Part shown: positions 1 to 64,000 of the stretch, one piece after another | Layout: each line of letters opens with the position of its first letter | How positions within the stretch are numbered: the first letter of the stretch is position 1 | Virus record (IMG/VR): IMGVR_UViG_3300033182_000674 | Span: 155,677 to 219,676 of that record | Length of the DNA stretch: 64,000 nucleotides | Reading direction: 5' to 3' (one strand) | Made by a program: the position numbers and the translations under genes | The notes under the pieces: model-generated | What the model saw: only the letters and a program-made list of their open reading frames with translations | Database searches by the model: none | What the model was told of the DNA's origin: nothing

Positions 1-188
1 TGTAAAATATCTTTAGTTTTAGTTGGATCAAAGTCATAACGACCATTACTAAAAAAATGAGAATTGGAAACCGCAGAAGACGTGTTGATAAATATTTTTT
101 GCTTAAGTTGGTCTGCTACAAAAGCAATGTCAAACTCAGAACCAAATTGTGGTAATTCACCTATACTATCAAATAAATAATAAGTCAT
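1..188 (-). CDS. Partial CDS running off the left edge, hypothetical protein (MTYLFDSIGELPQFGSEFDIAF...)
   Basis: ATG at 188 preceded by GGTGAG, 13 nt after the stop of the upstream ORF; frame open to position 1; absent from the ORF track. Confidence 0.65.
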   Translation of the reverse strand, partial: MTYYLFDSIGELPQFGSEFDIAFVADQLKQKIFINTSSAVSNSHFFSNGRYDFDPTKTKDIL

Positions 189-201
189 TTATCTCACCAA
201 C

Positions 202-459
202 TTAAGACATAGAGCTTACTGTAATTACAATGTTATCATTCAATCCAGCTTGATATGATAAATTAACACTTGTTCCGTTTGTTGCAGTAAAATCTTCTCC
301 GTCCAATAATGATACACCATTAGCAAACACCTGAATACTTCCAGGTGAATATGCTAAGGTATTTCCATTGTTATCTATACCAGAAAAAGCTTGTTGTCCT
401 GCTGTAGCAACATAGTAATAATGATTATATTGAACAGCTCTAAGATTACTTAATCTCAT
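202..459 (-). CDS. Small virion-associated protein (85 aa), a stand-alone copy of a domain repeated in the giant fibre
   Basis: Track ORF 202..480; better start is ATG at 459 after GGAG-TAA-TT. YYYVATAGQQAFSGIDNNGNTLAYSPGSIQVFANGVSLLDGEDF matches YHYVATDGQRVFTGLDANNNSLNVTAGSIQVYLNGFNLLEGVDY in the 4627-aa protein. Confidence 0.75.
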   Translation of the reverse strand: MRLSNLRAVQYNHYYYVATAGQQAFSGIDNNGNTLAYSPGSIQVFANGVSLLDGEDFTATNGTSVNLSYQAGLNDNIVITVSSMS

Positions 460-461
460 AA

Positions 462-3400
462 TTACTCCGTTAAAATCCAACCTCTGGTATTATTATAGTA
501 TACTAATCCAACTGCTGCAGCATTTACATCAATAACTAAGTTTCCACTTAAACCATTAATCTTATTGCCTTGTGGATCAACTGTAATGTTATTAGTAAAT
601 GCATTACCCATACCATCAATAATCTTCACTTCATCACCAAATCTTGGATTAACAGGAAGATTAACCGTTACTGCAGATGTAGTATCAACAATTAACTTCT
701 GACCAATATTTGCGTTATATGTTGTAGCAGTAATTTCTTGCCATGAACCATTATTAGCTCTAGTAACATTTACAATCGATACTAAATCATTGTTATTTGC
801 TGCTTGAGTTAATGTAATGGTATCACCAGAATCAATAGTATAATCAGCACCTTTAGCTACAAAGATACCATTGATGTATACCATATGATTAGATGGGTTA
901 TAGTGTAATGTTGCACCATTATCATCTGTACCATTAAAGACAGTTTGATTAGAATCTGCAGTAAAGTCATAAGAGTAGATAACAGTATCATCTGCTACAC
1001 CACCAAACATTCCTGCAACATTCTCAACTACATATAATTCATCACCAAGATCCAATCCTGTTGTTAATGTAACTGTTGTACCAGCTGAATCGATACTCCA
1101 GTCTTCACCTTCAACAATTAAGATACCACCTGCATATACAAGAGTAGCATTTGGATTAACTGTAAATCCAGTAAATACTGTTTGATTATTTGCTGTAGCA
1201 ATTATTCTATTAAAGTTAGTTGCAGCTTCAGTAGTATTTTCTGCTACAATTTGTAGAACTTGTGCTGAATCAACAGTACCAGCACCGCCACTAACTGCAT
1301 CAACTCTAGCATTAATGTATGCTGAATCGATTAAGCTAAAGATTGCATTTGAATCAACACCTACTTCAGGAATTGTTACTAATGAATTAATGTATGCGCT
1401 ATCTACAATATCTTGTACAAAACCAGAATCTCTTACACGATCTCTAGCTTGAATATAGACAGTATCTACAATGTTAGTAACAAATGCTGAATCTCTAAAG
1501 ATATCAGTCTGACGAGATTGGATATAATCAGAATCAATTAGAGCAAAGATTGCAGCAGAATCAACACCTTGTACTAAGTTGTTAATATAAGTTGCATCAA
1601 CAATATCTGTAATGAAGCTAGAATCTCTAACTCTATCACGTGCTTGGATATAAACAGTATCAACAATGTTAGTTACAAATGCAGAGTCTCTAAAGATATC
1701 CGCTTGTCTAGTTTGAATATAATTACTATCAATAATTGATGTTACTGCAGCAGAATCAACACCTTGTACTAAGTTGTTGATATAAGCTGCATCAATAATA
1801 TTTTGATAATCAAACGGTGTTACTCTATTATCAATATAAGAAGTATCAACTACTGTATTGATAACATTAATTGTATCACCAGAATCCCATACATTTGCAC
1901 CACCAGTACCTGATAGTGCATTTGATAGTGCACTAACAATCAAGTCATCGCTTGCACTTGCAGAATCAGTTAATGTGATTGATGTAGAATCTGCTGTATA
2001 ATCAACACCTTCTAATAAGTTGAAACCATTCAAGTAAACCTGAATAGATCCAGCTGTAACATTCAATGAATTATTATTAGCATCTAAGCCAGTAAATACT
2101 CTTTGACCATCTGTTGCAACATAATGATAGTTAACATACTCACCACCAATAACCTGAGTTATATTCTTAATAGTGGTGTAAGTATTATTAGTTGTATTAT
2201 TGATTGTTACATCGCCGTTTGAATCAATATCAACTCTAGCATTAATATAAGCTGAATCAATAATACTTGTTACTGTTGCTGAATCAACTCCACCAGAGAA
2301 GTTACTATCAACCGCAATAGTTAATGCTTTAGTTACTGCATCAGTAGAAAGAATGATTCCGTTACCGGCATCAACCGCAAGAGTATCTTCACCAATTGCA
2401 ACAATATCATCTTGGCCATCAACTTGAATAGTCTTAAATCCACTACCAAGTGCTACTTTAACTTCACCATTACCTAAGTCTGAAACCTGGAATCCAGTAT
2501 AGTTATCAAACTTAATTAATGAAACATCAGAGATAGTCTTATTAATTCCATTAGCAGAATCAACTTCTTGAACTGTTAATGAAGGAGGAGTTCTATCTGC
2601 GATGTAATCTGAATCGATGATATCTTGTACAAAACCAGAATCTCTTACACGATCTCTAGCTTGAATATAAACTGTATCAACAATATTAGTTACAAATGCT
2701 GAATCTCTAAAGAAGTCAACTTGTCTTGCTTGTACATAAGCCGAATCAATAACTGTAATATAATCAAAGTCATCAGCTAATTGATTAACATAAGCACTAT
2801 CAACAATATTAGTTATGAATGCTGAATCTCTGAAGAAGTCAACTTGTCTTGCTTGTACGTAAGCACTATCAACAAGAGCAGTTACTCTAGCTTCTGTATA
2901 GTATTGATTTGAGCCTTCAGTTAAGTTATCAGTAGTAAATGGTTGTAAAGTAATACTATCACTAAATGTATTACCATCAGCAGTAGATACAGATAGTTCA
3001 CCTGTTGCATCATTATAAGTTACACCTGTTACACCTGCAACATTAACTTCACCGACACTATCAATGAAACCAGAAGCATCAATTGTTACAACTGGAATCT
3101 TACTTGCTGAGCCATAAGTACCTGGATTAACATTTGAATTTCTAGATAATCCATCTGAATACAACGTACCAACTTGAAGATCTGCAAAGTTGAATGACGC
3201 ATGACCGGTATTAATTTGAGGATCATCATCAGGCTCTGGAGTATATCCATCAAAGATTTTCCATCTGCCATCAGTAGCATCTCTAAAGATACCAGTATGA
3301 GCATATGAACCAGTATCATTGTAGTTACCAGCAAAACCAAGATCAACATAAATTGTTGGAGAATTACCTGATTCTAAATGATTCAGATAAATCATATTAT

Positions 3401-6400
3401 CATCTACTAATAAGTTAACAGAGTTAATAGTGGTTGTAGTACCATTAACTTGTAAATCACCTTCAACAACTAAACCATTGGTTGTACGTAAGCTATTAAT
3501 AACAACTGCTGCATTTGAATCAATCGCAAATTCACCATCAGCTTGATTGTATGTAATACCATTACCACCAGAAGAGAACATTCCTCTTACTGTTGAAGCT
3601 TTAACTCTTTCTGATACATAATCAGAATCAACTGTTGTAATCAATATAGGACGAGTAATAATTTCGTCGCCATCAATAGTAACCTTAGAGTTATTATCTA
3701 ATCCAATAGAAGTACCATCTAAGTATAAACTATTACCACTTAAATATAATTCACCAAATGGTTTTGCAAGACTACCAATTGTTTGTCCTGAATCAGTAGC
3801 AATAATATTGCCTGATGTAGTAATATTATTGAATTGAACATTAGAAGTAGTTGATACTGCCTGACCAATCTTAAATTGACCGGTCGCTTTAGTATAAATT
3901 ACACCAGTTCCAGCAGAGAATAGATTTCTAATAGTCTGTTTATTAACTCTATCAGTTACATATCCTGAATCAACAATAGTAGCAATATATGGCTCATCAA
4001 CTGCAGTATGGATATAATCACTATCAGCATTATATCTAATCCAAGCAAGATTAGCAGCTGATAAGATATAGTTACTATCAGCATTTTGTCTAATCCAATC
4101 TTGACCAGCTGCTGACTTAATATAATCAGAATCAGCATTTAGTCTAATCCACTCTTGGTTAGCTGCAGTCTTAATATAATCAGAATCTGCTGCTGATAAG
4201 ATATAAGATGAATCTGCGTTATATCTGATCCACTCTTGATCAGCATTGAATTTAATCCAATCAGAATCTGCTGCGGTTTTAATATAATCACTATCAGCGT
4301 TAAATCTTATCCATTCTTGATTAGCTGCAGTTTTAATATAATCAGAATCTGCTACGAATTTAATCCAATCAGAATCTGCTGCAGTCTTAATATAATCAGA
4401 ATCTGCATTTAATCTAATCCACTCTTGATCAGCATGACTTTTGATCCAAGCTGAATCGGCGATTCCTTGTACCCAATCAGAGGTAAAGATATCTTCAACA
4501 AGACTTAATCCGTTAATGAATATGCCAGAATCAGCATTTATGGTTCCAGCAACATCAACATTATAAGCTGCAGTAGTTTTACCAATTGCAATATTCTTTT
4601 GTGGTAATCTATAAACTACATAAGATGGATCTTCACGGAAAGGTGTTTCAGGCTCAAGTAATACACCATCAATATAGATCTTGCCACCGTTAAGAGCAAT
4701 ATCACCGTTATTAACTTGTAAGCGACCTTGAAGATCTAAACCTTGGAAGTTAGGAGCTGGACGGCCAACACCCATTCTAACTCCAAAGAATGGAGACTTA
4801 GTATTAGATGCGTATGAGATTCTACCAAATGGATCATAATGGAATGCAACATCATCAACCGCTGTTGTAATTTCATCTGTAACTTCTGTAAAGCTTGGAA
4901 CAGTTGAATAATCAAAGCGTGCAGTTACATAAGCAGAATCAATAAAGAATTCGTAATCAAATGGAGTAACTCTTTGGTTAACATACGCAGAGTCGAAGTA
5001 TTCTTCAGCACTATCAGGACCAATAAAGTATTCATTGGTAATATGACTAACATAAACATCACCAATAGAGTCAATACTTGGAATAATCTTATCACCAGAT
5101 AGATATAATGCACCAGTAAAGTTAATGTCACCACCAACATCCAAATCATATTGTGGTTGACTAACATGAATACCTACATTACCACCGCCAATATATCTTA
5201 AGTTATTAGTGTAATTATCATGACCGAAGAAATATTGTGGATACATTAAGTCATGAATATAATCAAAATTAGCTGCACTATGAATATAATCGCTATCAGC
5301 GTTATATCTAATCCACGCTCTATTTGTTACATCATCAAGAATGTAGTTATATAATCTCTTACCTTGTCTATAATAATCAGTTGAGTTAATATTACCATTA
5401 ACATCTAATACGTAGTTAGCGCCAGCTTCTGCTTGGTTAATAGCAACCTGGCCGCCAACAATTGCAAGAGTATTATCATTTGCAACATCATAACCTGCTG
5501 CACCGGTACCTAAGCCAATTGCCATCGCATAGTTACCAGAGGCAGTAGCATATGCACCGAGAGCGGTTGATTTAAATCCAGTTGTTGTATTATCATGACC
5601 AATTGCAACTGATTGTGCAGTAGTTGCAGTATTATCATAACCTACCGCAAAACCTCTACCTGATACAGTATTACCTGCACCATAAGCATATGATGTTAAA
5701 CCACCTGCACCATCGACTGTATTATCGTAACCAAATGCGAAACCACCATTATTGATAGTTTGATTTGTACCAAATGCATAACCACCATGATCAATAGTAA
5801 GATTATCACCAAATGCGAAGCCGCCATAGCTAATAGCATTTGATTTACCATACACAAAACCAGAAGAGGAGATGGTACTATTATTACCATAAATGGATGA
5901 ATTATCTACGCTATTAATATTAGACGATCCTACATTGTTTCGGCCAAAGACAGTAATACTACGATTACTAGTATTACCTACACCGAATATTGTAGCGCCA
6001 TAAGTGTTTGAATGGTTGTCAGAACCAACTACTAGTCTAACTTGATAGTTACCATCGTTATTAACACCAATTACTGTACCATATGAATTGTTGTTATTAT
6101 TCCAACCAAGTACACCGCCTCGACTATTGCTAGTATTATTAAAACCAATTACAGTTTCGTAACTATTGCCTCGGTTGCCGCCACCTACAATATTTGAAGA
6201 ATAGCCATCTCTGTTACCCCAACCGATAACATGAGAATAAGTTGACATATTATTGTCATGACCAATTGCATGCGAACCTTGACCAGCTGAGCTTGAAGTA
6301 CCAATTACTGTAGTACCTGTGCTTGCATAGTTATTTTTACCAATTGCAACACCGCTATTACCAGCAGTACTTCCAGAACCAACAACAACCGAACCTGATC

Positions 6401-9400
6401 CAGCAGATATTGAAGCACCAACACCTATTGCACTATTACTAGTAGTAACATCATTACCAATAGATACAGATGAATTGGTTGAATTTACTCGACGACCAAG
6501 TGATACTGATGTATTGTGAGATGTTGCTTCACGACCAATCGATACAGATGAATTACCAGATGTAGCAATTCTACCCAATGATAACGCATTGTTTCCAGCT
6601 GTTACATCATAACCTAATGAAACACCGGTACTAGTAGATGTTGCTTCATAACCAATTGCAAGTAATTCAGCCGCACTAACATCATAACCAATTGCAACAG
6701 AGTTATTAGTATTACCATGAGATACGTTATAACCAATAGATATTTGTTGATCTGCTGTGTTACTATGTGTAATATGATGACCAAGCGCTATAGATTGATC
6801 ACCCGCGTTTAGAATATCACTACCAATAGATATAGAATAATATTTAGCGCCTGACGTGCCAGCCCCAACTTCATAACCAATTGCTGTTGAGAAGGCAGAA
6901 GCTGTAGCATTATAACCAAGGGCAATAGACGAAATTTCTACTTCGGTATCATCCCAATTAGTAGTAACACCATCAACCCAACCTGCTCTTAATGCACCAC
7001 GATGGCCGATCCACATGAATCTTGAACCTTCGCCATAATCAGGAACAACACCAGGAATCATACCGCCTGGGCTATCTGCAAAATCAGTACTCTTAAGAAT
7101 AGTATTACCGCCATCAACCAATAATCTGGTTGACGAATCGATAAGATTGTCTAGTGTACCAACTACTACGGCGCCTTCAGTTTCAGTATATAAATCTAAA
7201 TTACCTGAATCATCTCTATTTCTATATTTCCAAGGTGTAGCAATTCTTTCACCAATATAGTCAGAATCAACAATATCTTCAATACGATCTTGGAAAGGTA
7301 CACCATCAAAATAAATATCACCACTTTCAAGATATAAATTACCACTATCAGTAATATTAACATTGGTGTCAATGACATTTAGTTGGTTATTAAACTCAAC
7401 AACATCATTAAAATCTACAGTATTATTGAAAGTAACAATATCATTAAAGTCAGCTTCACCCGTGAAAGTAGATGTAGCTGGAACACTTAATGTGCCATCA
7501 ATATTAACTGTATTAACAATTCTCTGAGATTTACCGCCAATATAAATTTTATCATTTGGATTAATTAAACTATTAGCATTAAGAATTTCTAAAGTTTGTG
7601 TATCAACTTTATTAACATCATTTGATGTAAGTGTAGTTTTAGTTGCACCAGTTGAATCTAATATAGTAAATTGACTAAATTGTAAATTATAATTTAACGA
7701 TCCACCAGTTACGTCATCAGGACCAGATACAATAAATTTATTGTTTGGGAATGCTCTATCAGTAATAGTCCATTTTTTATCAGTTACACTAACTGAACCT
7801 TCATTAAACCACAATCTTGGTGGATTAACTGTACCGTCATAATAGAAATCAGGACCATATTGTAAAGTTATTGGTGTCCAATTTTGATCGTGTCTAATCC
7901 ATTCAATAAACTTACCAGTTGGCTCTACTGGATTTAAGAAGAAGTTAATATAGAACCAAGGATCACCAGCAGTAATTTGATTTGCAATTGTTACAATACC
8001 GGTACTTGGATTACCAATCTGATCACTATCATATACAAATGGATTTTTTCCAGCTACATATGGAATATCACTATCAGCAAAAGTAATATTATATGTGAAA
8101 TTCGAATCAGCAACAATCAAACTTTCGAAGAAGGTAGCATCTCCACCTACAACAACACCATCTTCAAACTTACCTTTACCTATAATATGTAATCTTTCTT
8201 CAGCATGAGCAGTTCCAACACCAAGTTTCCAATCAACTTGATTAGGACCAACACCCATGAATACAGTATGACCACCAAAAGAGTCGACCGTATTGTGTTG
8301 CCAATGGTCACTATCATGAACTCTTTCCATGATATAATTACTATCAATGAAGTATGAAAAATAGTCAGAATCAATAATGTCTCGTAATGCTGATTCGTTA
8401 AGCTCAACTCTATCATTAATATATGTTGCATCAACAATTGGACTTAAGAAAATAGAATCAATATAGCTATCTAAATGACCGTGGAATTCCATATCATCGA
8501 TATAGAGTTCACCAAAATTAGCATTACCATCAACATCTAAGTTATATCTTAAATCTGGAGTTGAAGTTCCAATACCAACTGAAGTAGGAACTGCGCCTTG
8601 AGGATTAAAGAATAATGAAGTACCAGTTTGATTTCTTTGCCAGAATTCGTCTGAAGATATTCTTGCTTGTATATAAGCACTATCTGCTGTTGCTAATATA
8701 GTGTCTATGATTGTTTGTAATGTTAAGATGCTTGCTTGTGGAACTGGATCTCCTAAGTTACCAGCTGCTAATAGCGAAGCTTTACCGCCACCAGTATATG
8801 GATATGTCCAAGTAGAACCATTAACTCGCGAAGTTAATTGATCATCTGAATACAATAAGTAGTCATAACTATCAGCACCTATTTCAACATAGTATTGATT
8901 CTGATTAGGTTCAGTTGTACCAGTTGCTTCATCAATCCAAATTAAATCGCCTCTATTAAATAGACCAGCAGTAAACATTGTAATTACTGGACCAGCCGAC
9001 TCTCTAATATTAGCAATAAAATCAAAAGTTCCAGTAAATGATTGCGGTGATGGACCGCCTTCAGCTGTACCATATGGACCTTGGTATGCTCCAGCAGCAG
9101 TTAAGTCAATAGATTGTGTTAAGTTAACATTAGAATAAATTTCGAATGTTGTAGCAGTAATTACTTTAGCAAAATACCAATTACCATTTAGAACAGTTGT
9201 TCCAACTATGTTGTTGAATTTAACATATTGTCCATCAACCAATCCATGAGGATCGGCTGTTGTTATGACACCAGGATCTGTCAATGAAATTGTAGTAACT
9301 TCAACTGGTCCTGTTGAACCAATAACTCTAGCATTTAATGCAGCATCAAGTGATCCACTTAATGTATGTGCAATATAACTATCTAATGATAACTCACCGA

Positions 9401-12400
9401 GATTAGTTTGAATGAATAAATCAACACCGATCTGACCATCAGTTCTTGTAGTTAATGGAAGAACTGTTTTATTACCAGTTGGAACAATTATGCCATTATG
9501 TGAATCATCATCAGATGTAAATACAAATGATGATACTGTTGAATCATATACAAATTGACCAGTTGCCTCACCATTTTTATAAAGATTACCATTGATATTA
9601 ACGTTACCAGTAACATCTAAAATTACTGGGAATCCATCAGCAGTCTCATCGCTTGGTGTAAAGGTACCAATACCAATTAGAGTACTACTATCAGGGAATA
9701 AAATAGTATTTTGAACATCAATTACTTCTTGAGAATCTTTTGAATAACCATAAACTGTATCAAATGTATGTGGAAGTTTTCTATTTGCAACTGAGAATAC
9801 AATGTTGTTACTAGCATTATCGCTTAAAGTAACATCATTACCAAGAACAATATTTTTACTTGCTCCAGCACCTTGATTTTTTGCATCAATATGCTGATAA
9901 ATTTTAGTACCAATGAAGATATTATTATCACCAGTAGGATATAAGTCTTCACCAATCGCAATAGACTTTTCGCCAGCAACAACATTATTGGTACCTAATC
10001 CAATAGAATGATCGCCGATATATTCATTAGGATTTTTAGTTAAATCAGTCTGACCAACTCTAAATACATTATATCTTGGATTATATAAGAAATGTGCATC
10101 ATTAGTTTGTGGTGACCAGCTATTAACTTGATCAGAATCAAATATACTAGAATCAGGCTGACCAGGTAATCCACCATATGTACCATTAATGCCAAATGCA
10201 TCCCCGACTTCCAACTTTTGCCAAGGATTACCTAAATTAATACCAATATTCTTATCAAGTGTATATTCAACATAAACACCATTATCAACAAATACATTAC
10301 CAGATGATAAACCTTGTCCTGGAATATTTCTAAGAAGATCACCTTCGTAATAGATATTACCTTTTACATATAAGTGACCTTCATAGTCAGGATATTCAAC
10401 GTCAGAATCAGAACCAATACTAACGTTACCACCCACAACTGTAATTTGACGTTCAGCATCAATGGTTCTATTAGTAGCACTTAAGTTATAACCATAATGG
10501 AATAAACCATCTACAGTTAAATTTTGACCAAATGCGTAAGAGTTATCGCCATTTACTGTAGAAGAAATACCAAGTATAAATGCGTTATTAGTTGTTGATA
10601 ATGGAATATTATTATTTTGACCCATTATAAATGATGGGTTACCATTTGCAATATTACCAATACCTAAAGCAACTGATCCACCACCACCAACGGTATTGTG
10701 TTTACCAATTGCAATCGATGCATCGCCTGTTGCTGAAATTGTATTTGAATCACCAATTGCAACACCAGCATTACCTTCAACTCTATTAGTAATACCAATA
10801 CCAATTGCTCTTGTATCTGTTGCGACGTTATCTTTACCTAAGGTAATAGAATAAGAACCGCCTGCATCATTATTAGTACCAATTGCAATTGCTGATATAT
10901 CATTTTGATCTTTAATGGTGCTTCGTGTACCAATTGCAACTGAGTTAATTGCAGAAGCTTGTGCACTATCACCAATAGCGATTGTTGAAGTATTTGTTGC
11001 AAGAGTATTTCTACCCATCGCAATAGAGTATTCACCAAAGTTACTAATATTCCAATCAGCACCTTTCCAAGAACCCGCTCTAAATGCAGTTAACTCTGGA
11101 ATAAATGCAAATCTTGAAAGATCGCTGTCATCAGAATAACCAGGTAAACCTGATAAAGCAAAGATTGCTGGTGAAGTGAATGATGAAGGATTATGAACAC
11201 CTGTAGCAGCAATAGAACCAGAAAGATGTAAATTGTATTTTGGATCATTTAGACCAAGACCAACTCTACCGCCAATACCATAAGGATTAGTTGCTAATGC
11301 AACTGGATCTGGAATAAAATATGCATCATCATTATCAAGTTTAGTGAAGATACCGCCGCCAGTAAACTTAGCACCATTCTTATAAAGATCTCCAGCAAAA
11401 TTAATATTACCGTCTTTTCTTACTTCAAATAATGGTTGTATGCTATCATATGATAATACTTCAAAGATTCTACTAGAATCTTCTGCTGACATTAGAACAT
11501 CTGATAATATTCTATTAGTTTGTACTGTTGATACAATTTTTTCACCAGTAATGTCTAATCCATAGAAATCATATACTGAAAAATCACCGGTATATCTTGG
11601 TTGTGGATTAAATTGACCAACCACTTGATCAACTTGATAACCTAATTTTAAGTTGTCGGCTTCAACTGCACCAGTATTTTTATCTACATAAAAACGGTAA
11701 TAGCCTGAATCGTATAATGGTTCCCAACCAATTTGTAAACCATTTTTAACTGATCCAAGAGAAGTTCTTGAAGCAAAGATAAAGTCTCTATTTGTTGTTA
11801 CCGAATCGCCACCATATTGTGAATATAAGATACCACCATCTTCAGCACTTAATAACTCAAGATCTTGTGTTCTTACAAAACCACTATCAATAACAACATC
11901 ACCACGTTGAACGTGGATATCGATATCAGTTAAACTTACTTCAGCACCATCATACTGTAAATTAGTATCAGTTGCAAATTGACCAGTACTATCAATAAAG
12001 ATAATTGAATTTGAATCAGACGCAGTGCCAACCAATAACTTTTCGGTTCTAACTAAATTAAATGTACCTGAATCAACTAATAACGCATCAACACTAAATT
12101 TAGTATAATGACCCGAATCACCTTCTAGATATTTAATTATACCTGAATCAGCATAAACATATTTAAATACACCGCTATCAGCAGTAAGTTTTGTTTGTAC
12201 TTCAAGATCACGATCAATAACAAACTTATCATCTACTGCATAATATGTGAAATTAGCATTAGCACCATTGATAGTAATACCGGCGCCATCTGCTTCAAAT
12301 GCATTTTGAGCAGAATCTGCAAGTACAACATTTTTATCATTAATAGTTACGGTTGTAGAATTAACAATTGTTTCTACACCTTCAACTTGTAAATTACCAA

Positions 12401-14345
12401 GTATAATAACTTGACCAGATTCTGTACCAATTGCAGAAGGATCAATTACAATCGTTGAAGGACCATGTAAATTACCAGTAAAGACTGTGCCAATTGTTGC
12501 ATAATCTGATTTTAATTGTTTAACATATGCCGAATCAATATCAGCATCTTCAGATTTTAAATATGTAATTTGAGCACTATCAATAAATGCATCATCGACA
12601 TTTAAATTACTAATATTAGCTTGATCAATATATGCTGAATCAACATCTGCTTGACTAACATTAATTTGATCAATATATGCCGAATCAATATCAGCTTGAC
12701 TAATATTAGCTTGACCGATATAAGCTGAATCGATAATAACATTATTTAAATGACCAGAATCTAAATCAAGATGTTGAGTTCCTAAGAATCTAATATAAGC
12801 TGAATCAACTGTTAACTCATTAACGGATAAAATATCAATATGAGCTGAATCTATATCTGCCTTAGATACATTTAAAATATCAATATACGCTGAATCAGCA
12901 TCAATATCTCTTAAATTAACTTGATCAAAAAATGCTGAATCTACATCTAAATCTCTTACATGTAATAAATCAACAAATGCTGAATCAACATTAAGATCTC
13001 TAACATCTAATTGTTTAATATGAGCTGAATCAATAATAGCATCTTGAACATGAATCTGATTAAAGAAAGCAGAATCACCATCTAATTGAGATACGTTTAA
13101 TTGATCGATATAAGCACTATCAATATCAGCCTGAGATACATTTAATTGATCAATATATGCCGAATCAATATCAGCCTGAGATACATTTAATTGATCAATA
13201 TATGCACTATCGATATCAGCTTGGTTGATATTAGCTTGACCAATGTATGCTGAATCAATAATAGCATCATCAATATGAGCTGAGTCAGCATCTAAGCTAT
13301 TAATATTAGCTGTATCGATATAAGCAGAGTCAACGTCTAATTGTGATACATTAAATTGATCTGCATAACCAGAATCAATATCGATATCATTAACATTTAA
13401 TTGATTAATAAATGCTGAGTCAACATCAAGATCATCAATATGAGCTGAGTCAACATCTAAGCTATTAATATTAACAATATCAAGATATGCAGAATCTACA
13501 TCAAGATCTCTAACATTTAAATGATCAATAAAGCCAGAATCAGCTTGTAGGAATGTAATATAACCAGAGTCTGCTCTTAAATAATGAATTAAAGCTGAAT
13601 CAACTTCTAGTTGAGATATATAAGCAGAGTCAACTACTAACTCTCGTAATTTTAAATAATCGGTATTTCTACTATCACCAATTAATAAGAATTTTCTATT
13701 TTCTGTGACACCTGGTTCAGTATCTAAGCGCCAAGTATAATGTTCACCACCAATCTTTGCAACTTTAGTTGAATAACCTTCGTCATCAATATCGCCTAGA
13801 CCAATATAAAGAACTTTATGTCTAAATTCTGTTGGAGGCGGACAAACACCAGTCCAGGTGAATGAAATTATATCACCATTAATACCAACATTTGTAATGT
13901 CAATAAGTAAATCATTGAAAGGAGATTCGCCACCGAATTGACGACCGTCAATATGGATTTTTTCTCCAGCTCTCCAGTCTTGACCACTTAAAATTAATTC
14001 AACTTCGTAGCCAAGACCAGCACGAGTAATTTTAAATTCTTGACCATATCCATTTGTTGGTAAATCTTTAGTACCATCATTATATGGAATAGGAGTTTCT
14101 GTATAATTTTCAAAAGGATATTCAGTATTATAAACGGCAGTATAAGGTGAATTGCCATCGTCAATTCCTTGACCATATGCGCCAGCTTCACCATAGGTAT
14201 ATACGATCTCACCAGGACGAATTTTGGATGTTAAGACTAAGAGATTACCAAGACCGTCACTGTCGGCTGCGCCTGCTGAGTCCGTTTTAAAAATGAGTGG
14301 AGCTTGCTCGGTAGCCGATCGTTTTATTTTAATAATAGATGCCAT
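462..14345 (-). CDS. Giant tail fibre / adhesin-like structural protein (4627 aa)
   Basis: Uninterrupted ORF; MASIIKIKRS N-terminus typical of environmental T4-like fibres; pentad repeats, YadA-head-like xIAIG repeats, nonapeptide array, DSAYVQARQ repeats; C-terminal domain resembling the T4 gp34 N-terminal module; late promoter upstream. Confidence 0.85.
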   Translation of the reverse strand: MASIIKIKRSATEQAPLIFKTDSAGAADSDGLGNLLVLTSKIRPGEIVYTYGEAGAYGQGIDDGNSPYTAVYNTEYPFENYTETPIPYNDGTKDLPTNGYGQEFKITRAGLGYEVELILSGQDWRAGEKIHIDGRQFGGESPFNDLLIDITNVGINGDIISFTWTGVCPPPTEFRHKVLYIGLGDIDDEGYSTKVAKIGGEHYTWRLDTEPGVTENRKFLLIGDSRNTDYLKLRELVVDSAYISQLEVDSALIHYLRADSGYITFLQADSGFIDHLNVRDLDVDSAYLDIVNINSLDVDSAHIDDLDVDSAFINQLNVNDIDIDSGYADQFNVSQLDVDSAYIDTANINSLDADSAHIDDAIIDSAYIGQANINQADIDSAYIDQLNVSQADIDSAYIDQLNVSQADIDSAYIDQLNVSQLDGDSAFFNQIHVQDAIIDSAHIKQLDVRDLNVDSAFVDLLHVRDLDVDSAFFDQVNLRDIDADSAYIDILNVSKADIDSAHIDILSVNELTVDSAYIRFLGTQHLDLDSGHLNNVIIDSAYIGQANISQADIDSAYIDQINVSQADVDSAYIDQANISNLNVDDAFIDSAQITYLKSEDADIDSAYVKQLKSDYATIGTVFTGNLHGPSTIVIDPSAIGTESGQVIILGNLQVEGVETIVNSTTVTINDKNVVLADSAQNAFEADGAGITINGANANFTYYAVDDKFVIDRDLEVQTKLTADSGVFKYVYADSGIIKYLEGDSGHYTKFSVDALLVDSGTFNLVRTEKLLVGTASDSNSIIFIDSTGQFATDTNLQYDGAEVSLTDIDIHVQRGDVVIDSGFVRTQDLELLSAEDGGILYSQYGGDSVTTNRDFIFASRTSLGSVKNGLQIGWEPLYDSGYYRFYVDKNTGAVEADNLKLGYQVDQVVGQFNPQPRYTGDFSVYDFYGLDITGEKIVSTVQTNRILSDVLMSAEDSSRIFEVLSYDSIQPLFEVRKDGNINFAGDLYKNGAKFTGGGIFTKLDNDDAYFIPDPVALATNPYGIGGRVGLGLNDPKYNLHLSGSIAATGVHNPSSFTSPAIFALSGLPGYSDDSDLSRFAFIPELTAFRAGSWKGADWNISNFGEYSIAMGRNTLATNTSTIAIGDSAQASAINSVAIGTRSTIKDQNDISAIAIGTNNDAGGSYSITLGKDNVATDTRAIGIGITNRVEGNAGVAIGDSNTISATGDASIAIGKHNTVGGGGSVALGIGNIANGNPSFIMGQNNNIPLSTTNNAFILGISSTVNGDNSYAFGQNLTVDGLFHYGYNLSATNRTIDAERQITVVGGNVSIGSDSDVEYPDYEGHLYVKGNIYYEGDLLRNIPGQGLSSGNVFVDNGVYVEYTLDKNIGINLGNPWQKLEVGDAFGINGTYGGLPGQPDSSIFDSDQVNSWSPQTNDAHFLYNPRYNVFRVGQTDLTKNPNEYIGDHSIGLGTNNVVAGEKSIAIGEDLYPTGDNNIFIGTKIYQHIDAKNQGAGASKNIVLGNDVTLSDNASNNIVFSVANRKLPHTFDTVYGYSKDSQEVIDVQNTILFPDSSTLIGIGTFTPSDETADGFPVILDVTGNVNINGNLYKNGEATGQFVYDSTVSSFVFTSDDDSHNGIIVPTGNKTVLPLTTRTDGQIGVDLFIQTNLGELSLDSYIAHTLSGSLDAALNARVIGSTGPVEVTTISLTDPGVITTADPHGLVDGQYVKFNNIVGTTVLNGNWYFAKVITATTFEIYSNVNLTQSIDLTAAGAYQGPYGTAEGGPSPQSFTGTFDFIANIRESAGPVITMFTAGLFNRGDLIWIDEATGTTEPNQNQYYVEIGADSYDYLLYSDDQLTSRVNGSTWTYPYTGGGKASLLAAGNLGDPVPQASILTLQTIIDTILATADSAYIQARISSDEFWQRNQTGTSLFFNPQGAVPTSVGIGTSTPDLRYNLDVDGNANFGELYIDDMEFHGHLDSYIDSIFLSPIVDATYINDRVELNESALRDIIDSDYFSYFIDSNYIMERVHDSDHWQHNTVDSFGGHTVFMGVGPNQVDWKLGVGTAHAEERLHIIGKGKFEDGVVVGGDATFFESLIVADSNFTYNITFADSDIPYVAGKNPFVYDSDQIGNPSTGIVTIANQITAGDPWFYINFFLNPVEPTGKFIEWIRHDQNWTPITLQYGPDFYYDGTVNPPRLWFNEGSVSVTDKKWTITDRAFPNNKFIVSGPDDVTGGSLNYNLQFSQFTILDSTGATKTTLTSNDVNKVDTQTLEILNANSLINPNDKIYIGGKSQRIVNTVNIDGTLSVPATSTFTGEADFNDIVTFNNTVDFNDVVEFNNQLNVIDTNVNITDSGNLYLESGDIYFDGVPFQDRIEDIVDSDYIGERIATPWKYRNRDDSGNLDLYTETEGAVVVGTLDNLIDSSTRLLVDGGNTILKSTDFADSPGGMIPGVVPDYGEGSRFMWIGHRGALRAGWVDGVTTNWDDTEVEISSIALGYNATASAFSTAIGYEVGAGTSGAKYYSISIGSDILNAGDQSIALGHHITHSNTADQQISIGYNVSHGNTNNSVAIGYDVSAAELLAIGYEATSTSTGVSLGYDVTAGNNALSLGRIATSGNSSVSIGREATSHNTSVSLGRRVNSTNSSVSIGNDVTTSNSAIGVGASISAGSGSVVVGSGSTAGNSGVAIGKNNYASTGTTVIGTSSSAGQGSHAIGHDNNMSTYSHVIGWGNRDGYSSNIVGGGNRGNSYETVIGFNNTSNSRGGVLGWNNNNNSYGTVIGVNNDGNYQVRLVVGSDNHSNTYGATIFGVGNTSNRSITVFGRNNVGSSNINSVDNSSIYGNNSTISSSGFVYGKSNAISYGGFAFGDNLTIDHGGYAFGTNQTINNGGFAFGYDNTVDGAGGLTSYAYGAGNTVSGRGFAVGYDNTATTAQSVAIGHDNTTTGFKSTALGAYATASGNYAMAIGLGTGAAGYDVANDNTLAIVGGQVAINQAEAGANYVLDVNGNINSTDYYRQGKRLYNYILDDVTNRAWIRYNADSDYIHSAANFDYIHDLMYPQYFFGHDNYTNNLRYIGGGNVGIHVSQPQYDLDVGGDINFTGALYLSGDKIIPSIDSIGDVYVSHITNEYFIGPDSAEEYFDSAYVNQRVTPFDYEFFIDSAYVTARFDYSTVPSFTEVTDEITTAVDDVAFHYDPFGRISYASNTKSPFFGVRMGVGRPAPNFQGLDLQGRLQVNNGDIALNGGKIYIDGVLLEPETPFREDPSYVVYRLPQKNIAIGKTTAAYNVDVAGTINADSGIFINGLSLVEDIFTSDWVQGIADSAWIKSHADQEWIRLNADSDYIKTAADSDWIKFVADSDYIKTAANQEWIRFNADSDYIKTAADSDWIKFNADQEWIRYNADSSYILSAADSDYIKTAANQEWIRLNADSDYIKSAAGQDWIRQNADSNYILSAANLAWIRYNADSDYIHTAVDEPYIATIVDSGYVTDRVNKQTIRNLFSAGTGVIYTKATGQFKIGQAVSTTSNVQFNNITTSGNIIATDSGQTIGSLAKPFGELYLSGNSLYLDGTSIGLDNNSKVTIDGDEIITRPILITTVDSDYVSERVKASTVRGMFSSGGNGITYNQADGEFAIDSNAAVVINSLRTTNGLVVEGDLQVNGTTTTINSVNLLVDDNMIYLNHLESGNSPTIYVDLGFAGNYNDTGSYAHTGIFRDATDGRWKIFDGYTPEPDDDPQINTGHASFNFADLQVGTLYSDGLSRNSNVNPGTYGSASKIPVVTIDASGFIDSVGEVNVAGVTGVTYNDATGELSVSTADGNTFSDSITLQPFTTDNLTEGSNQYYTEARVTALVDSAYVQARQVDFFRDSAFITNIVDSAYVNQLADDFDYITVIDSAYVQARQVDFFRDSAFVTNIVDTVYIQARDRVRDSGFVQDIIDSDYIADRTPPSLTVQEVDSANGINKTISDVSLIKFDNYTGFQVSDLGNGEVKVALGSGFKTIQVDGQDDIVAIGEDTLAVDAGNGIILSTDAVTKALTIAVDSNFSGGVDSATVTSIIDSAYINARVDIDSNGDVTINNTTNNTYTTIKNITQVIGGEYVNYHYVATDGQRVFTGLDANNNSLNVTAGSIQVYLNGFNLLEGVDYTADSTSITLTDSASASDDLIVSALSNALSGTGGANVWDSGDTINVINTVVDTSYIDNRVTPFDYQNIIDAAYINNLVQGVDSAAVTSIIDSNYIQTRQADIFRDSAFVTNIVDTVYIQARDRVRDSSFITDIVDATYINNLVQGVDSAAIFALIDSDYIQSRQTDIFRDSAFVTNIVDTVYIQARDRVRDSGFVQDIVDSAYINSLVTIPEVGVDSNAIFSLIDSAYINARVDAVSGGAGTVDSAQVLQIVAENTTEAATNFNRIIATANNQTVFTGFTVNPNATLVYAGGILIVEGEDWSIDSAGTTVTLTTGLDLGDELYVVENVAGMFGGVADDTVIYSYDFTADSNQTVFNGTDDNGATLHYNPSNHMVYINGIFVAKGADYTIDSGDTITLTQAANNNDLVSIVNVTRANNGSWQEITATTYNANIGQKLIVDTTSAVTVNLPVNPRFGDEVKIIDGMGNAFTNNITVDPQGNKINGLSGNLVIDVNAAAVGLVYYNNTRGWILTE
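1408..2669. repeat. 50-bp exact direct repeat pair (1408..1457 and 2620..2669) inside the giant fibre gene
   Basis: atatcttgtacaaaaccagaatctcttacacgatctctagcttgaatata occurs twice, 1212 bp apart; encodes YIQARDRVRDSGFVQDI. Confidence 0.9.
4002..4460 (-). repeat. Coding tandem array, 17 x 27 bp (nonapeptides ADSDYIKTA / ADQEWIRYN)
   Basis: 17 consecutive 9-aa units from ADSAWIKSH to ADSDYIHTA; span 459 bp = 17 x 27. Confidence 0.9.
12520..13640 (-). repeat. Coding repeat region of 10- and 15-aa units (DSAYIDQLNVSQADI type)
   Basis: More than 20 DS(A/G)(Y/F/H)I units spaced 10 or 15 residues apart; 45-bp near-perfect tandem at 13121/13166; boundaries approximate. Confidence 0.85.
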
Positions 14346-14394
14346 TGAATAGAAATCCTACTAAAAAGTCATATAGAATATATTTTATTACTTA

Positions 14395-14402
14395 TATTTA
14401 TA
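14395..14402 (-). promoter_or_regulatory. T4-type late promoter TATAAATA
   Basis: Exact consensus on the minus strand in the intergenic gap, 50 nt upstream of the 4627-aa gene. Confidence 0.8.
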
Positions 14403-14407
14403 TGCTT

Positions 14408-14641
14408 TTAGAAGCCTTCTCCACCTTCAATGGTTTGATTTTCCAATAAATTTGATGTTTCCCATTTCTTTGTAGCAGGGTTGTATATTAATAAGTCGCC
14501 TAAATCTGGATCACCAAGTACATCTAAGAGTTTACCAACAGAGGTAAAGATTTCAATCTTAGTTGCAGATGGAACTGGAACACCAACAGTGATTTTTTTA
14601 ATAATTGTTCTAGATGAAACTACTCTTATTGCGTCGGCCAT
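14408..14641 (-). CDS. Hypothetical small virion protein (77 aa)
   Basis: ORF with GGAG Shine-Dalgarno; GDLLIYNPATKKWE resembles short fibre-associated motifs. Confidence 0.65.
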   Translation of the reverse strand: MADAIRVVSSRTIIKKITVGVPVPSATKIEIFTSVGKLLDVLGDPDLGDLLIYNPATKKWETSNLLENQTIEGGEGF

Positions 14642-14652
14642 GACTTATCTCC

Positions 14653-15042
14653 TCATGTTACCGAAGGTGTAACTGTTAGTTTACCTTCTAGAATTCTTTC
14701 TACAATATCAGCATCAGTATCAGAATCATAATAAGTAATTTCGACATCATAAACATAATTGGTTGGCTTCATTGCATCTGTTTGTTCATGTGTCAAAGTC
14801 AATGTAATGATATTATCTAAATTTTGATTATTAACTGTAGTAGCAGAAAAAAGAATTGCATCTGAATCTGGCGTGCTATAATTAAGTTTAATTTTACCAT
14901 TAACATTATAATGAGGAATAATATCACCACTATTAGAATCAAGCATATTAAATCTCTTACTACTTCCATCTGGATTATAGCATTCTAACTTAATGACAAC
15001 GTCAGTTCCTTTATCAATTATAAGATCTTCATATTGTGCCAT
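14653..15042 (-). CDS. Structural adaptor-type protein, BppU-N/LtfC-like beta-sandwich (129 aa)
   Basis: Pattern LIIDKGTD...ITLTLTHEQT...YVYDVEI...RILEGKLTVTPSVT is common among fibre-associated proteins of T4-like phages. Confidence 0.6.
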   Translation of the reverse strand: MAQYEDLIIDKGTDVVIKLECYNPDGSSKRFNMLDSNSGDIIPHYNVNGKIKLNYSTPDSDAILFSATTVNNQNLDNIITLTLTHEQTDAMKPTNYVYDVEITYYDSDTDADIVERILEGKLTVTPSVT

Positions 15043-15047
15043 TTTAA

Positions 15048-18000
15048 TTAAACCTCGTAAATTTGTTCTACATTATCTGCTGGGAAAGCTCTTTCATTTG
15101 CTCTACCAAATACTAATCTAACAATACCAGCTCCGCCTGATGCATAGAAGCTTGATGTTTCTGGTTTTTCATTTAATCCAACAAATGAAATGTTACCACT
15201 AGAGTCTACAGCTGTTCCATCAAATTGGCCAGAACCGCCACCACCAAAATTCTTAAATGATGGAATACCAGTCACACCATCTGTAGTTAATGTCGCATTA
15301 CCAAAGTATGAAACTTGAGATGTACCATCAGCACTTTGATTATTCTTAGTAATTGACGCCCACTCTGTATATGTATAGCCTGTTTCTTCAACGTTTTGTA
15401 AGCGATTATTAGTTGCAGAATATGTACCAAATGTATTAGATGGTTGAGCACCAGCGCTATCATCATTAACTAAGAAGTTATATTGAGCAGAATCAAATCT
15501 ATATGTGGCATTAATAACTGGAGTAGCAGCCATTGATGTATTTGGATAAGATCCTCTAATCTCGCTTTCTAACATAGTAGTTGGTAACAAGCTAGTTAAA
15601 CCACTGGTGCTTTGACCATAAATGTTAGTACCACCACCTTCTCTTGCACAAGGTCCTGGACCTACACCAAGATATAATGGTCCATATGGATTATCAACTA
15701 ATGGATCTAACCAATCATTAAATCCAAGTTGTGTTAAAGAATTAGGTAAGCAACCAATCATATTAGGTAAGACGGCCGAATCAAAAGCATCAGCTGTTCC
15801 ACCGCCACCACCGTTTTCATCCCATCCACCAGCAGCACCACCAAAACCAGCTAAATGGTTTTCAGTAAATAACAACTGATTATTATAGTTACCTATAATC
15901 GGTTGAGATAAAGAACCAGGATTTCCATTAAGACCACCATAACTGCCAAATTTTTGCAAGTTAAATTTGTTTTCTAATGAAATGCCATCAATATTACCAA
16001 ATGCTATTTCGCCACCAGCCATCGTTGCATCAGATACAGTTGGATATGAACTAGACTTTTTAACCCCACCACCGCCACCAGCGATTGCAACAATTTCACC
16101 ATTAACAGATACCCAACTATTTGATGGAGATAATTGTGCAGCACTAGAATTACCGCTTAATATAAAGTTTGAATCTCCATTCCAAACCATTGGTGGATGT
16201 TGAATACCAAAACAAGAATCAGCTGATAAACCAGTCGCAGGATCAAATTGATTACCAAGTATTTCAAATCTTGGCCATGTTAAATCAGCGCCGCTAAACT
16301 CTGAATCAATCATTTTAACAATTGGAGCTATACCAGCATAGAATCCAATCTTATCACCAGGTTGGACTGGAATAAAGTTAGCCCAAGCTAAACCTGCACC
16401 ACCGCCGCCATATGCACCATTTGCATGTGCGTTATATGCTGCAACATAATTACTCTTAGCGAGTTCAACATCTGGTAAATCTGTACTACTATGCAAACCA
16501 GGTAAGAACATAGAACCTGGTGCACCATAACCACCAGCACCAATTGCTGCCAATGAAAGATAGTTACAACCATCAGGTACTGTTATTTCATTATAACCAT
16601 TTAGACCAACATATTCAACTAATCCACTATTAAATGCACTCATAGGAATTGCTTGTGGTGTTGGATTTTCATTTACAAATTTAAAAATTGCACTATTACC
16701 AGCAGAATCAATACCTGAAGCAATTATTTCTTTACCAGTTTTTTCTGTATATAAACCAGTAATTTCTTTAAGACCACTTTTAAATATTGACGCAGAATCA
16801 TTTTGGAAAACTAAAGTATTAATATTATATGGACTTAAAAGATTACCAACTTTAATTGTACCGTCTGAATCGTCACCAGCAAATAAAGCAACTGCGCCAT
16901 CATTCATAAATGAGAATGTATTAGGAGTGAATCCCAAATTTAATTCTGTTTCGTATTGAACCAAAGCTAAAGCAATATTCCAAGGATCAATTATACTATA
17001 TTGTGTTATAACACCGTCTACGGTAGAATCAGATGATGATCCAGGATTACTAAGAACATATAAACGTGATCCAGCTGTTTCGAATGAATCATATCCAAAG
17101 TTTATATCTTTAATTGTACCACGTGTAAGTGTATCAAATGGTTTATATGTTGATAGTCTATGTTCACTGAATTGATTATATCCTAAGATATTAGATACAG
17201 GTAAATCATATTCTAAAATTTCTGAACCAATAACATTACTATCAGCACCAGATGATTCTATGAAAACAGTATTAATTGCTGTGTATAATTTTCTACCGCC
17301 CGCACCTATCTTATGATTTTGGAATTGATCATAATATAAATTACCATTAGTAACATCAATTCCATTAAATGTCATATTTTCCCATTTGGCTGCATCCTGT
17401 GACCAACACGCAGGACCAATTCTAACACCACCTGCAAGTTCATTAAACGTGTTTTCAAGCGCGTCTGAAGTTATGTTTTGGTATAGCGTACCAGTACTAG
17501 CAGGAGGTATACTATAAACATAACTACTCAAATATGGACCACCATAGTTTGTTGATAATGTAACTCCCGATGATCCATTCCAATATTGTTTATTAATAGT
17601 TCCAATATTAATAGTTCCTACAGTTGGTCTTTCTAATACATCAAAATAAATCCAACCAAACTTTCTTGTTTGATCCCATGATGTATCACTTGTTTGTGTA
17701 CTTGGCGAATTTCTCCAGTCTGGAGGGAAAGCAAAATTAGTATCATTGACATCATATGTTTCTATTTCGCCAAAATAAATTGCGTATTCACTTCCTTCTT
17801 TAATGCAATGAACCCAAGCTTGATTACTATACCAGTTTTGAAAATCTATTGACCCTTCATTTGGCAATGTGCCAGCAAGTAATAAAGTTTGATCCATGAA
17901 GAAATCATTATCACCACTTGAATCTATATCATATGCTAATAAATTTTTATATGCATTATCACCTTGATTATTATTTTGTCCTAGATTTAGTGTTAAAGTC

Positions 18001-19679
18001 CAGCTCGAGTTTCCACTTATATCACCAGTACCACCTTCTGTGTGTCTATTAAATGATAATGTATGTTCTGCACGAGTACTAGGATCATTTCCTTTTTCAG
18101 TTTCGAAATATCCTAATACAAAACTAATAGTGTCGTCATCCCAAGCATTATCTGATGTCATCTTCATTTTTATATCATACTTATGATATGTGTCAGAAGA
18201 TACAAATCCAATATAAGAGGTTGAGTTAACATTACAACGAATTGATCCTGTGGCAGAATCATATACCCAAGCACTTGCAGCAGGTGAAGTATAAGTTCTA
18301 GTATTTGTAAAGAAATCATTATCAGCAATATCATCAACGTTTTGATGTTGGAATCTATACCAATTATTATAAATGTTTTCTTGTGAGAAACCTTGAAGCT
18401 TTTGAGCAGCAATAGACATTGTTTCTACTGGCGCAGCACTTAATGTATCTAAGTTAAAAGCAGAATCAAGTGTATGTTTAAACACTAATGTGTCAATACC
18501 TTGACCAGCATTAGTATACATAAATTCACCACGCTCATCAAAATATACACCTGAAGTAATATAACCAGCAGAGTTATATGTTAAAGTAGCATCTTGTGCT
18601 GGTGAATCATTATAATAATTAACTCTAGATAAATCAAACTTAGTAGGGATTAATTTATTTTGATCATTATCTTCAACTAATGCTTCACCTCTATAATAAT
18701 CACCTAAATGATAAGGAGTTGGAATACCACTAACTGGCAATTCCCATCTATGAAGACCTGATGGACCAATCATAGTTAAGTTTTCGTTTAGATCATTACC
18801 TGCGCCATCTTTACCAAATGGAGCAAATGTTAATGATTGAGGAACTGTTTCATAGACATATGGAATAAGCGCTGATTCAATTTTAGCTGTTGTAGGCTCA
18901 AATGCAGTACTTAACTTAAACTTGTAAATAAAAGATGTTTGCCCGGTTTGATATCCACTAACAAACATTTCAGAACCATTTTTATTAAACGCAATACTTG
19001 TTGGTCTATCCATTAATGGTATACCAATAGTGTCAACTAAAATCCAAGCACCGGCATATCTATACCGAGATAATGAAAAAGCATTTCTTAATTTAATTGT
19101 ATGAACAGCATTTTTATAATCACCCATTACAAAAAGCTTTTTACCATCAGATGAAAAAGTTAAATCTATAGGTGCATATTCTTTTATTTTTCTTTGTGCC
19201 ATTGATATGTTGGCTGAATATGATGCAGTAGTAATATCCCAAGGAGTACTCAATTTATATTCATTAATACCGGCACCATCACCAGCAACAAACATACGAG
19301 TACCATTCGTATTAAATACTACGCCTTGTGGGCTGTTTTCTAATTTAGAAAAACCAGAACCAGTACCAATGTTTAAGCTCATATCAGCTTGGCCAACATC
19401 ATCAATATCCATTTGATATGGATTAGATGCTACATAGCGATAGATTGTGTTTGTATTATTATCAGCAACATAAAAATATTGATTGTTGGAACCACCCCAA
19501 CAACATCCACGCATATCAGCAGATCCACTCATATCGGTATCAAAGAAAGAAGATGCAACTGATTCTACATATGTAGATGAGGTTATAGTAGCCTCTACAG
19601 GTTTAACAAACTCTTTCGTGATATTCTCAAGAGTGATACTACCGTCAAAAACATTTTTTGGTAAATAGGTAAATGCCAT
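15048..19679 (-). CDS. Large virion appendage protein: beta-propeller repeats, central lectin-like region, C-terminal glycine-rich domain (1543 aa)
   Basis: Repeats such as PQGVVFNTNGTRMFVAG...EYKLSTPWDITTA; DDDTISFVLGY motif; AIGAGGYG / GGGGAGLAW / GGAGIVRLVFG glycine-rich signature. Confidence 0.7.
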   Translation of the reverse strand: MAFTYLPKNVFDGSITLENITKEFVKPVEATITSSTYVESVASSFFDTDMSGSADMRGCCWGGSNNQYFYVADNNTNTIYRYVASNPYQMDIDDVGQADMSLNIGTGSGFSKLENSPQGVVFNTNGTRMFVAGDGAGINEYKLSTPWDITTASYSANISMAQRKIKEYAPIDLTFSSDGKKLFVMGDYKNAVHTIKLRNAFSLSRYRYAGAWILVDTIGIPLMDRPTSIAFNKNGSEMFVSGYQTGQTSFIYKFKLSTAFEPTTAKIESALIPYVYETVPQSLTFAPFGKDGAGNDLNENLTMIGPSGLHRWELPVSGIPTPYHLGDYYRGEALVEDNDQNKLIPTKFDLSRVNYYNDSPAQDATLTYNSAGYITSGVYFDERGEFMYTNAGQGIDTLVFKHTLDSAFNLDTLSAAPVETMSIAAQKLQGFSQENIYNNWYRFQHQNVDDIADNDFFTNTRTYTSPAASAWVYDSATGSIRCNVNSTSYIGFVSSDTYHKYDIKMKMTSDNAWDDDTISFVLGYFETEKGNDPSTRAEHTLSFNRHTEGGTGDISGNSSWTLTLNLGQNNNQGDNAYKNLLAYDIDSSGDNDFFMDQTLLLAGTLPNEGSIDFQNWYSNQAWVHCIKEGSEYAIYFGEIETYDVNDTNFAFPPDWRNSPSTQTSDTSWDQTRKFGWIYFDVLERPTVGTINIGTINKQYWNGSSGVTLSTNYGGPYLSSYVYSIPPASTGTLYQNITSDALENTFNELAGGVRIGPACWSQDAAKWENMTFNGIDVTNGNLYYDQFQNHKIGAGGRKLYTAINTVFIESSGADSNVIGSEILEYDLPVSNILGYNQFSEHRLSTYKPFDTLTRGTIKDINFGYDSFETAGSRLYVLSNPGSSSDSTVDGVITQYSIIDPWNIALALVQYETELNLGFTPNTFSFMNDGAVALFAGDDSDGTIKVGNLLSPYNINTLVFQNDSASIFKSGLKEITGLYTEKTGKEIIASGIDSAGNSAIFKFVNENPTPQAIPMSAFNSGLVEYVGLNGYNEITVPDGCNYLSLAAIGAGGYGAPGSMFLPGLHSSTDLPDVELAKSNYVAAYNAHANGAYGGGGAGLAWANFIPVQPGDKIGFYAGIAPIVKMIDSEFSGADLTWPRFEILGNQFDPATGLSADSCFGIQHPPMVWNGDSNFILSGNSSAAQLSPSNSWVSVNGEIVAIAGGGGGVKKSSSYPTVSDATMAGGEIAFGNIDGISLENKFNLQKFGSYGGLNGNPGSLSQPIIGNYNNQLLFTENHLAGFGGAAGGWDENGGGGGTADAFDSAVLPNMIGCLPNSLTQLGFNDWLDPLVDNPYGPLYLGVGPGPCAREGGGTNIYGQSTSGLTSLLPTTMLESEIRGSYPNTSMAATPVINATYRFDSAQYNFLVNDDSAGAQPSNTFGTYSATNNRLQNVEETGYTYTEWASITKNNQSADGTSQVSYFGNATLTTDGVTGIPSFKNFGGGGSGQFDGTAVDSSGNISFVGLNEKPETSSFYASGGAGIVRLVFGRANERAFPADNVEQIYEV

Positions 19680-19680
19680 A

Positions 19681-22194
19681 TTATTTAATCTTTTGCTTTA
19701 ATTCTTCTACTTCTGATTTAAGCTCTTTAACTGCTTCGATAAGCAAACCAACTACGTTACCGTAAGCAACTTGTAAGTAACCATCATCACCTTGTACAAC
19801 AGCTTCTGGTAATACTGCTTGTAATTCTTGTGCGATTACACCAGTACCACGTTGACCATTTGATACTTTGTTAAATGTTACGCCACGAACCTGATCTACC
19901 TTTGCCATTGCATCAGTAATTAATTCGACATTTTCTTTTAATCTTGAGTCAGAGTATGCAGTAACATTACCTTGTGAAGTAATATCACCATCTGCATCAA
20001 TAGTACCAGTAACATATAAGTCACCATTTATTTGTGTTGAATCAGTATTTAATAATCCAGTAAAACTAACACTACCTACTGAATCAACTGTTAATCCACC
20101 AGCGGAAAGTCCACCACTAAATGTTGCACTATCATTAAATACCATTACACCAGTAATGGTATCACCATTAACATTTACATATGTACTATCTACTAATGAC
20201 TCAACAAATGCTGTATTAATTTTACTTCTAACATGATTTGAATCTATAATATTTAATACTTCACTTGAATCAACTGCAGGATCTACTCTAAAGTTAATAT
20301 AAGCTGAATCAATGATTGTATTATAATCGAAGTCATCAGCGCGTGCATTTACATATGCGCTGTCAACAACACCTAACCAATCTGCTCTATAGTTAATATA
20401 ATCTGAATCAACAATATTAGTTACAAAACCAGAATCTCTGTAAATATCTACTTGACGAGCTTGGACATAAGATGAATCAATGACTGTGATATAATCAAAG
20501 TCATCAGCACGAGCATTTACATATGCGCTATCTACGTATGATGCAATAGTTGAAGAACCAATTGTTTGAACATGGCCATGAGTATCAAATGTGATTGCAT
20601 CTACAAATTGACCTGGTGTTGATGTAACATCACTAATGATAATGTTATCATGTCTAGCCATAATCCAGCTTGAGTCAACCATTTTATAAAGTTCAGCTGA
20701 GTCAACAGTACCAATTGCTCTATCAGCAATATAAGATGAATCAACTAAGTTAATAACTTGTTGTTGTGTTAGTCTTAAATTAATTGCTGCAAGTAATGTA
20801 CCATATGCATCGCTATCATTATTCAATGCATCCGCAATTTCTTTAAGTGTATCTAATTGTCCAGGTGCGCCATTAATAAGAGCAGCAATCGCACTGTCAA
20901 TTAAACTAACTGCTTCTTGTGAGTCTAAGTAAATATGATCAATTAAGTTTTCAACATATGATTGATTGACAACCGTAGTAATTCTAGTATCTAAATTACC
21001 TGCAGTAGATTTAACACTTACAACATGACCATAATTATCTACATTAACACCAGTAACATACGTATTTGTGGAATCAATTACTTCAAACGTTTTAGACGAT
21101 GATAAAACACCAGTTGAATCATGATGAGACATAACATATGCGTTATTAACATAATCACTTATGTCTTGAGTACCAACTTCTACTGGGTGACCTTTATCAT
21201 CAAAAATTATATCACTAAGGTATGTGCCAGCAGATGGGAAAACATTAGAAAGAGTTGGTTCTTTATCTGCATGTCGATCCATTACATATGGTGCATCAAC
21301 AAAACGATTTGTAACTGAAGCAAGTGCAGCAGTTAGATATTTACTATTAAGAGCTGGATCTTGAACTGCTTCATCAACTAGTTCTATACCAGTCATTGCT
21401 CCAACAGAATCACCCCAAACATCTGCAACATAAGCAGTATATTTAGTTAATGAACTATCAACCAATGCTGCAATATAATCACTATCGATAAAGATTGATA
21501 AGTCAGATGAAAGAATTGCGTCTAAGCTTTGAGTTGAGTATGCAGTTAAGTGACCTTGAGCATCAAATGTTAGACCATTAACAAACTCATCTGGATTAGT
21601 TGCTAAGTTATTTAATGTTGGTGCTTTAGGATCGTGATTAATTGTAATTGTTCTATTGGCATCAGTAAATTGATTAGCACCTGACACACTTAAGTTATCA
21701 CCTGCGACAATTTGAAAATCAAACTCGCTTCTTGGAATAAAACCACTATCTAAATCAACAGAACTAATTGATGTAATATGTGCATGATTATCAATAGTAA
21801 TATTTGAAACAACATTATTATTCGTATTACTAGTATTTGCTGCTCCAGCTTGTTTCAACGCGTGTTTAATTTGAATAACAAAATCAGAATCACCTTTGGT
21901 GGTGAACATATCTTCATTTAGACCAAAATTAGCAGAATCACCATTATTAACTGAAAGCATACCATCAGGAGTTTTAATCGTAATTAATCCATTAAAGATA
22001 TTGGCTGCTATTTCATCAATAATTAATTGCTGAGCGGTTGCTGCACTAATTGCTTGGTTTGTTACAAAGTATTTTAAAGCAGTTCCAAGATTTAGTTTGG
22101 AAACTCCATATAAATCAGTTGTATTAGCGACAATAAGATAATTAGAATCTCTAAGATCCTGTTCCGCCATTGAGTCTAAATCTAATATTCTCAT
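19681..22194 (-). CDS. Tail fibre protein with C-terminal peptidase S74 intramolecular chaperone (837 aa)
   Basis: C-terminal YSDSRLKENVELI...GVIAQELQAVLPEAV...VAYGNVVGLLIEAVKELKSEVEELK; fibre motif APGQLDTLKEIADALNND; DSAYV repeats. Confidence 0.85.
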   Translation of the reverse strand: MRILDLDSMAEQDLRDSNYLIVANTTDLYGVSKLNLGTALKYFVTNQAISAATAQQLIIDEIAANIFNGLITIKTPDGMLSVNNGDSANFGLNEDMFTTKGDSDFVIQIKHALKQAGAANTSNTNNNVVSNITIDNHAHITSISSVDLDSGFIPRSEFDFQIVAGDNLSVSGANQFTDANRTITINHDPKAPTLNNLATNPDEFVNGLTFDAQGHLTAYSTQSLDAILSSDLSIFIDSDYIAALVDSSLTKYTAYVADVWGDSVGAMTGIELVDEAVQDPALNSKYLTAALASVTNRFVDAPYVMDRHADKEPTLSNVFPSAGTYLSDIIFDDKGHPVEVGTQDISDYVNNAYVMSHHDSTGVLSSSKTFEVIDSTNTYVTGVNVDNYGHVVSVKSTAGNLDTRITTVVNQSYVENLIDHIYLDSQEAVSLIDSAIAALINGAPGQLDTLKEIADALNNDSDAYGTLLAAINLRLTQQQVINLVDSSYIADRAIGTVDSAELYKMVDSSWIMARHDNIIISDVTSTPGQFVDAITFDTHGHVQTIGSSTIASYVDSAYVNARADDFDYITVIDSSYVQARQVDIYRDSGFVTNIVDSDYINYRADWLGVVDSAYVNARADDFDYNTIIDSAYINFRVDPAVDSSEVLNIIDSNHVRSKINTAFVESLVDSTYVNVNGDTITGVMVFNDSATFSGGLSAGGLTVDSVGSVSFTGLLNTDSTQINGDLYVTGTIDADGDITSQGNVTAYSDSRLKENVELITDAMAKVDQVRGVTFNKVSNGQRGTGVIAQELQAVLPEAVVQGDDGYLQVAYGNVVGLLIEAVKELKSEVEELKQKIK

Positions 22195-22213
22195 TTCTTT
22201 TTATTCCGATTAA

Positions 22214-23548
22214 TTAGTACGTTCTTGAAGTCGCATTACTTACAGCACCGACTGTTTCGTTGGTAGTATTAAATTGAATCATTCTTACTTTTAATGACCA
22301 TTTAGTTGCATCTAAATCAGCATGAACTCCAGTTTCTTTTATTGGTGCTGTACCAATACCATTAGCACCGATTGTAATTGCCATTGCTGAACTATTACCA
22401 GTTACTACATTAGGTGCAACCGCTGTTAATACTGCGCCAACACCATAGCTTAAACTAGTATGACGTGTTGGTTCAACTGTAGGTGCTGGTATAACATCTC
22501 CAACTGTATATGACTGATCACTTGTTTTACAAACAAGTTCTATTTGATAGAAATCTGGAGTACCTGATCTACCATCAGCAGCATATGGGTTATTACCACT
22601 TTGAGTATAATCATAAAGTAAATAATAAACACCAGCATTAGCAAGTGTTGTAACTTCATACTCAACAACACTGTATAATGTATTACTAAAAGCATTTAAT
22701 CCTTGAACTAACGTTGCAGGTGTAACAATTAAGTTATCTGAAGTTAATTGTGCAACGTCTGAATCTTCTGCAAATAGAGTTGAGCTATGATCATTTACTA
22801 AACCAGTAGTTGTAATTTGATTTGTTGTTACGCTATTGAATGTAACATCTGACGTTGTTTCAACAGCTTGACCAATACTAATAGCATTATTAGTAATAGA
22901 TACACCAGTACCTTCATTGGCTGCATTCAGTGCTACTGGAATAGAAAGTGTACTTAAATCAATTTCAAGTAAACCGGTTGTATTATCATAAGATAAGCCA
23001 TTATTAGGCGTAATTGAAAGAGCTGCTCTTGCTCTAGCATCAGTATAATAAAGATTACCGGTACCTTCTAAAATTTGGTCAGTATTATATTGACCACCAC
23101 CACCTTGTTGAGCAGCATCAACAATATCAGCTAAAACTATAGGCAATTGACTTGATACTAAGGTACCAGTAATTTTACCTGCATCGATATTTGGAATTAA
23201 AGCTGGACTTAAAACACCAGAAGTAATTTTACTTGCAGGTAAATTAGGAATATCTGTTACTTGTATATCATTTGATACAAAAGAAAATACACCAGTTAAT
23301 GGATTATAACTAAGTTCTGTATGAGATGAACCAGTACCAACAACTTCAACCATATCTCTAATAGTAGAAGGTTTTGTTCTTTCAATAAGTGTATTGACCG
23401 CATCAGTAATAGATGAATAATCTCCATCACCTTGGTCATTAATTGAACCAACACCTCCGACATTTGTCGATAAGGTATTAATTTTCTTTCTTAAAGTACC
23501 AATAGTGTCGGTAATATCAATAACAATTGGATTAGGATCTGCTGCCAT
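22214..23548 (-). CDS. Fibre/whisker-like structural protein, paralogue of 32126..33235
   Basis: Track ORF starts at TTG 23563; ATG at 23548 preferred. IPNLPASKITSGVL / IPNIDAGKITG fibre repeats; N-terminus aligns with the 369-aa protein. Confidence 0.7.
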   Translation of the reverse strand: MAADPNPIVIDITDTIGTLRKKINTLSTNVGGVGSINDQGDGDYSSITDAVNTLIERTKPSTIRDMVEVVGTGSSHTELSYNPLTGVFSFVSNDIQVTDIPNLPASKITSGVLSPALIPNIDAGKITGTLVSSQLPIVLADIVDAAQQGGGGQYNTDQILEGTGNLYYTDARARAALSITPNNGLSYDNTTGLLEIDLSTLSIPVALNAANEGTGVSITNNAISIGQAVETTSDVTFNSVTTNQITTTGLVNDHSSTLFAEDSDVAQLTSDNLIVTPATLVQGLNAFSNTLYSVVEYEVTTLANAGVYYLLYDYTQSGNNPYAADGRSGTPDFYQIELVCKTSDQSYTVGDVIPAPTVEPTRHTSLSYGVGAVLTAVAPNVVTGNSSAMAITIGANGIGTAPIKETGVHADLDATKWSLKVRMIQFNTTNETVGAVSNATSRTY

Positions 23549-23587
23549 AATAGTTTTCTTCAATAGTTAGTAAAAGTTGATTAATAG

Positions 23588-23595
23588 TATTTATA
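23588..23595 (-). promoter_or_regulatory. T4-type late promoter TATAAATA
   Basis: Exact consensus immediately after the last gene of the radical SAM cassette, 40 nt upstream of ATG 23548. Confidence 0.8.
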
Positions 23596-23601
23596 TGAGA
23601 T

Positions 23602-24000
23602 CTACGACACAGAGAAAAACTCTTCCTCATAATATTCTCTAATATCAGGTATCATTCCTTCCATTGGAATAGGAAAATCTATATTATCTAATAAAAATTC
23701 ATAAACTTCTGGGCTTTCATCATATGTTTTATAGTATGGATCATTACCATATAACAAATCGGGATCCATTAATAGATCCCTAAAGTCTTCTTGAAAATCT
23801 TGACTTATCCAATATGCATAACAAAAAGCAACAACATAACTTTTTGCTGGATATATCCATTCATCTACTCTTTCATAAAAATGCCGTAATGCATTATTCT
23901 TTAAATCATGTGATAAAGTAATTTCTATTTTATTTAGATCATCTTTAAAATAATGGTTTAATTTATGAAATACTTCTTGTCTTATTTTCCATTCTTGCAT
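23602..24000 (-). CDS. Hypothetical protein of the radical SAM cassette (132 aa)
   Basis: ORF overlapping the upstream rSAM gene by 38 nt; aromatic/acidic; no family recognised. Confidence 0.7.
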   Translation of the reverse strand: MQEWKIRQEVFHKLNHYFKDDLNKIEITLSHDLKNNALRHFYERVDEWIYPAKSYVVAFCYAYWISQDFQEDFRDLLMDPDLLYGNDPYYKTYDESPEVYEFLLDNIDFPIPMEGMIPDIREYYEEEFFSVS

Positions 24001-24898
24001 AATCTAATAATCCTTTGTAGCCATTACACGAATTAGTTAGGTCTGTTACATATCTATAATGTTCAGTTAAACAGTGTCCATAATATTCACATTGCTTACA
24101 TATTTCGCTTGTGTTTACTTCAGCTTCATTATCTGCCCATTTCAAATAATCATCAAATGAATCAAGCTCTAAGAAATATTCATTGTCATTCTTATCGAAT
24201 TCTAATACTGCAAATTTGCCATTTGGTGTAATATAAACATGATCATTTGAAAATGCATTATATGTTTTATTTAATGAATCTTCAATATGATATTCATTAA
24301 TAAATTCAAAGCTTTTTTCCACAGGACTTTCTAACCATTTAATAATAAAATCTTCAAAGTCTTTATGTGTTACATTTTGTTGATTAGCTTGATTAGTCGA
24401 ATATGGTTTTATTTCAACTGAAGTAATTGCTCTACACATATTTAATTGTGTAATCATATGATCAACATCCATTTGAATAACCTTTTCTGATGCTAATATA
24501 AGAACAGCAATTGGTACTTCAGACATAAACATATTATTAAATACTTTTTCACTTTGTTCTCTTGCATCGAAATCATATGATACTGATAACGTAATATCAT
24601 CATCAAAGAAAGGTTGATAAACTTTTGAGAAATTAGTATTAATATTAATTTTACCAGTATAATAATTTTTTATAACATTCTTTAACTGATAAAAATAAGA
24701 CTTAGGCATTGCTGTTATTTCTCCGCCATATAAATCTACGTGATCTATATTTGGAACTTGAGATAATAACTCATCTAATTGGCCTAAGTCTATTCGCTTT
24801 TGATCTTTTAATTGCTCAGGTGTTAAATAACAAAAATCACAATTGAAATTACAAAAATAACTTGGATTAATTGATAGATTCATATCTAATATACTCAT
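23963..24898 (-). CDS. Radical SAM protein with C-terminal Cys cluster (311 aa)
   Basis: NPSYFCNFNCDFCY (CxxxCxxC), LYGGE, C-terminal CKQCEYYGHCLTEH...C. Confidence 0.9.
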   Translation of the reverse strand: MSILDMNLSINPSYFCNFNCDFCYLTPEQLKDQKRIDLGQLDELLSQVPNIDHVDLYGGEITAMPKSYFYQLKNVIKNYYTGKININTNFSKVYQPFFDDDITLSVSYDFDAREQSEKVFNNMFMSEVPIAVLILASEKVIQMDVDHMITQLNMCRAITSVEIKPYSTNQANQQNVTHKDFEDFIIKWLESPVEKSFEFINEYHIEDSLNKTYNAFSNDHVYITPNGKFAVLEFDKNDNEYFLELDSFDDYLKWADNEAEVNTSEICKQCEYYGHCLTEHYRYVTDLTNSCNGYKGLLDYARMENKTRSIS

Positions 24899-25916
24899 TA
24901 ATATAAGGTGTTAATTCACGCTCAACTGCATTAGCTTCAAGAATCTTTGGAGCTAACTGTTTCATATGATAGCAATGATCTTCTACCATATTATGATTTT
25001 TTAAATCTTTAATTGTTTTCTTACAACCATTACATATCTCAAACATAGGACATGTGTAACATGCTTGTTTTAAACTACTTAATTCTAAACTATTCATTAA
25101 TGGTGTAAGAAACTCGCCATTCATTTCTCTTTCCCAATCAATGGCCATATCTCTATCATCGCCAAAAGCACCACACGTATAATAGTCACCTTCAGGCTGT
25201 ATAGTTCTTATACCAGCATCACATCCTCTATTTTGTGGACATACTGTTGGTTCACCTTGCAAACGTTTCATCATTTGCATTGTATTAAATTCCCATGAAG
25301 CTAATCCAGCTTCCCATATCTCAACATATTTTTCATATATTTTAGATAAGCGATATGGTTTATCTTGATCGCCACTTGACATTGCATAATTCAATTTACA
25401 TACAACATCCATTTCTTTTGCAAGTTCAACTGTACGTATAGCACTCCATTCATTTTCTTCTGTTATAACAGCAATAAAGTCTGGACGATAACCACAGTGT
25501 TCTAACATTGCATCTGATGCTTTCCAAAAGTCCGCTTCAGTAAATACTTTACCATCACCCATTAGTCTTCCTTTACCATATTGAAATGATGTACATACTC
25601 CAACTCGGGGGTGATTAAATAAATCAACCCATTTTTTTGGTTTAACAACAAATGGCCAAAGATTAGTTGTTAATGATATAGTGGCGTGTGAATCTACTTT
25701 GTCTAAATACTCAATAATCTTCCAATAATAACTTGGATGCATCATTAATGGATCTCCACCATTTACAATAATAGTATTTGTCTCTGGAAATCTATCGATA
25801 AATTGGTAGATACGATCTAGATCTAGTTCTGATGTATGATCATCAGCTATCTTAGTGCTTGAACAGAAAGTGCATTTAAAATTACACTTTTCTGTTGGTT
25901 TAATAATTAAGTCCAT
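24867..25916 (-). CDS. Radical SAM/SPASM protein (349 aa)
   Basis: KPTEKCNFKCTFCSS, NGGDPL, SPASM-like CPQNRGC...YYTC...CYTCPMFEICNGC...C. Confidence 0.92.
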   Translation of the reverse strand: MDLIIKPTEKCNFKCTFCSSTKIADDHTSELDLDRIYQFIDRFPETNTIIVNGGDPLMMHPSYYWKIIEYLDKVDSHATISLTTNLWPFVVKPKKWVDLFNHPRVGVCTSFQYGKGRLMGDGKVFTEADFWKASDAMLEHCGYRPDFIAVITEENEWSAIRTVELAKEMDVVCKLNYAMSSGDQDKPYRLSKIYEKYVEIWEAGLASWEFNTMQMMKRLQGEPTVCPQNRGCDAGIRTIQPEGDYYTCGAFGDDRDMAIDWEREMNGEFLTPLMNSLELSSLKQACYTCPMFEICNGCKKTIKDLKNHNMVEDHCYHMKQLAPKILEANAVERELTPYINEYIRYESIN

Positions 25917-26370
25917 CTATATCATACATAAAGTTGGCGACTATTCTTACATCATCTGTATGAATAACCTTGTGTTGAACGTTTGGTGCTTGGCTTAACA
26001 TAATTAAATCATATTTACTAGGTTGAATAATACCAGTTTTTTCATTATTCATTCTAACCATTAACTCACCATTATTTTTTATATCAGTCATATAATATAA
26101 AAAGAATATATTATAACCTTCTCTTAGATCATTATGCCATTCACATGTAGAATCTTCTGATCCTTTCCATATTGAATGATCTGTTTTATTATAATTACCA
26201 AAAAGCGGTATTACATACTTATCTACAATATATTTATTTGCTTCATTAATATCTATATTGAGCATTTCAAATTGATTATCGTTTACTTCTGGAACATCAA
26301 TAAAAGAATATAACTCCTTATCGATAGTTTGCGCATAACCTTTTATAATAAAATCACTAAAATCAATCAT
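25900..26370 (-). CDS. 2OG-Fe(II) oxygenase-like protein (156 aa)
   Basis: WHND (HxD), following IFFLYYM strand, GELMV, distal QHKV and RIVANF. Confidence 0.7.
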   Translation of the reverse strand: MIDFSDFIIKGYAQTIDKELYSFIDVPEVNDNQFEMLNIDINEANKYIVDKYVIPLFGNYNKTDHSIWKGSEDSTCEWHNDLREGYNIFFLYYMTDIKNNGELMVRMNNEKTGIIQPSKYDLIMLSQAPNVQHKVIHTDDVRIVANFMYDIDGLNY

Positions 26371-26851
26371 CTAATACTGCTTTAAAAGTAAATTTTAAAA
26401 GTTTTCTTGGAGAAGTATTTTCAAAGTTTGTTGCTCTATGTAAAACATCACCATTAAAGAATACTGCTCTTCCTTTTGCAATATTCACATTATGGATATT
26501 GCCGTTATAATCCTTTATTTCTAATGGATCTTCACAATCTTCTAAGTATACAACAACAGTAAAACTAACGTCAGGAATTTCTATATTATCTTCTTCTAAA
26601 TTATCTGGATGAAATTTATAAGAACCATAATCTAAATTATTCGCTAATAATTTTGCGGTACTTAATTTATATCTTTTACCAAGATAATCATTAATTTTTT
26701 CTATAACATAAAAAGCACTCGGTGGAATAATACAATCAGATCTTCCATCACCCCAACTCCAATCTTGAGTTTCATTGGCATATTCTTTAAATATAATATC
26801 GTCAACAAAATCGTCAACAACTTTCCATTCTGGATCAAATACTCTAATCAT
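26363..26851 (-). CDS. 2OG-Fe(II) oxygenase-like protein (162 aa)
   Basis: FHPD (HxD), SFTVVVYL, GRAVFFNGDVLHRA, RKLLKF (2OG-binding Arg). Confidence 0.8.
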   Translation of the reverse strand: MIRVFDPEWKVVDDFVDDIIFKEYANETQDWSWGDGRSDCIIPPSAFYVIEKINDYLGKRYKLSTAKLLANNLDYGSYKFHPDNLEEDNIEIPDVSFTVVVYLEDCEDPLEIKDYNGNIHNVNIAKGRAVFFNGDVLHRATNFENTSPRKLLKFTFKAVLDD

Positions 26852-27866
26852 TCATTTTATCTGCATATTTAAATGTTTCTTTATAAACACAACCATCAAA
26901 GTCACGTTCTAATCTTTTCCAATCATTTCTAACAAAACAACTAAATGGACATCTATTATAATATTCACAACTAAAGCAATCATGATCATTTAAAAACTTT
27001 TCAATAATTGCATCATTGGTATCAGATATTATAGTAATAAAGTCTTCGGTATCTTTATGTTGTCTTATTCTACAACTTGATGTCCTATTATCTGCTTCCA
27101 ATAATAATTTATTTACACTGGGACAACTCATTTTATTTAATGATGCGTTATTAGTAAAAGCAGATAAGTTAGTACATTCTGGATAATGATCTAAAAGGAA
27201 TATATTAAAATTATATAAGTCTCTCTCACTTGGAACAAGTGTATTTGGAACAGTAGGACCTGGTGTCAATTGATCCCAATAACATGGGAATAGACTATAG
27301 AGATAATCAAAATATTCATCACCATTATTTTGAAGGCGATACATACTTTGTTTAGTTGCAACAAGACATATTAAACTAATATGGTCCTTAAAAATTTCTA
27401 TATTTTCTTTGAATATTTTAAATTGTGCTGGATTAAATCTACCTGTTATATCATAACTTACACTTAATTTTAAATTATGTTTTTGTAGCCATTCAAGCAT
27501 AATAGATGTATTATCAAATACAAGATTACTTACAAAATTGAATGTTACAGACTTATCTAATTCATTACATAATTCATTTACACCATCTATAAATTCGTCA
27601 TAGATTGGTAGATATTCATCAAACAAATGATCTTGAAATAATTCGCCACCCATTATATTAAGAATATAATGATATTTGGTATTGGTATTAAAAAAGTCTC
27701 TTATTACATCAAGCTTGGAAAGTATTTGCTCTTTACTTTGACCAATTTTAGATTCATGATCTTGAAAGCAGTGTATACAACGTAAATTACATTCCTCAAA
27801 AAAGAATATTTCTAATTCTCCAGAGTCAGGTATTTTACTTTCTATAACACTTTGTAAATAACTCAT
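26844..27866 (-). CDS. Radical SAM protein with C-terminal Cys cluster (340 aa)
   Basis: FEECNLRCIHCFQ, MGGELF, C-terminal CPS...SSC...CFSCEYYNRCPFSC...C. Confidence 0.9.
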   Translation of the reverse strand: MSYLQSVIESKIPDSGELEIFFFEECNLRCIHCFQDHESKIGQSKEQILSKLDVIRDFFNTNTKYHYILNIMGGELFQDHLFDEYLPIYDEFIDGVNELCNELDKSVTFNFVSNLVFDNTSIMLEWLQKHNLKLSVSYDITGRFNPAQFKIFKENIEIFKDHISLICLVATKQSMYRLQNNGDEYFDYLYSLFPCYWDQLTPGPTVPNTLVPSERDLYNFNIFLLDHYPECTNLSAFTNNASLNKMSCPSVNKLLLEADNRTSSCRIRQHKDTEDFITIISDTNDAIIEKFLNDHDCFSCEYYNRCPFSCFVRNDWKRLERDFDGCVYKETFKYADKMND

Positions 27867-27883
27867 AATAAAAATAAATTAAT

Positions 27884-28933
27884 TTACTTAATTGTAAATT
27901 TAGCTAATTTATCTAATTCATCTTCTTGTTTAAGCGATCTAATATATGTAACAAATGGCAATACAATAGAACCACCTAGTGTAAATGGCAAATAGATTAA
28001 AGCAATTTTTTCATCTAAAATTTCTTGTAAAGCAGATTCAAACTCTTCATCTGTTAGTTCACCTTTATAAACCGAATCAAGATATTTAAACATCATTTCA
28101 GAAGAAATTGGTGATTGAATACCGGTTCCGCTTTGATTGAATGCCATATCACCATAAATTGCACTAGTAACTTTTTGTACAATATCAACGAGCTCTTTAA
28201 CTTCTTTTTCTGTACCATTAGATATATCTAATTTAGAACCAGCTCCACCAACATATGCTTTTCCAATCTCTATGCTTTTTCTGTTATTCCAACAATTATT
28301 AACAAATGGTTTCATACCAGGAAGCTCTTTATAGTTTTTAATAGTTTTCCCTGAGCCGCCTAATAATTCTTGTAAATCATTATCTAAAATTAATATATCA
28401 ATATGGCGACGACACTCTAAAATAGTATCTTCATATTCACGCTTAATCATTTTAGACATTAATGTTTTGAGTTTACTCTTATGGCTAGATCCAGAATCAG
28501 CAAACACAGATGCAATTAAAAATTCATATGAAGGCATATAATCAATATGACTATAATCTCCTTCTTCTGTATCTTCAAAAGAATCTTTCATAATTTGAGC
28601 TAATTGTGTATTTTGCTTTCCATACATTTCAAGTGTATGGTTATAACAATCAACCCATACATCAAATGAATCTTGATCAAAGTTTACGGTTGACTTAAGC
28701 CAATGAGTAGCAATTTGTGCAAAATGAAATGTATCAGCATAGATAGTAACTTTTTCATTCTTAGTAAAGCCAAGTTGAATAACTGATTGTGGTGTTAATG
28801 TTTCTGCCGCAGCAATTATAGATTTAGTATTATAAACATTACCACCATATTCTTTTGATACAACAATACAAGTGTCTAATGTATTAAGATAAGTATCTTG
28901 TTCTAAAAATACATTGTTAAATAAATGGATCAT
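27884..28933 (-). CDS. Hypothetical protein of the radical SAM cassette (349 aa)
   Basis: Long ORF with a 4-nt ATGA overlap with the upstream gene; no family recognised. Confidence 0.8.
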   Translation of the reverse strand: MIHLFNNVFLEQDTYLNTLDTCIVVSKEYGGNVYNTKSIIAAAETLTPQSVIQLGFTKNEKVTIYADTFHFAQIATHWLKSTVNFDQDSFDVWVDCYNHTLEMYGKQNTQLAQIMKDSFEDTEEGDYSHIDYMPSYEFLIASVFADSGSSHKSKLKTLMSKMIKREYEDTILECRRHIDILILDNDLQELLGGSGKTIKNYKELPGMKPFVNNCWNNRKSIEIGKAYVGGAGSKLDISNGTEKEVKELVDIVQKVTSAIYGDMAFNQSGTGIQSPISSEMMFKYLDSVYKGELTDEEFESALQEILDEKIALIYLPFTLGGSIVLPFVTYIRSLKQEDELDKLAKFTIK

Positions 28934-29637
28934 GCTTTTAGCTCCTGCATTGTTTGCAATTTATCAAACATTTTATGATAGTCTTCTATATCTAAACTAC
29001 CTGATGCCATACTATGTGTTAAAATAAACATTGGGTTGTTTCTATTTGCCCAATAACTAAATAAGTTTTTACCTTTAAAAATATATTCATTGAAAAACTT
29101 AGGATAATATCTTAGGTTATCTGATTTAGTTTTTTCAAGCAATGAATATAATGAATCTCTTTTTAATAAACTAACAAAATTAACACCTTTCATATCACCA
29201 TCATCTTCAGCAATTGGTGCATTTTCACTAAACTCTTTAAAAGTTTCGTCTTGAATTGAATGCATATTATATAGTGTTAAACTATCAATTCTTTGTTCCC
29301 AAATATCTAGTTCTTTAGAATACTGTTCTAATACATCTGAATCTATAACTGGAATAATACCTCTTTTTTGCATTAATAAATTAATAATAACTTCTTCAAG
29401 CAATGGTATATTAACTATCGATGTTGAGTTAAGATATACTCCAACCATTTCAACCAATTCATCTGGCTCAGTAATATTTAAATCACAAGGAATATCTAAA
29501 TTACTCAAATATGTAATAAGCTTTTCGCCTTTTAAATTTGAATCTTTATAGTTAATAATAAATTTAGTTTCTTTATCTTCAAAATATAGTTTCAACAAAT
29601 CTATGGAAATAGGTGCTGTTGTTTCAATAATATTCAT
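28930..29637 (-). CDS. Hypothetical protein of the radical SAM cassette (235 aa)
   Basis: GAGGAA Shine-Dalgarno right after the precursor stop; no family recognised. Confidence 0.8.
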   Translation of the reverse strand: MNIIETTAPISIDLLKLYFEDKETKFIINYKDSNLKGEKLITYLSNLDIPCDLNITEPDELVEMVGVYLNSTSIVNIPLLEEVIINLLMQKRGIIPVIDSDVLEQYSKELDIWEQRIDSLTLYNMHSIQDETFKEFSENAPIAEDDGDMKGVNFVSLLKRDSLYSLLEKTKSDNLRYYPKFFNEYIFKGKNLFSYWANRNNPMFILTHSMASGSLDIEDYHKMFDKLQTMQELKA

Positions 29638-29646
29638 AATTTCCTC

Positions 29647-30606
29647 TTATCTTCTGCCACGCGAACCATGACAAGAACTATGACAGCTCGAATGACAAAC
29701 ATCTGTTTGAATAGCTAAATCAGCTGTAGTAGATTGTGCAACCTGCTCCCAAGCGCTTTTTAGAGCATTAAAGTAATTTTCAAGTACACCTGCGGTTATA
29801 ACATAACCTTCTTCAACGCGCATAATCCCATTAATAGCATGTATTCCACCGGTCCAATTTGCTTTTACTTGTCCTACATCAGTTAAATATGAATCATCTA
29901 ATAATGCGTATTTGGTTTCATCAAATGCGATACCAGGATTAGCATAAGTTCCCTTATTTCCGCCTCCGCCAGTTACATTTAATTTAACATTCATTGTTCT
30001 AACACGAGTATATCTATTTGTTTCCCATAATATAGCTTTCCATATTACATATGCTGCAATTGGATTTTCTACTCGCTCAACAATCATATCACCTTGATCA
30101 TCTAAAATTGGTTCAATTGTTAAAATACCATCTGCTGCAGTATCTGCTTGTGCTTGAGCTTTAAATGCTTTTTCAACTGTTGAGAACTTCTCAGTTAAAC
30201 ATCTAGCATACCAATATTGTAAACCACCAATTTCAGCATCACGTTGTAAGTGTGTATTATATAACTTAGCTACTTTATCAACTAATGCTGGACCAGTACC
30301 AGTTTCATATAATAACCAGTCTTCTCTTGGACCATGCGGTAGTGGTCCGTCCCACATTGTAAGATATGTGCCATCTGATTTGCGTATTTTGGCTTTATAA
30401 AAAGTACCTAAAACAAACCAAGACCCATCACTTGGAATTACTTGAGTTATAGGTGTGCCCCAACCGCTAAAGGTAAATCCTTCATACGGTAAATTGTTAG
30501 CAGACCAGACATTAGGATCAGTATGAAAACTATAAACTGCTTTCGCATAATCTAAAAATCTTGGTACAATTTCTTCTTTTTTAACAGGATTAGTTAAACT
30601 CGCCAT
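29647..30606 (-). CDS. Putative modification substrate / precursor protein with C-terminal CHSSCHSSCHGSRGRR (319 aa)
   Basis: Directly downstream of and overlapping an rSAM/SPASM gene; terminal (C-H-x-S)x3 motif; internal DUF4214-like segment. The CDS is secure; the substrate role is inferred. Confidence 0.7.
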   Translation of the reverse strand: MASLTNPVKKEEIVPRFLDYAKAVYSFHTDPNVWSANNLPYEGFTFSGWGTPITQVIPSDGSWFVLGTFYKAKIRKSDGTYLTMWDGPLPHGPREDWLLYETGTGPALVDKVAKLYNTHLQRDAEIGGLQYWYARCLTEKFSTVEKAFKAQAQADTAADGILTIEPILDDQGDMIVERVENPIAAYVIWKAILWETNRYTRVRTMNVKLNVTGGGGNKGTYANPGIAFDETKYALLDDSYLTDVGQVKANWTGGIHAINGIMRVEEGYVITAGVLENYFNALKSAWEQVAQSTTADLAIQTDVCHSSCHSSCHGSRGRR

Positions 30607-31630
30607 TTTGTTTATCCAAATGAATCATTAATAGTTTAGGTGCAGGACAGACATCGCCTTCCCACGGTAATTGGTGGCAATCTCCACCACAATATTTAAA
30701 TACAGGACATGAAAAACATTTAGGATTTCTTCCTCGTTCTTCAGCTATATTTTGTAATCTTCTAGGACTATTTATAAGGTTTTCTATAGAATCGTTTATA
30801 TGACCAAATTGAAATGTTGGCGCAGAATTAGGACAACCTGAAATAGTACCAGTTGCATTAATGGTGAAGATCTTTTCTTCGCAATCTCTACAGAAAGTAC
30901 CACATGTATTTAATCCATTTTCAAACTTAGCATATACATCTTCAAGGAATGAATTTTCAAACCAATTTCTTGCACCAACTTCTTCTGATTGTAAATGCAT
31001 TTTTAAGAACCATTCATTAATTTCCATATTGGATGGGAATATATCTGGATGCTGATTTGCATTACCATCTCTTGTTAATCTTTCAAATGAAACTTCTTGA
31101 ACACCAAGCTCTTTACAAAACTCTAATACTTTAATTGGTTCCATGTTTATTAGTCCTTTTGTAACACTAATAAACATTCTAATTGTTACGCCACGTTTTA
31201 ATAATGATTTAACATTTTTATGCCATAGATTATATTGTCTATCATTATCAAATCGAATATCTGGATCCCATGATGTACCAATACGATTATTTAAACACTC
31301 TTCAATAAATGAATAATGCTCATCATACATTTTAAATGTTAAATTTGATGTAATGCCCCATGACATATCAAGCCATAAGTCTTTACACTCATTATAGACT
31401 TTACGCATTTCAGAGACATGAACAAGAAAAGGCTCACCACCATGAAATTCACAATGAGCCGTATCTAATAAATTAGGTCTATGTTGTCTAAAACGCTTTA
31501 ACCAATCTGCTATTTTATTTGGATTCCAATATTTCTTTGGACCGTTGATTCCATTCGTAAAGCAATGACGGCAATTAAGATTACACGTTTCAGTTGTCTT
31601 TAGGTAGAACATCCATTGCATCATCAGCAT
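30590..31630 (-). CDS. Radical SAM/SPASM protein (346 aa; start may be 31624)
   Basis: KTTETCNLNCRHCF, FHGGEPF, SPASM-like CGTFCRDC...SGC...CFSCPVFKYCGGDC...C; AAGGA lies 5 nt before ATG 31624. Confidence 0.92.
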   Translation of the reverse strand: MLMMQWMFYLKTTETCNLNCRHCFTNGINGPKKYWNPNKIADWLKRFRQHRPNLLDTAHCEFHGGEPFLVHVSEMRKVYNECKDLWLDMSWGITSNLTFKMYDEHYSFIEECLNNRIGTSWDPDIRFDNDRQYNLWHKNVKSLLKRGVTIRMFISVTKGLINMEPIKVLEFCKELGVQEVSFERLTRDGNANQHPDIFPSNMEINEWFLKMHLQSEEVGARNWFENSFLEDVYAKFENGLNTCGTFCRDCEEKIFTINATGTISGCPNSAPTFQFGHINDSIENLINSPRRLQNIAEERGRNPKCFSCPVFKYCGGDCHQLPWEGDVCPAPKLLMIHLDKQNGEFN

Positions 31631-32111
31631 CCTTTAGTTTGTTTTGTATAAAATTTTCAAGTCCAAAACTTAACATTAATGATTCATAGTAATTTGTTGC
31701 GCAATGAGGTGTGTTTGCTGGTATAAAAATAGATTCACCTTCATTTAATATAACTTCATCATTTCCAACAATTAATGTTTTAGTTCCTTCTACACAAAGC
31801 ATATAAACATCATCTGGATCTTTATGCATTGGAAATGAGTATGCATCTTTAGTTGCATAAAAAGCATGACATGTCACTGGACCATTATGTTCGTAATGTA
31901 ATGCTAATTCCTTACAATAATCAAATATCTCTTGATTATATTTTTCTAAACTTTCAATCTTTATAGTGGCGTGGCTATATTTTGATAATTCAAGAGAACT
32001 TTCAAGAACGGTATTTCTACCTTCATCATCTATAATAGACACAATCCTTTCTTCGTAAGGAATCAAATCTTTATTATATAATATTTCAACCAAATTGTAA
32101 ACTGAAAACAT
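31590..32111 (-). CDS. JmjC/cupin-type oxygenase (173 aa)
   Basis: SFPMHKDPDDVYMLCVEGTKTL and GESIFIPANTPHCA: HxD...H triad in a JmjC (YcfD/ROX-like) context. Confidence 0.85.
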   Translation of the reverse strand: MFSVYNLVEILYNKDLIPYEERIVSIIDDEGRNTVLESSLELSKYSHATIKIESLEKYNQEIFDYCKELALHYEHNGPVTCHAFYATKDAYSFPMHKDPDDVYMLCVEGTKTLIVGNDEVILNEGESIFIPANTPHCATNYYESLMLSFGLENFIQNKLKDADDAMDVLPKDN

Positions 32112-32125
32112 GACAAATTCTTTCG

Positions 32126-33235
32126 TTATAATTTAAGAATACATTCAACTAATTTTAAAGCTTCGCTATAATTATCTTCTAACGCAATACCAACTAATCT
32201 TCCAGTACCATTTACAGAAGCTATACCATTACTTGATACATATACACCTTCACCTTTCTTAACTGGATCAGTAACTTTAACAGGAACTCGACCAACTAGT
32301 GCAAGAGGTACACCACCTTCTAATTCACTATTCATAAGAACAGCTGGCTTTTCAGAGATAACACCCACAGGACACACTGTTGCATTGGCTGCGGTTACTT
32401 CTTTTTCTCCACCAACCATCATTACTGTACCAACTTCATATTCTTCATCTGGTAAATATTTCTCAGCCAAGTCAGCGTATTGAGCAAATTGAGCAACACC
32501 AGACATAAAGGTAATGTATGCATTAGAAAATGGACTACCGGCTGTACCGATTTGACGACCAGATCCTGATGCTTTAATATTGGCCGCCATTGTGACGTCA
32601 TCATTAAATGTTTTTAAGCTATTAATCGCTTGATTAACATCCGTATACACAACACCTGATGGCATTACCGCACGATCTAATTGCGCGCCTGATGTGGCAA
32701 TCTTACTAATTGGAATAGTAGGTAATAAAGCTAAATCAAATGTTTCACCAAAAGAAGCTGATGTTCTAGATGCAGGTAACGACGGAATAGTATTCAAATA
32801 TAGAACACCTGTGTCGATCCAACTCGCATCTAATAATGGAATTCTACCACGGCCTAATACACCAGAATTAATTTTATTTGCATCTAATGATGGAATTCTT
32901 AGTGGATCAAATTGACCAGTAGTAATTTTTGCTGCACTTAAACTAGGAATATCGGTTTCTTGTAATACATCACATGTATATGTAAAGACAGCATTAGATG
33001 GATCATATGTTAAATTACTATATGTTCCTTGACCATTTTTTGTAACAGTAAATAAGTTTTTCGCTTCGGTTTCAGTGATAAACTTAGTTTCCATTGAATT
33101 AATTGCGTCAACAATAGTAACATCAGTATCAGTAATTAGATTATCTAAATCACCAACCCATGTGCTAAGACAATTCGTCTTTTGACGCCATGCTTCTAGC
33201 GAATTACTTAAATCAACATATATCGTTCTAGCCAT
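32126..33235 (-). CDS. Fibre protein with C-terminal peptidase G2-like autoproteolytic chaperone (369 aa)
   Basis: LEAWRQKTN N-terminus, IPSLDANKINSG repeats, C-terminal YADLAEKY...GVISEKPAVLMN...ALVGRVPVKV...KGEGVYVS...VGIALED. Confidence 0.75.
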   Translation of the reverse strand: MARTIYVDLSNSLEAWRQKTNCLSTWVGDLDNLITDTDVTIVDAINSMETKFITETEAKNLFTVTKNGQGTYSNLTYDPSNAVFTYTCDVLQETDIPSLSAAKITTGQFDPLRIPSLDANKINSGVLGRGRIPLLDASWIDTGVLYLNTIPSLPASRTSASFGETFDLALLPTIPISKIATSGAQLDRAVMPSGVVYTDVNQAINSLKTFNDDVTMAANIKASGSGRQIGTAGSPFSNAYITFMSGVAQFAQYADLAEKYLPDEEYEVGTVMMVGGEKEVTAANATVCPVGVISEKPAVLMNSELEGGVPLALVGRVPVKVTDPVKKGEGVYVSSNGIASVNGTGRLVGIALEDNYSEALKLVECILKL

Positions 33236-33458
33236 TCTGATGTACCTTTTGAATTAATTCCTTAAGAAGATCTTTAATTTCTCCAACCTCTGTTTTTAAA
33301 TTTTCAAGATCTTGTTTTTCTTGTTTCCTAGCTTGTTTAATTTCCTTTAATCTATCTATTTCAGATTGATTATCACATAATATAGCATTTGTTTTAGGAT
33401 CACGATATAAACCACTATGATCCTTGACTGGTATTAACCTATCACGTATATCACTCAT
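33228..33458 (-). CDS. Conserved small hypothetical protein of T4-like phages (76 aa)
   Basis: Track start 33476; ATG at 33458 follows the DUF4815 stop (TAA-T-ATG); LYRDPKTNAIL motif plus coiled-coil C-terminus. Confidence 0.7.
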   Translation of the reverse strand: MSDIRDRLIPVKDHSGLYRDPKTNAILCDNQSEIDRLKEIKQARKQEKQDLENLKTEVGEIKDLLKELIQKVHQNG

Positions 33459-33459
33459 A

Positions 33460-36400
33460 TTAATTTGCCAATGCAATTGCTCTTAAATCTCTTACCACTG
33501 GTACTTTACCCATAGTAGTTGAAGTAAAGACTAGTTTTAATTGGAAGGTATCAAAATCATCAAGTGTTCCATCAACACCACCAATTGTATATTCATAGTC
33601 TCTGAAAATATTTTTATTTTCATCTGATGGTACTAACGAATCAGGTGTTGCTAATGTCCACTCTTTCTCATAAATACCGTCTGAACCTTGAGTTGTTCTA
33701 TAATAGACATCCATTCTACATACAGAAGGTCTGTTTGCAGCAATCAAAACTTTTAAACCACTTGCATTATTCAATAATGATACTGGTTTAGTTATGTGTT
33801 TAGCTGCTGCTGAACCACCTGTTGCAGAAGTTTCTGGTACAAAACCAATAACTTCATTATATCCATTACCTGTTCCTGGATTATCTATAACATTTTCAAT
33901 CATAGTTAAACTTGCACGTTGCATATCAACAACAGGTGAAACATATTTGTTAGACGATGTCATATTAACTGTAACAATCGCAGACTTAGATACCGCATTA
34001 TAAGATGCAGGATTTTCTTGACCTCTATCTCTAATTACTCTTGGATAATTGTCTAATGGATTATCTTCATTATTAATTAAACTAAAGTGTTCAGTTGGAT
34101 CTTGCGCATATAAACTTTCTTGACCAGCATATGATTGAGTCGAAGTAAACTGACCTTTTAAATTATATGCAGAGCCAGTTGGTTCCAATACAGCAATTGC
34201 TGGTTGAACAGAATTGAATGCAAAACATTGTGTTACAACAACCGAGTTACCACCAACAGGTGTAGGAGCAATAGGACTAGGTGGTGTGACACTAAATCCA
34301 GCAGGCTTATCAATTGTATAACCTGTATGATCTACTTTAACAATAGTATGATCATCATTCAATGCATTTAATCCAGATATAACAGAATTATCAACACCGT
34401 CAATTGTTACAGTATTACCAACTTGGAATCCATGTCCTGGATGTAAAATCTTGATATATTGAGGATTTGTTTCAGTTGGATCATCATCCCACCATAATAC
34501 AATAGGATCAAATTGTAATAACTTACGAGGAGGAGAATGATTAACAAGAACAGCTTTACCTGATGCATTATCACCAAAGTTTGCTTTGTGTAAATCAAAC
34601 TTAAGATCTTCCCACTGTAATGCTTCCCAAGTCGATGCATTTTGAGATTTAAATAATGAACCATAGAATGCTTGCTTAGAAATTCTCTTTTCAGTTGTTC
34701 CTAATTCAAACTCACCAACTTTAGACATCCATACTTTATATGCTGGTGTTACAGTTTGAACCATAACTGCATATTCAGTATTACCTTTAAGATATACTGG
34801 CTCATCAAATTCAAAGTCAGTACCAACAGTAGCATCTGCTGAAGTAACAACATCACTAGACTGTAATAGCTTATATGAACCAGGAAGAATATCAGTAGAT
34901 GAAGGATAACCATTAACCATTGGTCTTAGTTGTACCCATACTGGATTTTCATCTTTAGATTCAAAATAAACAGTAACTTTAGTTGCAAACATACCTGCAG
35001 GATCTGTTACTTTAAATGATTGTGCAATTGGATCGCCACCATCACCGTCACCTGGATCAGGTTGGAAGTTAGTCCAATTAACAGAACTTTCAACAACAGA
35101 TGTTTCTACACCAGTTACTTCTAAATGACGAGTTGAAAGAATATCTTTTTGACGTGTATGTAAATAACCAGTTGAAGTAAAGATAGTCTTTGCTTTACTA
35201 ATTGCATCTTTTTCTTTAGGTATAGAAATATCTAATAATTTAAATTCATTCTCACCTGTTCTAAATCTTCTAGTATTATTATTAGGAATAAAGAAGACAC
35301 CTTCAACAGTACCTTGAGCATCAGTATATAGTTCATCAGCTCCACCAGGAATTGCTTGAGCTAAGTCATAAATATTACCTGGTTCAATCTTATCTGCGTC
35401 AATATTAGCATTCATCATTTCAATTGCTTTACGAGAGAATGATTCTCTTCTACACCAAGATGAAACATCAGCATTATCAAAGAATGGCCACACTCTAGTG
35501 TTAGGCATTAAGCCTTCACCTTTAAATGAAACATAGCGTGATCTCATAAATGGAATTAAGTCAACACTTACTTCACGATCACCAATTTCTTCATGTACAA
35601 TATTAGAACTTGTAATTGTATTAACAACTGTTGTAACAGTATCATCTCTCCACGATGTTGTGCGAGTACCACCGCCTTCTCTGTTACTTGTTTGTCTATT
35701 GGTACTACCAGTAACATGAGTTTGACTAACAGAGTCACCTACACTTAATTGATTCGGATCTACGCCGTGCCAGTTAAAGTTCCAATCATTCCATCTTAAT
35801 GCACCTTCGTAATGAACAACTGTGCCATTATCAATAATGTTTGGATCCATGTACTCTGTAACATGCCATGTATCAGATGCTGGTGATAATGTAATATGAC
35901 CAGGATAATCTAATGTCATATATGGATTAACTTGAATAGTCGAGTTTGCTTGATCATGTGAGATCGCAACTTCTTCAGTATAATCTAAATAAACATTATC
36001 ACCTTTAAGTACAGTATTAGATGATAGGTTTGGTTCAAAATATAAACCAATATGCTTTGATAGATATCCAGGACGAACGTTCTTATTTAGAATATCAATA
36101 GACGCTCTATATTCAGGATTTCTTGTATCTGCATTATATCCTGATGCAAAATTATCAACAAAGAAACCAGACTTAGCTCTATTACGGCCATCAGCATCCA
36201 ATACATCAATATTTTTAGTATCTAATTCTAATAATGATAATGCTGTTGTTCTTTCGATTTGAGTAATTCTCTTATCCAATTTACCGATATCACGCATCGT
36301 ATAACGACGATTATCGATCATTGTATAATCTACATAATCAGGACCAGAAACATTACCTGGCATATCAATAGTATATAATGCCATTGAGTTATCTGGCGTT

Positions 36401-38913
36401 TGTGGATATGATGGATTATCTGAAGGTGTACCTGTAACATAATTAAATGCACCAAGTTCAGTTAATACTAACTTATCTTTTCTATCAGCGTAATATGTGA
36501 TATCACCTAATAATACATCACCATCTTGTGGAATAGGACGTTTAATTGAGTTACCACCAACAAACTTATCATCATCTCTCGTTGGTCTAAAATCTAGGTG
36601 TTGTAATAAGTCAATATTATCACCATTGCTATTCACATATGTTGGCTCTTCACCAGACGGATATGAATTAACACAGAAGAAATCACCTGAAGTACTGTGA
36701 ATATAATATTCATATTCAACATAAAGTGTATTAGAAGGTGGAACTCTTCCAGCTTTTGCAATTAATTTACCAATTTGATAATGAGTATCTCTTTGGCCAT
36801 TATCAAGAGTAAATGTACTCATTGCATCTGGACCAGAGGCACTATTAAATTTAAGTACATTAACTTTAATAACATCAGAGTTAAGTAATTCAGCATAGCC
36901 TTTGGCTGGATCATATGTAATAGTAGTTTGCTTTAATCCTTTTGTTTTGACAGATGGAATTAAACTTGCTGTTTCGTAATAAACAACATGAACAACTTGA
37001 TCTTGTAAACCAAACACACCAGCATTAATATCAATTGTACCACTAGTTGTACCAATACCAGAAATAGTAACATCAGTTACTACACTTAAAGGTGTATATG
37101 TTCCATTACCTTCTGGTTTTAGAATAATCCAATCAGAAGAATTACTTAATGTACCACTACCAGTTCCTACAGAAATTTGTGTAATACTATTACTTGTTAA
37201 TGTAACCTGTTGTGTCTTTTGAATTCTAGCACCTTGCATAGATGAAATATTTTTAACATTTCTTCTACCAACGGGGAAGATCATATCAGAATTATTAACT
37301 TCTTTAATGAGTACTTTATTTCCTGTTAATTCTGGAACAACATAAGAAGGAGTATAAATTGCACTTGATGGAAGTTGTGGAACATTTGTCCAAGGATAAA
37401 CAGTTGGATCTACACCATAGGCATTAGTAATTGCTTTTGGAACACCAATACTTCTTGCATAATCTTTAAATGTAAACTTCTCACCTAAATTAATTCTTTG
37501 TGCAGTGCCGCTATTTGTTTCTTCAAGCATTTGAATATCCATCAAATAGACTTTATATTGTCCATTTCCAATAGCTTCAACTGCTTTAATTCTACATGTA
37601 CCAATCCAATAATAAGTACTTGATGCATCTGCTGGAGCATTACCAGAGTTTAATGGAAAAACTGCTGCATCAGAACCAGTATCAATTGCTGGTGTAGTAG
37701 TTGGATCTAAGAATGCATTTGATTGACTTGAAATAACAAGACGATCTAAATCTTTTACACCAGGTAAACCTTGTAATTCATCAACGATTACATAGTAACC
37801 ATAGTCAACGCCAACTGCGTCATCTTCATATGTAATTTCATCATTAATTGGTTTATCTACATCAATAAATGTGGGTGTTGGTTTAGTAATTCTAAAACCA
37901 TTAACATACGCAATACCAGGACTAATTCTAGCAGTTAACTTAGTAGAATCTGTTTCATGCTCATCAAATCTAAATTTAAATGGTTGAACAGTATAATCAC
38001 CAGACTCTTCTTCTGTTCTTTTAGCCATTAACTCATTGATCTTATTATAACCTTCATATCCAGTTACTTGATCAATAGCTTTTGAGTTTTCAATAGTCGC
38101 ATAATAAATGAATGTATCTGATGAACTAATATTAGCTTTGTCAATTAACTCAAGAGTAATCTTTAATCTATCTGCACCAGGCGCTGTTGTGTTAGGTAAT
38201 AAACCTTGATTATCAAATAATGATGGATCATCATTTGGTGTTATAACTTCTTCATACGCTCTGAAACCAACTGTACCAGTATAATCATCACTATACTTTG
38301 ATAAGTATATAGTTTGTGATGGAGCTCTAACAAAGAAACCTAAAGCAAAAAATTCAGCTTGATTAACTGAAATGGTAGTGCCTTTACCTGTTGCAGGATT
38401 AAGAGTAGTATTTGTGGTCTGTACTTTTAATACAGCATTACCATCAACTTCGTTTAAGTCTTCACCTGCTGCTACAACAGGTGATGTTGTTTGTGATGTA
38501 ACACCTGCTGCAATTGCTGCTCTATCGGTATAACGTACATATAATGTTGCAGGATCAGTCGCTGTAGCAGCAAGGATATCAACAACTGTACATCTAATAC
38601 CAGTCGTAGCACCTTCAAAAGTTCTGCCAATAAGAGTTGTAATATCAGATGGCAAATTAGTAACAGCATCTAATTTAATAAATTGAATTTTTCTATCAAT
38701 TTTGGCACCGCCTGGATTTGCAGCAGCACCTTCTTTAAATATATTACGACCAAAGATTGCAATTTCTTCTTGAATGATAGTTTGTAGCTGAGTTAACTCT
38801 CTAGCTTGCAAATGTCTTTCATTATTAAATAAGATTCTATGATATCCCTTTTCGATATCAAAGTCATCTCTATATTTGCTTTTAAGAGTATTCGCTGTTA
38901 GTTTTGTAGCCAT
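33460..38913 (-). CDS. DUF4815 / VrlC-like large virion structural protein (1817 aa)
   Basis: YRDDFDIEKGYHRILFNNERHLQARELTQLQ...IFKEG; NRAKSGFFVDNF; DPIAQSFKV; C-terminal FQLKLVFTS...VPVVRDLRAIALA. Confidence 0.85.
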   Translation of the reverse strand: MATKLTANTLKSKYRDDFDIEKGYHRILFNNERHLQARELTQLQTIIQEEIAIFGRNIFKEGAAANPGGAKIDRKIQFIKLDAVTNLPSDITTLIGRTFEGATTGIRCTVVDILAATATDPATLYVRYTDRAAIAAGVTSQTTSPVVAAGEDLNEVDGNAVLKVQTTNTTLNPATGKGTTISVNQAEFFALGFFVRAPSQTIYLSKYSDDYTGTVGFRAYEEVITPNDDPSLFDNQGLLPNTTAPGADRLKITLELIDKANISSSDTFIYYATIENSKAIDQVTGYEGYNKINELMAKRTEEESGDYTVQPFKFRFDEHETDSTKLTARISPGIAYVNGFRITKPTPTFIDVDKPINDEITYEDDAVGVDYGYYVIVDELQGLPGVKDLDRLVISSQSNAFLDPTTTPAIDTGSDAAVFPLNSGNAPADASSTYYWIGTCRIKAVEAIGNGQYKVYLMDIQMLEETNSGTAQRINLGEKFTFKDYARSIGVPKAITNAYGVDPTVYPWTNVPQLPSSAIYTPSYVVPELTGNKVLIKEVNNSDMIFPVGRRNVKNISSMQGARIQKTQQVTLTSNSITQISVGTGSGTLSNSSDWIILKPEGNGTYTPLSVVTDVTISGIGTTSGTIDINAGVFGLQDQVVHVVYYETASLIPSVKTKGLKQTTITYDPAKGYAELLNSDVIKVNVLKFNSASGPDAMSTFTLDNGQRDTHYQIGKLIAKAGRVPPSNTLYVEYEYYIHSTSGDFFCVNSYPSGEEPTYVNSNGDNIDLLQHLDFRPTRDDDKFVGGNSIKRPIPQDGDVLLGDITYYADRKDKLVLTELGAFNYVTGTPSDNPSYPQTPDNSMALYTIDMPGNVSGPDYVDYTMIDNRRYTMRDIGKLDKRITQIERTTALSLLELDTKNIDVLDADGRNRAKSGFFVDNFASGYNADTRNPEYRASIDILNKNVRPGYLSKHIGLYFEPNLSSNTVLKGDNVYLDYTEEVAISHDQANSTIQVNPYMTLDYPGHITLSPASDTWHVTEYMDPNIIDNGTVVHYEGALRWNDWNFNWHGVDPNQLSVGDSVSQTHVTGSTNRQTSNREGGGTRTTSWRDDTVTTVVNTITSSNIVHEEIGDREVSVDLIPFMRSRYVSFKGEGLMPNTRVWPFFDNADVSSWCRRESFSRKAIEMMNANIDADKIEPGNIYDLAQAIPGGADELYTDAQGTVEGVFFIPNNNTRRFRTGENEFKLLDISIPKEKDAISKAKTIFTSTGYLHTRQKDILSTRHLEVTGVETSVVESSVNWTNFQPDPGDGDGGDPIAQSFKVTDPAGMFATKVTVYFESKDENPVWVQLRPMVNGYPSSTDILPGSYKLLQSSDVVTSADATVGTDFEFDEPVYLKGNTEYAVMVQTVTPAYKVWMSKVGEFELGTTEKRISKQAFYGSLFKSQNASTWEALQWEDLKFDLHKANFGDNASGKAVLVNHSPPRKLLQFDPIVLWWDDDPTETNPQYIKILHPGHGFQVGNTVTIDGVDNSVISGLNALNDDHTIVKVDHTGYTIDKPAGFSVTPPSPIAPTPVGGNSVVVTQCFAFNSVQPAIAVLEPTGSAYNLKGQFTSTQSYAGQESLYAQDPTEHFSLINNEDNPLDNYPRVIRDRGQENPASYNAVSKSAIVTVNMTSSNKYVSPVVDMQRASLTMIENVIDNPGTGNGYNEVIGFVPETSATGGSAAAKHITKPVSLLNNASGLKVLIAANRPSVCRMDVYYRTTQGSDGIYEKEWTLATPDSLVPSDENKNIFRDYEYTIGGVDGTLDDFDTFQLKLVFTSTTMGKVPVVRDLRAIALAN

Positions 38914-38931
38914 CTATCTTTTCTCTTTAAA

Positions 38932-40773
38932 TTAAATTGGATTATTGCCATTAAGTTGTTTAAGCTTAGTAACTATTCTATTTATTGCTTCTACTAAAGT
39001 AGTCGGAGCAGGAGCTTCCCAATCAGTAGGTATTAATCCAGCAAGAATTGTTTGATCTATTGCTTCAGGTGCATTTTGTGTAATTGAAGCTTCAACTGCA
39101 GGTGTTACTTTATTAACAACATAATCACTATCTATAACAGTAGATATATCATCATTTATTGAAGCGCGTGTTATTGGTGCAGCCACATGCTCAAATGTAT
39201 GAATATAGCCAGAAACGCTACCAGCATAATCTGTTAAAAATGTATAGTAATGTTGATTATTTGGTTCTAAAGAATAAGTATAATTACTAGTAATTGTTAA
39301 TGTAGTAAAGTCTAAAGAAGTACCAGTAATATTAATTAATTTATCACCTTTAGATATATTTTTAACTTTTGCTATCCAAGTAGCAGTTACTGGATCTGGA
39401 TCATAAAATCTAAATGCAACTTCTCCATTTCCATTTTCGTTAAAGTGTATTGCTGATACACCACCAAAACCTTCACCGCCAACAAATGGATTACTATGTA
39501 CAAAATTACCACTTGAATCCATACTTACTTTGGTATCGCCAATATACATAGTTGCGGAAGAAAGATATAAATCTCTAAACTTATTGTCTGGTTCGCCTAG
39601 ATCGTATACACTATTTGAAGCTGGAATTAAGTGAGTACCAATTTTACCATTTAAATAATCTTCTAAACCAGCAGAATCTAAACCAGTACCAGTAGTTTGT
39701 CTTGCTTGTACATAAGCTGAATCAATAATAGTAGTTGCATCTACTTGTCTTGCTTGTACATAAGCTGAATCAATAATAGTAGTTGCATCTACTTGTCTTG
39801 CTTGTACATAAGCTGAATCAATAATTGGCTCTAAGAAATCTTGATCTATTGTTTGAGCAGCAATATTACTTACATATGAGAATGGAACTCTTGCTTGTAC
39901 ATAAGCTACATCTACAATACTACTTACAAAACTTGATTCAAATTCAACTAAACTATTAATGTAAGTTGCATTAACAACATCTTCAGGCATAACTTGGTTT
40001 GCTTGTATATAAGCTGCATCAACGATACCAGTTACAAAAGCAGAATCTTTTACTGGTGTTTGGTTTGCTTGTATATAAGCTGCATCAACGATACCAGTTA
40101 CAAAACCAGAATCTCTATAAAAGTCTACCTGTCTTGCTTGAACATATGCTGAATCTACAATATCAACAACAAAACCAGAATCTCTATAAAAGTCTACCTG
40201 TCTTGCTTGAACATATGCTGAATCTACTAATGATGTTACACCATCAGCATTTAAAAAACCACTGTCATTTACTAAATCACTAAGAGCTGCTGGAGCGCCA
40301 GTTAAAGATGAATAAGCATAATCCTGTCTTGCTTGTACATATGCTGAATCAAAACCAGTAACACTGGCAACAAATGGAGCGACATACGCTGAATCAACAA
40401 TTGAATTTATTAGATCAATTACGTATGCTCTATTGTCATTACCATCAATTTGTGTAGTAATATTATTATTACTATCTAATTCTATTACACCATCACCTAA
40501 ATGAATAACTTTATTACTTAAATAAAGATCTCTAAATCTTTTAGATGAAGTGCCAACATCAAACGATGCATCTGAATCCGGAACTAATGTAGATTTAATA
40601 TCACTAAAATCTAATCCATATTTTAAATCATTCCACGGAGTAATACCATTACCAACTTTTACTTTGTTATAAGTAGTATCTAAACCGAGTTCACCATCAT
40701 TTAAAACCGTATTGGCATCACGCCAACCAACCCAAGTGTCTCTTCTAATTTTAATTATAGTTGGCGCGGCCAT
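38932..40773 (-). CDS. Fibre protein with Mtd_N/hyaluronidase-like N-terminal domain and DSAYVQARQ repeats (613 aa)
   Basis: IIKIRRDT...NTVLNDGELGLDTTYNKVKVGNGITPWNDLKY; two YDLGxxxxxFRDLYLS motifs; many DSAYVQARQ units. Confidence 0.8.
   Translation of the reverse strand: MAAPTIIKIRRDTWVGWRDANTVLNDGELGLDTTYNKVKVGNGITPWNDLKYGLDFSDIKSTLVPDSDASFDVGTSSKRFRDLYLSNKVIHLGDGVIELDSNNNITTQIDGNDNRAYVIDLINSIVDSAYVAPFVASVTGFDSAYVQARQDYAYSSLTGAPAALSDLVNDSGFLNADGVTSLVDSAYVQARQVDFYRDSGFVVDIVDSAYVQARQVDFYRDSGFVTGIVDAAYIQANQTPVKDSAFVTGIVDAAYIQANQVMPEDVVNATYINSLVEFESSFVSSIVDVAYVQARVPFSYVSNIAAQTIDQDFLEPIIDSAYVQARQVDATTIIDSAYVQARQVDATTIIDSAYVQARQTTGTGLDSAGLEDYLNGKIGTHLIPASNSVYDLGEPDNKFRDLYLSSATMYIGDTKVSMDSSGNFVHSNPFVGGEGFGGVSAIHFNENGNGEVAFRFYDPDPVTATWIAKVKNISKGDKLINITGTSLDFTTLTITSNYTYSLEPNNQHYYTFLTDYAGSVSGYIHTFEHVAAPITRASINDDISTVIDSDYVVNKVTPAVEASITQNAPEAIDQTILAGLIPTDWEAPAPTTLVEAINRIVTKLKQLNGNNPI
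39697..39825. repeat. Perfect 48-bp tandem repeat, 2.7 copies
   Basis: ttgtcttgcttgtacataagctgaatcaataatagtagttgcatctac at 39697 and 39745, partial copy at 39793. Confidence 0.92.
39994..40227. repeat. Two adjoining direct-repeat pairs: 46 bp (39994/40060, period 66) and 59 bp (40100/40169, period 69)
   Basis: Exact matches read from the sequence; encode VTGIVDAAYIQANQ and VDSAYVQARQVDFYRDSGFV. Confidence 0.85.
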
Positions 40774-42203
40774 TACGCATTGCCTCCATCAATAACTGGA
40801 TTAGTTACGCTGCCCCATGTAGCATAATTAGAACCTGTACTACATTCAGTTAATTCGACAACAATCTTAATATCTTCTGTTTGGTTGATTACTCTTTCAA
40901 CAGCAGTTCTATTATGCAAATAAAGAATATCACCAGACCAAGGATCAACTTCAGGCTTAACTCTTGGATCAGCAATCGTTGCATTACCAATGCCACCTTG
41001 TTCTGTAATAGTTTCACCAGCTTGGAAAGCAACATAACCAGTGCTATCATTTTGGTGATACCATAATTCTGTTCCAGTGTTATTAATATCATCAACAATA
41101 CCTACAGCACCAGATGTTGAACCTTCAAAATATCTATCTTTTGTAAATGAAATTGGACATGCAGACAATGTCATTGAATATAAAGACTTACCAGTTACAT
41201 CAGTAAATGGATTGCCTTGTGCAGAATCCATTGGATCTTTTAGAATTGCAATTTGTCTAAAGTCTTGTAAAGTAATAAAGTCATCATCATCACCAGCAAT
41301 TTTAACATTAAACATTACTGAATTACATAATAGATCTGACGGTGCATCTTTACCAAAACCTTTATTAGAACTAATTACTGGTCTAACAACTGCACCAACA
41401 CCATTTGAATCAACTAATGTTAGAAGTGCACCATCAACTCCTGAGATATAATCTAATGTAGATGAATCATTTTTATATTCAACTTTAGCAATACCACCTG
41501 TAGAAGAATCAACAAAAATGTCTACCTTATTAGTTACTTGCTCATTAATATTTAATTTAACATTTGAAGAGTAACCGCTACCGCTATCATCAACAATAAA
41601 TGAAGTAATCATTTTAGGTCTAGCTGCGGTTTGAACTTCATATTGTTTTAGAGCAATACCATTAGAATTAGAATCTACAAAACCAATTGTTTGAGTAGGC
41701 ATATAATTCTTAGACATAAACAATGATGCTTTTAATGTAGATACGGTGTACAAGAATTTCCATACATAACCATCTGATAATTCAAATGGATCATTATTTG
41801 CAGCAGTTGGTTGAACAGTAGAAGGAACTGGAACACCTTGATCATTTCTACCAGTTCTTAAACAAACATAAACACCATAGTCATTATTTAAAACAAAGAA
41901 AGGTGAACTATATTCACTTAATCTTAGCTTATCGTCATATTGAGAATATACAGTTCCTTTTTTCCAGTCAAATCTTTCTACTACTAAAGATGCAGCACTA
42001 ATTTTAATAATGCCTTGCATACCTTTTCTGAAATCATTTTCATTAATGTAGTTATTGATAGGCATATCAGGTGAATCTAAATTATTTGCCCAAGCCTCAG
42101 ACTTACCTACTGCGACATAATAGTTTGAAGTAGGATTACCAATTTCTCTAACTAAGAAACTTAATAATTCCTTTTTAAATCTGTCTGTAACGATTGCTGA
42201 CAT
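40773..42203 (-). CDS. gp8: Baseplate wedge subunit gp8
   Basis: NYYVAVGKSEAW, RFDWKKGTVYSQYDD, YGVYVCL, DGYVWKFLYTV, SGDILYLHNRTAVER...EDIKIVVE; position after gp6/gp7. Confidence 0.9.
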   Translation of the reverse strand: MSAIVTDRFKKELLSFLVREIGNPTSNYYVAVGKSEAWANNLDSPDMPINNYINENDFRKGMQGIIKISAASLVVERFDWKKGTVYSQYDDKLRLSEYSSPFFVLNNDYGVYVCLRTGRNDQGVPVPSTVQPTAANNDPFELSDGYVWKFLYTVSTLKASLFMSKNYMPTQTIGFVDSNSNGIALKQYEVQTAARPKMITSFIVDDSGSGYSSNVKLNINEQVTNKVDIFVDSSTGGIAKVEYKNDSSTLDYISGVDGALLTLVDSNGVGAVVRPVISSNKGFGKDAPSDLLCNSVMFNVKIAGDDDDFITLQDFRQIAILKDPMDSAQGNPFTDVTGKSLYSMTLSACPISFTKDRYFEGSTSGAVGIVDDINNTGTELWYHQNDSTGYVAFQAGETITEQGGIGNATIADPRVKPEVDPWSGDILYLHNRTAVERVINQTEDIKIVVELTECSTGSNYATWGSVTNPVIDGGNA

Positions 42204-42204
42204 T

Positions 42205-44421
42205 TTAATATACCTGTGTTATACCGTAAAGTTGTTCATCAATTAACTCTTGAAGAGTCATATTCTTAATTGACCTATTGTGTTTTAAATCAAAATTTCC
42301 TGGATTATATCTGACATCATCGTATTTAACTAGATCCCAAATATACTTATTTTTTCTTACTTTAACAATAGTAAAAACTATTGCCGCATCCACTTGATTA
42401 AAGATTGTAGTGGGTGACGATCCTCCAGTATTAGTTGTCCATTCAGCTGGTGTCAATCCAGGAAATACTGTTAGAGATCCTGTGATACTATTACTATCTG
42501 GCCACACCTGTGTCACAAACCAATCATCGGATAGTGTCATTCCATTTGCATCTTGAATATTACCTTGTGTAAAAGTACTATTCGTAAGAGTATTTTTATT
42601 ATTTATATGAATTTCAAAACGATTTTCATTTGTTTGATAACCAGTAGTTGTCTCATGAGCTATATAATACATTCTAGTTATGAAAATGTCATGATCTGAA
42701 TCAGCAAAACCAATAGGTAATAACATTTGAAAATTTTGTGATTGGCCGCTAGAACTAGTTGTAACTTTATCAAATCTACTTCCCCAATTTGCAGGAGGTG
42801 TAACATTACTATAATATTGAACTGCAGCTTCATCAATAACAATATCTTTTGCAATTGGAGGTGATTCGTATGGTATAGTATTACTTGCATCCACAACAGG
42901 AAGAGCTAAACCACTATAATACAAAGTTTTTGATCTAGTACCAAGATCAAATGTTCCACCACCTTTATTTACTCTTTCAATTTGTGATTCATTTTTAGTA
43001 TATGTAATTCCAATTTCATCGCCATTGAAATAGTTCCAATTTGGATTCTGTGAATAGTCATCTAAAGAACTTGCAGAATAGAAACGCATTGGACTTCCAT
43101 ACCATTCACTATAAGATAAACTTGGATTATAAAAAGGATCAGACGACTTTAAATTAGCTAAATATTCTCTTTCATCTAACCAGCTTTTTGTGGCCATACC
43201 AGCAACTGCTGGATACGTTGGCGTATAAAGAGGAGGAGTGGTTCCTGGTTTACGATAAATTGCTGAAATAACATTATTACCTTCATCACCTATTTCATAT
43301 CGAGAAATATTACCAATAATCATGGTTTCTTCATATCCAATTGAATCTACATGACAAATTCTATCTGTCATTAATTCTTCTGATAGATAATCATAATCAC
43401 TTTCAAACATTTCAGCTACAACTGTTAAATCTGTAGGTGCAATATTATTATGCATACTTTCCCAGAAACGAACTGATATACTAGAATCTAATACGATATC
43501 TCTTCCTGTACCATATACAGCAGTTGATGTATTATATTCCTCATAGGAAGGACCCCATAATTCTAAATAATCCATTTCGCCGTTATTAACAGATGGATCA
43601 TTTATACCAAGTAAAGAACCAGTTTCATATGAGTCACACCCAGGTCCTAATAATTTCCATTCATCAGCTCTTCTTGTATTTGATATTGCACTAGAAAGGT
43701 AAGTATCAGTATTACCAATTGGAGATTTACCGGGCTTATCGACTAATGATCTATAATCAAATTCTACTTTGCTTTCTGTGTGTAAGTCATTGTCAATTTC
43801 TGGAAGTACAGGCATCGGGCGGACATCAACATTCTTTTTAGTGTTGATCCACATATTGTGATACAAGTAAATACCAGCTGGGTGAACATATTTCTTATAT
43901 AAGTTACCCCACTTAGCAATTGAAATTTCAGATGATAATAGAATAGATAAAATCTGAAGAGATTTACCATTTTGAATATACTTTTTACTGTCTGGACCGA
44001 TCTTAGATTCAGGATCACCAATTGTAAAGATGTCTTCCTTTGGATAATGGAATTCCATATGAGTATCAAAGAATGCTCTAAAGAATCCTTCGATAGAATA
44101 TTCAGAACCTTTGATTCTAAAATATCTTGCAAAGTTCTTAACAATTTCTCTTGGATTGTCGAAGAAATCTCCCGCAATACCAAGTCCAACTTCTTCAAGA
44201 ATATTATCAATGTATTGTAAGTCAGTAGTGCTAACATCTCTTAATCCTTTTAGATCATCGATGACTTCACTGAACTCACCTTCTTGATTCATATATTCAT
44301 AATACGCTTCAAGGAAAGCAACCAACGTCGGATAATCGGTCGCAAAATACTCAGGCAACACTTCCTTGATTGCATCAATTTCTAATATATTAATTGGTGT
44401 TCTTAATATTTTATTAGACAT
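42205..44421 (-). CDS. Baseplate wedge subunit, gp7-like N-terminus with long unique extension (738 aa)
   Basis: LPEYFATDYPTLVAFLEAYYEYM, YFRIKGSEYSIEGFFRAFF, KKYVHPAG; lies between gp6 and gp8. Confidence 0.7.
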   Translation of the reverse strand: MSNKILRTPINILEIDAIKEVLPEYFATDYPTLVAFLEAYYEYMNQEGEFSEVIDDLKGLRDVSTTDLQYIDNILEEVGLGIAGDFFDNPREIVKNFARYFRIKGSEYSIEGFFRAFFDTHMEFHYPKEDIFTIGDPESKIGPDSKKYIQNGKSLQILSILLSSEISIAKWGNLYKKYVHPAGIYLYHNMWINTKKNVDVRPMPVLPEIDNDLHTESKVEFDYRSLVDKPGKSPIGNTDTYLSSAISNTRRADEWKLLGPGCDSYETGSLLGINDPSVNNGEMDYLELWGPSYEEYNTSTAVYGTGRDIVLDSSISVRFWESMHNNIAPTDLTVVAEMFESDYDYLSEELMTDRICHVDSIGYEETMIIGNISRYEIGDEGNNVISAIYRKPGTTPPLYTPTYPAVAGMATKSWLDEREYLANLKSSDPFYNPSLSYSEWYGSPMRFYSASSLDDYSQNPNWNYFNGDEIGITYTKNESQIERVNKGGGTFDLGTRSKTLYYSGLALPVVDASNTIPYESPPIAKDIVIDEAAVQYYSNVTPPANWGSRFDKVTTSSSGQSQNFQMLLPIGFADSDHDIFITRMYYIAHETTTGYQTNENRFEIHINNKNTLTNSTFTQGNIQDANGMTLSDDWFVTQVWPDSNSITGSLTVFPGLTPAEWTTNTGGSSPTTIFNQVDAAIVFTIVKVRKNKYIWDLVKYDDVRYNPGNFDLKHNRSIKNMTLQELIDEQLYGITQVY

Positions 44422-44422
44422 A

Positions 44423-46270
44423 TTAAATAGTTACTTTTGGTGATTGATTATCTTGAATAGGCGAAACAATTAATTCATCTTCATCTAATGAAAGAATATA
44501 ATTTCTAAGTGGTTGTATATAAGTCGACTCTGCGGGTGTAGCAGAAATCTTAATATAATCTACACCACCATTAATTGATGTTGGCTTAAATGATTCTAAT
44601 AAAACTGTGCCATTTCTATAATCATATGATCCAGCATTATCAATTACAACTTCTCCATATGAAACAATTTCAATAGTTGTTGTATTTATTTTATTTCTAA
44701 AGGTACATGTTTTACCGTTATATAAGAACTTACTAGATTGAATTGAATAACCAGTACTCTTTGGCGCTTCCAATGCTACTGGGAAATTAACTTGATAATC
44801 ATATTCAAATCCTAGTGTTGGCTCAAAGCGCTGTTGAACTTTAAAATCAGCTCTAGAAGAAAGAATTGATTTTTCAATATCATCAACTTCAGTTAATAAG
44901 TTTGATTTTCTAAATGTTTGTTGGAACTTATTAAAGTTATTATTGAAATAATTTTTAACGTATGCTTCAACAACAGATTTAATTTCTGATAAAGATTTAC
45001 CAGTTAATTCTGGATTATAATTAAATGCAACTGATAATTCAATAAATGTATCAACTGGATCTACAAACTTATTTGAGATAGACATAATAGAAAGTCTATC
45101 AGTAAACTTAGATTCAATATTTTGTTTGATTTGATCTTTTGTTACATTAGCTAAGCCATCTTTAAATTGCATACTAATATAGACTCTACCATAATCAACA
45201 GGTAAATTATCCTCGCCACCCCAAACAGTGACATCTGTTACATCAGTAAAGTTACTTAAAATCATACCTTTATAATCTAAAGGTGTTACTAATCTTTGTT
45301 GTGCTGCAAATTGAATAGGTGCTAATTTACGAATTGATTCAATTGTTTCTTTTTCAGCACCACTAGATGACGGTGTTTGTGTACTAATTAATATATCAAC
45401 AATAGAACTATTAACGACTAATGTGTCTAATGAAGCAAAATCGTTTGCACCATTCGCTGCAGATCCATTTGCTGCAGTATATTTTACAACAATCTTTTCA
45501 CCGACACTTGGCTTTTTACCAAATGAAACACCATCACCAAAATTAATTTCATAATAACCATTTGGCGCTTCTTTAATATCAAAGAAACGTGTAGTATCAT
45601 CAACAACAATTGCTGTTAATAAATCATAGTATGTTTCATAATCATCAGATGTAGGATTCTTATAAACATCGATACTTACAGATGATGTATCCATTTTAGC
45701 ATCTGGAATAACATACACTTCATCTTCAGCTACATTATCTACAATAAATGTTTTGGTTTTAGAAACACCTTCAAATACTTCAATACGATAATTACCATCA
45801 TCATCTAAGAATCTATAAATGCCATTACCATCATCATATGCATAATAGTTTTGACGTGTTTTAAATTCATAATCTGTATCTTGAGCTTCATCATCTTGAC
45901 CAACTGCTCTAAACTTAGTACCAATTGGTAATTTAACAGTTGATGGTCTATTTGACATTGATGATAAATCTAAGTATGCACTAAGTAAACCTTTTGATGC
46001 AGTTACTGACTTAGGTCTATAACCTAATGCTTCAGCATGAGATACAATAGATGATCTTAATTGTGCAGTATTTAAGAATGATTCATTTAAAGAAAAGTTA
46101 GCAATTAAACCATTAAAATGTGTATTATAAGCTAAGACATCAAGGATATTATTAATACCAGAAGCTTCAAAATCATAGTCTCTAAACTGATCTTGCGCTT
46201 GTAAATATGTTTTAAGTCGAGACTTAATATCTTCGAAATCTAACGCTGTTGATGAAATATTAGTTGCCAT
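44423..46270 (-). CDS. gp6: Baseplate wedge subunit gp6
   Basis: LDFEDIKSRLKTYL...FRDYDFEASGINNILDVLAYNTH, EINFGDGVSFGKKP, ETIESIRKLAP...QQRLVTPLDY, WGGEDN...YGRVYIS. Confidence 0.95.
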   Translation of the reverse strand: MATNISSTALDFEDIKSRLKTYLQAQDQFRDYDFEASGINNILDVLAYNTHFNGLIANFSLNESFLNTAQLRSSIVSHAEALGYRPKSVTASKGLLSAYLDLSSMSNRPSTVKLPIGTKFRAVGQDDEAQDTDYEFKTRQNYYAYDDGNGIYRFLDDDGNYRIEVFEGVSKTKTFIVDNVAEDEVYVIPDAKMDTSSVSIDVYKNPTSDDYETYYDLLTAIVVDDTTRFFDIKEAPNGYYEINFGDGVSFGKKPSVGEKIVVKYTAANGSAANGANDFASLDTLVVNSSIVDILISTQTPSSSGAEKETIESIRKLAPIQFAAQQRLVTPLDYKGMILSNFTDVTDVTVWGGEDNLPVDYGRVYISMQFKDGLANVTKDQIKQNIESKFTDRLSIMSISNKFVDPVDTFIELSVAFNYNPELTGKSLSEIKSVVEAYVKNYFNNNFNKFQQTFRKSNLLTEVDDIEKSILSSRADFKVQQRFEPTLGFEYDYQVNFPVALEAPKSTGYSIQSSKFLYNGKTCTFRNKINTTTIEIVSYGEVVIDNAGSYDYRNGTVLLESFKPTSINGGVDYIKISATPAESTYIQPLRNYILSLDEDELIVSPIQDNQSPKVTI

Positions 46271-46271
46271 C

Positions 46272-46721
46272 TTATCTTAACCTTGTTAGTTGTGTTGTTA
46301 ATTCTACTACTTCACTAGTATTAACAACTTTAAATGTAATTGATACATCAATCGTATATTCGTCATAGCCAATATCAGCTACAATCCTTTGTACTTGTGC
46401 TCTAGGTTCATACATTTCAATAGCATGTCTAATTTGTGATTCAACATCATCTTCGAATATACCAGTAGATAATTCAAATAATAATCCTTGAATATTAGCA
46501 CCAAAGTATGGTTGAAATGGCTTTTCATAATAGTTAGTTAGAATAAGATTCTTTACTGCTTGTTTAACAGCAGCAGCATCATTCTTTTTAAAGATATCAC
46601 CATTTCTTTTACGCGCAAAAGTCAAATCGATATCTTTATAAGATGTCAATTTCTGCGATGTAATCCTAGTTATAGAATTAAGATTACGATCTTCTGCTGA
46701 TAAACTCTTTACGATTGCCAT
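46272..46721 (-). CDS. gp25: Baseplate wedge subunit gp25
   Basis: YKDIDLTF, AVKQAVKNLILTNYYEKPFQPYFGANIQGLLFE, IEMYEPRA. Confidence 0.95.
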   Translation of the reverse strand: MAIVKSLSAEDRNLNSITRITSQKLTSYKDIDLTFARKRNGDIFKKNDAAAVKQAVKNLILTNYYEKPFQPYFGANIQGLLFELSTGIFEDDVESQIRHAIEMYEPRAQVQRIVADIGYDEYTIDVSITFKVVNTSEVVELTTQLTRLR

Positions 46722-46742
46722 ATGTTAAAACTCTTTTTCTTA

Positions 46743-46750
46743 TATTTATA
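46743..46750 (-). promoter_or_regulatory. T4-type late promoter TATAAATA
   Basis: Exact consensus in the intergenic gap 22 nt upstream of gp25. Confidence 0.8.
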
Positions 46751-46753
46751 CCT

Positions 46754-48787
46754 TTATTCAGGTATTACTTCCACTAGATCGTTAGGACTTTGAATTTTAC
46801 CATTAAACATTGTTTGAATTTGCATATCAAAGTTGCCAGCATAATCTTCACCGATTTCTGGTCCAACTACTACAATTTGACCATTCATCTTCTTATCAGG
46901 ATCAAACTCATCATAGAATAAAATAATCTTTTGATATGATGCATTGTCCTTTAAGTATACAGCTAATTCATATAGTTTCTCAAAGTCTTGCTCACCTGTT
47001 GCATCATATAATTCATATGCAACAACACGACCTTTCATCGCAAGATCTTTTAATCCACCACTTTCAATATTTTCTGCATCATTATCTTTCTTATATAAAC
47101 CTTCCGCAACAACTAAATTATATCGATCAAACTTTTTAGTTCCATTAAATAATTTAAGTATACTTACTTGCGTAATAAGATTACGTGCTATTGATTTTCT
47201 TTCATCTTGATTAGTAATATGATCTAATGTAAATGAATCACCATATGAAGATACAAATTTAGAAAGAGGAATACCAGGTCCTAAACTTGTTTGTAATGTA
47301 ATCTTATCCATATGATTAGGATTATAATACGGATCAGGTAAGATATTTCTTACTCTTGCTTTTGCTGCCATTTGAGGTGGTTTATACTTCTTAAGACCAA
47401 CAACAGTTTTACCACCAACACCTAATCCAGTATTACCCATTGTTACTGTTGATGATGCACCTCTAATCTTACCAACTTTACTTGGTGTTGGATTAGTATA
47501 ACCTGCATTTAAAACACCATCTTTAATTAATTGAGAAGTGTATTTACTATTACTCAAATGATTATTATCTTTTAGTCTAGATCTAGCTTCTCTTGTATTA
47601 TGTGGTCTAGATGTAACATTATCTGTATTGACCTTTAAATCAATTGCATTTAATAAGCCATCATTTTCATCTACTCTTACCTCACGAATACCACCTTGTG
47701 ATTCATGTAAATATGATTGTAAAATAGATTTAGTAGGTTTAGATGTTTTCTTACCATCAGGTGAATGACCCTGTGATGGATGAGATCTACCACCGCCACC
47801 TAGTCCACCAGCAACTGCTGACCAACCAGCAGTGTTTGCATCACCATTTAAGCTACCATGAAACTCAATTGTTTTCATACTCTTAGCCGCAGTTACTGTT
47901 TCACAATTAACTTCATGTCCAACATAAGTATTATAAGAATACATGATAATGTTTTCACCGCCAATAGTTCCAGTATTACCAAACACTGATAAACTTTGTG
48001 CTGCAATATTCATATCTTCAGATGATATTTGTATTTTAGTTTCAGATGTTATATTAGTATCATGTGAATGTAAATAGTTTGCTTCGCCATTTACATGGTG
48101 TCTAAATGTATTTTTTACAAATGAATTGAATCCATCTAAATAAGTATGAGATACCATTTTAAGTACAGTTGATGATTTAGTCTTTTGTATAATTTCACTT
48201 AATACACCAACAATTCTTTTTCTATATGATCCCATTACATTCACAAGCCAGTTACCACCAACTCGCATTTTCATATCACCTTTAACATCAAGATCATAAT
48301 CACCATTAACAGTCATCTTTAAATTACCATAATAAGTAACACAACCATCGCCTTCAACAGATAACTTATGATCTCCATTAACAACATCAACTCTATTATT
48401 TAATGCATTAACAACAATTGTTCCATCAGGTTTAATTTCGATACCTGCACCATTATTATGCATAATTAAAATACGATCACCACCAGGTGTATCATTCATT
48501 TCAAATACATGGCCGCTTGGTGTTTCATCTATTTGTACATATGGATATTTAGAAATTGTATGTGGTTTAACACCAAGATCGCAGCCTGGTGTACCATTTG
48601 TAATATTTAAATTCTTTACTTCTAAACCACGAGCAGCTTTACTTAATGATGATTCACCACCATAATTTGTCTTTGGATATTTTAATTCAGGATCATTAAA
48701 ACCTTCTTTAGGCCGACCTGTATTAGAAGCAGTTGCTTTACCAACTTTATTTTCTCTAGCTATTAAATCATTATCTGTAATTGACAT
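46754..48787 (-). CDS. gp5 C-terminal part (beta-helix needle) with additional C-terminal domain (677 aa)
   Basis: KYPYVQIDETPSGHVFEMNDTPGGDRILIMHNNG...IEIKPDG, followed by 8-residue VxGD-type repeats. Confidence 0.8.
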   Translation of the reverse strand: MSITDNDLIARENKVGKATASNTGRPKEGFNDPELKYPKTNYGGESSLSKAARGLEVKNLNITNGTPGCDLGVKPHTISKYPYVQIDETPSGHVFEMNDTPGGDRILIMHNNGAGIEIKPDGTIVVNALNNRVDVVNGDHKLSVEGDGCVTYYGNLKMTVNGDYDLDVKGDMKMRVGGNWLVNVMGSYRKRIVGVLSEIIQKTKSSTVLKMVSHTYLDGFNSFVKNTFRHHVNGEANYLHSHDTNITSETKIQISSEDMNIAAQSLSVFGNTGTIGGENIIMYSYNTYVGHEVNCETVTAAKSMKTIEFHGSLNGDANTAGWSAVAGGLGGGGRSHPSQGHSPDGKKTSKPTKSILQSYLHESQGGIREVRVDENDGLLNAIDLKVNTDNVTSRPHNTREARSRLKDNNHLSNSKYTSQLIKDGVLNAGYTNPTPSKVGKIRGASSTVTMGNTGLGVGGKTVVGLKKYKPPQMAAKARVRNILPDPYYNPNHMDKITLQTSLGPGIPLSKFVSSYGDSFTLDHITNQDERKSIARNLITQVSILKLFNGTKKFDRYNLVVAEGLYKKDNDAENIESGGLKDLAMKGRVVAYELYDATGEQDFEKLYELAVYLKDNASYQKIILFYDEFDPDKKMNGQIVVVGPEIGEDYAGNFDMQIQTMFNGKIQSPNDLVEVIPE

Positions 48788-48791
48788 TAGA

Positions 48792-50399
48792 TTAATCCTC
48801 TCGTGGTGGTAATGCCACTAATTCACTTGGTGATAAAGAAGAACTATTTGGAAGAATTGTTAAGTTTCTTTTTCCAAATTTTCTTTCAACAAAATCGGAT
48901 ACATCAAATCCTGGATCAAAGAAATTAGTATCAATATCATTATGACCCCATGCTTGACCACCCGGCCAAACAATATAAAATGCATTCATAAACCGAGATA
49001 GTGTTTGCCATTGCTCAGCTGTAATTGAATCTTCATTGCGATGTTTTTCTGGATTTTCTGTTCCAGATGGACATGCATAACCTGCAATTAAACAAACCGC
49101 AATACTATAGTTATTATGTCCATCAGCATGTCTACCTACTTCATTTACTGGACGACCTTTTTGTAAGTCACCATTTCTTTTAATCACATAATGATAGCCA
49201 ATGCCATCTTCACTCCAGTCGTGTATTTCTTCAGAACCAACATCACCTTGATCACTATATGTATCCGACCAATGTACTACAACTTCAGTTACTTCTCTAT
49301 TAACATATTTTAAATCAGCAAGTAATTCTTCAAATGTATCAATGAAATAAAATTGGAATGTTCCTGCTTCTTCTGCTTGTACATTTTCTAATGTTGGATC
49401 AAAATAAGATGGGGGTGCTGGTCTAACTGGTGTCTTTGCTTTATACCAATTATTTTCATCAACATTCATCTCAAATGCAGGAACAGCAGTTGTACCTAGA
49501 TCAACACCTGCTGTTTCTTGTACGTTATTAACAATGTTATTTAATGATGGATCAATACCAAAGATTGCAGCTTCAACATCTTCTCTATCTAATTCAGTTT
49601 GTCCTGTAATTGGATCAGGTTCAAAATAACCATCTTCATCTAATTTTTCAACAGCATATTCTAATGCTTCTTTATTTTTACCTTGTAGAATAAGAGTTGT
49701 TACTCTTCCTCTTTCAATTGGATTTAATCTATTACGTGTAATTTGGTTAATCTCACCAGTTAATACATCATTTGTATTTAAAGCAGCGATGTTCATTACA
49801 CCACCACCTTCTGGTTTACCTGCATCCGCAATCTTTAATACTGAACTAACAGCTTCTTCAAAGAATGCAATTTGTGATCCAACCTTATTTGAAAATGTTT
49901 TTGAGTTTTGTAAAAATGTATTTAATCCACCTGCATACTTAGATGATGTGATTGCACCTAATACACCAGGTGGTACATTTAAACCAGTTGCACTTTGAAT
50001 AGCACCTTGAATAGCAGATGGAGAAGTACCTGATGTAATCTCCTTTAAGAATCCAGTTGCCTTACCAGTATATTCAGTAATAGCAGAGATATCGGTATTT
50101 GCTTGAGGTTCTTTTTCAAATTCAGATTCCATTCCTGGAATAGTATTAATCCTTGCAACACCTGTACCATCAATGGTATCATCAGGATCAAGCCAATCTG
50201 TTTCAGATGATACTGCTTGAATTCCATTAATAACCATACCAACATTAGAGCTTGCACCTAATTGTGTAACAGATGCTGCTTTCGCTTCAAATGCAAGATC
50301 GCCAATTTTATGAGTAAATGGAGTTAAACCAGAAATACGCTGAACTTGAGATAGTGTTGAATTAAATTGTGAAAATGAAAGTACATTAGTAAGACTCAT
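48792..50399 (-). CDS. Virion-associated protein with C-terminal N-acetylmuramoyl-L-alanine amidase (Amidase_2, T7 lysozyme/AmpD-like) (535 aa)
   Basis: VVVHWSDT, GIGYHYVIKRNGDLQKGRP, GRHADGHNNYSIAVCLIAG, WGHND...DPG (His/His/Asp Zn ligands). Confidence 0.85.
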   Translation of the reverse strand: MSLTNVLSFSQFNSTLSQVQRISGLTPFTHKIGDLAFEAKAASVTQLGASSNVGMVINGIQAVSSETDWLDPDDTIDGTGVARINTIPGMESEFEKEPQANTDISAITEYTGKATGFLKEITSGTSPSAIQGAIQSATGLNVPPGVLGAITSSKYAGGLNTFLQNSKTFSNKVGSQIAFFEEAVSSVLKIADAGKPEGGGVMNIAALNTNDVLTGEINQITRNRLNPIERGRVTTLILQGKNKEALEYAVEKLDEDGYFEPDPITGQTELDREDVEAAIFGIDPSLNNIVNNVQETAGVDLGTTAVPAFEMNVDENNWYKAKTPVRPAPPSYFDPTLENVQAEEAGTFQFYFIDTFEELLADLKYVNREVTEVVVHWSDTYSDQGDVGSEEIHDWSEDGIGYHYVIKRNGDLQKGRPVNEVGRHADGHNNYSIAVCLIAGYACPSGTENPEKHRNEDSITAEQWQTLSRFMNAFYIVWPGGQAWGHNDIDTNFFDPGFDVSDFVERKFGKRNLTILPNSSSLSPSELVALPPRED

Positions 50400-51241
50400 T
50401 TCATATACCTCTCAACTACATCTCTTGCAAATGAATAACGACCTTCATAGTTACTCGGACTTCTTAAATATTTTTCTTGCACTGCTCTTACTGCTTCTTT
50501 TAAGTTTTTAGAACCAAGCAATGCGCCATTAGCATGAGTATAACTTGTACCAAACTCATGAATAATAAATTTTAATTGACCTTCTAATTCAATAGGTAAA
50601 TTATTATCTGCACAATATGCAATCATATTCTTTAAACGTGAACCAGACCAATTAGCAAGTCCACCCCCACCAACTTTTAAATTTGATTCAGCTGATAAGT
50701 TACCAACCATTGCTGCTGCTTGGTCATAGTTATAACCATTTGCTAAAAAGAAATTAAATACCTTTTCACCTGTTGATTCACCTGCAATTTCAGGATTACC
50801 TGGTGTAGTCTTTGGTACAGCAGCATTTGTTGAATACTTATTTTGAACTGGTTTTGCAATAGTATTTAATAAACGATTATTAAATGAAGAAGAATATGCT
50901 TCTTCTTTTGCATCTTTTTCTAAACGTGGAATAGTACCAAGCACTAATGGTATTTGAGAACTAGTTCCATCCATGAATATACCAAATACTTGCGCACCAT
51001 TTTCAATCTTAGGTGTTTTACCAAGACCAGATACACCACCTTCAGTTCCAGGCACTGTTACTTGTGCCCAAGGTAAATCGCTATTAGGTATATCTAAAAC
51101 ATCACTAGAGTGAATACCGTGTATTCTGACCTGGACTCTGCCAAGCCTTAATGGATCTTTATTATTTGTAGCAATACCCACAAACCAACGAGTATTATCG
51201 CCATAATATTCACTATTAAATACTTTAAGATTCATACTCAT
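50396..51241 (-). CDS. gp5: gp5 N-terminal OB-fold fused to a phage-tail-lysozyme domain (281 aa)
   Basis: WFVGIATNNKDPLRLGRVQVRIHGIH...LPWAQV...VFGIFMDG...PLVLGTIP; then AAAMVGNLSAES...GLANWSGSR...QLKFIIHE. Confidence 0.85.
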   Translation of the reverse strand: MSMNLKVFNSEYYGDNTRWFVGIATNNKDPLRLGRVQVRIHGIHSSDVLDIPNSDLPWAQVTVPGTEGGVSGLGKTPKIENGAQVFGIFMDGTSSQIPLVLGTIPRLEKDAKEEAYSSSFNNRLLNTIAKPVQNKYSTNAAVPKTTPGNPEIAGESTGEKVFNFFLANGYNYDQAAAMVGNLSAESNLKVGGGGLANWSGSRLKNMIAYCADNNLPIELEGQLKFIIHEFGTSYTHANGALLGSKNLKEAVRAVQEKYLRSPSNYEGRYSFARDVVERYMK

Positions 51242-52587
51242 AGTTGTGGACCTTTCTCATGAGCTAGCTTAGCACACGTTAATGTTGCATTATATTTATC
51301 AGCCGCAAAGGTATGTCTTACCGCATAGATTAAAAACTCTCCACTTCTTTTATTATCTCTATGATCATCTAAAAAGTTTTGTTCTCTTGTATTCTTAAAA
51401 GCAATTTTAATTATATTACCAAGTGTTTTATTGGTATTTGCATAAAAGAAGTTCTTACCCGCAACAGTAATATCGATATTAGTTTTATGTAAGAAATATC
51501 TCATTGCTTTTGCTGCAGGTTTTAGCATATGCATTTTAGATGATGATGCTTCATAATAATTAAAATTGGTATCGCCATAAATTTGTGTTGTTGATATTTG
51601 TGCAATTTCAGTTGAAGTGTGTTGGTGTAATTTCCTATCACCAATAATTCCTTTTTCATCATAATTATATTTGTCTTGACTCTTAAAAGCACCTCTATCT
51701 TTTAAACCATCAAATACTTTTGATACATCAAATTGTTTAGATATATTAGTACCAGTTGTTGTATCAATAAAGTTATATGTTGCACCAATTAAACCTAATC
51801 GAGAAAGATCTAATGCATTTTCTTGTTTAGTTGTTCTATATGCTTTAATTGCATATGCTTGTGCATTAATATCATACTTATCTAAATCACTACCATATGT
51901 TTCAGACATTGTATATTCATTTGCATTAATTGGTTGTGCATTTAATATTGTTTCTAAATCAACGTATCTTATTTTATCATCACATAAAGAAGCAAACATA
52001 AAATATGGCATTCCATATGTTGTGCATGATCTATCCTTTACCCAATTCATCGCATCTAATGGAGTTAAGTTAGGAATAACAACCTTTAATTTTTTACTTT
52101 CAGCTAATTCATTATCACCAATAACCTTTACTTCTTTACCTAAAAAGTCTTTTGCAATTGATTTAATAATTTTATTAGGCTGATTAGTATATGATTTAGA
52201 TACACGTTTAACTCTTGATAAAGCACCAGACTCTTCAATTAATTGTAATGAAACTGTTTCGCTTTGATCATTACCTTTCACTGCTGCAGAAATCTCTTGA
52301 ATAACAAAAACTTTTTCAATACTATAATTAGGATCACCTTGTTCAGTTATATCTGTTGTGAGACGGATTCTAACCTTTTCTACACCAGAAATATTTAAAT
52401 CATTTATAATGTTATTATTATCAACAAACAATAATGATCCAGTTAAATATGGTTTATCAATATGTTCAAAGATATTAAGCTCAACAACCATTCCACCGAT
52501 ATTCATCGGCTGGCCTAGAGCTTCATTCTCTATAAAAACATAATCAATAACATAATCAAATGCTGTGGATTCACCGCTCTTAGCCAT
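51238..52587 (-). CDS. Baseplate hub protein (gp27-like) (449 aa)
   Basis: ELNIFEHIDKPYLTGSLLFVD, VVIPNLTPLDAMNW, ITVAG...LGNIIKI...SGEFLIYAVRHTF; lies between gp53 and gp5. Confidence 0.7.
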   Translation of the reverse strand: MAKSGESTAFDYVIDYVFIENEALGQPMNIGGMVVELNIFEHIDKPYLTGSLLFVDNNNIINDLNISGVEKVRIRLTTDITEQGDPNYSIEKVFVIQEISAAVKGNDQSETVSLQLIEESGALSRVKRVSKSYTNQPNKIIKSIAKDFLGKEVKVIGDNELAESKKLKVVIPNLTPLDAMNWVKDRSCTTYGMPYFMFASLCDDKIRYVDLETILNAQPINANEYTMSETYGSDLDKYDINAQAYAIKAYRTTKQENALDLSRLGLIGATYNFIDTTTGTNISKQFDVSKVFDGLKDRGAFKSQDKYNYDEKGIIGDRKLHQHTSTEIAQISTTQIYGDTNFNYYEASSSKMHMLKPAAKAMRYFLHKTNIDITVAGKNFFYANTNKTLGNIIKIAFKNTREQNFLDDHRDNKRSGEFLIYAVRHTFAADKYNATLTCAKLAHEKGPQL

Positions 52588-53308
52588 TTGTACCTAATTC
52601 TCTTTGGTGTGCTAGGAAGATTTGTTTTGCAACGTCTTCTTTTAATATTTTAATTTCTCTATTCTGTTCATTCTTTTCAGCATAATAATCTAAGAATGTT
52701 ACTTCTCTTAATTCAGCGCCAGGACCAATATAAGGATCAATGTCAACCTGTTCATCATCTTTCGTATAATAAATTGCTGAATTATATTGTTCTGAATATG
52801 AATGAACAGTAAATAAAGGTGTTTGATCTGAATCATTTAAATGAATCGTTTCACCATCTTGGAATATATGCTGTCCTTCAACTAAAATCTGGCCAAGATC
52901 TAAAGTTTTACTTTTAATCGTTGCAATAGTACCTGATGTACCACCAATAATTTCATTACCAACTTTAATATCTTCACCATATAATGGATCACGACTTGTA
53001 ATTACTGTATCATTATACTTATTAATTAAATATTCACGTAATCTAGATGATGTGGTTGGCCAACCAAACTCTCTTAAATTATCATTTATAAAAAAGAAAG
53101 TCCAATAAAAGTTTGAAGTACCATATAATTTATGTGATAAAACATCTGGTCTATCACCTTCTAATATAGTATATAACTCGTAAAAAGAATTATCTTCTTT
53201 TAAACGATCTAATAAATCAATATAAACACTTAGGTTTTGAAATCTAGTAGTATAAGTTTCATCACCAAAATTATAATCGATTTGTGGAAAAGCTTTAAAA
53301 TAACCCAT
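52580..53308 (-). CDS. gp53: Baseplate wedge subunit gp53
   Basis: MGYFKAFPQIDY, YTILEGDRPDVLSHKLYGTSNFYWTFFFIND, terminal NEQNREIKILK. Confidence 0.92.
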   Translation of the reverse strand: MGYFKAFPQIDYNFGDETYTTRFQNLSVYIDLLDRLKEDNSFYELYTILEGDRPDVLSHKLYGTSNFYWTFFFINDNLREFGWPTTSSRLREYLINKYNDTVITSRDPLYGEDIKVGNEIIGGTSGTIATIKSKTLDLGQILVEGQHIFQDGETIHLNDSDQTPLFTVHSYSEQYNSAIYYTKDDEQVDIDPYIGPGAELREVTFLDYYAEKNEQNREIKILKEDVAKQIFLAHQRELGTNG

Positions 53309-53320
53309 TATAATTCTCCA

Positions 53321-54253
53321 TTAAAAGGTGTTACTATTAAGACCGTCATTATTCCAATCCCATTGCTTAATAATATCTTCATATGTTAGAGCGCGTGCTT
53401 CGATGAAGGTAAGTGCCATATTAATTTCTTGGAAATGACCACCCTTATAGAATGATTGTTGTTGTGGGTTATAGTTTGTTTGTACTACACGTAAATACAT
53501 TCTTTCAAATCTAATATCATTGCTTAATGGTTTTCCATCATACAATGCAGTTATTTGAAATTGATTAGGAAACTTATATGCAATAGGAATACCAGTATTT
53601 GCCATTTTAATTGTTTTAGGATAAAGATTCTTTCTAAAGTAATGAATAATTCTTTTTACTTGTTCTGCTTCTGCTTCACTCTTTGGCAGCATTTTAAAAT
53701 CAAAAGAAAATTCTCTTAAGTTAACAGATTTAAATAATGCTCTAGTATTTGGATTGGGTACAGTCTTTAATGCGGATTGAACAGCACCAGCTGTTGCTCC
53801 ACCCATACCACCCGCAAATCTTGAACCAACCGCTCGTGCTGCATCTTGACTAATCTCACCTTTAAACATATCAGCCAATGAACCAACACCAGCAGCAGCG
53901 GTAGCTTTTGCGGCAGCTCCTAATGATGCACCATTATTTAATGCATTTTCTCCAACCGCACCCAGAAAACCAAGATCAACGTTATCTAATTGAACACCAT
54001 CTGCAATTTGTAATGATGGCGGTAAGTATAATAATACTGAATCAGATTGTTTAATGCTTCGCGCATTTTGTAATTCAGCACTAGCCACTTGGTCATATGT
54101 CGGTAAACTATTCCCTGTTGCGCCATCAGTTGAATTGCTTGCTTCGCCTTTAGATGTATCAAAGCTCGGTGGAACTTGCTCGTATGTCTCAAATTTGAGC
54201 CAAGCTTTGTTTCTTTGCTGATCATCTAATGGAAATGTATATCGTCCGGCCAT
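53321..54253 (-). CDS. gp48: Baseplate tail-tube cap gp48
   Basis: LLYLPPSL, NPNTRALFKSVNLREFSFDFKMLPKSEAEAEQVKRIIHYFR, PNQFQI, VQTNYNP, INMALTFIE. Confidence 0.85.
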   Translation of the reverse strand: MAGRYTFPLDDQQRNKAWLKFETYEQVPPSFDTSKGEASNSTDGATGNSLPTYDQVASAELQNARSIKQSDSVLLYLPPSLQIADGVQLDNVDLGFLGAVGENALNNGASLGAAAKATAAAGVGSLADMFKGEISQDAARAVGSRFAGGMGGATAGAVQSALKTVPNPNTRALFKSVNLREFSFDFKMLPKSEAEAEQVKRIIHYFRKNLYPKTIKMANTGIPIAYKFPNQFQITALYDGKPLSNDIRFERMYLRVVQTNYNPQQQSFYKGGHFQEINMALTFIEARALTYEDIIKQWDWNNDGLNSNTF

Positions 54254-54272
54254 TATGTTATCCTAAATTATG

Positions 54273-54280
54273 CATAAATA
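54273..54280 (+). promoter_or_regulatory. Probable late promoter CATAAATA (one mismatch) for gp4
   Basis: Near-consensus in the strand-switch gap, 37 nt upstream of ATG 54317. Confidence 0.55.
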
Positions 54281-54299
54281 AGTTAAAAACCTTTTTCAA

Positions 54300-54307
54300 T
54301 ATTTATA
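54300..54307 (-). promoter_or_regulatory. T4-type late promoter TATAAATA for the gp48 leftward operon
   Basis: Exact consensus on the minus strand, 47 nt upstream of the gp48 ATG. Confidence 0.8.
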
Positions 54308-54316
54308 AGAGTTATC

Positions 54317-54814
54317 ATGACATACCAAGGGAAATACAAAGTTAAAAATCCAGAAAAGTATCGAGGCGACTACAATGATGTTATTTACAGATCAATGTGG
54401 GAAAGGAATTCATTTAGATGGTGTGATGAAAATCCAAACGTAAAGTATTGGAGTTCTGAAGAAGTTGTCATACCATATTTTTATGATGTAGATAAAAAGT
54501 ATCATCGATATTTTGTTGACCTTAAAATAACATTCACAGATGGTACAACATTTTTAATTGAAATAAAACCAGCAGTCCAAACTGAACCACCAAAATATCA
54601 TGGGAAAAAGACTAAACGTTATATCACAGAAGGTATGACATATGTAAAGAACATGAATAAGTGGGAAGCTGCTGAAAAGTATTGCAAACAACGTGGTTGG
54701 AAATTTCAAATATGGACTGAAAAAGAATTAAGTAAAATGGGTTTATTACCTAAGAAATTAAAACCTATGGCACCAATGAGAAAAAAGAAAAAGAAGACTG
54801 TAAAGAAAAAGTAA
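54317..54814 (+). CDS. gp4: Head completion protein gp4 (TnsA-like nuclease fold)
   Basis: YQGKYKVKNPEKYRGD...IYRSMWE...WSSEEVVIPY...HRYFVD...LIEIKP...NMNKWEAAEKYC...WKFQIWTE. Confidence 0.95.
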   Translation: MTYQGKYKVKNPEKYRGDYNDVIYRSMWERNSFRWCDENPNVKYWSSEEVVIPYFYDVDKKYHRYFVDLKITFTDGTTFLIEIKPAVQTEPPKYHGKKTKRYITEGMTYVKNMNKWEAAEKYCKQRGWKFQIWTEKELSKMGLLPKKLKPMAPMRKKKKKTVKKK

Positions 54815-54822
54815 TTAAAACA

Positions 54823-54830
54823 TATAAATA
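54823..54830 (+). promoter_or_regulatory. T4-type late promoter TATAAATA
   Basis: Exact consensus between gp4 and gp2. Confidence 0.8.
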
Positions 54831-54836
54831 GTCTGT

Positions 54837-55421
54837 ATGAGTAATTTATTTCAAAATTTAGAACAACAAGCATTTAGAGCTGGCATCACGCCTAGGTCTA
54901 ATGAATCAATGGACTGGTTTCGTAAGAAAGCCCAGAAGATTCGTCGCATCAATAGAAAAGAATTGATGAATGAAGATCCACTTGAATTAAGAACTAATAT
55001 GAGACCTGGTAATATGTTTATGTTCTTCTACGATCCTAAACATAAAGAAACTCTACCATATTATGATACGTTCCCTTTGGTTATTATGGTTGATAAAGCG
55101 CCAAAAGGTTTTTATGGATTAAATTTACATTACTTAAATCCAATTCTAAGAGCTAAATTTTTAGACTCATTAATGGATATAACAACTAATGCATCATATG
55201 ATGATTCAACTCGTTTTAAAGTATCGTATGCATTATTAAAGAAAGCCGCAAAGTTTAAGTATTTTAAACCTTGCTTTAAACATTATTTGACTGAACATGT
55301 TAAAAGTCGATTTGCTTATGTGCCAGCACCAGAATGGGAGATTGCTACATTCCTTCCAACAGCTGACTTTAAGAAAGCAAATCCAAATACTGTTTATAGT
55401 CAATCTAGAGGAATGATTTGA
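54837..55421 (+). CDS. gp2: DNA end protector protein gp2
   Basis: PGNMFMFFYDPKHKETLPYYDTFPLV...GFYGLNLHYL...PCFKHYL. Confidence 0.95.
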   Translation: MSNLFQNLEQQAFRAGITPRSNESMDWFRKKAQKIRRINRKELMNEDPLELRTNMRPGNMFMFFYDPKHKETLPYYDTFPLVIMVDKAPKGFYGLNLHYLNPILRAKFLDSLMDITTNASYDDSTRFKVSYALLKKAAKFKYFKPCFKHYLTEHVKSRFAYVPAPEWEIATFLPTADFKKANPNTVYSQSRGMI

Positions 55422-56023
55422 TGCCGAACATAGATCAATTAAAATCAACATTAACAGCTGAAAGTGGATTAGCAAGAACTAATCTATATTCAGTTATACT
55501 ACCATTCATTAATGGTGTTGATATTCGTTCTGATTCATTAAACATCCTCGCAAAGAATATTACACTACCTGGTCGTCAAATTAGTACAAGTGAAAGACAA
55601 ACTGGTACTAAGTTTGAAAAAATGGCATATAACCATTTGGTTGATGATGTAGGTATGACATTTTATGTTACAAATACTTTTAATCTTAAAAGATATTTTG
55701 AAGCTTGGCAAAATCTTACATTTGATCAAGAAACATTTGAATTAAATTTTAAGAAACCAAGTTTTACTACTGGTGCTGATGGTTATGGTAAAACAATTGA
55801 AATTAGACAGTTGTCTAAGTCGTCACCAAACCTTCCACCAACAACAGGTCCTTTTGACCTAATCAAATCATATAATGTAGATGAATCAAAAGATGTTATC
55901 TACACTGTATATCTAGAAGAGGCTTTTCCTACTTCTGTAAATGCTATCGAGTTGGGAAATGAACTTGATGGTTTAGTTGAATTGAATGTGCAATTTTCGT
56001 ATACAAACTGGAGATCTAAATAA
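55418..56023 (+). CDS. Tail tube initiator / tube-like protein (gp54-like)
   Basis: GLARTNLYSV, NITLPGRQI, MTFYV, YFEAWQN, LEEAFPTSVNAIEL...LNVQFSYTNW: gp19/gp54 fold pattern. Confidence 0.75.
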   Translation: MMPNIDQLKSTLTAESGLARTNLYSVILPFINGVDIRSDSLNILAKNITLPGRQISTSERQTGTKFEKMAYNHLVDDVGMTFYVTNTFNLKRYFEAWQNLTFDQETFELNFKKPSFTTGADGYGKTIEIRQLSKSSPNLPPTTGPFDLIKSYNVDESKDVIYTVYLEEAFPTSVNAIELGNELDGLVELNVQFSYTNWRSK

Positions 56024-56733
56024 TGGCTTTACCAATTTTAAATGATAAACCCAAATATGTTATGACACTTCCTTCCACTGGAAAGGAAATAAAATATAGA
56101 CCATATTTGGTCAGAGAAGAAAAGATTTTAATGGTTGCATTAGAATCACAAGACAAAGCAGCGGCAATGAATGCAATTGTTGATACCATTGCTGCTTGTA
56201 TCTATGACGATATCAATAAGAATGCATTAACCGTATTCGATATTGAATATATGTTTTTAAAGATTAGATCTAAATCTGTTGGTGAAAAGATTCAGATCGG
56301 TCTAAGATGTACTAACTGTGAAGAAGTTAATGAAGTAGAAGTAGATATTGAAAAACTACCTTTACCTAAAGTTGAAAGTAAAGAAGTTTTTGTTGATATT
56401 ACAGATGATATCGTACTTAAAATGAAATATCCTAACTTTAAAGATATGGCCGAATTAGAAAAGAATACTAATTTGTCTGATACAGATAAAACATTTAAAC
56501 TCATTATTAGTTGTATGGATTCTATCCAAACCGGTGATGAGAATATTCTTATTAAAGATGAAAAAGAAGCTGATGTGATGAACTTTATTGAATCATTAAA
56601 CACTGCACAATTTAATAAGATTAAAGATTATGTTGAAGCAATGCCAAGAGTTGAATATGATATTGACTTTAAGTGTACAGGTTGTGGTACAGAAAATCAT
56701 GGTGAATTAAGAGGCGTTGAAGATTTTTTTTAA
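56023..56733 (+). CDS. gp26: Baseplate hub assembly protein gp26
   Basis: MALPIL...PKYVMTLPSTGKEIKYRPYLVREEKILMVA, DIEYMFLKIRSKSVGE, C-terminal CTGC...LRGVEDFF. Confidence 0.93.
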   Translation: MALPILNDKPKYVMTLPSTGKEIKYRPYLVREEKILMVALESQDKAAAMNAIVDTIAACIYDDINKNALTVFDIEYMFLKIRSKSVGEKIQIGLRCTNCEEVNEVEVDIEKLPLPKVESKEVFVDITDDIVLKMKYPNFKDMAELEKNTNLSDTDKTFKLIISCMDSIQTGDENILIKDEKEADVMNFIESLNTAQFNKIKDYVEAMPRVEYDIDFKCTGCGTENHGELRGVEDFF

Positions 56734-56912
56734 TAGCTCTTTCCCATGATAATCTAGTTAATTATTATAAGACTAATTTTCAAATGATGCAACATCATCA
56801 TTATAGTCTAACAGAACTTGAAAATATGATGCCGTGGGAAAGAGAGATTTACATTACTCTTCTTATCGCACACATCGAAGAAGAGAATGAACGACTTAAA
56901 AAGCAACAGTAA
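56733..56912 (+). CDS. gp51: Baseplate hub assembly catalyst gp51 (short form; start uncertain, first ATG at 56784)
   Basis: Not in the ORF track. Reads IALSHDNLVNYYKTNFQMMQHHHYSLTELENMMPWEREIYITLLIAHIEEENERLKKQQ, the typical short gp51 signature; frame open from 56721. Confidence 0.85.
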   Translation: MALSHDNLVNYYKTNFQMMQHHHYSLTELENMMPWEREIYITLLIAHIEEENERLKKQQ

Positions 56913-56916
56913 TTAA

Positions 56917-56924
56917 TATAAATA
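56917..56924 (+). promoter_or_regulatory. T4-type late promoter TATAAATA
   Basis: Exact consensus 28 nt upstream of ATG 56952. Confidence 0.8.
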
Positions 56925-56951
56925 GTAAAAAGTATTTTTAGGAATTAACAA

Positions 56952-59453
56952 ATGACAAGATCAAGAGACATATCTGCATTACTTGGTAGTACAGGTACGA
57001 TTACAGCAAGTGTTTTAGATGCATCGGTTTCTGAAGCATTAGGTGGTGGTACTGATACGTATGATTCTGTAGCAACGTTACCATTAACAGGTAATGATGC
57101 AGGTGATCAAGCATTTGTATCTGAAAATAATCGTTTATATCTTTGGAACGGTTCTGGTTGGTATAATATCGCTTTGATTAATACCGCACCGAGCATCACT
57201 GGTGGTGGCGCTGGTTCATACGAACTAGCTATTGATGGTACACCAACAGTTATTACATTAACTGCTACAGATCCAGAAGGTTTACCTATTACTTGGTCTT
57301 ATAGTGTTACTTCAGGCTCTCTAGGTTCAACAGCTACTGTATCTCAAGTAGATAATGTATTTACTATTACTCCAAGTACTAGTACATCTGATCAAGGAGA
57401 ATTTACTATAACATTTACTGCTTCAGATGGTGTAAATATTGCTACTGATGTGAATAGCTTCTCATTAAACTTTCTATCTGCACTATGGAGTGAGGTAGCA
57501 TTAAGTATTGGAACATCATCTACAAATAGTTTAAATAATTCTACATTTGTTGATCGATCTACTAATGCACATACAGTAACACCATCTGGATCTCCAGTAC
57601 AGACCGCATTCAATCCATATTTAGATACATGGTCAACTTATTTTGATGGATCCACTCGAGCTTATCTTAATAATAATCCTTTTCAAATTACAACCGGCGA
57701 ATTCACAATTGAAGCTTGGATCAAAGCACCTATCAATCGATCAGAAACTAAGATGATTATTGAGAATACTAATTGGAATACAGGCGATAATGGTGGATGG
57801 AGAGCACAGGTAAATGCTGATGGTACGATTGGTATTAATGCATCAGTAGGTGTTTGGAATGACTTCCCAGCTATTACTGCATCAACTCAAACTATTAATG
57901 AAGGAGAATGGAATCACATCGCATTTGTTAGGAATGCATCTAATGAAGTTTCAATCTATATTAATGGAGTTCAAGATACAGCTTCGATTGTGACTCATGC
58001 AACATCTTTAAATTTATTTGGAGATAATGATGGAACACTAGAAACACTTTACTCACGAATTGGTTATCATGGGGCCGATGGTGGTGTATACAACGTATTT
58101 TCTGGATATATGTCTACAATTAGAGTCTCGACTGTTTGCCGATATACTTCAACGTTTGATCCTTTAAGTGCAGATTACAGCGCAGATGCTAATACAAAAT
58201 GCTTATTATTACACACAAGCGATGCATCTTTTACAGAAGGAACCTCTTCTGAAGTACCAGTGTGGACAGGAACTCCCGTTACTAGAGGAGGATATGATTT
58301 ATCTGAGTATACTTCATCAACAAATTATGGTTCTGTATATTTAGACAACAATTCATATATAACAGTTCCGACTAATATTACTATATCTAATACTGCTACA
58401 ATTAGTTGTTGGGTGAATCCAAATCAAATTTCATCATCAGAAGATCCAATATTTAAATTTTATGATGGATCTTCTCCCGTAGAATTTCGTCAGACTTCAA
58501 ACGATTTAAATGTTGCAGTTGGTAGCAACTGGACACATACTGTTCAAGATGTATTTAGAGTTGGAGAATGGGTACACATTGCTGTAACTAAAAATGGTAC
58601 CAATAGTAATTTATTTGTAAATGGCATATTAGTATCTTCATCTACAAGTGCAACAAATGGAATAATTAGTTTTGCTGGCCCAAATAGAATTGGAGCTAAT
58701 CAAACTAATTCTTACTATTTTCATGGAACAATATCCGATTTTAAAATAAGTACAACTGAAGATTATACTACAAACTTTACTCCACCAACAGCACCAGTTG
58801 GAAACACAAACGCAGAACTGTATCTTCCAATGGATAATGCAGGAATTTTCGATAAGACTGGAAATAATACTCTAACACTTGGTGGTAACGCAGCTACTTC
58901 TACAACTCAGACTAAGTTTGCTGATACTTCTATGTATTTTGATGGTACTGGGGATTATATCTCAGTAAATGATTTTCCACCAATTGGATCGGGTGACTAC
59001 ACAATGGAGTTTTGGATGAACGGATCATCTGTAGATGCATCAGGAACATGGCAATCTTTATTAAGTAGGGATTACGCAAACACAGATGGGTTTAGACTTT
59101 ATAAAAAAGATGCTGCAGCTGAACTAGTATTCTATAATGGTAGTACTGCAACTGCAACTACTGTAAGTGCAGGATTAACTAATAATACATGGCATCATAT
59201 CGCAGTAGTTAGAAATAGTGGCACTTTAGACATATACGTTGATGGTGTTTCAAAGGTATCAGTATCAAACTCTACTAATATTTCTGAAGCAGTTCAACCA
59301 ATAAACATTGGTGGTAATACTGGAGAAGCATCGAGCTATCCATTTACAGGATACTTAGAAAATGTACAAATACTTATAGGTGTCGCTAAATACACTACAA
59401 ACTTTACATCTCCTACTAGAACTCAAGGTAGAACTTTCCAGGCGGAATCATAA
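56952..59453 (+). CDS. Virion appendage protein: shared N-terminal/Ig-like module plus LamG/concanavalin A-like domains (833 aa)
   Basis: FTIEAWIK...WNHIAFVR, ATISCWV...WVHIAVTK, YTMEFW...WHHIAVVRNSGTLDIYVDG: three LamG-like repeats. Confidence 0.8.
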   Translation: MTRSRDISALLGSTGTITASVLDASVSEALGGGTDTYDSVATLPLTGNDAGDQAFVSENNRLYLWNGSGWYNIALINTAPSITGGGAGSYELAIDGTPTVITLTATDPEGLPITWSYSVTSGSLGSTATVSQVDNVFTITPSTSTSDQGEFTITFTASDGVNIATDVNSFSLNFLSALWSEVALSIGTSSTNSLNNSTFVDRSTNAHTVTPSGSPVQTAFNPYLDTWSTYFDGSTRAYLNNNPFQITTGEFTIEAWIKAPINRSETKMIIENTNWNTGDNGGWRAQVNADGTIGINASVGVWNDFPAITASTQTINEGEWNHIAFVRNASNEVSIYINGVQDTASIVTHATSLNLFGDNDGTLETLYSRIGYHGADGGVYNVFSGYMSTIRVSTVCRYTSTFDPLSADYSADANTKCLLLHTSDASFTEGTSSEVPVWTGTPVTRGGYDLSEYTSSTNYGSVYLDNNSYITVPTNITISNTATISCWVNPNQISSSEDPIFKFYDGSSPVEFRQTSNDLNVAVGSNWTHTVQDVFRVGEWVHIAVTKNGTNSNLFVNGILVSSSTSATNGIISFAGPNRIGANQTNSYYFHGTISDFKISTTEDYTTNFTPPTAPVGNTNAELYLPMDNAGIFDKTGNNTLTLGGNAATSTTQTKFADTSMYFDGTGDYISVNDFPPIGSGDYTMEFWMNGSSVDASGTWQSLLSRDYANTDGFRLYKKDAAAELVFYNGSTATATTVSAGLTNNTWHHIAVVRNSGTLDIYVDGVSKVSVSNSTNISEAVQPINIGGNTGEASSYPFTGYLENVQILIGVAKYTTNFTSPTRTQGRTFQAES

Positions 59454-59468
59454 GAAGGATAATCGATA

Positions 59469-60938
59469 ATGGCATCTAAATCACTATACTTATCGTCTCT
59501 AATCGGTGCTGATAATAAAGTAGCAGCTGAATCTCTTTCAGCAGATATTCCATTAGGTACTGAAGATTATTCAACCGCCAATGATTTACCTGCAACTGGT
59601 AATCAAGTAGGTGATCAAGCATTTGTTGCGTCAACACAAAGATTGTATATCTGGACTGGCGCAGGCTGGTATAATATTGCTTTAATCAATCAAACACCAA
59701 CGTGGGATTCAGGTGGTCAGCCAGAAGTAGAATACGAATTAGATTCTATCGGCGGTACTGCTACTTCAATCATACTATCAGCTACTGACCCTGATGGTCT
59801 ACCAATTGAATGGACTTATTCGATTACAGATTCAGGTAATGATCTTGCGACTATTACGAACGATTCAAATGGTACATTTACGATTACTGCAAAATCATTA
59901 GATGACATATTAAATGCAGGTTATGATTCAGAAGGCGGAGTATTTGATATTACCTTTAGAGCAAGTGATGGGGTAAACCTTGCAACTGCTTTATCAACAT
60001 TTACTCTTTCATTTAGTGCTGCACTTTCTTTCCAGGGAACAAGCTATGGATATATTTCAGGCGCATCTAATGGTGCTACTATTGAAAAATTCTCTATAGC
60101 TTCTGATGGTAATTCAACTACTATTGGAAATATGACACTTGATACTTATAAAAGAGTTGGTGCAACTGCTGTTGATGCTGGTTTTTCTGCTGGTGATAGA
60201 AGTAGTCCTGCAACAGCAACAATTGATAGATTCCCATTTGCATCAGATACTAACGCAACAAACGTAGGTTCAACAACGACGACAAGAGAACGTTTAGGCT
60301 TTGCTAATACATCAGTATTAACACAATATGGATATTTGTCTGGTGGTTATTATGGACCAGTTTGGCCTCAAATAGTAAACACAATTGAAAAATACGCTTT
60401 TGCTAATACAATTACTTCATCAAACGTTGGTAATTTAGCTGAAAGTACAAGGTATAGTGAAACACAATGTTCCCTTGATAATGGATATTCATCTGGCGGG
60501 TGGGGTACACCAGGCAATAACCAATATATCAGTTTAATTCAAAAGTTTCCATTTTCCGCAGATACCAATGCATCAAGCATTGGTAATTTAAGTAATAATA
60601 GAGATCCGGCTGCAGGTGCATCTTCTCTTACAGATGGGTATGCAATGGCTGGAACCAGTGGTGGACCAGCTGGTAGTAATTATTTAGATATTCAAAAATT
60701 CCCATTTGCCACAAGTGTCACCAGATCGACCGTTGGTAGTTTATATAATCAATCTAGAGATGGTGCAGGAATAAGCGGTGATACATATGGATATTTAGCT
60801 GGAGGTTATGCGCCTGAAGCGCCATATACTGGTTATTACCCATTGATAGTCAAATTTTTATACGCGTCTGAGGGAACTAAAGCTCAGGTCGGATCAATAG
60901 CTGCTGATAGTCTAGATCATGCTGGTCACCAAATTTAA
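59469..60938 (+). CDS. Virion appendage protein: shared N-terminal module plus Kelch-like propeller repeats (489 aa)
   Basis: About six repeats of GYxxGG...IEKFPFASDTNAxxVGxL. Confidence 0.75.
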   Translation: MASKSLYLSSLIGADNKVAAESLSADIPLGTEDYSTANDLPATGNQVGDQAFVASTQRLYIWTGAGWYNIALINQTPTWDSGGQPEVEYELDSIGGTATSIILSATDPDGLPIEWTYSITDSGNDLATITNDSNGTFTITAKSLDDILNAGYDSEGGVFDITFRASDGVNLATALSTFTLSFSAALSFQGTSYGYISGASNGATIEKFSIASDGNSTTIGNMTLDTYKRVGATAVDAGFSAGDRSSPATATIDRFPFASDTNATNVGSTTTTRERLGFANTSVLTQYGYLSGGYYGPVWPQIVNTIEKYAFANTITSSNVGNLAESTRYSETQCSLDNGYSSGGWGTPGNNQYISLIQKFPFSADTNASSIGNLSNNRDPAAGASSLTDGYAMAGTSGGPAGSNYLDIQKFPFATSVTRSTVGSLYNQSRDGAGISGDTYGYLAGGYAPEAPYTGYYPLIVKFLYASEGTKAQVGSIAADSLDHAGHQI

Positions 60939-60948
60939 GGAATAAGAA

Positions 60949-62292
60949 ATGGCATCATCAAACGCAAGAAATTTAGGTAACTTACTTGGTACAAGTGAAA
61001 CCATTACAGCAACAAAACTTTCAACTGAAGTTTCAGAATCTTTAGGTGGTGGTACTGATGCATATGATTCTGCAGCAACATTACCATTAACGGGTAATGA
61101 AGTTGGTGATCAAGCATATGTTCAAGCAACTAATCGTTTATATCTTTGGAATGGTACTGGCTGGTACAATATTGCTTTAATTAACACTGCACCAGAAATT
61201 ACTAGTGGTGGTACTGGTGCGTACGCACTTGCAATAGATGGTACACCAACTGTTATAACTTTAGAAGCGACTGATCCAGAAGGAATACCAATTAATTGGT
61301 CTTATTCAGTTACTTCTGGATCATTAGGCACAACAGCTACTGTATCTCAAGCAGATAATGTATTTACGATTACACCAGGAACAAATGATCCAGTAGATGC
61401 CGGAACATTTGAATTAACATTTACTGCTTCCGATGGTGTAAATATTGCTACTGATGTTAATTCATTCACTTTAGCATTTGAAGAACCAGCTGTGGTATTT
61501 AGTCCTGCTCTTGCAGATGCAACAACAGAATGGAATCTAGTAACTGGCGCTTCTTCTTATACAATAACAGATACAACTGAAAGAACTATAACCAATAATA
61601 CCTCAGCTAACATCGAATTACAATTCGATGTACAGGGTGCGGCAGGTGGCGGAAACACACCACAACTTGGTGGTAGAGCAATTGGTACGTTTACAATTCC
61701 AGCAAATAGCTCAATTAAAATGTGGGTTGGTGCTAATGGTAACTCAATGGGTGGAGGTGGAGCCGCTTCTGCTATATACAGTTCATCTAATGCAGATACT
61801 GCTTACATAGTTGCTGGCGGAGCCGGTGGCGGTGGTGGTGGAAGAGATGCTTCATCTAACTTAACATATAACGGTGGTACTGGTGGTGGTGCTGCTGGTA
61901 ATACTGGTACTGAAAACACCGGTATTGCGGGTGGGCCAGCAACACCAGGAGGCGGAGGTACACAAACCGCTGGTGGCTCTGGTGGCGCTGGTGGTCGAGG
62001 CGATGGACAAAGTGGATCATTCAGACAAGGTGGCAATGGTAGTGGTAATTCATCATCATACGCAGGTGGCTCTGGTTGGGCTCCAGGCGGAGATGGTCGT
62101 TTATTATCGGGAGATGGTGTACAAGGCGGTGGTGGCGGTGGCTACTATGGCGGCGGTGGTTCAGGGGCAGCGTCAGCCGGTTCTGGCGGCGGCGGTGGTT
62201 CTGGCTTCATTGGTAATGGAGCAACTGCTACATCTAATACAACAGGTGGTGCTGAGCAAACATCTGGTAAGATAGTAATTACGGTGGTTTAA
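60949..62292 (+). CDS. Virion appendage protein: shared N-terminal module plus glycine-rich domain (447 aa)
   Basis: N-terminus near-identical to the 833-aa protein; VQGAAGG...YIVAGGAGGGGG...GGGGGYYGGGG...GGGGGSGF glycine-rich signature. Confidence 0.8.
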   Translation: MASSNARNLGNLLGTSETITATKLSTEVSESLGGGTDAYDSAATLPLTGNEVGDQAYVQATNRLYLWNGTGWYNIALINTAPEITSGGTGAYALAIDGTPTVITLEATDPEGIPINWSYSVTSGSLGTTATVSQADNVFTITPGTNDPVDAGTFELTFTASDGVNIATDVNSFTLAFEEPAVVFSPALADATTEWNLVTGASSYTITDTTERTITNNTSANIELQFDVQGAAGGGNTPQLGGRAIGTFTIPANSSIKMWVGANGNSMGGGGAASAIYSSSNADTAYIVAGGAGGGGGGRDASSNLTYNGGTGGGAAGNTGTENTGIAGGPATPGGGGTQTAGGSGGAGGRGDGQSGSFRQGGNGSGNSSSYAGGSGWAPGGDGRLLSGDGVQGGGGGGYYGGGGSGAASAGSGGGGGSGFIGNGATATSNTTGGAEQTSGKIVITVV

Positions 62293-62295
62293 TAA

Positions 62296-64000
62296 ATGGC
62301 AACTATACAAGATGTTGTAAACGAATTAGAAAACAACAGAACAGATCAAGAGAAATATTCTTATATTGCTTCAGAAGAAAGAAGTAATATTGTTTCTGCT
62401 GTTCAAGAGTTAAATAAAACATTTACATCATCTATTAATGGATTAACCGATGGGTTAAAAAACATTACTGTTAAAACTGGTTTCAAATTTAAGATTCCTG
62501 GATTAGAAGCACTAAAGTCTGGTATTACTGATAATGTTATTGTTAAATCAATTAAGAGTGCAATCAGTGGTGTCAAAGATGCTTTCTTAGCGCCATTCGC
62601 ATTAGTAAAAGAGACTATGACACTTGTTAAAGATTCTTTTATGACTGCATTAAAAGGTTTTGGCAGTATTATCTTATCACCATTCAAAGCAATCAAAAAC
62701 TTCTTTGGTAATAAAGATGAAAGAGAAGAACTTGGTGTATTAAAATCTATTGATAAAAATACTGGTGCTCTTAATAAAAACTTTGAGCGCTGGATTGAAA
62801 TAATGGCTAGCCAAGAGTTAGATAAAGCTGAACAAGAAAGAGAAGCAGGAAAAAGAAAAGATAAAGACGGAAAAGAGCAAAAACCTGGAATGTTTGATAA
62901 GCTACTTGGCAATAAAGGCAAGAGTATGCTTAAAGGACTACCAGAATTCGGTGCAGGTTTAGTCTTAGTATCTGGTGCTTTATGGGTTGCATCAAAAGCA
63001 TTTGCATCATTTGGTGATGTTGGTTGGGGTGATGTTGGTAAAGGTTTACTTGTTCTTGGTGGTTTCGTTGCTTTAGGTAAATCATTAGAATTAATGAAAG
63101 GCTCTCTCATAAAAGCAGCTTTAGGTTTTGGTGTATTTGCAGCTGCCACTTGGGGAGTAAGTAAAGCACTTGGTGAATTCGGTAATGTTGATTGGAGTAC
63201 GATTGCGAAAGCAGTGGTTGTTCTAGGTGGAATAACACTAGCCGCTACAGCAATGAGTGCTGCCGCAGTTCCAATGGCTATTGGTGCTGCTGGTTTAACC
63301 GCTATTGGTGGTGCTGTTTGGGTCATCGGAAAGGGCTTCCAGGAGCTCGGAGATTCATTCAATATGTTCATTGATAGTGTAGTAAGGCTATCAGAAGTTG
63401 GGTTCGCTGGCCTAGCTGGAGTGGCCGGTGGACTAGGTTTATTGGCCCCTGCTTTAGTAGCATTTGGTGCTGGTGCTGGATTATCTGGATTTATGAGTCT
63501 ATTTGGTGGTGGAAGTCAATTAGATAATCTTGCTAAATTAGCAGAACACGGTGATGGTATTGGTAAAGCGGCAAGTGGTTTAAAGAAACTCGCAGAAGCA
63601 TTAAAAGAATTGGCTAAGGTGCCAAGTAATGCAATGGATGCTATTAATGATTTCCCTTGGTTAAGAGCAACTGCATTTGTTGCAGCTGGTGGATCAATGG
63701 AAGTAAGTGGTGCTAAAGTATATGCTAAAAGTAATGATGCACCACCAAGTGTAGAAAAAACAGTTACGAAAGCAGAAGCGGTTAAACAAATTGCAGCTAA
63801 GACACCAAGTGGTTCAACTGAATGGACACCAATGTCTCATAAAGATCCCAATTATAAAGGACCACAAAAAGCTACTGTTTTAGGTAAAGGTGCTTTAACA
63901 AAAGAACAAATTCGTGAAGGTATTAAAGACGGATCTATAAAAAGATCACTTGGTAATAAAGCGCTTAAAGTAATTGATATGAAAGAAAAAGCGCATAAGG
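62296..64000 (+). CDS. Partial tape-measure-like / gp29-like protein, runs off the right edge
   Basis: ATG at 62296 (MATIQDVVNELENN...) with no stop seen to the window end; Ala/Gly-rich amphipathic helical repeats with periodic Trp (GDVGWGDVGKG, GNVDWSTIAKA); not in the ORF track. Confidence 0.7.
   Translation, partial: MATIQDVVNELENNRTDQEKYSYIASEERSNIVSAVQELNKTFTSSINGLTDGLKNITVKTGFKFKIPGLEALKSGITDNVIVKSIKSAISGVKDAFLAPFALVKETMTLVKDSFMTALKGFGSIILSPFKAIKNFFGNKDEREELGVLKSIDKNTGALNKNFERWIEIMASQELDKAEQEREAGKRKDKDGKEQKPGMFDKLLGNKGKSMLKGLPEFGAGLVLVSGALWVASKAFASFGDVGWGDVGKGLLVLGGFVALGKSLELMKGSLIKAALGFGVFAAATWGVSKALGEFGNVDWSTIAKAVVVLGGITLAATAMSAAAVPMAIGAAGLTAIGGAVWVIGKGFQELGDSFNMFIDSVVRLSEVGFAGLAGVAGGLGLLAPALVAFGAGAGLSGFMSLFGGGSQLDNLAKLAEHGDGIGKAASGLKKLAEALKELAKVPSNAMDAINDFPWLRATAFVAAGGSMEVSGAKVYAKSNDAPPSVEKTVTKAEAVKQIAAKTPSGSTEWTPMSHKDPNYKGPQKATVLGKGALTKEQIREGIKDGSIKRSLGNKALKVIDMKEKAHK

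What the first reader, a model, noticed from the sequence alone, without database searches (positions are those of the whole stretch)
23602..32111. Phage-encoded RiPP-like modification system: 4 radical SAM enzymes, 3 Fe/2OG-type oxygenases and a (CHxS)3-tailed substrate inside the tail module
Order of transcription: JmjC cupin, rSAM/SPASM, 319-aa CHSSCHSSCHGSRGRR protein, orphan, orphan, rSAM, 2OG oxygenase, 2OG oxygenase, rSAM/SPASM, rSAM, orphan. Seen: CxxxCxxC motifs, C-terminal Cys clusters, HxD...H triads and tight gene overlaps. Established: rSAM-SPASM enzymes are typical peptide/protein maturases (sactipeptide, ranthipeptide, triceptide and His-Xaa-Ser systems), and JmjC/2OG enzymes hydroxylate protein residues. 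Inferred: the phage heavily modifies (thioether or His-C cross-links, hydroxylation) a protein made late in infection, plausibly a virion component or a metal-binding or antagonistic product. Seven tailoring enzymes embedded among tail genes fit no characterised phage pathway that I know of. I recall uncharacterised phage proteins ending in a similar CHxSCHxSCHGSRGRR next to rSAM genes, but this is unverified.
Basis: partly seen in the sequence, partly recalled or inferred. Interest (0 to 1): 0.95.

Follow-up and report, generated by a model that had tools for sequence, protein, structure and literature searches.

The report
Hypermodified tail protein of jumbo phages
Among the tail genes of a giant bacteriophage sits a packed operon of four radical-SAM enzymes and two to three iron oxygenases beside a small protein (a virus-particle component in the one relative tested) whose last 16 amino acids, (Cys-His-x-Ser)x3-Arg-Gly-Arg-Arg, are almost unchanged in hundreds of related phages, which points to an undescribed, heavily modified virion component.

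Summary
Window 23602-32111 (minus strand) is an 11-gene, overlap-packed operon. It encodes a cupin, four radical-SAM enzymes, two small 2OG-oxygenase-like proteins, three proteins of unknown fold, and a 319-aa protein (X) ending in CHSSCHSSCHGSRGRR.

The same tail follows the orthologous first rSAM gene in Agrobacterium phage Atu_ph07, Ralstonia phages RSL2/RSF1 and Pseudomonas phage pPa_SNUABM_DT01. I fetched about 200 IMG/VR loci with it.

Across the wider family the invariant part is (C-H-x-[S/N])x3-R-x-R-R at the C-terminus, while the N-domain diverges. Every cassette complete to its last gene holds R1-R4 and the 132-aa protein, and nearly all hold the cupin. The cassette always lies next to a tail-fibre-like gene. 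2OG oxygenases (0-4), a B12-rSAM and extra rSAM paralogues are accessory.

The family is phage-only: 3 of 185,579 species genomes carry it, all on phage-like MAG contigs.

Published proteomics places the Atu_ph07 homologue (gp170) in the virion, most abundant in the top gel band.

No enzyme reaches any curated family cut-off. The closest working analogue is the bacterial HXS defence system (rSAM-matured HxS-repeat protein).

Best reading: a virion protein whose tail is hypermodified. The chemistry is inferred, not shown.

The parts
31590..32111 (-). Cupin (173 aa), first gene of the cassette; probable Fe(II)-dependent oxygenase
   Evidence: Pfam Cupin_2 41 bits; JmjC_2 30.5 bits. H96, D98, H136 and K111 are invariant in 19 homologues. 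The family profile hits generic cupins/quercetinases in the PDB best, and MINA53 only at E 1.5e-3. Present in 68-69 of the loci analysed.
30590..31630 (-). R1: radical SAM/SPASM enzyme (346 aa), always immediately upstream of X in the main architecture
   Evidence: CxxxCxxC at C16/C20/C23. Eight conserved C-terminal Cys, seven invariant and one nearly (alignment numbering is true residue minus 1). SPASM TIGR04085 35.8 bits, above the cut-off of 27. Best full-length matches are PapB, DynA, anSME and YhhB, all about 40 bits. 48% identity to Atu_ph07 gp171 and RSL2 ORF067.
29647..30606 (-). X: 319-aa protein with the invariant C-terminal tail; putative substrate and virion protein
   Evidence: The family has 764 representative clusters. 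Sizes run from 124 to 319 aa, and the window's copy carries an insertion of about 130 aa. AF2 model pLDDT 66. No PDB fold match; BFVD matches only the family itself, including Atu_ph07 gp170. gp170 is in the virion proteome.
29650..29697 (-). Codons for the tail CHSSCHSSCHGSRGRR (last 16 residues of X)
   Evidence: Logos give (C-H-x-[S/N])x3-R-x-R-R-COOH.
28930..29637 (-). o235: conserved 235-aa partner that follows X in the main architecture
   Evidence: phrog_20767 E 5e-55. Found in 75-77 of the loci analysed. No invariant catalytic-type residues. No Pfam, NCBIfam or PDB match. Absent from the tandem-small-X architecture.
27884..28933 (-). o349: divergent 349-aa conserved protein
   Evidence: The family is in 62 loci. 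Only four columns are invariant. No significant PDB or family match.
26844..27866 (-). R2: radical SAM enzyme (340 aa) with a SPASM-like Cys cluster
   Evidence: Cluster Cys C26/C30/C33 and six invariant C-terminal Cys (alignment numbering is true residue minus 1). phrog_1802 E 1.5e-27. Weak PapB and viperin matches to the N-terminal region.
26363..26851 (-). Ox1: 162-aa probable 2OG/Fe(II) oxygenase (weak evidence)
   Evidence: The H-P-D, distal H and R residues align with both cassette 2OG families at low hhalign probability. phrog_274 E 3e-11. No Pfam hit.
25900..26370 (-). Ox2: 156-aa 2OG/Fe(II) oxygenase
   Evidence: Pfam 2OG-FeII_Oxy_3 at E 0.006, below the cut-off. W78-H79-x-D81, H133 and R142 are invariant in 20 homologues. 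The family is in 56 loci with 0-2 copies.
24867..25916 (-). R3: radical SAM/SPASM enzyme (349 aa), the best-conserved gene of the cassette
   Evidence: Pfam Radical_SAM 36.5 bits, above the cut-off. Eight invariant C-terminal Cys. 1381 clusters at 90% identity have E<=1e-5, and the top 120 are 67-80% identical, plus one near-identical cluster at 99%.
23963..24898 (-). R4: radical SAM enzyme (311 aa) with only four C-terminal Cys
   Evidence: Cluster Cys C16/C20/C23 and four invariant C-terminal Cys (alignment numbering is true residue minus 1). phrog_1802 E 4.5e-31. One copy in every cassette that is complete to its last gene.
23602..24000 (-). o132: 132-aa conserved last gene; it travels with R3-R4 in both architectures
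   Evidence: Sixteen columns are invariant, including Y-P-x-K-S-Y. AF2 pLDDT 90, mostly helical. No PDB fold match, so it is not a recognisable PqqD-type RRE.
32126..33235 (-). U1: 369-aa tail-fibre-like protein with a C-terminal intramolecular-chaperone-type domain; conserved neighbour of the cassette
   Evidence: phrog_19602 'tail fiber', and Pfam Peptidase_G2 IMC domain at 26.2 bits. Adjacent to the cassette or directly to X in both architectures. The RSL2 and RSF1 gene in the same position is annotated as a virion structural protein.
33228..38913 (-). u2 (82 aa, phrog_473 'virion structural protein') and U3 (1817 aa, DUF4815/phrog_358): conserved upstream structural neighbours
   Evidence: Co-located in 34 and 48 of 82 loci respectively.
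30769..30776 (-). TATAAATA (T4 late-promoter-like) inside R1, 163 nt upstream of the X start; possibly an extra promoter for X
   Evidence: Six of the eight copies in the window lie in the 3.1% of sequence that is intergenic, just upstream of gene starts (binomial p 2.5e-8). This copy is intragenic, so its function is only a suggestion.

Best explanation
X is a late-expressed, tail-associated virion protein of jumbo phages. Its flexible C-terminal tail, (C-H-x-[S/N])x3-R-x-R-R, is the dedicated substrate of the neighbouring enzymes.

The core enzyme set is the cupin, four paralogous anSME-sized radical SAM enzymes (three SPASM-type, one with a single auxiliary-cluster site) and the 132-aa partner. 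2OG oxygenases, a B12-dependent rSAM and extra rSAM paralogues are lineage-specific additions.

Proposed course of events (inferred):
1. The folded N-domain presents the tail.
2. The rSAMs abstract hydrogen atoms from tail residues and install intra-tail cross-links.
3. Two chemistries fit the motif best. One is a three-residue His-to-C-beta(i+2) link, as in triceptides and in dynobactin's His-Tyr link (my own knowledge, see evidence). The other is a Cys thioether of the ranthionine type made by PapB and CrpC.
4. The Fe(II) enzymes add hydroxyl groups.
5. The matured protein is built into the baseplate/fibre region next to the U1 fibre. There the rigid, basic, possibly metal-binding tail acts in particle stability or in the envelope-contact / DNA-entry step.

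Shown: gene content, conservation, co-occurrence, restriction to phages, and virion presence of one homologue. Inferred: that X is the substrate, the chemistry, and the role in the particle.
For: - Invariance. The tail is far better conserved than the rest of X. N-domains split into BLAST-unlinked classes of 124-319 aa, while the C-H dyads and the R-x-R-R end persist.
- Co-occurrence. In 82 loci the order U1-Cup-R1-X-o235-(o349)-R2-(Ox)-R3-(Ox)-R4-o132 recurs. Every cassette complete to its last gene has R4 and o132, nearly all have three R1-R3-class rSAMs, and 45 of 50 have the cupin.
- A second architecture keeps the same association: U1, two small X copies, 2-6 extra rSAMs, then R2/R1/R3/R4/o132/Cup.
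- Cultured phages of Agrobacterium, Sinorhizobium, Ralstonia/Burkholderia and Pseudomonas share the R1 gene. I read the tail and cassette directly in Atu_ph07, RSL2, RSF1 and DT01. The RSL2-type X recurs in the FLC, S13 and RsoM3USA phages.
- Enzyme type. The full-length best matches of R1 and R3 are peptide/protein maturases, and the best solved relatives are anSME and ChlB.
- The rSAMs begin at the cluster motif with no leader-binding domain, as anSME does. anSME acts on folded proteins (my own knowledge).
- The AF2 model places the tail directly after the last core beta-strand with falling confidence, which suggests an exposed tail.
- Virion protein. Atu_ph07 gp170 gave 8 peptides and 35% coverage. 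It peaks in gel band 1, whereas other proteins of about 30 kDa peak in bands 7-8. The enzymes are absent from the virion list. The computed masses confirm the gene numbering.
- Late, tail-module expression.
- Precedents for rSAM maturation of whole proteins: HxsA and CrpA.
- The dynobactin and triceptide chemistry cited in the statement is from my own knowledge; I did not check it in a paper here.
Against: - No mass shift or modified peptide has been seen for any X.
- The virion evidence comes from one phage and one PEG-purified preparation. Running in the top gel band could reflect aggregation.
- The RSL2 and RSF1 records do not flag X as a virion protein.
- No RRE, protease or exporter was found.
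- No enzyme reaches any curated family cut-off (all 20-46 bits against 268-650), so the reaction types cannot be assigned.
- Four to ten rSAMs for a 16-residue tail is more than any known maturation system needs. Some of them may act elsewhere.
- The fourth repeat position varies (S, N, A, D, Q), which weakens any model that needs Ser.
Confidence: 0.6

Rival explanations
1. Classical RiPP. The N-domain of X is a long leader. The modified tail is cut off and released as a diffusible bioactive peptide, such as an antibacterial, an anti-defence molecule or a signal.
For: A C-terminal core, many tailoring rSAMs and a B12-rSAM methyltransferase in 29 loci are typical RiPP features. N-domains are variable while the tail is fixed.
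Against: There is no protease, exporter or immunity gene in any cassette. X is found in the virion with 35% coverage. The cassette always sits beside fibre genes inside a late structural operon. Leaders of 110-300 folded residues would be unusual.
Confidence: 0.1
2. The tail is an unmodified metal- or Fe-S-binding motif with three Cys and three His. It could form a metal site in an oligomeric fibre tip, like the His-x-His iron sites of T4 gp37 (my own knowledge), or act as a cluster or electron carrier for the enzymes. The rSAMs and oxygenases would then act on other targets, such as the U1/U3 fibre proteins.
For: The strictly conserved residues are the classic metal ligands Cys and His at fixed spacing, whereas the Ser position varies. 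The number of rSAMs (4-10) exceeds what a 16-residue tail seems to need. The fibre gene U1 is as constant a neighbour as X.
Against: R1 and X are adjacent in nearly all loci. The exact length and the R-x-R-R end are conserved, which a bare metal site would not require. SPASM enzymes typically act on Cys-containing peptide segments encoded next to them (and my own knowledge of the family). A redox carrier would not be expected in virions.
Confidence: 0.15
3. The enzymes are not protein maturases. They would make a modified nucleotide, a cofactor or a small metabolite (the MoaA, NrdG, QueE or viperin-like readings used in existing phage annotations), and X would be unrelated to them.
For: There are weak N-terminal matches to MoaA, NrdG and viperin. 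Existing records label the homologues 'MoaA', 'Fe-S oxidoreductase' or 'dihydrofolate reductase'.
Against: Those matches cover only the cluster-binding N-terminus at 21-35 bits against cut-offs of 126-284. The full-length matches are to peptide maturases, and SPASM Cys clusters are present. Linkage to X and to fibre genes is universal and restricted to phages. The cassette holds no nucleotide-metabolism genes.
Confidence: 0.05

Closest known systems
Bacterial HXS antiphage system (HxsA/HxsB/HxsC/HxsD; PMC13128918)
   Same: The substrate is a folded protein with short His-x-Ser repeats rich in basic residues. It is matured by more than one radical SAM enzyme together with a small partner protein. 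In HxsA the modification (+8 Da) maps to the last repeat, next to an Arg. The biology concerns the phage DNA-entry step at the envelope, and X sits in the tail module of the particle.
   Different: There is no sequence membership. R1 against HxsB gives 33 bits and R3 against HxsC 32 bits, both confined to the N-terminal core. X, o132, o235 and o349 match no HxsA or HxsD model. The phage repeat has period 4 with an invariant Cys before each His, exactly three copies, and sits at the extreme C-terminus. Ser is often Asn. The phage system has 4-10 rSAMs plus oxygenases instead of two rSAMs. It is encoded by the virus and packaged, not exported to the periplasm by the cell.
Ranthipeptide / protein-thioether maturases (PapB family NF047865; CrpC-CrpA, PMC13692751)
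   Same: These are SPASM rSAMs acting on tandem short Cys-containing motifs encoded next to them. CrpC modifies a whole Cys-rich protein. PapB is the top NCBIfam match of R1, aligned over its full length.
   Different: The score is 43.6 bits against a cut-off of 340. The PapB motif is C-x3-D/E (my own knowledge), and the tail has no acidic acceptor. CrpC carries a predicted RRE (section heading), whereas the phage rSAMs start at the cluster motif. One enzyme suffices in those systems, while at least four are conserved here.
Three-residue cyclophane formers and darobactin/dynobactin maturases (XyeB, GrrM, FxsB, YhhB, ChlB, DynA, DarE)
   Same: These are SPASM rSAMs that link an aromatic or imidazole side chain to C-beta of residue i+2 (my own knowledge). 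His-x-[Ser/Asn] has that spacing. DynA is the top match of R3 and the second of R1. ChlB (9gm3) is among the best solved relatives.
   Different: All scores (26-46 bits) are far below the cut-offs of 370-650. Those substrates are short leader-core peptides that are exported. No Cys is involved in them.
Anaerobic sulfatase-maturating enzyme (anSME, TIGR03942; PDB 4k36-4k39)
   Same: The architecture is the same: about 350 aa, the cluster motif at the very N-terminus, a SPASM domain and no RRE. It acts on a folded protein and oxidises a Cys or Ser in a C/S-x-P/A-x-R motif (my own knowledge). The last repeat, C-H-G-S-R, has the C-x-x-x-R spacing. anSME is the best solved relative of the R1 family (E 1e-7).
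   Different: 39-40 bits against a cut-off of 349. The P/A position is G, S or N here. There is no sulfatase domain in X, and four paralogues are present instead of one.
QhpD / quinohemoprotein amine dehydrogenase gamma subunit
   Same: A SPASM rSAM installs several Cys thioethers in a small protein subunit that stays part of a larger assembly, and an oxygenase finishes the maturation (my own knowledge). R1 aligns with TIGR03906 over residues 10-320.
   Different: 29 bits against a cut-off of 453. X has no Trp-derived quinone context and no Asp/Glu acceptors.

Membership tests
Radical SAM superfamily | CxxxCxxC motif binding the SAM-cleaving [4Fe-4S] cluster | tested here: met
   Invariant in all four families. 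Pfam PF04055 gives 36.5 bits for R3, above the cut-off; 27.8 for R1 and 24.9 for R4, just below; R2 matches only Fer4_12. All four match phrog_1802 strongly.
SPASM-domain rSAM (TIGR04085) | C-terminal seven-Cys motif for two auxiliary clusters; model score at or above 27 | tested here: met
   Met for R1: 35.8 bits and eight conserved Cys. R3 scores 24.6 bits, just below the cut-off, but has eight invariant Cys. R2 has no HMM hit but six invariant Cys. R4 has only four Cys, so it does not meet the motif and is twitch-like.
PapB-family ranthipeptide maturase (NF047865) | Equivalog score at or above 340; substrate with C-x3-D/E motifs | tested here: not met
   R1 scores 43.6 bits and R2 25.4 bits. 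The tail has no Asp or Glu.
HXS system | HxsB (TIGR03978, at or above 370 bits) and HxsC (TIGR03977, at or above 268 bits) | tested here: not met
   R1 scores 33.2 bits, R3 32.1 bits and R4 15.8 bits. All matches cover only the N-terminal core.
HXS system | [quoted passage not shown] | tested here: not met
   X, the small X class, o132, o235 and o349 give no NCBIfam hit even at E<=10. H-x-S does occur inside each C-H-x-S unit, but Ser is often Asn. No peptidoglycan-binding domain was found.
Anaerobic sulfatase maturase (TIGR03942) | Equivalog score at or above 349; target motif C/S-x-P/A-x-R in a sulfatase | tested here: not met
   R1 scores 39.4 bits and R3 40.2 bits. The last repeat is C-H-[G/S/N]-S-R with no Pro or Ala.
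CXXX-repeat peptide maturase (TIGR04115) | Score at or above 350; a substrate made of many CXXX repeats | tested here: not met
   R1 scores 20.3 bits. There are only three repeats, a number fixed across the family.
Classical RiPP biosynthetic cluster | A short leader-core precursor, an RRE (PqqD-like) fused to or beside the maturase, and a leader protease and/or exporter | tested here: not met
   The rSAMs start at the cluster motif. The o132 model (pLDDT 90) has no PDB fold match. Profiles of o235 and o349 find nothing significant. No protease or transporter family is in the cassette. X is a 124-319-aa protein found in virions.
JmjC hydroxylase (PF08007) | JmjC fold with an H-x-D/E...H triad and a 2OG-binding Lys or Thr | tested here: inconclusive
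   The whole-protein score of 30.5 bits exceeds the cut-off of 22, but no single stretch passes. The triad and K111 are invariant. The family profile prefers generic Cupin_2 and quercetinase structures (1e-10) over MINA53 (1.5e-3).
2OG-Fe(II) oxygenase superfamily | DSBH fold with H-x-D...H and a basic residue that binds 2OG | tested here: met
   Met by motif for Ox2 (invariant H79, D81, H133, R142), although its Pfam score is 17.9 against 27. The related cassette family f8 passes Pfam at 35.7 bits. Ox1 is inconclusive.
Virion structural protein | Detected in purified particles | not testable with these tools
   This is shown only for the homologue Atu_ph07 gp170 in published ESI-MS/MS (PMC6102473 Table S5). 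There are no data for the window's uncultured phage.

The most novel reading that the evidence does not exclude
X is the viral counterpart of the bacterial HxsA effector. It would be a virion-borne, rSAM-hypermodified His/Cys-repeat protein delivered to the cell envelope with the tail. There its cross-linked, basic, possibly metal-loaded tail would act in the DNA-entry step. It could open or guard the entry channel, exclude superinfecting phages, or counter HXS-type periplasmic gatekeeping. Radical-SAM protein maturation would then be used on both sides of the phage-host conflict, and this would be the first enzymatically hypermodified structural protein of a virus particle.
Probability: 0.2. 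Interest if true: 0.92.

Novelty: new variant of a known kind. Interest (0 to 1): 0.8.

Why it matters
Radical-SAM maturation is known for secreted peptides and for a handful of cellular proteins. I found no description of it for a component of a virus particle.

This system is not a curiosity of one contig:
- The X family has 764 clusters at 50% identity.
- The best-conserved enzyme, R3, has more than 1,300 clusters at 90% identity.
- It occurs in jumbo phages of soil, plant-associated, freshwater and marine bacteria, including cultured phages that can be studied directly (Atu_ph07, RSL2/RSF1, the FLC phages, S13, pPa_SNUABM_DT01).

If the tail is modified as proposed, three things follow. 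First, it would reveal new cross-linking chemistry on a C-H-x-S/N repeat made by four to ten paralogous rSAMs. Second, it would add a new principle of virion construction or host entry. Third, it would give a possible phage-side mirror of the recently described HXS defence. It would also correct misleading annotations of these genes in phage records ('MoaA', 'dihydrofolate reductase', 'Fe-S oxidoreductase').

Tried and rejected
- DNA similarity of the cassette to 50,697 phage records found no match. tblastn with the window's X also found nothing. The homologues were reached through R1 instead.
- Single-sequence PDB searches with R1 and R3 found nothing. Only the family profile reached anSME and ChlB, and weakly.
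- PDB profile searches for X, o235, o132 and o349 gave nothing significant.
- Fold searches found no PDB match for X or for o132. The idea that o132 is a PqqD-like RRE is therefore not supported.
- NCBIfam at E<=10 gave nothing for X, the small X class, o132, o235 or o349. There is no HxsA or HxsD membership.
- PADLOC gave only weak viperin-type matches to the N-terminal core, so no defence-system membership.
- I looked for bacterial counterparts of X. Only 3 of 185,579 species genomes have it, and all three are MAG contigs with the phage cassette. A cellular origin or a prophage toxin reading is rejected.
- I tested whether Tyr at the x positions goes with extra enzymes. Four Tyr-bearing loci have four 2OG oxygenases each, but they are one lineage, so this is not interpretable.
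- I looked for tails fused to large fibre proteins. None was found; every X is 124-319 aa.
I rebuilt the alignment.
- The virion proteomics paper for RSL2/RSF1 is not held in the library.
- Four literature searches for phage plus rSAM/RiPP/SPASM combinations found no description of this system.
- Coordinate slip: in alignments A5-A10 I gave minus-strand references that dropped the first Met, so residue numbers are the true residue minus 1.

Full report
**1. What is in the window**

Positions 23602-32111 hold eleven minus-strand ORFs. They are packed with overlaps of 4-41 nt or gaps of 9-17 nt. In transcription order they are:
- a 173-aa cupin
- R1 (346 aa)
- X (319 aa)
- o235
- o349
- R2 (340 aa)
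- Ox1 (162 aa)
- Ox2 (156 aa)
- R3 (349 aa)
- R4 (311 aa)
- o132

X ends in V-CHSS-CHSS-CHGS-RGRR-stop.

The surrounding genes are a T4-type baseplate and fibre module:
- gp48/54-, gp53-, gp5-, gp6- and gp8-like genes lie upstream
- an Mtd_N fibre, an 1817-aa DUF4815 protein and an 82-aa 'virion structural protein' follow
- a 369-aa fibre-like protein (U1) with a C-terminal intramolecular-chaperone-type domain lies directly before the cassette
- an 837-aa fibre with a Peptidase_S74 chaperone domain and giant structural proteins lie after it

The T4 late-promoter-like octamer TATAAATA occurs eight times in the window. Six copies lie in the 3.1% of sequence that is intergenic, just upstream of gene starts (p 2.5e-8). 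None lies between U1 and the cassette. One lies directly after o132, and one lies inside R1, 163 nt before the X start. The cassette is therefore most likely part of a late structural transcript. This rests on analogy with T4.

**2. The enzymes**

All four rSAMs keep CxxxCxxC within the first 33 residues, so there is no N-terminal leader-binding domain. All belong to phrog_1802.

| Enzyme | Conserved C-terminal Cys | SPASM model TIGR04085 (cut-off 27) |
|---|---|---|
| R1 | 8 (7 invariant, 1 nearly) | 35.8 bits, passes |
| R3 | 8 invariant | 24.6 bits, just below |
| R2 | 6 invariant | no hit |
| R4 | 4 invariant | no hit |

Against NCBIfam the best full-length alignments of R1 and R3 are to peptide/protein maturases: PapB, DynA, anSME, YhhB, DarE and QhpD-type. 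Every score is between 20 and 46 bits against cut-offs of 268-650. Matches to MoaA, NrdG, viperin, HxsB and HxsC cover only the N-terminal cluster region. The R1 family profile finds anSME (1e-7) and the triceptide maturase ChlB (1e-6) as its nearest solved structures. These enzymes are therefore a separate, divergent SPASM clade. They work like protein maturases but belong to no curated family.

The cupin keeps an H-x-D...H triad and a Lys. It passes Cupin_2 and, on whole-protein score, JmjC_2. Its profile prefers generic cupins to JmjC hydroxylases.

Ox2 keeps W-H-x-D...H...R. Ox1 is only weakly 2OG-like.

**3.

tblastn with R1 found 48%-identical genes in jumbo phages:
- Atu_ph07 (490 kb)
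- Sinorhizobium phage Phosso
- Ralstonia/Burkholderia phages RSL2, RSF1, the FLC phages, S13 and RsoM3USA
- Pseudomonas phage pPa_SNUABM_DT01

In the three I translated, the gene after R1 ends in the same tail:
- Atu_ph07 gp170: ...CHSSCHASCHNSRSRR
- RSL2 ORF068: ...CHSSCHTSCHGSRGRR
- DT01...CHTSCHTSCHSARGRR

The window itself is IMGVR_UViG_3300033182_000674, a 219,676-bp contig.

A profile of X finds 764 clusters (50% identity) in 1.84 billion representative proteins. R3 has 1381 clusters (90% identity), and its top hits are 67-80% identical.

Only 3 of 185,579 species genomes carry X, and all three are MAG contigs with the phage cassette.

Every full-length genome or large contig in the set that carries it is at least 218 kb.

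**4. What is conserved**

In the first 66 distinct homologues the tail was [V/I]-C-H-x-S-C-H-x-S-C-H-x-S-R-[G/S]-R-R-stop, apart from one Ala at the last Ser. In the wider representative set, 137 of 190 proteins keep this strict form (Ser or Ala at the last repeat). Most of the others have Asn (sometimes Ala, Asp or Gln) in place of a Ser. A few lack one C-H dyad or end differently.

The true constants are three Cys-His dyads at four-residue spacing and the R-x-R-R carboxy terminus.

The N-domains vary much more:
- they range from 124 to 319 aa, and the window's copy is the longest, with an insertion of about 130 aa
- they fall into at least two BLAST-unlinked classes
- the AF2 model (pLDDT 66) shows a small alpha/beta core with the tail leaving the last strand
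- the model has no PDB counterpart

**5. Neighbourhood**

phmmer with the window's proteins against ORFs of 82 loci gave a near-constant order: U3-u2-U1-Cup-R1-X-o235-(o349)-R2-(Ox)-R3-(Ox)-R4-o132.

Clustering all cassette ORFs showed the following:
- the 50 cassettes complete to their last gene all have one R4 and one o132; 45 of them have three R1-R3-class rSAMs, and 45 have the cupin
- 2OG oxygenases of two families are present in 0-4 copies
- a B12-binding rSAM (KedN5-like C-methyltransferase) is in 29 loci
- a further rSAM family, Rx, is in 12 loci

A second architecture has U1 followed directly by two tandem X genes of about 125 aa. Then come 2-6 Rx paralogues and R2, with R1, R3, R4, o132 and the cupin nearby. 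It has no o235 or o349.

The universal set is therefore the fibre-gene adjacency, the tail, the cupin, R1-R4 and o132. DT01 has six rSAMs.

o132 folds confidently (pLDDT 90) into a helical domain with no PDB match, so it is not a recognisable RRE. o235 and o349 lack invariant catalytic-type residues. They are more likely partners of the larger X class than enzymes. This is inference.

**6. X is a virion protein in at least one phage**

Table S5 of the Atu_ph07 paper (PMC6102473) lists gp170 at 31.89 kDa. My computed mass for the tail protein is 31,894 Da. It was found with 8 unique peptides and 35% coverage in bands 1-9, and it was most abundant in band 1.

Band 1 is the top of the gel, where proteins of 127-139 kDa were found. 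Other proteins of about 30 kDa peak in bands 7-8. Fibre proteins of 61-80 kDa peak in band 2.

The rSAMs, the cupin and gp169 are not in the list. gp176 (U1-like) and gp177 are.

The paper notes that one virion-gene cluster spans CDS 170-215, so it begins at X.

The anomalous migration fits an SDS-resistant oligomer or a covalent adduct. It could also be aggregation.

**7. Literature**

Papers on FLC6, S13 and Atu_ph07 either list the homologous enzymes as accessory genes or do not mention them. None mentions the tail protein. The RP12/RP31 paper lists a different rSAM cassette. The large comparative review of jumbo phages does not mention radical SAM. Four combined searches found no description of the system.

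Two recent papers give precedents for rSAM maturation of whole proteins:
- CrpC installs ranthionine cross-links in the Cys-rich protein CrpA.
- The bacterial HXS defence system uses HxsB, HxsC and HxsD to mature HxsA, a protein with five basic His-x-Ser repeats. A +8 Da change maps to the last repeat (S-H-R-S-S). HxsA then blocks phage DNA entry from the periplasm.

**8. Interpretation**

The best-supported reading is a dedicated protein-maturation system for a tail-module virion protein (confidence 0.6).

The chemistry is inferred from the motif and from analogues. His-x-[Ser/Asn] has the i/i+2 spacing used by cyclophane-forming rSAMs and by dynobactin's His-Tyr link (my own knowledge). The Cys residues are candidates for thioethers. 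The Fe(II) enzymes are candidates for hydroxylation of His, Arg or other residues.

Rivals are:
- a released RiPP (0.10)
- an unmodified metal site, with the enzymes acting on other proteins (0.15)
- non-protein substrates (0.05)

The most novel reading that remains open is that X is a phage-side counterpart of HxsA acting at the envelope during DNA entry (0.2).

**9. Verdict**

The system is widespread, restricted to phages and undescribed in the searchable literature. It is a new variant of rSAM protein maturation, in an unprecedented setting (a virion component) and on an unprecedented scale (4-10 rSAMs). It is directly testable in cultured phages.

Noticed in passing
window 14395-14402, 23588-23595, 46743-46750, 54300-54307 (minus strand); 54823-54830, 56917-56924 (plus strand): TATAAATA, the T4 late-promoter consensus, lies 7-57 nt upstream of six gene starts. 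Six of the eight copies fall in the 3.1% of the window that is intergenic (p 2.5e-8). The phage probably uses T4-type late promoters.
   Followed up: partly
window 24001-30000: G+C drops to 26-30% inside the cassette, against 32-36% in the flanking structural genes. The cause may be composition bias or a different history. I did not analyse it further.
   Followed up: no
L074, L080, L081, L088, L104, L129, L146-L148, L193, L195, L202 (IMG/VR loci): A second cassette architecture: the fibre gene, then two tandem X genes of about 125 aa, then 2-6 tandem paralogues of a further rSAM family (Rx), with the core enzymes nearby. This gives up to about ten rSAM genes per locus.
   Followed up: partly
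L006, L041, L085 and 26 other loci (for example L041:12369-14036): A 556-aa B12-binding radical SAM protein (KedN5-like C-methyltransferase, 84 bits) is inserted in the cassette in 29 loci. The window does not have it.
   Followed up: partly
Ralstonia phages RP12/RP31 (PMC5468394, supplementary table 2): These relatives of RSL2 carry a different rSAM cassette next to structural genes: a 537-aa rSAM, a 360-aa anSME-like protein, a 382-aa ORF, a 419-aa 'MoaA' and a 278-aa 'MgoB'. tblastn with R1 did not hit them. This may be a replaced or alternative maturation module.
   Followed up: no
L083, L084, L085 (GTDB genome contigs DDVI01000089.1, FZLS01000078.1, NZGN01000038.1): Three contigs binned as bacterial MAGs (Bdellovibrionaceae, Rhodobacteraceae, Marinovum). 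Two (L083, L085) carry the full phage cassette. L084, an 11.9-kb contig, carries the fibre gene and two tandem X copies. All three are most likely mis-binned phage contigs.
   Followed up: partly
window 46754-51241: The gp5-like baseplate hub appears to be split. Its N-terminal part is in a 281-aa ORF (50396-51241) and the rest in a 677-aa ORF (46754-48787). A 535-aa amidase/endolysin-domain protein (48792-50399) lies between them.
   Followed up: no
window 462-14345: A 4627-aa ORF, comparable in size and position to the 4449-aa 'T4-like structural protein' gp180 of Atu_ph07. That gene lies a few genes from the cassette there too.
   Followed up: no
RSL2 ORF073 and RSF1 ORF077/078 (L002:18042-18578; L086:17673-18789): Small ORFs inside the RSL2/RSF1 cassettes are annotated 'dihydrofolate reductase'. 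In the RSL2-like phages FLC6 and S13, papers call cassette genes gp80 and gp82 2OG-Fe(II) oxygenases. The DHFR label looks doubtful, but I did not test it.
   Followed up: no
BFVD entries A0A8S5USJ7, A0A8S5USJ8, A0A8S5USV2 (Myoviridae sp. ctijX18): Three proteins of 504-660 aa from one uncultured myovirus resemble the X model by fold (Foldseek E 5.6e-5 to 0.16). They may be larger relatives of the N-domain. I did not check whether they carry the tail.
   Followed up: no

What the first reader, a model, noticed from the sequence alone, without database searches (positions are those of the whole stretch)
23963..31630. Four divergent radical SAM paralogues in two architectural pairs
The 346-aa and 349-aa enzymes have fuller SPASM-like Cys sets. 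The 340-aa and 311-aa enzymes end in CxxCEYYxxC motifs, and the 311-aa one has His in place of the fourth Cys and few upstream Cys. Their low mutual similarity suggests division of labour (different bonds or substrates) or heteromeric pairs, as with HxsB/HxsC.
Basis: partly seen in the sequence, partly recalled or inferred. Interest (0 to 1): 0.6.

Follow-up and report, generated by a model that had tools for sequence, protein, structure and literature searches.

The report
Phage radical-SAM cassette for CHxS-tail protein
Four very different radical-SAM enzymes in this jumbo-phage genome form a fixed, widely conserved and so far undescribed gene set that most likely chemically modifies the invariant Cys-His-x-Ser C-terminal tail of a protein encoded among the tail-fibre genes.

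Summary
Four radical SAM ORFs lie at 30590-31630 (A), 24867-25916 (B), 26844-27866 (C) and 23963-24898 (D), all on the minus strand. They are the only such genes in the 219.7-kb virus genome.

They are four old orthologue groups, not recent copies. Paralogues score 19-41 bits against each other. Orthologues in Ralstonia phage RSL2 and Agrobacterium phage Atu_ph07 score 149-426 bits. In 55 viral loci found through B alone, C, D and the small protein p132 occur in 55 and A in 54.

The proposed pairs (A+B, C+D) are not supported:
- A and B keep 8 conserved C-terminal Cys.
- C keeps the canonical 7-Cys SPASM set.
- Only D is reduced, to 4 Cys plus an invariant His.
- A and C are the closest pair.

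The likely substrate is the 319-aa protein at 29647-30606. Its terminal CHSSCHSSCHGSRGRR motif ends every one of about 190 related ORFs from viral contigs and from contigs of bacterial genome bins, some of them Bdellovibrionota chromosomes.

No curated family cut-off is reached, including HxsB and HxsC. The chemistry, the substrate link and any enzyme complexes remain inferred. I rate this a new variant of radical-SAM protein maturation, interest 0.7.

The parts
30590..31630 (-). Radical SAM/SPASM enzyme A (346 aa). CxxxCxxC at C16/C20/C23. Eight conserved C-terminal Cys: C247, C250, C266, C305, C308, C314, C318, C328.
   Evidence: phrog_1802 E 3.5e-62. TIGR04085 SPASM 35.8 bits, above the cut-off of 27. 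Cys conservation 100% in 48 orthologues. Full-length profile match to anSME 4k37 with six of the eight conserved Cys (C250, C266, C305, C308, C314, C318) on its cluster ligands. Orthologues Atu_ph07 gp171 and RSL2 ORF067, 332-338 bits.
24867..25916 (-). Radical SAM/SPASM enzyme B (349 aa). CxxxCxxC at C11/C15/C18. Eight conserved C-terminal Cys: C226, C232, C248, C286, C289, C295, C298, C315.
   Evidence: PF04055 36.5 bits, above the cut-off of 29.5. phrog_1802 E 4.3e-57. Cys conservation. The cysteines align to anSME auxiliary ligands; C298 is offset by one position. Orthologues Atu gp165 and RSL2 ORF075, 416-426 bits.
26844..27866 (-). Radical SAM enzyme C (340 aa). CxxxCxxC at C26/C30/C33. 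Canonical 7-Cys SPASM pattern: C248, C265, C297, C300, C306, C310, C326.
   Evidence: phrog_1802 E 1.5e-27. Cys conserved in 96-100% of 45 orthologues (A2). N-terminal profile match to CteB 5wgg. Closest paralogue is A. Orthologues Atu gp168 and RSL2 ORF072, 149-191 bits.
23963..24898 (-). Radical SAM enzyme D (311 aa). CxxxCxxC at C16/C20/C23. Reduced C-terminal set C267, C270, C276, H280, C291. No first-auxiliary-cluster cysteines. H220 nearly invariant.
   Evidence: phrog_1802 E 4.5e-31. Invariant columns in 40 sequences. N-terminal profile match to the peptide epimerase YydG 8ai3, E 3.1e-8, residues 6-142. Orthologue RSL2 ORF077, 245 bits. A D-group ORF not annotated as radical SAM in Atu_ph07.
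29647..30606 (-). CHxS-tail protein (319 aa), the likely substrate. It has a conserved core of about 187 aa (residues 1-50 and 180-300), an inserted DUF4214-like segment (51-179) and the terminal 16 residues CHSSCHSSCHGSRGRR.
   Evidence: Translation. phrog_35144 match to the tail end. Core homology to 187-190-aa relatives. AlphaFold2 core pLDDT 70-92, no PDB match (best Z 3.1). The only such tail in the genome.
29650..29697 (-). The (C-H-x-S)x3-R-G-R-R motif itself, immediately before the stop codon.
   Evidence: Always the extreme C-terminus. This holds in 130/130 ORFs of the pattern-found set and 19/19 in contigs of bacterial genome bins. It also holds in 59/59 tail ORFs found independently through enzyme B, with no relaxed variants. 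The three Ser positions that follow each C-H-x are 99-100% Ser although the search pattern allowed other residues.
31590..32111 (-). Small cupin / JmjC-like protein (173 aa) with conserved H96, D98 and H136.
   Evidence: PF07883 E 1.5e-10; PF08007 JmjC_2 E 2.9e-7. Conserved triad in 84 sequences. Present in 52/55 loci.
23602..24000 (-). p132, a 132-aa protein of unknown fold. It overlaps the end of D by 38 nt.
   Evidence: Present in 55/55 B-ascertained loci. Next to D in both viral gene orders. No Pfam, NCBIfam or PADLOC match.
28930..29637 (-). p235, a protein of unknown function directly after the tail protein.
   Evidence: phrog_20767 E 4.9e-55. AlphaFold2 pLDDT 92.4. No structural relative (best Z 4.4 over 51 residues; TM below 0.4). 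Absent from the alternative gene order with two short tail proteins.
27884..28933 (-). p349n, a 349-aa accessory protein that is not a radical SAM enzyme.
   Evidence: No family match. In 17/55 loci. Orthologue RSL2 ORF069.
25900..26370 (-). 2OG-Fe(II) oxygenase-like protein (156 aa) with conserved H79, D81, H133 and R142.
   Evidence: PF13640 weak hit, E 0.0062. PADLOC 2OG model E 2e-5. Conserved residues in 102 sequences. In 39/55 loci.
26363..26851 (-). Second small oxygenase-like protein (162 aa).
   Evidence: phrog_274 E 2.9e-11. Few relatives among the fetched loci. The assignment is weak.
32126..33235 (-). Tail-fibre-like protein (369 aa) with a Peptidase_G2 autoproteolytic-domain segment, heading the cassette.
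   Evidence: PF11962 26.2 bits, cut-off 25. phrog_19602 tail fibre. A relative precedes the cassette in 35/55 loci.
22214..23563 (-). Second fibre-like protein (449 aa) closing the cassette. Its N-terminal repeats resemble those of the 369-aa protein.
   Evidence: Sequence. Relatives follow p132 in several loci. No family match.

Best explanation
The four radical SAM proteins are non-redundant members of one conserved maturation cassette. Its minimal core is the CHxS-tail protein, enzymes A, B, C and D, the small protein p132 and a JmjC-like cupin. One to three 2OG-oxygenase-like proteins, p235 and p349n are often added.

The cassette sits inside the baseplate and tail-fibre gene block of a jumbo phage.

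The most likely mechanism is that the enzymes act in turn on the invariant C-terminal (Cys-His-x-Ser)x3-Arg-Gly-Arg-Arg tail of the co-encoded 319-aa protein, each installing a different modification.
- A and B are anSME-like over their full length and carry two fully ligated auxiliary clusters.
- C is a 7-Cys SPASM enzyme with one open ligand position, the arrangement seen in thioether-forming enzymes such as CteB.
- A, B and C would oxidise or cross-link Cys, His and Ser side chains.
- D has a single auxiliary cluster and a YydG-like core. It would carry out a different hydrogen abstraction.
- The oxygenases would add hydroxylations.

The product stays on a folded protein body rather than being released as a peptide.

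Shown: orthology, co-occurrence, conserved Cys sets, motif invariance and synteny with fibre genes. Inferred: that the tail is the substrate, which bond each enzyme makes, and that the matured protein is part of the virion.
For: - One-to-one orthologues in RSL2 and Atu_ph07 score 149-426 bits; paralogues score 19-41 bits.
- Each group is one side of a tree branch: B 99, C 100, D 97, A 82.
- Co-occurrence in loci ascertained by B alone: C 55/55, D 55/55, p132 55/55, A 54/55, cupin 52/55, tail protein 46/55. The remaining loci have the alternative gene order, in which the tail genes lie further from B and may fall outside the fetched flank.
- The tail motif is found in 101 viral contigs and 16 contigs of bacterial genome bins, against roughly 0.001 chance matches by my own estimate. 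It is always at the extreme C-terminus.
- The genome holds exactly one such tail and exactly four radical SAM genes.
- Loci whose tail has 4 or 5 CHxS repeats do not show more enzymes. L086, with 4 repeats, carries the same A-D set. This fits one bond type per enzyme rather than one repeat per enzyme.
- Group-specific Cys sets are conserved and map onto anSME cluster ligands.
- No N-terminal recognition domain precedes the CxxxCxxC.
- The surrounding genes are T4-like baseplate wedge and hub genes and long-tail-fibre-like genes.
Against: - No experiment and no structural model links any enzyme to the tail.
- The complex test of D with p132 gave no verdict.
- The tail could instead be a metal-binding or cluster-binding element.
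- No enzyme reaches the cut-off of any curated family of known chemistry, so the bond types are guesses.
- The papers I could read on related phages contained no virion proteomics for the tail protein.
- The constancy of C, H and R in the tail is partly built into the search pattern. The B-ascertained set removes most of that bias.
Confidence: 0.6

Rival explanations
1. The enzymes work as obligate heteromeric pairs (A with B, C with D, or an enzyme with a small partner such as p132), as the first reader proposed by analogy with HxsB/HxsC. This is compatible with division of labour but adds a structural claim.
For: The genes are tightly packed and overlap: D/p132 by 38 nt and B/D by 32 nt. p132 lies beside D in both viral gene orders. 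In the HXS system a radical SAM enzyme does bind a small partner, HxsC with HxsD (PMC13128918).
Against: The A+B and C+D pairs have no support from sequence; A and C are the closest pair. In the HXS system no stable HxsB-HxsC association was detected. In a Halobacteriovoraceae genome p132 lies beside A and the cupin, not beside D. The one complex job gave no verdict, which counts neither way.
Confidence: 0.15
2. The radical SAM enzymes act on something other than the CHxS tail: the neighbouring fibre proteins, a small molecule or a cofactor. The Cys/His tail would then be a metal site, an Fe-S scaffold or a sulfur carrier serving the enzymes or the fibre.
For: Three Cys and three His at four-residue spacing would make a good metal site. 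Metal ions on the axis of trimeric phage fibres are known from T4 (general knowledge). The tail protein has a conserved, folded body, unlike a typical leader peptide.
Against: Tail and enzymes co-occur strictly in phages of unrelated lineages and in bacterial chromosomes that lack the phage fibre genes. The three Ser positions that follow each C-H-x are invariant, which a simple metal site does not explain. The best matches of A, B and C among solved structures and curated families are peptide- or protein-modifying SPASM enzymes such as anSME, CteB, PapB and DynA.
Confidence: 0.15
3. The cassette is a phage-borne counterpart of the bacterial HXS defence. A matured His-x-Ser protein would be used for superinfection exclusion or counter-defence rather than as a virion part.
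For: The tail holds three H-x-S triplets. The HXS system uses two radical SAM enzymes and a small protein to mature an HxS-repeat effector that blocks phage DNA entry (PMC13128918).
Against: No HXS family cut-off is approached and the tail protein does not match HxsA. No signal peptide or peptidoglycan-binding domain is apparent in the tail protein (by inspection). PADLOC gives only generic viperin-core hits. The genes lie co-directionally inside the baseplate and fibre block.
Confidence: 0.08
4. The four genes are redundant, isofunctional duplicates.
For: PHROGs puts all four in one family, phrog_1802.
Against: That family is a remote-homology cluster. Paralogues share only 20-28% identity over parts of their length. 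Their auxiliary-cluster ligand sets differ. Each paralogue has been kept separately in nearly every locus.
Confidence: 0.02

Closest known systems
HXS anti-phage system (HxsA with His-x-Ser repeats, radical SAM HxsB and HxsC, small protein HxsD; PMC13128918)
   Same: Several radical SAM enzymes and a small accessory protein are encoded beside a protein with short His-x-Ser repeats. In both systems the repeat region of a whole protein, not a released peptide, is the site or presumed site of modification.
   Different: No family cut-off is approached (HxsB 33 bits against 370; HxsC 32 against 268). The tail protein does not match HxsA. Here the repeat is C-H-x-S x3 with invariant Cys at the very C-terminus, followed by RGRR. 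There are four enzymes plus oxygenases. The setting is a phage fibre module rather than a bacterial defence island. No signal peptide is apparent.
Anaerobic sulfatase-maturating enzyme (anSME, PDB 4k37)
   Same: It is the best full-length solved relative of A and B. Their conserved cysteines fall on its two auxiliary-cluster ligand sets. From general knowledge, the last repeat plus the first Arg (C-H-G-S-R) has the spacing of the sulfatase motif C-x-P-S-R; this was not tested.
   Different: Scores are about 40 bits against a family cut-off of 349. No sulfatase domain is present. The target motif lacks the Pro/Ala.
SPASM peptide maturases that form thioether or carbon-carbon cross-links (PapB, CteB, DynA/DarE, and the three-residue cyclophane synthases acting on aromatic-x-x motifs including His)
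   Same: They combine a radical SAM core with a SPASM domain and act on short repeated motifs that contain Cys or His. PapB and DynA are the top NCBIfam hits of A and B. CteB is the top solved-structure hit of C.
   Different: All scores are far below the family cut-offs. There is no N-terminal recognition domain. The 'leader' is a 110-300-aa folded protein. The core motif is invariant while the body varies, the reverse of most peptide natural-product systems.
YydG-type radical SAM peptide epimerases (PDB 8ai3)
   Same: Best solved relative of D (E 3.1e-8).
   Different: The match covers only the N-terminal core (residues 6-142), so it says little about the reaction.

Membership tests
Radical SAM superfamily (PF04055) | CxxxCxxC cluster motif near the N-terminus, and a match to the family model | tested here: met
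   The motif is present and 96-100% conserved in all four groups. PF04055 scores: B 36.5 bits, above the cut-off of 29.5; A 27.8 and D 24.9, just below it; C matches only Fer4_12 at 20.2. All four match phrog_1802 strongly.
SPASM domain (TIGR04085; seven-Cys motif C-x9-15-G-x4-C ... C-x2-C-x5-C-x3-C ... C) | The seven cysteines that hold two auxiliary 4Fe-4S clusters | tested here: met
   This applies to A, B and C. A scores 35.8 bits, above the cut-off of 27. B scores 24.6, just under it, but its eight Cys align to the anSME ligands, one of them offset by one position. C is not detected by the model, yet all seven Cys and the G-x4-C are conserved in its orthologues.
SPASM domain (TIGR04085) | The same seven cysteines, tested in enzyme D | tested here: not met
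   D keeps only C267, C270, C276 and C291. The fourth position is an invariant His (H280), and the two upstream Cys are absent in all 40 orthologues. This predicts a single auxiliary cluster at the second site.
HXS system | HxsB (TIGR03978, cut-off 370) and HxsC (TIGR03977, cut-off 267.9) equivalogs | tested here: not met
   A against HxsB: 33.2 bits, N-terminal 120 residues only. B against HxsC: 32.1 bits. D against HxsC: 15.8 bits.
HXS system | An HxsA repeat protein and an HxsD partner | tested here: not met
   The tail protein, p235, p349n and p132 have no NCBIfam match at E <= 0.01. Three H-x-S triplets are present in the tail.
Anaerobic sulfatase maturase (TIGR03942) | Equivalog score of 349 bits or more | tested here: not met
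   A 39.4 bits; B 40.2 bits.
PapB ranthipeptide maturase (NF047865) and DynA (NF041298) | Equivalog score (340 and 450 bits) | tested here: not met
   A 43.6 bits against PapB; B 46.1 bits against DynA.
CXXX-repeat peptide maturase (TIGR04115) | Equivalog score of 350 bits or more, beside a C-x-x-x repeat target | tested here: not met
   A scores 20.3 bits. The tail is literally a C-x-x-x repeat, so the resemblance lies in the target only.
YydG-type epimerase | Full-length similarity, including the C-terminal cluster domain | tested here: inconclusive
   The profile of D matches 8ai3 only over residues 6-142 (36.5 bits).
2OG/JmjC-type oxygenases (accessory genes) | His-x-Asp ... His iron triad | tested here: met
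   Cupin: H96, D98, H136. 156-aa protein: H79, D81, H133 plus R142. All are conserved in at least 85% of 84 and 102 relatives. The Pfam hits are weak for the 156-aa protein.

The most novel reading that the evidence does not exclude
The cassette builds a previously unknown covalently cross-linked, possibly metal-binding Cys/His/Ser cap on the C-terminus of a cell-surface-recognition protein. Tail fibres of unrelated jumbo phages and the attachment apparatus of predatory Bdellovibrionota would both use it. In those bacteria the same genes lie in the chromosome beside prepilin-like genes. This would be a new class of radical-SAM-made protein modification serving attachment to, or penetration of, Gram-negative envelopes.
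Probability: 0.25. Interest if true: 0.85.

Novelty: new variant of a known kind. Interest (0 to 1): 0.7.

Why it matters
Radical SAM/SPASM enzymes are known to mature peptides and a few proteins. A fixed set of four of them, with oxygenases, aimed at one invariant 16-residue protein tail inside phage tail-fibre modules has not been described in the literature I could search. Papers on phages that carry the cassette list these genes only as accessory genes of unknown function.

The system is widespread. At least 339 viral contigs encode a relative of enzyme B. It is also present in culturable phages (RSL2, RSF1, FLC6, SURPRISE13, Atu_ph07, Phosso, pPa_SNUABM_DT01), so it can be tested directly.

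It offers four divergent enzymes with graded auxiliary-cluster content acting, presumably, on one short motif. That is a clean case for learning how SPASM variants divide chemistry. If the product is part of the adsorption apparatus, it would add a new kind of post-translational chemistry to phage host recognition.

Tried and rejected
- Complex prediction of D (alignment A7) with p132 (A6): score 0.00, no verdict. This is evidence neither for nor against binding.
- Megablast of the region against phage records: no match. tblastn of the tail protein: no match, because the body is divergent and the tail is low-complexity.
- Structure searches led nowhere.
  - Tail-protein model: best Z 3.1 in the PDB, and only its own uncharacterised family in BFVD. 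The ESM Atlas look-up was also uninformative.
  - p235 model (pLDDT 92.4): best Z 4.4 over 51 residues, Foldseek E above 0.1, atlas TM below 0.4.
- Pfam scan of 40 p132 relatives: nothing consistent.
- PADLOC: only weak viperin-core similarity, so a known defence system is rejected.
- Promoter and terminator scans: not above shuffled expectation.
- The radical SAM cluster of Ralstonia phages RP12/RP31 (PMC5468394) is a different cluster (537-aa enzyme, MgoB-like gene), so its virion proteomics could not be used.
- The cyanophage S-SCSM2R paper concerns an unrelated radical SAM gene.
- Rejected: the idea that the shared CxxCEYYxxC marks a C+D subfamily.
- The reads tools, the large protein searches and the metagenome scan were not used.

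Full report
**What is in the window**

The window is the last 64 kb of a single 219,676-bp virus record with 34% G+C.

From about 15 kb to 54 kb all long ORFs lie on the minus strand. They include T4-like baseplate hub and wedge genes at 40773-50399, a 1817-aa DUF4815 protein, and long-tail-fibre-like proteins.

Between two fibre-like genes lies a run of genes that abut or overlap. The fibre genes are at 32126-33235 (with a Peptidase_G2 autoproteolytic-domain segment) and at 22214-23563. In order, the genes between them are:
- cupin, 31590-32111
- radical SAM A, 30590-31630
- a 319-aa protein, 29647-30606
- p235, 28930-29637
- p349n, 27884-28933
- radical SAM C, 26844-27866
- two small oxygenase-like proteins, 26363-26851 and 25900-26370
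- radical SAM B, 24867-25916
- radical SAM D, 23963-24898
- p132, 23602-24000

**Checking the observation**

All four enzymes carry an N-terminal CxxxCxxC. All match phrog_1802, with E from 1.5e-27 to 3.5e-62. Pfam and NCBIfam matches are weak, and no curated equivalog cut-off is approached.

A six-frame scan of the whole genome finds exactly these four CxxxCxxC ORFs over 200 aa.

BLAST between the four gives 19-41 bits, at 20-28% identity over partial lengths.

**Four orthologue groups, not two pairs**

tblastn found the same gene set in isolated jumbo phages: Agrobacterium Atu_ph07, Sinorhizobium Phosso, the Ralstonia/Burkholderia RSL2-RSF1-FLC group, and Pseudomonas pPa_SNUABM_DT01.

Each window enzyme has one clear orthologue:

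| Enzyme | Orthologues | Bits |
|---|---|---|
| A | Atu gp171, RSL2 ORF067 | 332-338 |
| B | Atu gp165, RSL2 ORF075 | 416-426 |
| C | Atu gp168, RSL2 ORF072 | 149-191 |
| D | RSL2 ORF077 | 245 |

A D-group ORF that Atu_ph07's record does not annotate as radical SAM also turned up.

A quick maximum-likelihood tree of 86 sequences puts each group on one side of a branch: B 99, C 100, D 97, A 82 (SH-aLRT). The stem branches are long, and A and C are sisters at 92. Extra radical SAM genes seen in some other phages form a fifth clade.

Profile-profile comparison agrees. A-C scores 153, A-B 118, B-C 79, C-D 76, B-D 73 and A-D 63.

The conserved cysteines differ by group:
- A keeps eight C-terminal Cys.
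- B keeps eight C-terminal Cys.
- C keeps the canonical seven of the SPASM motif, including G-x4-C in its consensus.
- D keeps only C267, C270, C276 and C291. It has an invariant His (H280) where the fourth Cys stands, and no upstream Cys.

In profile alignments to anSME (4k37), the cysteines of A and B fall on the ligands of its two auxiliary clusters.

By analogy with that structure, A and B should hold two fully ligated auxiliary clusters. C should hold two, with one open position. D should hold only the second one. This assignment is an inference from motifs, not a measurement.

The 'EYY' shared by the window's C and D is not conserved in the C group.

The C+D 'pair' is not real.

**The tail protein**

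The 319-aa protein ends in CHSSCHSSCHGSRGRR. RSL2 ORF068 and Atu_ph07 gp170 differ in length and in most of their sequence, yet end almost identically.

A degenerate DNA pattern for this tail matched 101 viral contigs and 16 contigs of bacterial genome bins. By my own estimate, about 0.001 matches would be expected by chance.

In every ORF the motif is the extreme C-terminus: 130 of 130, and 19 of 19.

Because the pattern fixes C, H and R, I re-ascertained loci through enzyme B alone. In that search 339 viral contigs encode a relative, and 80 loci were fetched. All 59 tail-bearing ORFs there carry the strict motif, and no relaxed variant was seen.

The three Ser positions that follow each C-H-x are 99-100% Ser although the pattern allowed other residues. 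The Gly in RGRR is 88%.

A few tails have four or five CHxS units. One of them, L086, shows the same A-D set.

The body is a real family. The window protein is a ~187-aa core (residues 1-50 and 180-300) with a DUF4214-like insert. AlphaFold2 models the core at pLDDT 70-92. No solved structure matches it.

**Co-occurrence**

In the 55 B-ascertained loci with enough flank, the counts are as follows:

| Gene | Loci (of 55) |
|---|---|
| C | 55 |
| D | 55 |
| p132 | 55 |
| A | 54 |
| cupin | 52 |
| tail protein | 46 |
| p235 | 46 |
| an oxygenase | 39 |
| p349n | 17 |

Two viral gene orders exist:
- The window's order.
- fibre, two short (~127 aa) tail proteins, C, p132, D, B, A, cupin. This order lacks p235 and p349n.

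The minimal core is therefore the tail protein, A-D, p132 and the cupin.

The cupin keeps an H-x-D...H triad. The 156-aa protein keeps H-x-D...H plus Arg.

**Beyond phages**

Nine of the 16 contigs from bacterial genome bins are labelled as Bdellovibrionota families or classes.

In two Halobacteriovoraceae genomes (contigs of 1.29 Mb and 382 kb) the cassette lies among housekeeping genes. It sits beside proteins with prepilin-type N-termini and has no phage fibre genes nearby.

In a sample of 301 genomes of that phylum, 11 carry a B orthologue at E <= 1e-124.

**What it most likely does**

None of the four enzymes has an N-terminal recognition domain. The genome offers one invariant Cys/His/Ser motif and four enzymes of the class that modifies such residues.

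The nearest characterised relatives are:
- anSME, PapB and DynA for A and B
- CteB for C
- YydG, core only, for D

I therefore take the tail to be the substrate and the enzymes to install different modifications. The published HXS system shows that radical SAM enzymes can mature an HxS-repeat protein: a +8 Da change on SHRSS, with an HxsC-HxsD complex (PMC13128918). But every HXS membership test failed here.

From general knowledge, the last repeat plus Arg (C-H-G-S-R) has the spacing of the sulfatase motif C-x-P-S-R that anSME oxidises. This is a lead, not a result.

**Limits**

The substrate link, the chemistry, any complexes and the virion location are all untested. The single complex job gave no verdict. 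p235 folds confidently (pLDDT 92.4) but has no structural relative. p132 has no family.

Papers on phages that carry the cassette list these genes only as accessory genes of unknown function (PMC8066314, PMC11898562).

Noticed in passing
L201 (G001:C1:290000-309999), L202, L203 (G002:C7:245000-264999), L204: The same cassette lies in chromosomes of Halobacteriovoraceae (Bdellovibrionota) among housekeeping genes. It sits beside proteins with prepilin-type N-termini (L201 9765-11006; L203 7655-8692) and a ~200-aa protein. 11 of 301 sampled genomes of that phylum carry a B orthologue.
   Followed up: partly
L166, L170, L173, L175, L178, L182, L183, L200; L120 (pPa_SNUABM_DT01) 16934-18965: Some viral loci carry two to five further radical SAM genes next to C. 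These form a separate fifth clade in the tree. This fits the report of a T4-like marine virus genome with 12 radical SAM genes (PMC5332604).
   Followed up: partly
L007, L012, L018, L022, L028, L035, L078 and others: An alternative arrangement has two tandem short (~127 aa) CHxS-tail proteins directly after a fibre gene of up to 3682 aa, with the enzyme genes in a different order. p235 and p349n are absent.
   Followed up: partly
L093 1672-2229; L086 4029-4910; L112 864-1433; L115 156-764: Tails with four or five CHxS units instead of three.
   Followed up: partly
window 29647-30606, residues 51-179: The window's tail protein carries a ~130-residue insertion with a DUF4214-like segment that the 187-aa relatives lack. 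It is modelled at low confidence.
   Followed up: partly
window 462-14345 (-): A single 4627-aa ORF downstream, on the coding (minus) strand, of the tail-fibre block.
   Followed up: no
window 19681-22194 (-) and 32126-33235 (-): Two different self-cleaving chaperone-type C-terminal domains occur in neighbouring fibre proteins: Peptidase_S74 in the 837-aa protein and a Peptidase_G2 segment in the 369-aa protein. The 369-aa and 449-aa proteins share N-terminal repeat motifs.
   Followed up: partly
window ~54300 and 60000-64000: Coding strand switches from minus to plus near 54.3 kb. G+C rises from about 0.32 to 0.40 in the last 4 kb, and the GC skew changes sign.
   Followed up: no
window 29650-29673 (-): The last repeat plus the first Arg reads C-H-G-S-R, the same spacing as the sulfatase formylglycine motif C-x-P-S-R. 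A and B are anSME-like over their full length.
   Followed up: no

What the first reader, a model, noticed from the sequence alone, without database searches (positions are those of the whole stretch)
25900..32111. Three minimal Fe(II)/2OG-type oxygenases (156, 162 and 173 aa) interleaved with the rSAM genes
Oxygen-requiring hydroxylases are co-encoded with oxygen-sensitive rSAM enzymes. The JmjC one resembles protein His/Arg hydroxylases (YcfD/ROX-like). Possible targets are the His residues of the CHxS tail or Asp residues of the DS-rich fibres. Marine T4-like phages often carry 2OG oxygenases, but their substrates are largely unknown, so this context gives a testable substrate.
Basis: partly seen in the sequence, partly recalled or inferred. 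Interest (0 to 1): 0.6.

Follow-up and report, generated by a model that had tools for sequence, protein, structure and literature searches.

The report
Oxygenases inside a phage radical-SAM cassette
Three very small iron/2-oxoglutarate oxygenase genes really do sit between four radical-SAM genes in the tail-fibre region of a marine jumbo phage. The same combination recurs in dozens of other phages, which points to one conserved protein tail as the thing they modify, but no substrate has been shown.

Summary
Three minus-strand ORFs (156, 162 and 173 aa) overlap their radical-SAM (rSAM) neighbours and keep an intact HxD...H iron triad plus a basic 2OG-binding residue.

- **p173:** a minimal JmjC domain. 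Its confident model matches the ribosomal oxygenases YcfD (Z 16.9), NO66 and MINA53 over nearly its whole length.
- **p156:** a solid member of a phage PF13640 family.
- **p162:** a divergent relative of the same superfamily.

- The cupin lies directly upstream of rSAM-A in 50 of 55 loci.
- Of 53 related IMG/VR loci, 52 carry at least one of these 2OG families in the cassette zone: 137 of 711 ORFs there, against 0 of 399 in the flanks.
- Cultured jumbo phages (RSL2, RSF1, FLC6, S13, DT01, Atu_ph07) carry the same cassette, annotated but unexplained.

The cupin is near-core. The two small oxygenases are movable accessories, like the B12-rSAM and halogenase genes that fill the same slots elsewhere.

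The likeliest shared substrate is the 319-aa protein's near-invariant C-terminal CHxSCHxSCHxSRxRR tail. This is inferred only; a complex prediction gave no verdict.

The supposed oxygen paradox is not real. I rate this a new variant of a known kind.

The parts
31590..32111 (-). p173: minimal JmjC (ROX-like) cupin oxygenase. H96-x-D98, K111 and H136 are conserved. Near-core gene of the cassette, overlapping rSAM-A by 41 nt.
   Evidence: Pfam Cupin_2 1.5e-10 and JmjC_2 2.9e-7, 30.5 bits against cut-off 22. phrog_8014 1.5e-28. AF2 model pLDDT 91. YcfD Z 16.9 over 164 aa, NO66 Z 16.2 over 169 aa, MINA53 Z 15.2. Invariant K51, E56, H82, F93, H96, D98, G109, H136, S148 in 33 sequences. Directly upstream of rSAM-A in 50 of 55 loci.
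30590..31630 (-). rSAM-A: radical-SAM/SPASM maturase, the conserved partner of the cupin.
   Evidence: Pfam Radical_SAM. NCBIfam SPASM domain TIGR04085 35.8 bits (cut-off 27). Full-length but far sub-threshold hits to PapB, DynA and anSME. 40-48% identical to the rSAM next to the cupin in RSL2, DT01 and Atu_ph07.
29647..30606 (-). T319: 319-aa protein ending in CHSSCHSSCHGSRGRR (tail at 29650-29697). Candidate common substrate of the cassette.
   Evidence: phrog_35144 on residues 280-319. Tail found in 49 of 63 related loci. In 34 aligned tails, C35, H36, C39, C43, H44, R47, R49 and R50 are invariant. Same tail in RSL2, DT01 and Atu_ph07.
28930..29637 (-). P235: conserved cassette protein of unknown function.
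   Evidence: phrog_20767 4.9e-55. Present in 49 loci. No Pfam, NCBIfam or PDB sequence match.
27884..28933 (-). Q349: conserved cassette protein of unknown function.
   Evidence: One family of 45 members in 45 loci. No Pfam or PDB match.
26844..27866 (-). rSAM-B: radical-SAM enzyme with a Cys-rich C-terminus.
   Evidence: CxxxCxxC motif. Fer4_12 and PapB-like weak hits. Found in 60 loci.
26363..26851 (-). p162: divergent small DSBH Fe(II)/2OG oxygenase (H76-P-D78, H138, R149). Accessory tailoring gene.
   Evidence: PhyH 0.013 and PF13759 0.093, both sub-threshold. phrog_274 2.9e-11. Catalytic residues align to the p156-family HMM. Model pLDDT 69; all top Foldseek hits are 2OG prolyl hydroxylases. 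Atlas TM 0.70-0.76 to 2OG clusters. Its 61-62% identical homologues lie between rSAM-C and rSAM-D on other contigs.
25900..26370 (-). p156: small PF13640-type (prolyl-hydroxylase-like) Fe(II)/2OG oxygenase (H79-N-D81, H133, R142). Accessory tailoring gene.
   Evidence: PF13640 17.9 bits, sub-threshold alone. Family A1: 62 members in 36 loci; H79, H133 and R142 invariant, D81 in at least 90%; 27 of 37 members hit PF13640. Leave-one-out HMM E 2.7e-38. Atlas pTM 0.89, TM 0.75 to 2OG-FeII_Oxy_3/4 clusters.
24867..25916 (-). rSAM-C: radical-SAM/SPASM maturase, the most conserved gene of the cassette.
   Evidence: Pfam Radical_SAM 6.8e-9. DynA-, anSME- and SPASM-like hits. 53-59% identical in RSL2, DT01 and Atu_ph07. 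Used to fetch 60 loci.
23963..24898 (-). rSAM-D: radical-SAM enzyme.
   Evidence: Pfam Radical_SAM 2.6e-5. 44-52% identical in DT01 and Atu_ph07.
23602..24000 (-). E132: small conserved protein that closes the cassette.
   Evidence: phrog_20737 5.2e-36. Present in 50 loci.
32126..33235 (-). F369: fibre-like protein with an intramolecular-chaperone domain, directly upstream of the cupin. This is context: the host-recognition module.
   Evidence: Peptidase_G2 IMC domain 26.2 bits (cut-off 25). Precedes the cupin in 32 loci.

Best explanation
The three genes encode Fe(II)/2-oxoglutarate-dependent protein hydroxylases. I propose they act as tailoring enzymes of a conserved, phage-borne radical-SAM protein-maturation cassette in the tail-fibre (host-recognition) module of a marine T4-like jumbo phage.

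**Core of the cassette:** JmjC cupin, rSAM-A, T319 (ending in CHxSCHxSCHxSRxRR), P235, Q349, rSAM-B, rSAM-C, rSAM-D, E132.

**The cupin.** It is a stripped-down ribosomal-oxygenase-type JmjC domain. It is probably made together with rSAM-A, since the two genes overlap. I propose that it hydroxylates a side chain of the T319 tail. Its structural relatives NO66 and MINA53 hydroxylate His at C-3 and YcfD hydroxylates Arg, so a His or an Arg is the likeliest target. The SPASM-type rSAM enzymes would act on the Cys, His or Ser residues.

**p156 and p162.** These are prolyl-hydroxylase-like DSBH enzymes from two accessory families. Members of these families move between slots of the cassette and vary from 0 to 6 copies. 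They would add optional hydroxylations to the same product or to a neighbouring fibre.

**Shown:** gene structure, fold or family, intact catalytic residues, and conserved linkage.
**Inferred:** 2OG dependence, enzymatic activity, the substrate, and the order of steps.
For: **Fold and residues**
- p173: pLDDT 91, YcfD Z 16.9 over 164 of 173 aa, NO66 Z 16.2 over 169 aa; plain cupins align over only about 97 aa.
- H96, D98 and H136 are invariant. K111 sits 13 residues after D98 and is present in at least 90% of sequences. That is the same spacing as the 2OG-binding R148 after D135 in Rhodothermus YcfD (PMC5862935).
- p156 and p162 carry HxD...H...R, with 2OG-oxygenase family and structure matches.

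**Linkage**
- The cupin abuts rSAM-A in 50 of 55 loci and lies in the cassette in 53 of 55, usually overlapping it by 4-59 nt.
- 52 of 53 loci with rSAM-B, C and D carry at least one A1 or A2 oxygenase in the cassette zone: 137 of 711 ORFs against 0 of 399 outside. This spans about 22 lineages at 80% rSAM-C identity.
- The closest homologues of p162 also sit between two rSAM genes.
- Cultured jumbo phages show the same gene set. FLC6 and S13 list cupin gp70, rSAM gp71/76/79(/81) and 2OG gp80/82.

**Tailoring-cluster character**
- The same slots hold B12-binding rSAM genes, extra rSAM genes and a Trp-halogenase-like FAD enzyme (E 5e-76) in other loci.

**Candidate substrate**
- The T319 tail is near-invariant across all lineages and follows rSAM-A directly.

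**Precedent**
- In the bacterial HXS system, rSAM enzymes mature a protein carrying HxS repeats (PMC13128918).
Against: - There is no biochemical or expression evidence. No RNA run holds the region.
- The cupin plus tail complex prediction gave no verdict.
- p156 and p162 are individually below Pfam thresholds. The p162 model is only moderate and is poor around the putative iron ligands.
- By sequence alone, the cupin's best PDB hits are quercetinase-type Cupin_2 proteins.
- Cassette variants keep the cupin without a T319 gene in the 21-kb locus (L039-L046). In L020-L022 the tail ORF lies 12 kb away.
- Contigs binned to Bdellovibrionota have T319 and the rSAM genes but no detectable cupin or 2OG gene.
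- The genome carries three further 2OG oxygenases elsewhere.
Confidence: 0.55

Rival explanations
1. The oxygenases belong to the cassette's neighbourhood but act on the adjacent tail-fibre proteins rather than on the T319 tail. Examples would be Asp/Asn, Pro or Lys hydroxylation of the Asp/Ser-rich giant fibres.
For: The cassette is embedded between fibre genes. The fibres are D- and S-rich, with 22 DSAY motifs in the 4627-aa ORF and 123 DS dipeptides. The structural neighbours of p162 are protein prolyl hydroxylases, including a viral collagen-type one. Cupin-containing variants lack T319 in the locus.
Against: The oxygenase genes are wedged between, and overlap, rSAM genes rather than fibre genes. 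The fibres flanking the cassette differ widely between loci, while the tail and cassette are constant. No fibre protein co-varies visibly with oxygenase content, although I did not test this formally.
Confidence: 0.2
2. The 173-aa cupin is not a 2OG oxygenase. It is a metal-binding, non-oxidative partner of rSAM-A, for example a substrate-presenting or iron-handling subunit, or a 2OG-independent cupin dioxygenase or isomerase.
For: The strongest sequence-level matches are to Cupin_2 and quercetin 2,3-dioxygenase. JGI names relatives 'mannose-6-phosphate isomerase-like cupin'. It lacks every ROX domain outside the JmjC barrel. Its tight pairing with one rSAM gene resembles an enzyme-plus-accessory-subunit arrangement.
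Against: The whole 173 aa, not just the barrel, superposes on ROX JmjC domains (Z 16-17 against about 11.5 for plain cupins). JmjC_2 is above its Pfam cut-off. The triad is HxD...H rather than the cupin HxH...E...H. A basic residue sits at the ROX 2OG-binding position.
Confidence: 0.12
3. p156 and p162 are generic marine-phage 2OG oxygenase genes (auxiliary 'moron' genes). They accumulate in the hypervariable host-recognition region without any functional tie to the rSAM genes.
For: Marine T4-like phages carry many such genes, and this genome has three more elsewhere. Position and copy number inside the cassette vary. The usually linked PF13759-type gene has moved 124 kb away in this genome. 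2OG-free cassettes exist.
Against: 137 of 711 ORFs in the cassette zone against 0 of 399 ORFs in the flanks of the same loci. The linkage recurs in very distant phages: the phiKZ-related RSL2, RSF1 and FLC6, and DT01. The genes overlap rSAM genes.
Confidence: 0.08
4. The small DSBH enzymes modify nucleic acids or small molecules (AlkB/TET-like or metabolite hydroxylases), not proteins.
For: A PHROG family matching p162 is labelled 'DNA endonuclease V'. One ALKBH8 structure appears among the weaker fold hits.
Against: The best family and fold matches are protein prolyl hydroxylases and PF13640/PF13759. The context is a protein-maturation cassette in the structural module. The PHROG label is probably an annotation error for a 2OG family.
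Confidence: 0.04

Closest known systems
Ribosomal oxygenases (ROX) of the JmjC family: E. coli/Rhodothermus YcfD, human NO66 and MINA53
   Same: The JmjC double-stranded beta-helix of p173 superposes over 164-169 of its 173 residues (Z 15-17). It has the HxD...H triad and a basic residue 13 positions after the Asp, as for the 2OG-binding Arg of YcfD. Pfam JmjC_2 is above its cut-off. These enzymes hydroxylate His or Arg side chains of proteins, and both residues are invariant in the T319 tail.
   Different: p173 is 173 aa against 360-640 aa. It has no helical dimerisation domain and no C-terminal winged-helix domain. The spacing between the triad histidines is shorter (40 against about 62 residues). 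Sequence identity is only 12-18%. It is encoded by phages next to an rSAM gene, and nothing suggests a ribosomal substrate.
Small prolyl-4-hydroxylase-type 2OG oxygenases (PF13640/PF13661): PBCV-1 collagen prolyl hydroxylase, Pseudomonas P4H acting on EF-Tu, PHD2
   Same: p156 and p162 share the HxD...H...R motif and the DSBH fold. Most p156-family members hit PF13640. These are protein hydroxylases, one of them viral.
   Different: p156 and p162 are shorter (156-162 aa against about 180-250 aa). They are individually below Pfam thresholds. They have no known substrate and are embedded between rSAM genes.
PF13759 (2OG-FeII_Oxy_5) proteins of marine bacteria and cyanophages (structural-genomics entries 3bvc and 2rg4)
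   Same: The A2 family, to which p162 is loosely tied, hits PF13759 in 16 of 18 members and matches 3bvc and 2rg4 at about 1e-6. A roughly 190-aa member follows E132 in most cassettes.
   Different: p162 itself is a divergent outlier (11-19% identity; PF13759 E 0.093). No member of this family has an established function.
HXS antiphage system (HxsA, HxsB, HxsC, HxsD; Li et al., Nat Commun 2026, PMC13128918)
   Same: Two rSAM enzymes mature a protein, not a short peptide, that carries His-Xaa-Ser repeats next to basic residues. A +8 Da change maps to an SHRSS motif. The T319 tail contains three H-x-S units followed by RxRR. rSAM-A and rSAM-C give weak hits to HxsB and HxsC.
   Different: The hits are far below the equivalog cut-offs (33 against 370 bits; 32 against 268 bits). 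The phage motif is C-H-x-S with invariant Cys. The phage cassette has four rSAM genes plus oxygenases. T319 has no detectable peptidoglycan-binding domain. It is phage-encoded, in a fibre module. The HXS system is not reported to contain oxygenases.
RiPP-type pathways that combine rSAM maturases with O2-dependent tailoring (from general knowledge: polytheonamide PoyB/C/D with the Fe/2OG hydroxylase PoyI; PQQ with PqqE plus the O2-dependent PqqB and PqqC)
   Same: SPASM-type rSAM enzymes, a conserved core sequence at the end of a precursor, and interchangeable tailoring genes: 2OG oxygenases, B12-rSAM and a halogenase.
   Different: The presumed precursor is a 180-320-aa protein with a C-terminal core. 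No RRE/PqqD domain or leader protease was found. The cassette lies in a virion structural module rather than a natural-product locus.
The annotated but uninterpreted gene set in cultured jumbo phages (Ralstonia RSL2/RSF1, Burkholderia FLC6/FLC8/S13, Pseudomonas pPa_SNUABM_DT01, Agrobacterium Atu_ph07), and the 'radical SAM cassettes' noted in the host-recognition cluster of pelagimyophages (PMC7029224)
   Same: Same order: cupin, rSAM, tail protein, P235..., rSAM, rSAM, rSAM, with 35-59% identity. 2OG oxygenases are listed beside them. The location downstream of the giant structural protein in the host-recognition region also matches.
   Different: Those papers only list the annotations. None of those I could search describes the conserved tail, the ROX-like nature of the cupin or a function. 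In RSL2 the variable slot holds DHFR-like genes instead of the p156 family.

Membership tests
Fe(II)/2OG-dependent oxygenase superfamily (DSBH fold) | 2-His-1-carboxylate iron triad (HxD/E...H) | tested here: met
   p156: H79, D81, H133. p162: H76, D78, H138. p173: H96, D98, H136. These are invariant or near-invariant in family alignments, and the p162 residues align to the p156-family HMM.
Fe(II)/2OG-dependent oxygenase superfamily (DSBH fold) | Basic residue that binds the 2OG C-5 carboxylate | tested here: met
   R142 (p156) and R149 (p162) are invariant, 9-11 residues after the distal His. K111 of p173 is present in at least 90% of sequences and lies 13 residues after D98, matching D135/R148 of Rhodothermus YcfD.
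Fe(II)/2OG-dependent oxygenase superfamily (DSBH fold) | Double-stranded beta-helix fold | tested here: met
   p173: pLDDT 91, JmjC matches at Z 12-17. p156: Atlas model pTM 0.89, TM 0.75 to 2OG clusters. p162: only moderate, pLDDT 69 with TMq about 0.5, but every top hit is a 2OG oxygenase.
Fe(II)/2OG-dependent oxygenase superfamily (DSBH fold) | Curated Pfam score threshold reached by the protein itself | tested here: inconclusive
   p173 passes JmjC_2 (30.5 against 22) and Cupin_2. p156 (17.9 against 27) and p162 (16.3 against 22; 13.6 against 27) do not. Their families do at E <= 0.01: 27 of 37 and 16 of 18 members.
Fe(II)/2OG-dependent oxygenase superfamily (DSBH fold) | 2OG decarboxylation coupled to substrate oxidation | not testable with these tools
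   Needs purified protein, Fe(II), 2OG and O2.
Ribosomal oxygenases (ROX: YcfD/NO66/MINA53) | JmjC catalytic domain of the ROX type | tested here: met
   The best structural matches of the p173 model are YcfD (Z 16.9), NO66 (16.2) and MINA53 (15.2), ahead of other JmjC proteins (Z 11-13). The A3 profile hits MINA53 at E 0.0024.
Ribosomal oxygenases (ROX: YcfD/NO66/MINA53) | Helical dimerisation domain and C-terminal winged-helix domain | tested here: not met
   p173 is 173 aa and aligns only to the JmjC part (YcfD residues 34-226 of about 370; NO66 241-446). It is therefore ROX-like in its catalytic domain but not a ROX family member.
Ribosomal oxygenases (ROX: YcfD/NO66/MINA53) | Ribosomal-protein His/Arg substrate | not testable with these tools
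   The genomic context (rSAM cassette in a fibre module) argues for a different substrate, but I could not test this.
HXS (His-Xaa-Ser) rSAM system | HxsB and HxsC equivalog rSAM enzymes | tested here: not met
   rSAM-A against TIGR03978: 33 bits (cut-off 370). rSAM-C against TIGR03977: 32 bits (cut-off 268). Only the N-terminal rSAM core aligns.
HXS (His-Xaa-Ser) rSAM system | Target protein with tandem HxS repeats near basic residues | tested here: inconclusive
   The tail has three H-x-S units followed by RxRR. However, the unit is C-H-x-S with invariant Cys. There are three units rather than five, and no peptidoglycan-binding domain was detected.
rSAM/SPASM peptide-maturase (RiPP-like) cassette | CxxxCxxC rSAM core plus a SPASM/twitch auxiliary-cluster domain | tested here: met
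   All four rSAM proteins have CxxxCxxC. SPASM TIGR04085 scores 35.8 bits in rSAM-A (cut-off 27) and 24.6 in rSAM-C. There are full-length weak hits to PapB, DynA, anSME and DarE.
rSAM/SPASM peptide-maturase (RiPP-like) cassette | Co-encoded precursor with a conserved core, and a recognition (RRE/PqqD) element | tested here: inconclusive
   A conserved C-terminal core is present. No RRE/PqqD domain was detected in any cassette protein by Pfam or NCBIfam. P235, Q349 and E132 remain unassigned.

The most novel reading that the evidence does not exclude
The cassette makes a previously undescribed post-translationally built structure on a phage host-recognition-module protein. The invariant CHxSCHxSCHxSRxRR tail would be cross-linked by four SPASM rSAM enzymes and hydroxylated on a His or Arg by a minimal ROX-type JmjC enzyme that works as an obligate partner of rSAM-A. 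Interchangeable 2OG oxygenases, B12-rSAM enzymes and halogenases would diversify the product between phages. That would be the first protein-hydroxylase/rSAM partnership in virion or host-entry maturation. It might also be a phage-side counterpart of the bacterial HxS-repeat (HXS) barrier to DNA entry.
Probability: 0.2. Interest if true: 0.85.

Novelty: new variant of a known kind. Interest (0 to 1): 0.62.

Why it matters
- **An open question becomes testable.** 2OG oxygenases are among the commonest unexplained genes of marine T4-like phages. Two of their families, plus a minimal JmjC enzyme, are tied here to one conserved gene cassette and to one near-invariant 16-residue sequence. That turns 'substrate unknown' into a concrete mass-spectrometry experiment.
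- **Cultured systems are available.** The same cassette sits in the Ralstonia, Burkholderia, Pseudomonas and Agrobacterium jumbo phages, so genetics and virion proteomics are possible now.
- **The cupin is of structural interest.** At 173 aa, it is much shorter than the ROX enzymes it matches here (360-460-residue chains) and would define the catalytic core of that family.
- **Possible biological role.** If the product is part of the adsorption or DNA-entry apparatus, it would be a new type of enzymatic virion-protein maturation and a new source of host-range variation.

Tried and rejected
- **megablast against phages:** window 22000-34000 gave no match, so no close cultured relative.
- **tblastn and single-protein locus searches:** tblastn of p162 against phages found nothing. 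The search for related loci with p156 or p162 alone in IMG/VR found nothing. Relatives only appeared when I fetched loci through rSAM-C.
- **Direct PDB sequence searches:** p162 gave none and p156 only chance-level hits.
- **Complex prediction:** p173 plus the last 50 residues of T319 plus Fe scored a median of 0.21 against a mark of 0.32. This is no verdict, and I do not use it for or against binding.
- **Alignment-based scans of genome contigs:** The single-sequence scan worked.
- **PDB sequence searches of P235, Q349 and T319:** nothing.
- **Expression:** only DNA metagenome runs (marine, estuary, aquaculture) hold the region. I did not use read laying, because contigs cannot show transcription.
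- **Rejected, HXS membership:** the cassette is not a member of the HXS system; equivalog scores are far too low.
- **Rejected, p162 orthology:** p162 is not the orthologue of the usual post-E132 PF13759 gene. It does not match that group's HMM, and the true orthologue is at genome position 55960-56493.
- **Rejected, oxygen paradox:** I found no basis for one.
- **Not used:** the large representative-protein search, because family scans and the word search had already settled the families.

Full report
**1. What is in the sequence**

The window is the last 64 kb of a 219,676-bp IMG/VR virus record estimated to be complete. From 19.6 to 54 kb, every sizeable gene is on the minus strand.

They are interleaved with four radical-SAM (rSAM) genes:
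- rSAM-A, 30590-31630
- rSAM-B, 26844-27866
- rSAM-C, 24867-25916
- rSAM-D, 23963-24898

Each has a CxxxCxxC motif near its N-terminus. These four are the only such genes a motif scan found in the whole genome.

The genes are packed with overlaps:
- p173/rSAM-A: 41 nt
- rSAM-B/p162: 8 nt
- p162/p156: 8 nt
- p156/rSAM-C: 17 nt

This is what one expects of a co-translated operon.

The surroundings are the baseplate and tail-fibre module of a T4-like myovirus. PHROG hits include baseplate wedge, hub/lysozyme and tail fibre proteins. Fibre proteins with intramolecular-chaperone domains are also present. The phage is marine or estuarine: only DNA metagenome runs from such habitats hold the region.

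**2. Are they oxygenases?**

*p173.*
- It passes Pfam's curated thresholds for Cupin_2 (41 bits) and JmjC_2 (30.5 bits against 22).
- With an alignment of 33 homologues, AlphaFold2 gives a confident model (pLDDT 91).
- Its best structural matches are the ribosomal oxygenases E. coli YcfD (Z 16.9, 164 residues aligned), human NO66 (Z 16.2, 169 residues, rmsd 2.6) and MINA53 (Z 15.2).
- Other JmjC enzymes follow at Z 11-13. Ordinary small cupins match only about 97 residues, at Z about 11.5.
- In the family alignment, H96, D98 and H136 are invariant.
- K111 is present in at least 90% of sequences. It lies 13 residues after the Asp, the same spacing as the 2OG-binding Arg148 after Asp135 in Rhodothermus YcfD (PMC5862935).

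So p173 is the bare JmjC catalytic domain of a ROX-type enzyme, without the dimerisation and winged-helix domains. On domain architecture it is not a family member.

*p156.*
- Alone it is below the PF13640 threshold (17.9 against 27 bits).
- It belongs to a family of 62 ORFs in 36 related loci.
- In that family, H79, H133 and R142 are invariant and D81 nearly so.
- 27 of 37 members hit PF13640.
- An HMM built without the window sequence finds p156 at E 2.7e-38.
- The ESM Atlas model of this exact sequence (pTM 0.89) matches 2OG-FeII_Oxy_3/4 clusters at TM 0.75.

*p162.* This is the weakest case. Its sequence hits are marginal (PhyH 0.013; PF13759 0.093). It is only 11-19% identical to the PF13759-type family it loosely clusters with. 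The evidence in its favour is:
- H76-P-D78, H138 and R149 align with the catalytic columns of the p156-family HMM.
- Every top Foldseek hit of a moderate model (pLDDT 69) is a 2OG prolyl hydroxylase or relative.
- The Atlas structure search returns 2OG clusters at TM 0.70-0.76.

I accept it as a divergent 2OG oxygenase.

**3. Is the linkage real?**

*Cultured phages.*
- tblastn of p173 finds homologues of 35-43% identity in the Ralstonia phages RSL2 and RSF1, Burkholderia FLC6, FLC8 and S13, and Pseudomonas pPa_SNUABM_DT01. It also finds them in Agrobacterium Atu_ph07 and Sinorhizobium Phosso.
- In the three records I opened, the cupin gene is immediately followed by the orthologue of rSAM-A. 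Then comes a protein with the same C-terminal tail as the window's 319-aa protein, then the P235 homologue, and then rSAM-B, C and D.
- Published descriptions of FLC6 and S13 list 'cupin gp70, radical SAM gp71/76/79(/81), 2OG-Fe(II) oxygenase gp80/gp82' without interpretation.

*Metagenomic loci.* Fetching IMG/VR loci through rSAM-C gave 60 loci at 55-73% identity. They fall into about 22 lineages at 80% identity and 13 at 70%. Their gene maps share this order:

[giant structural protein - small ORF - fibre] - cupin - rSAM-A - tail protein - P235 - Q349 - rSAM-B - {slot} - rSAM-C - {slot} - rSAM-D - E132 - (a PF13759-type oxygenase of about 190 aa) - small ORFs - giant fibre

*The cupin.* It lies directly upstream of rSAM-A in 50 of 55 loci where that position is covered, and elsewhere in the cassette in 3 more. 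It usually overlaps rSAM-A by 4-59 nt.

*The two DSBH families.*
- They occupy the slots in variable number, from 0 to 6.
- 52 of 53 loci with rSAM-B, C and D have at least one.
- They make up 137 of 711 ORFs in the cassette zone.
- None of the 399 ORFs in the flanks of the same loci belongs to either family.

*The closest relatives of p162.* These (61-62% identity) lie between rSAM-C and rSAM-D on independent ENA contigs.

The three genes therefore differ in status. The cupin is near-core, while p156 and p162 are mobile accessories.

**4. What the cassette looks like as a whole**

*Interchangeable genes.* The slots that hold 2OG oxygenases in this phage hold other tailoring-type genes elsewhere:
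- a B12-binding rSAM in 13 loci
- extra rSAM genes
- in three loci, a flavin-dependent tryptophan-halogenase-like enzyme (E 5e-76)

RSL2 has DHFR-like genes in that position. Interchangeable tailoring genes of this kind are typical of a post-translational-modification (RiPP-like) gene cluster.

*rSAM type.* rSAM-A carries a SPASM domain above threshold. rSAM-A and rSAM-C give full-length but far sub-threshold matches to the peptide maturases PapB, DynA, DarE and anSME.

*The candidate substrate.*
- The obvious candidate is the protein after rSAM-A (29647-30606).
- Its N-terminal part varies in length (about 180-320 aa).
- Its last 16 residues are CHxSCHxSCHxSRxRR in 49 of 63 related loci, from marine phages to Ralstonia and Agrobacterium phages.
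- In 34 aligned tails, C35, H36, C39, C43, H44, R47, R49 and R50 are invariant.

*The closest described analogue.*
- In the bacterial HXS antiphage system, two rSAM enzymes mature a protein with His-Xaa-Ser repeats. A +8 Da modification maps to an SHRSS motif (PMC13128918).
- The phage rSAM enzymes hit the HxsB and HxsC models only weakly, at 32-33 bits against cut-offs of 268-370.
- This is therefore a resemblance, not membership.

*Prior mention.* A pelagimyophage survey had already noted 'radical SAM cassettes' in the host-recognition cluster, without analysis.

**5. Most likely mechanism**

*Shown:*
- three oxygenase-fold proteins with intact iron and 2OG-binding residues
- tight, conserved operonic linkage to SPASM rSAM genes and to a protein with an invariant Cys/His/Ser/Arg tail
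- a variable set of tailoring genes

*Inferred:*
- The cupin hydroxylates a side chain of that tail. His or Arg is the best guess, because NO66 and MINA53 make 3-hydroxy-His, YcfD makes 3-hydroxy-Arg, and both residue types are invariant in the tail.
- It may act in concert with rSAM-A, while the rSAM enzymes process the Cys, His or Ser residues.
- p156 and p162 add optional hydroxylations to the same product or to nearby fibres.

*The oxygen question.* Co-encoding O2-dependent and rSAM enzymes needs no special explanation. rSAM enzymes work in aerobes. From general knowledge, the PQQ and polytheonamide pathways combine rSAM and O2-dependent steps. The halogenase-like gene found here is a further O2-dependent partner.

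**6. Evidence against, and limits**

- There is no biochemical or expression evidence.
- The complex prediction of the cupin with the tail gave no verdict.
- Some cassette variants keep the cupin and rSAM genes with no tail gene within the 21-kb locus (L039-L046), or with the tail ORF 12 kb away (L020-L022).
- Three contigs binned to Bacteriovoracaceae/Bdellovibrionota MAGs carry the tail protein and the rSAM genes, but no detectable cupin or 2OG gene. They lie beside a fibre-like gene with an endosialidase-chaperone domain, so they are probably phage-derived. The oxygenases are therefore not essential to the core chemistry.
- The genome has three more 2OG oxygenases outside the cassette. One of them (genome 55960-56493) is the orthologue of the gene that normally follows E132. 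Here it lies 124 kb away.
- P235, Q349 and E132 have no recognisable family.

**7. Verdict**

The enzymes are new members of known superfamilies. Three things have not, as far as I could find in the searchable literature, been described:
- the minimal ROX-like cupin fused operonically to an rSAM maturase
- the cassette
- the invariant tail

I rate it a new variant of a known kind, with interest 0.62.

Noticed in passing
window 29650-29697 (-); also L001, L002, L003 and 46 IMG/VR loci: The 16-residue C-terminal tail CHxSCHxSCHxSRxRR is almost invariant from marine T4-like phages to the phiKZ-related Ralstonia phages and Agrobacterium Atu_ph07, while the rest of the protein varies from about 85 to 320 aa. 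It contains three His-x-Ser units, reminiscent of the HxS repeats of the bacterial HXS defence effector.
   Followed up: partly
G000:C1:55960-56493 (-), outside the window: The PF13759-type 2OG oxygenase that follows E132 in most related cassettes is missing from that position here. Its clear orthologue (HMM E 2e-49) lies about 124 kb away in the same genome. In the window, extra fibre genes (449, 837 and 1543 aa) are inserted after E132 instead.
   Followed up: partly
L033:13154-14506, L034 and L063; L006:6662-8332 and 12 other loci: Related cassettes carry other tailoring-type genes in the same slots. These are a flavin-dependent tryptophan-halogenase-like protein (Pfam E 5e-76), a 500-590-aa B12-binding rSAM (methyltransferase-like), and extra rSAM genes.
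   Followed up: partly
L075, L076, L077 (contigs of 22-247 kb binned to Bacteriovoracaceae/Bdellovibrionota MAGs): The tail protein and the rSAM set (with rSAM-A duplicated) occur without any detectable cupin or 2OG gene, next to a fibre-like gene with a Peptidase_S74 chaperone domain. These may be prophages or mis-binned jumbo-phage contigs, and they hint at a possible host group.
   Followed up: partly
L020-L022 and L039-L046: A rearranged variant (cupin, rSAM-A, rSAM-C, rSAM-D, E132, rSAM-B) faces a second, opposite-strand row of four to six further rSAM-like genes. In L020-L022 an 85-aa ORF with the same tail ends that row.
   Followed up: no
window 30769-30776 (-); also 14395, 23588, 54300 (-) and 56917 (+): Matches to the T4 late-promoter consensus TATAAATA are rarer than chance overall (8 against about 16 expected), but most lie just upstream of structural genes. 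One lies inside rSAM-A, about 160 nt upstream of the start of the tail-protein gene, and could give that gene its own late transcript.
   Followed up: no
window 462-14345 (-), 19681-22194 (-), 38932-40773 (-): The giant 4627-aa fibre ORF has no Cys, is 9.7% Asp and 8.6% Ser, and has 123 DS dipeptides and 22 DSAY motifs. Two other fibre ORFs are also Asp/Ser-rich.
   Followed up: no
L001:15463-16612 (Ralstonia phage RSL2 ORF073 and ORF074): In RSL2, the slot between rSAM-B and rSAM-C holds an annotated dihydrofolate reductase and a second DHFR-like ORF instead of 2OG oxygenases. A PF13759-type oxygenase (ORF076) lies between rSAM-C and rSAM-D.
   Followed up: no
phrog_274 (hit by window 26363-26851): The PHROG family that best matches p162 is labelled 'DNA endonuclease V', although the matching region is the 2OG-oxygenase catalytic core. 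The label looks like an annotation error.
   Followed up: no
G000:C1:17817-18845 and 45820-47151, outside the window: Two larger ORFs (about 340 and 440 aa) elsewhere in the genome contain canonical PF13640 domains above threshold. The phage therefore encodes at least six oxygenases of this superfamily.
   Followed up: no
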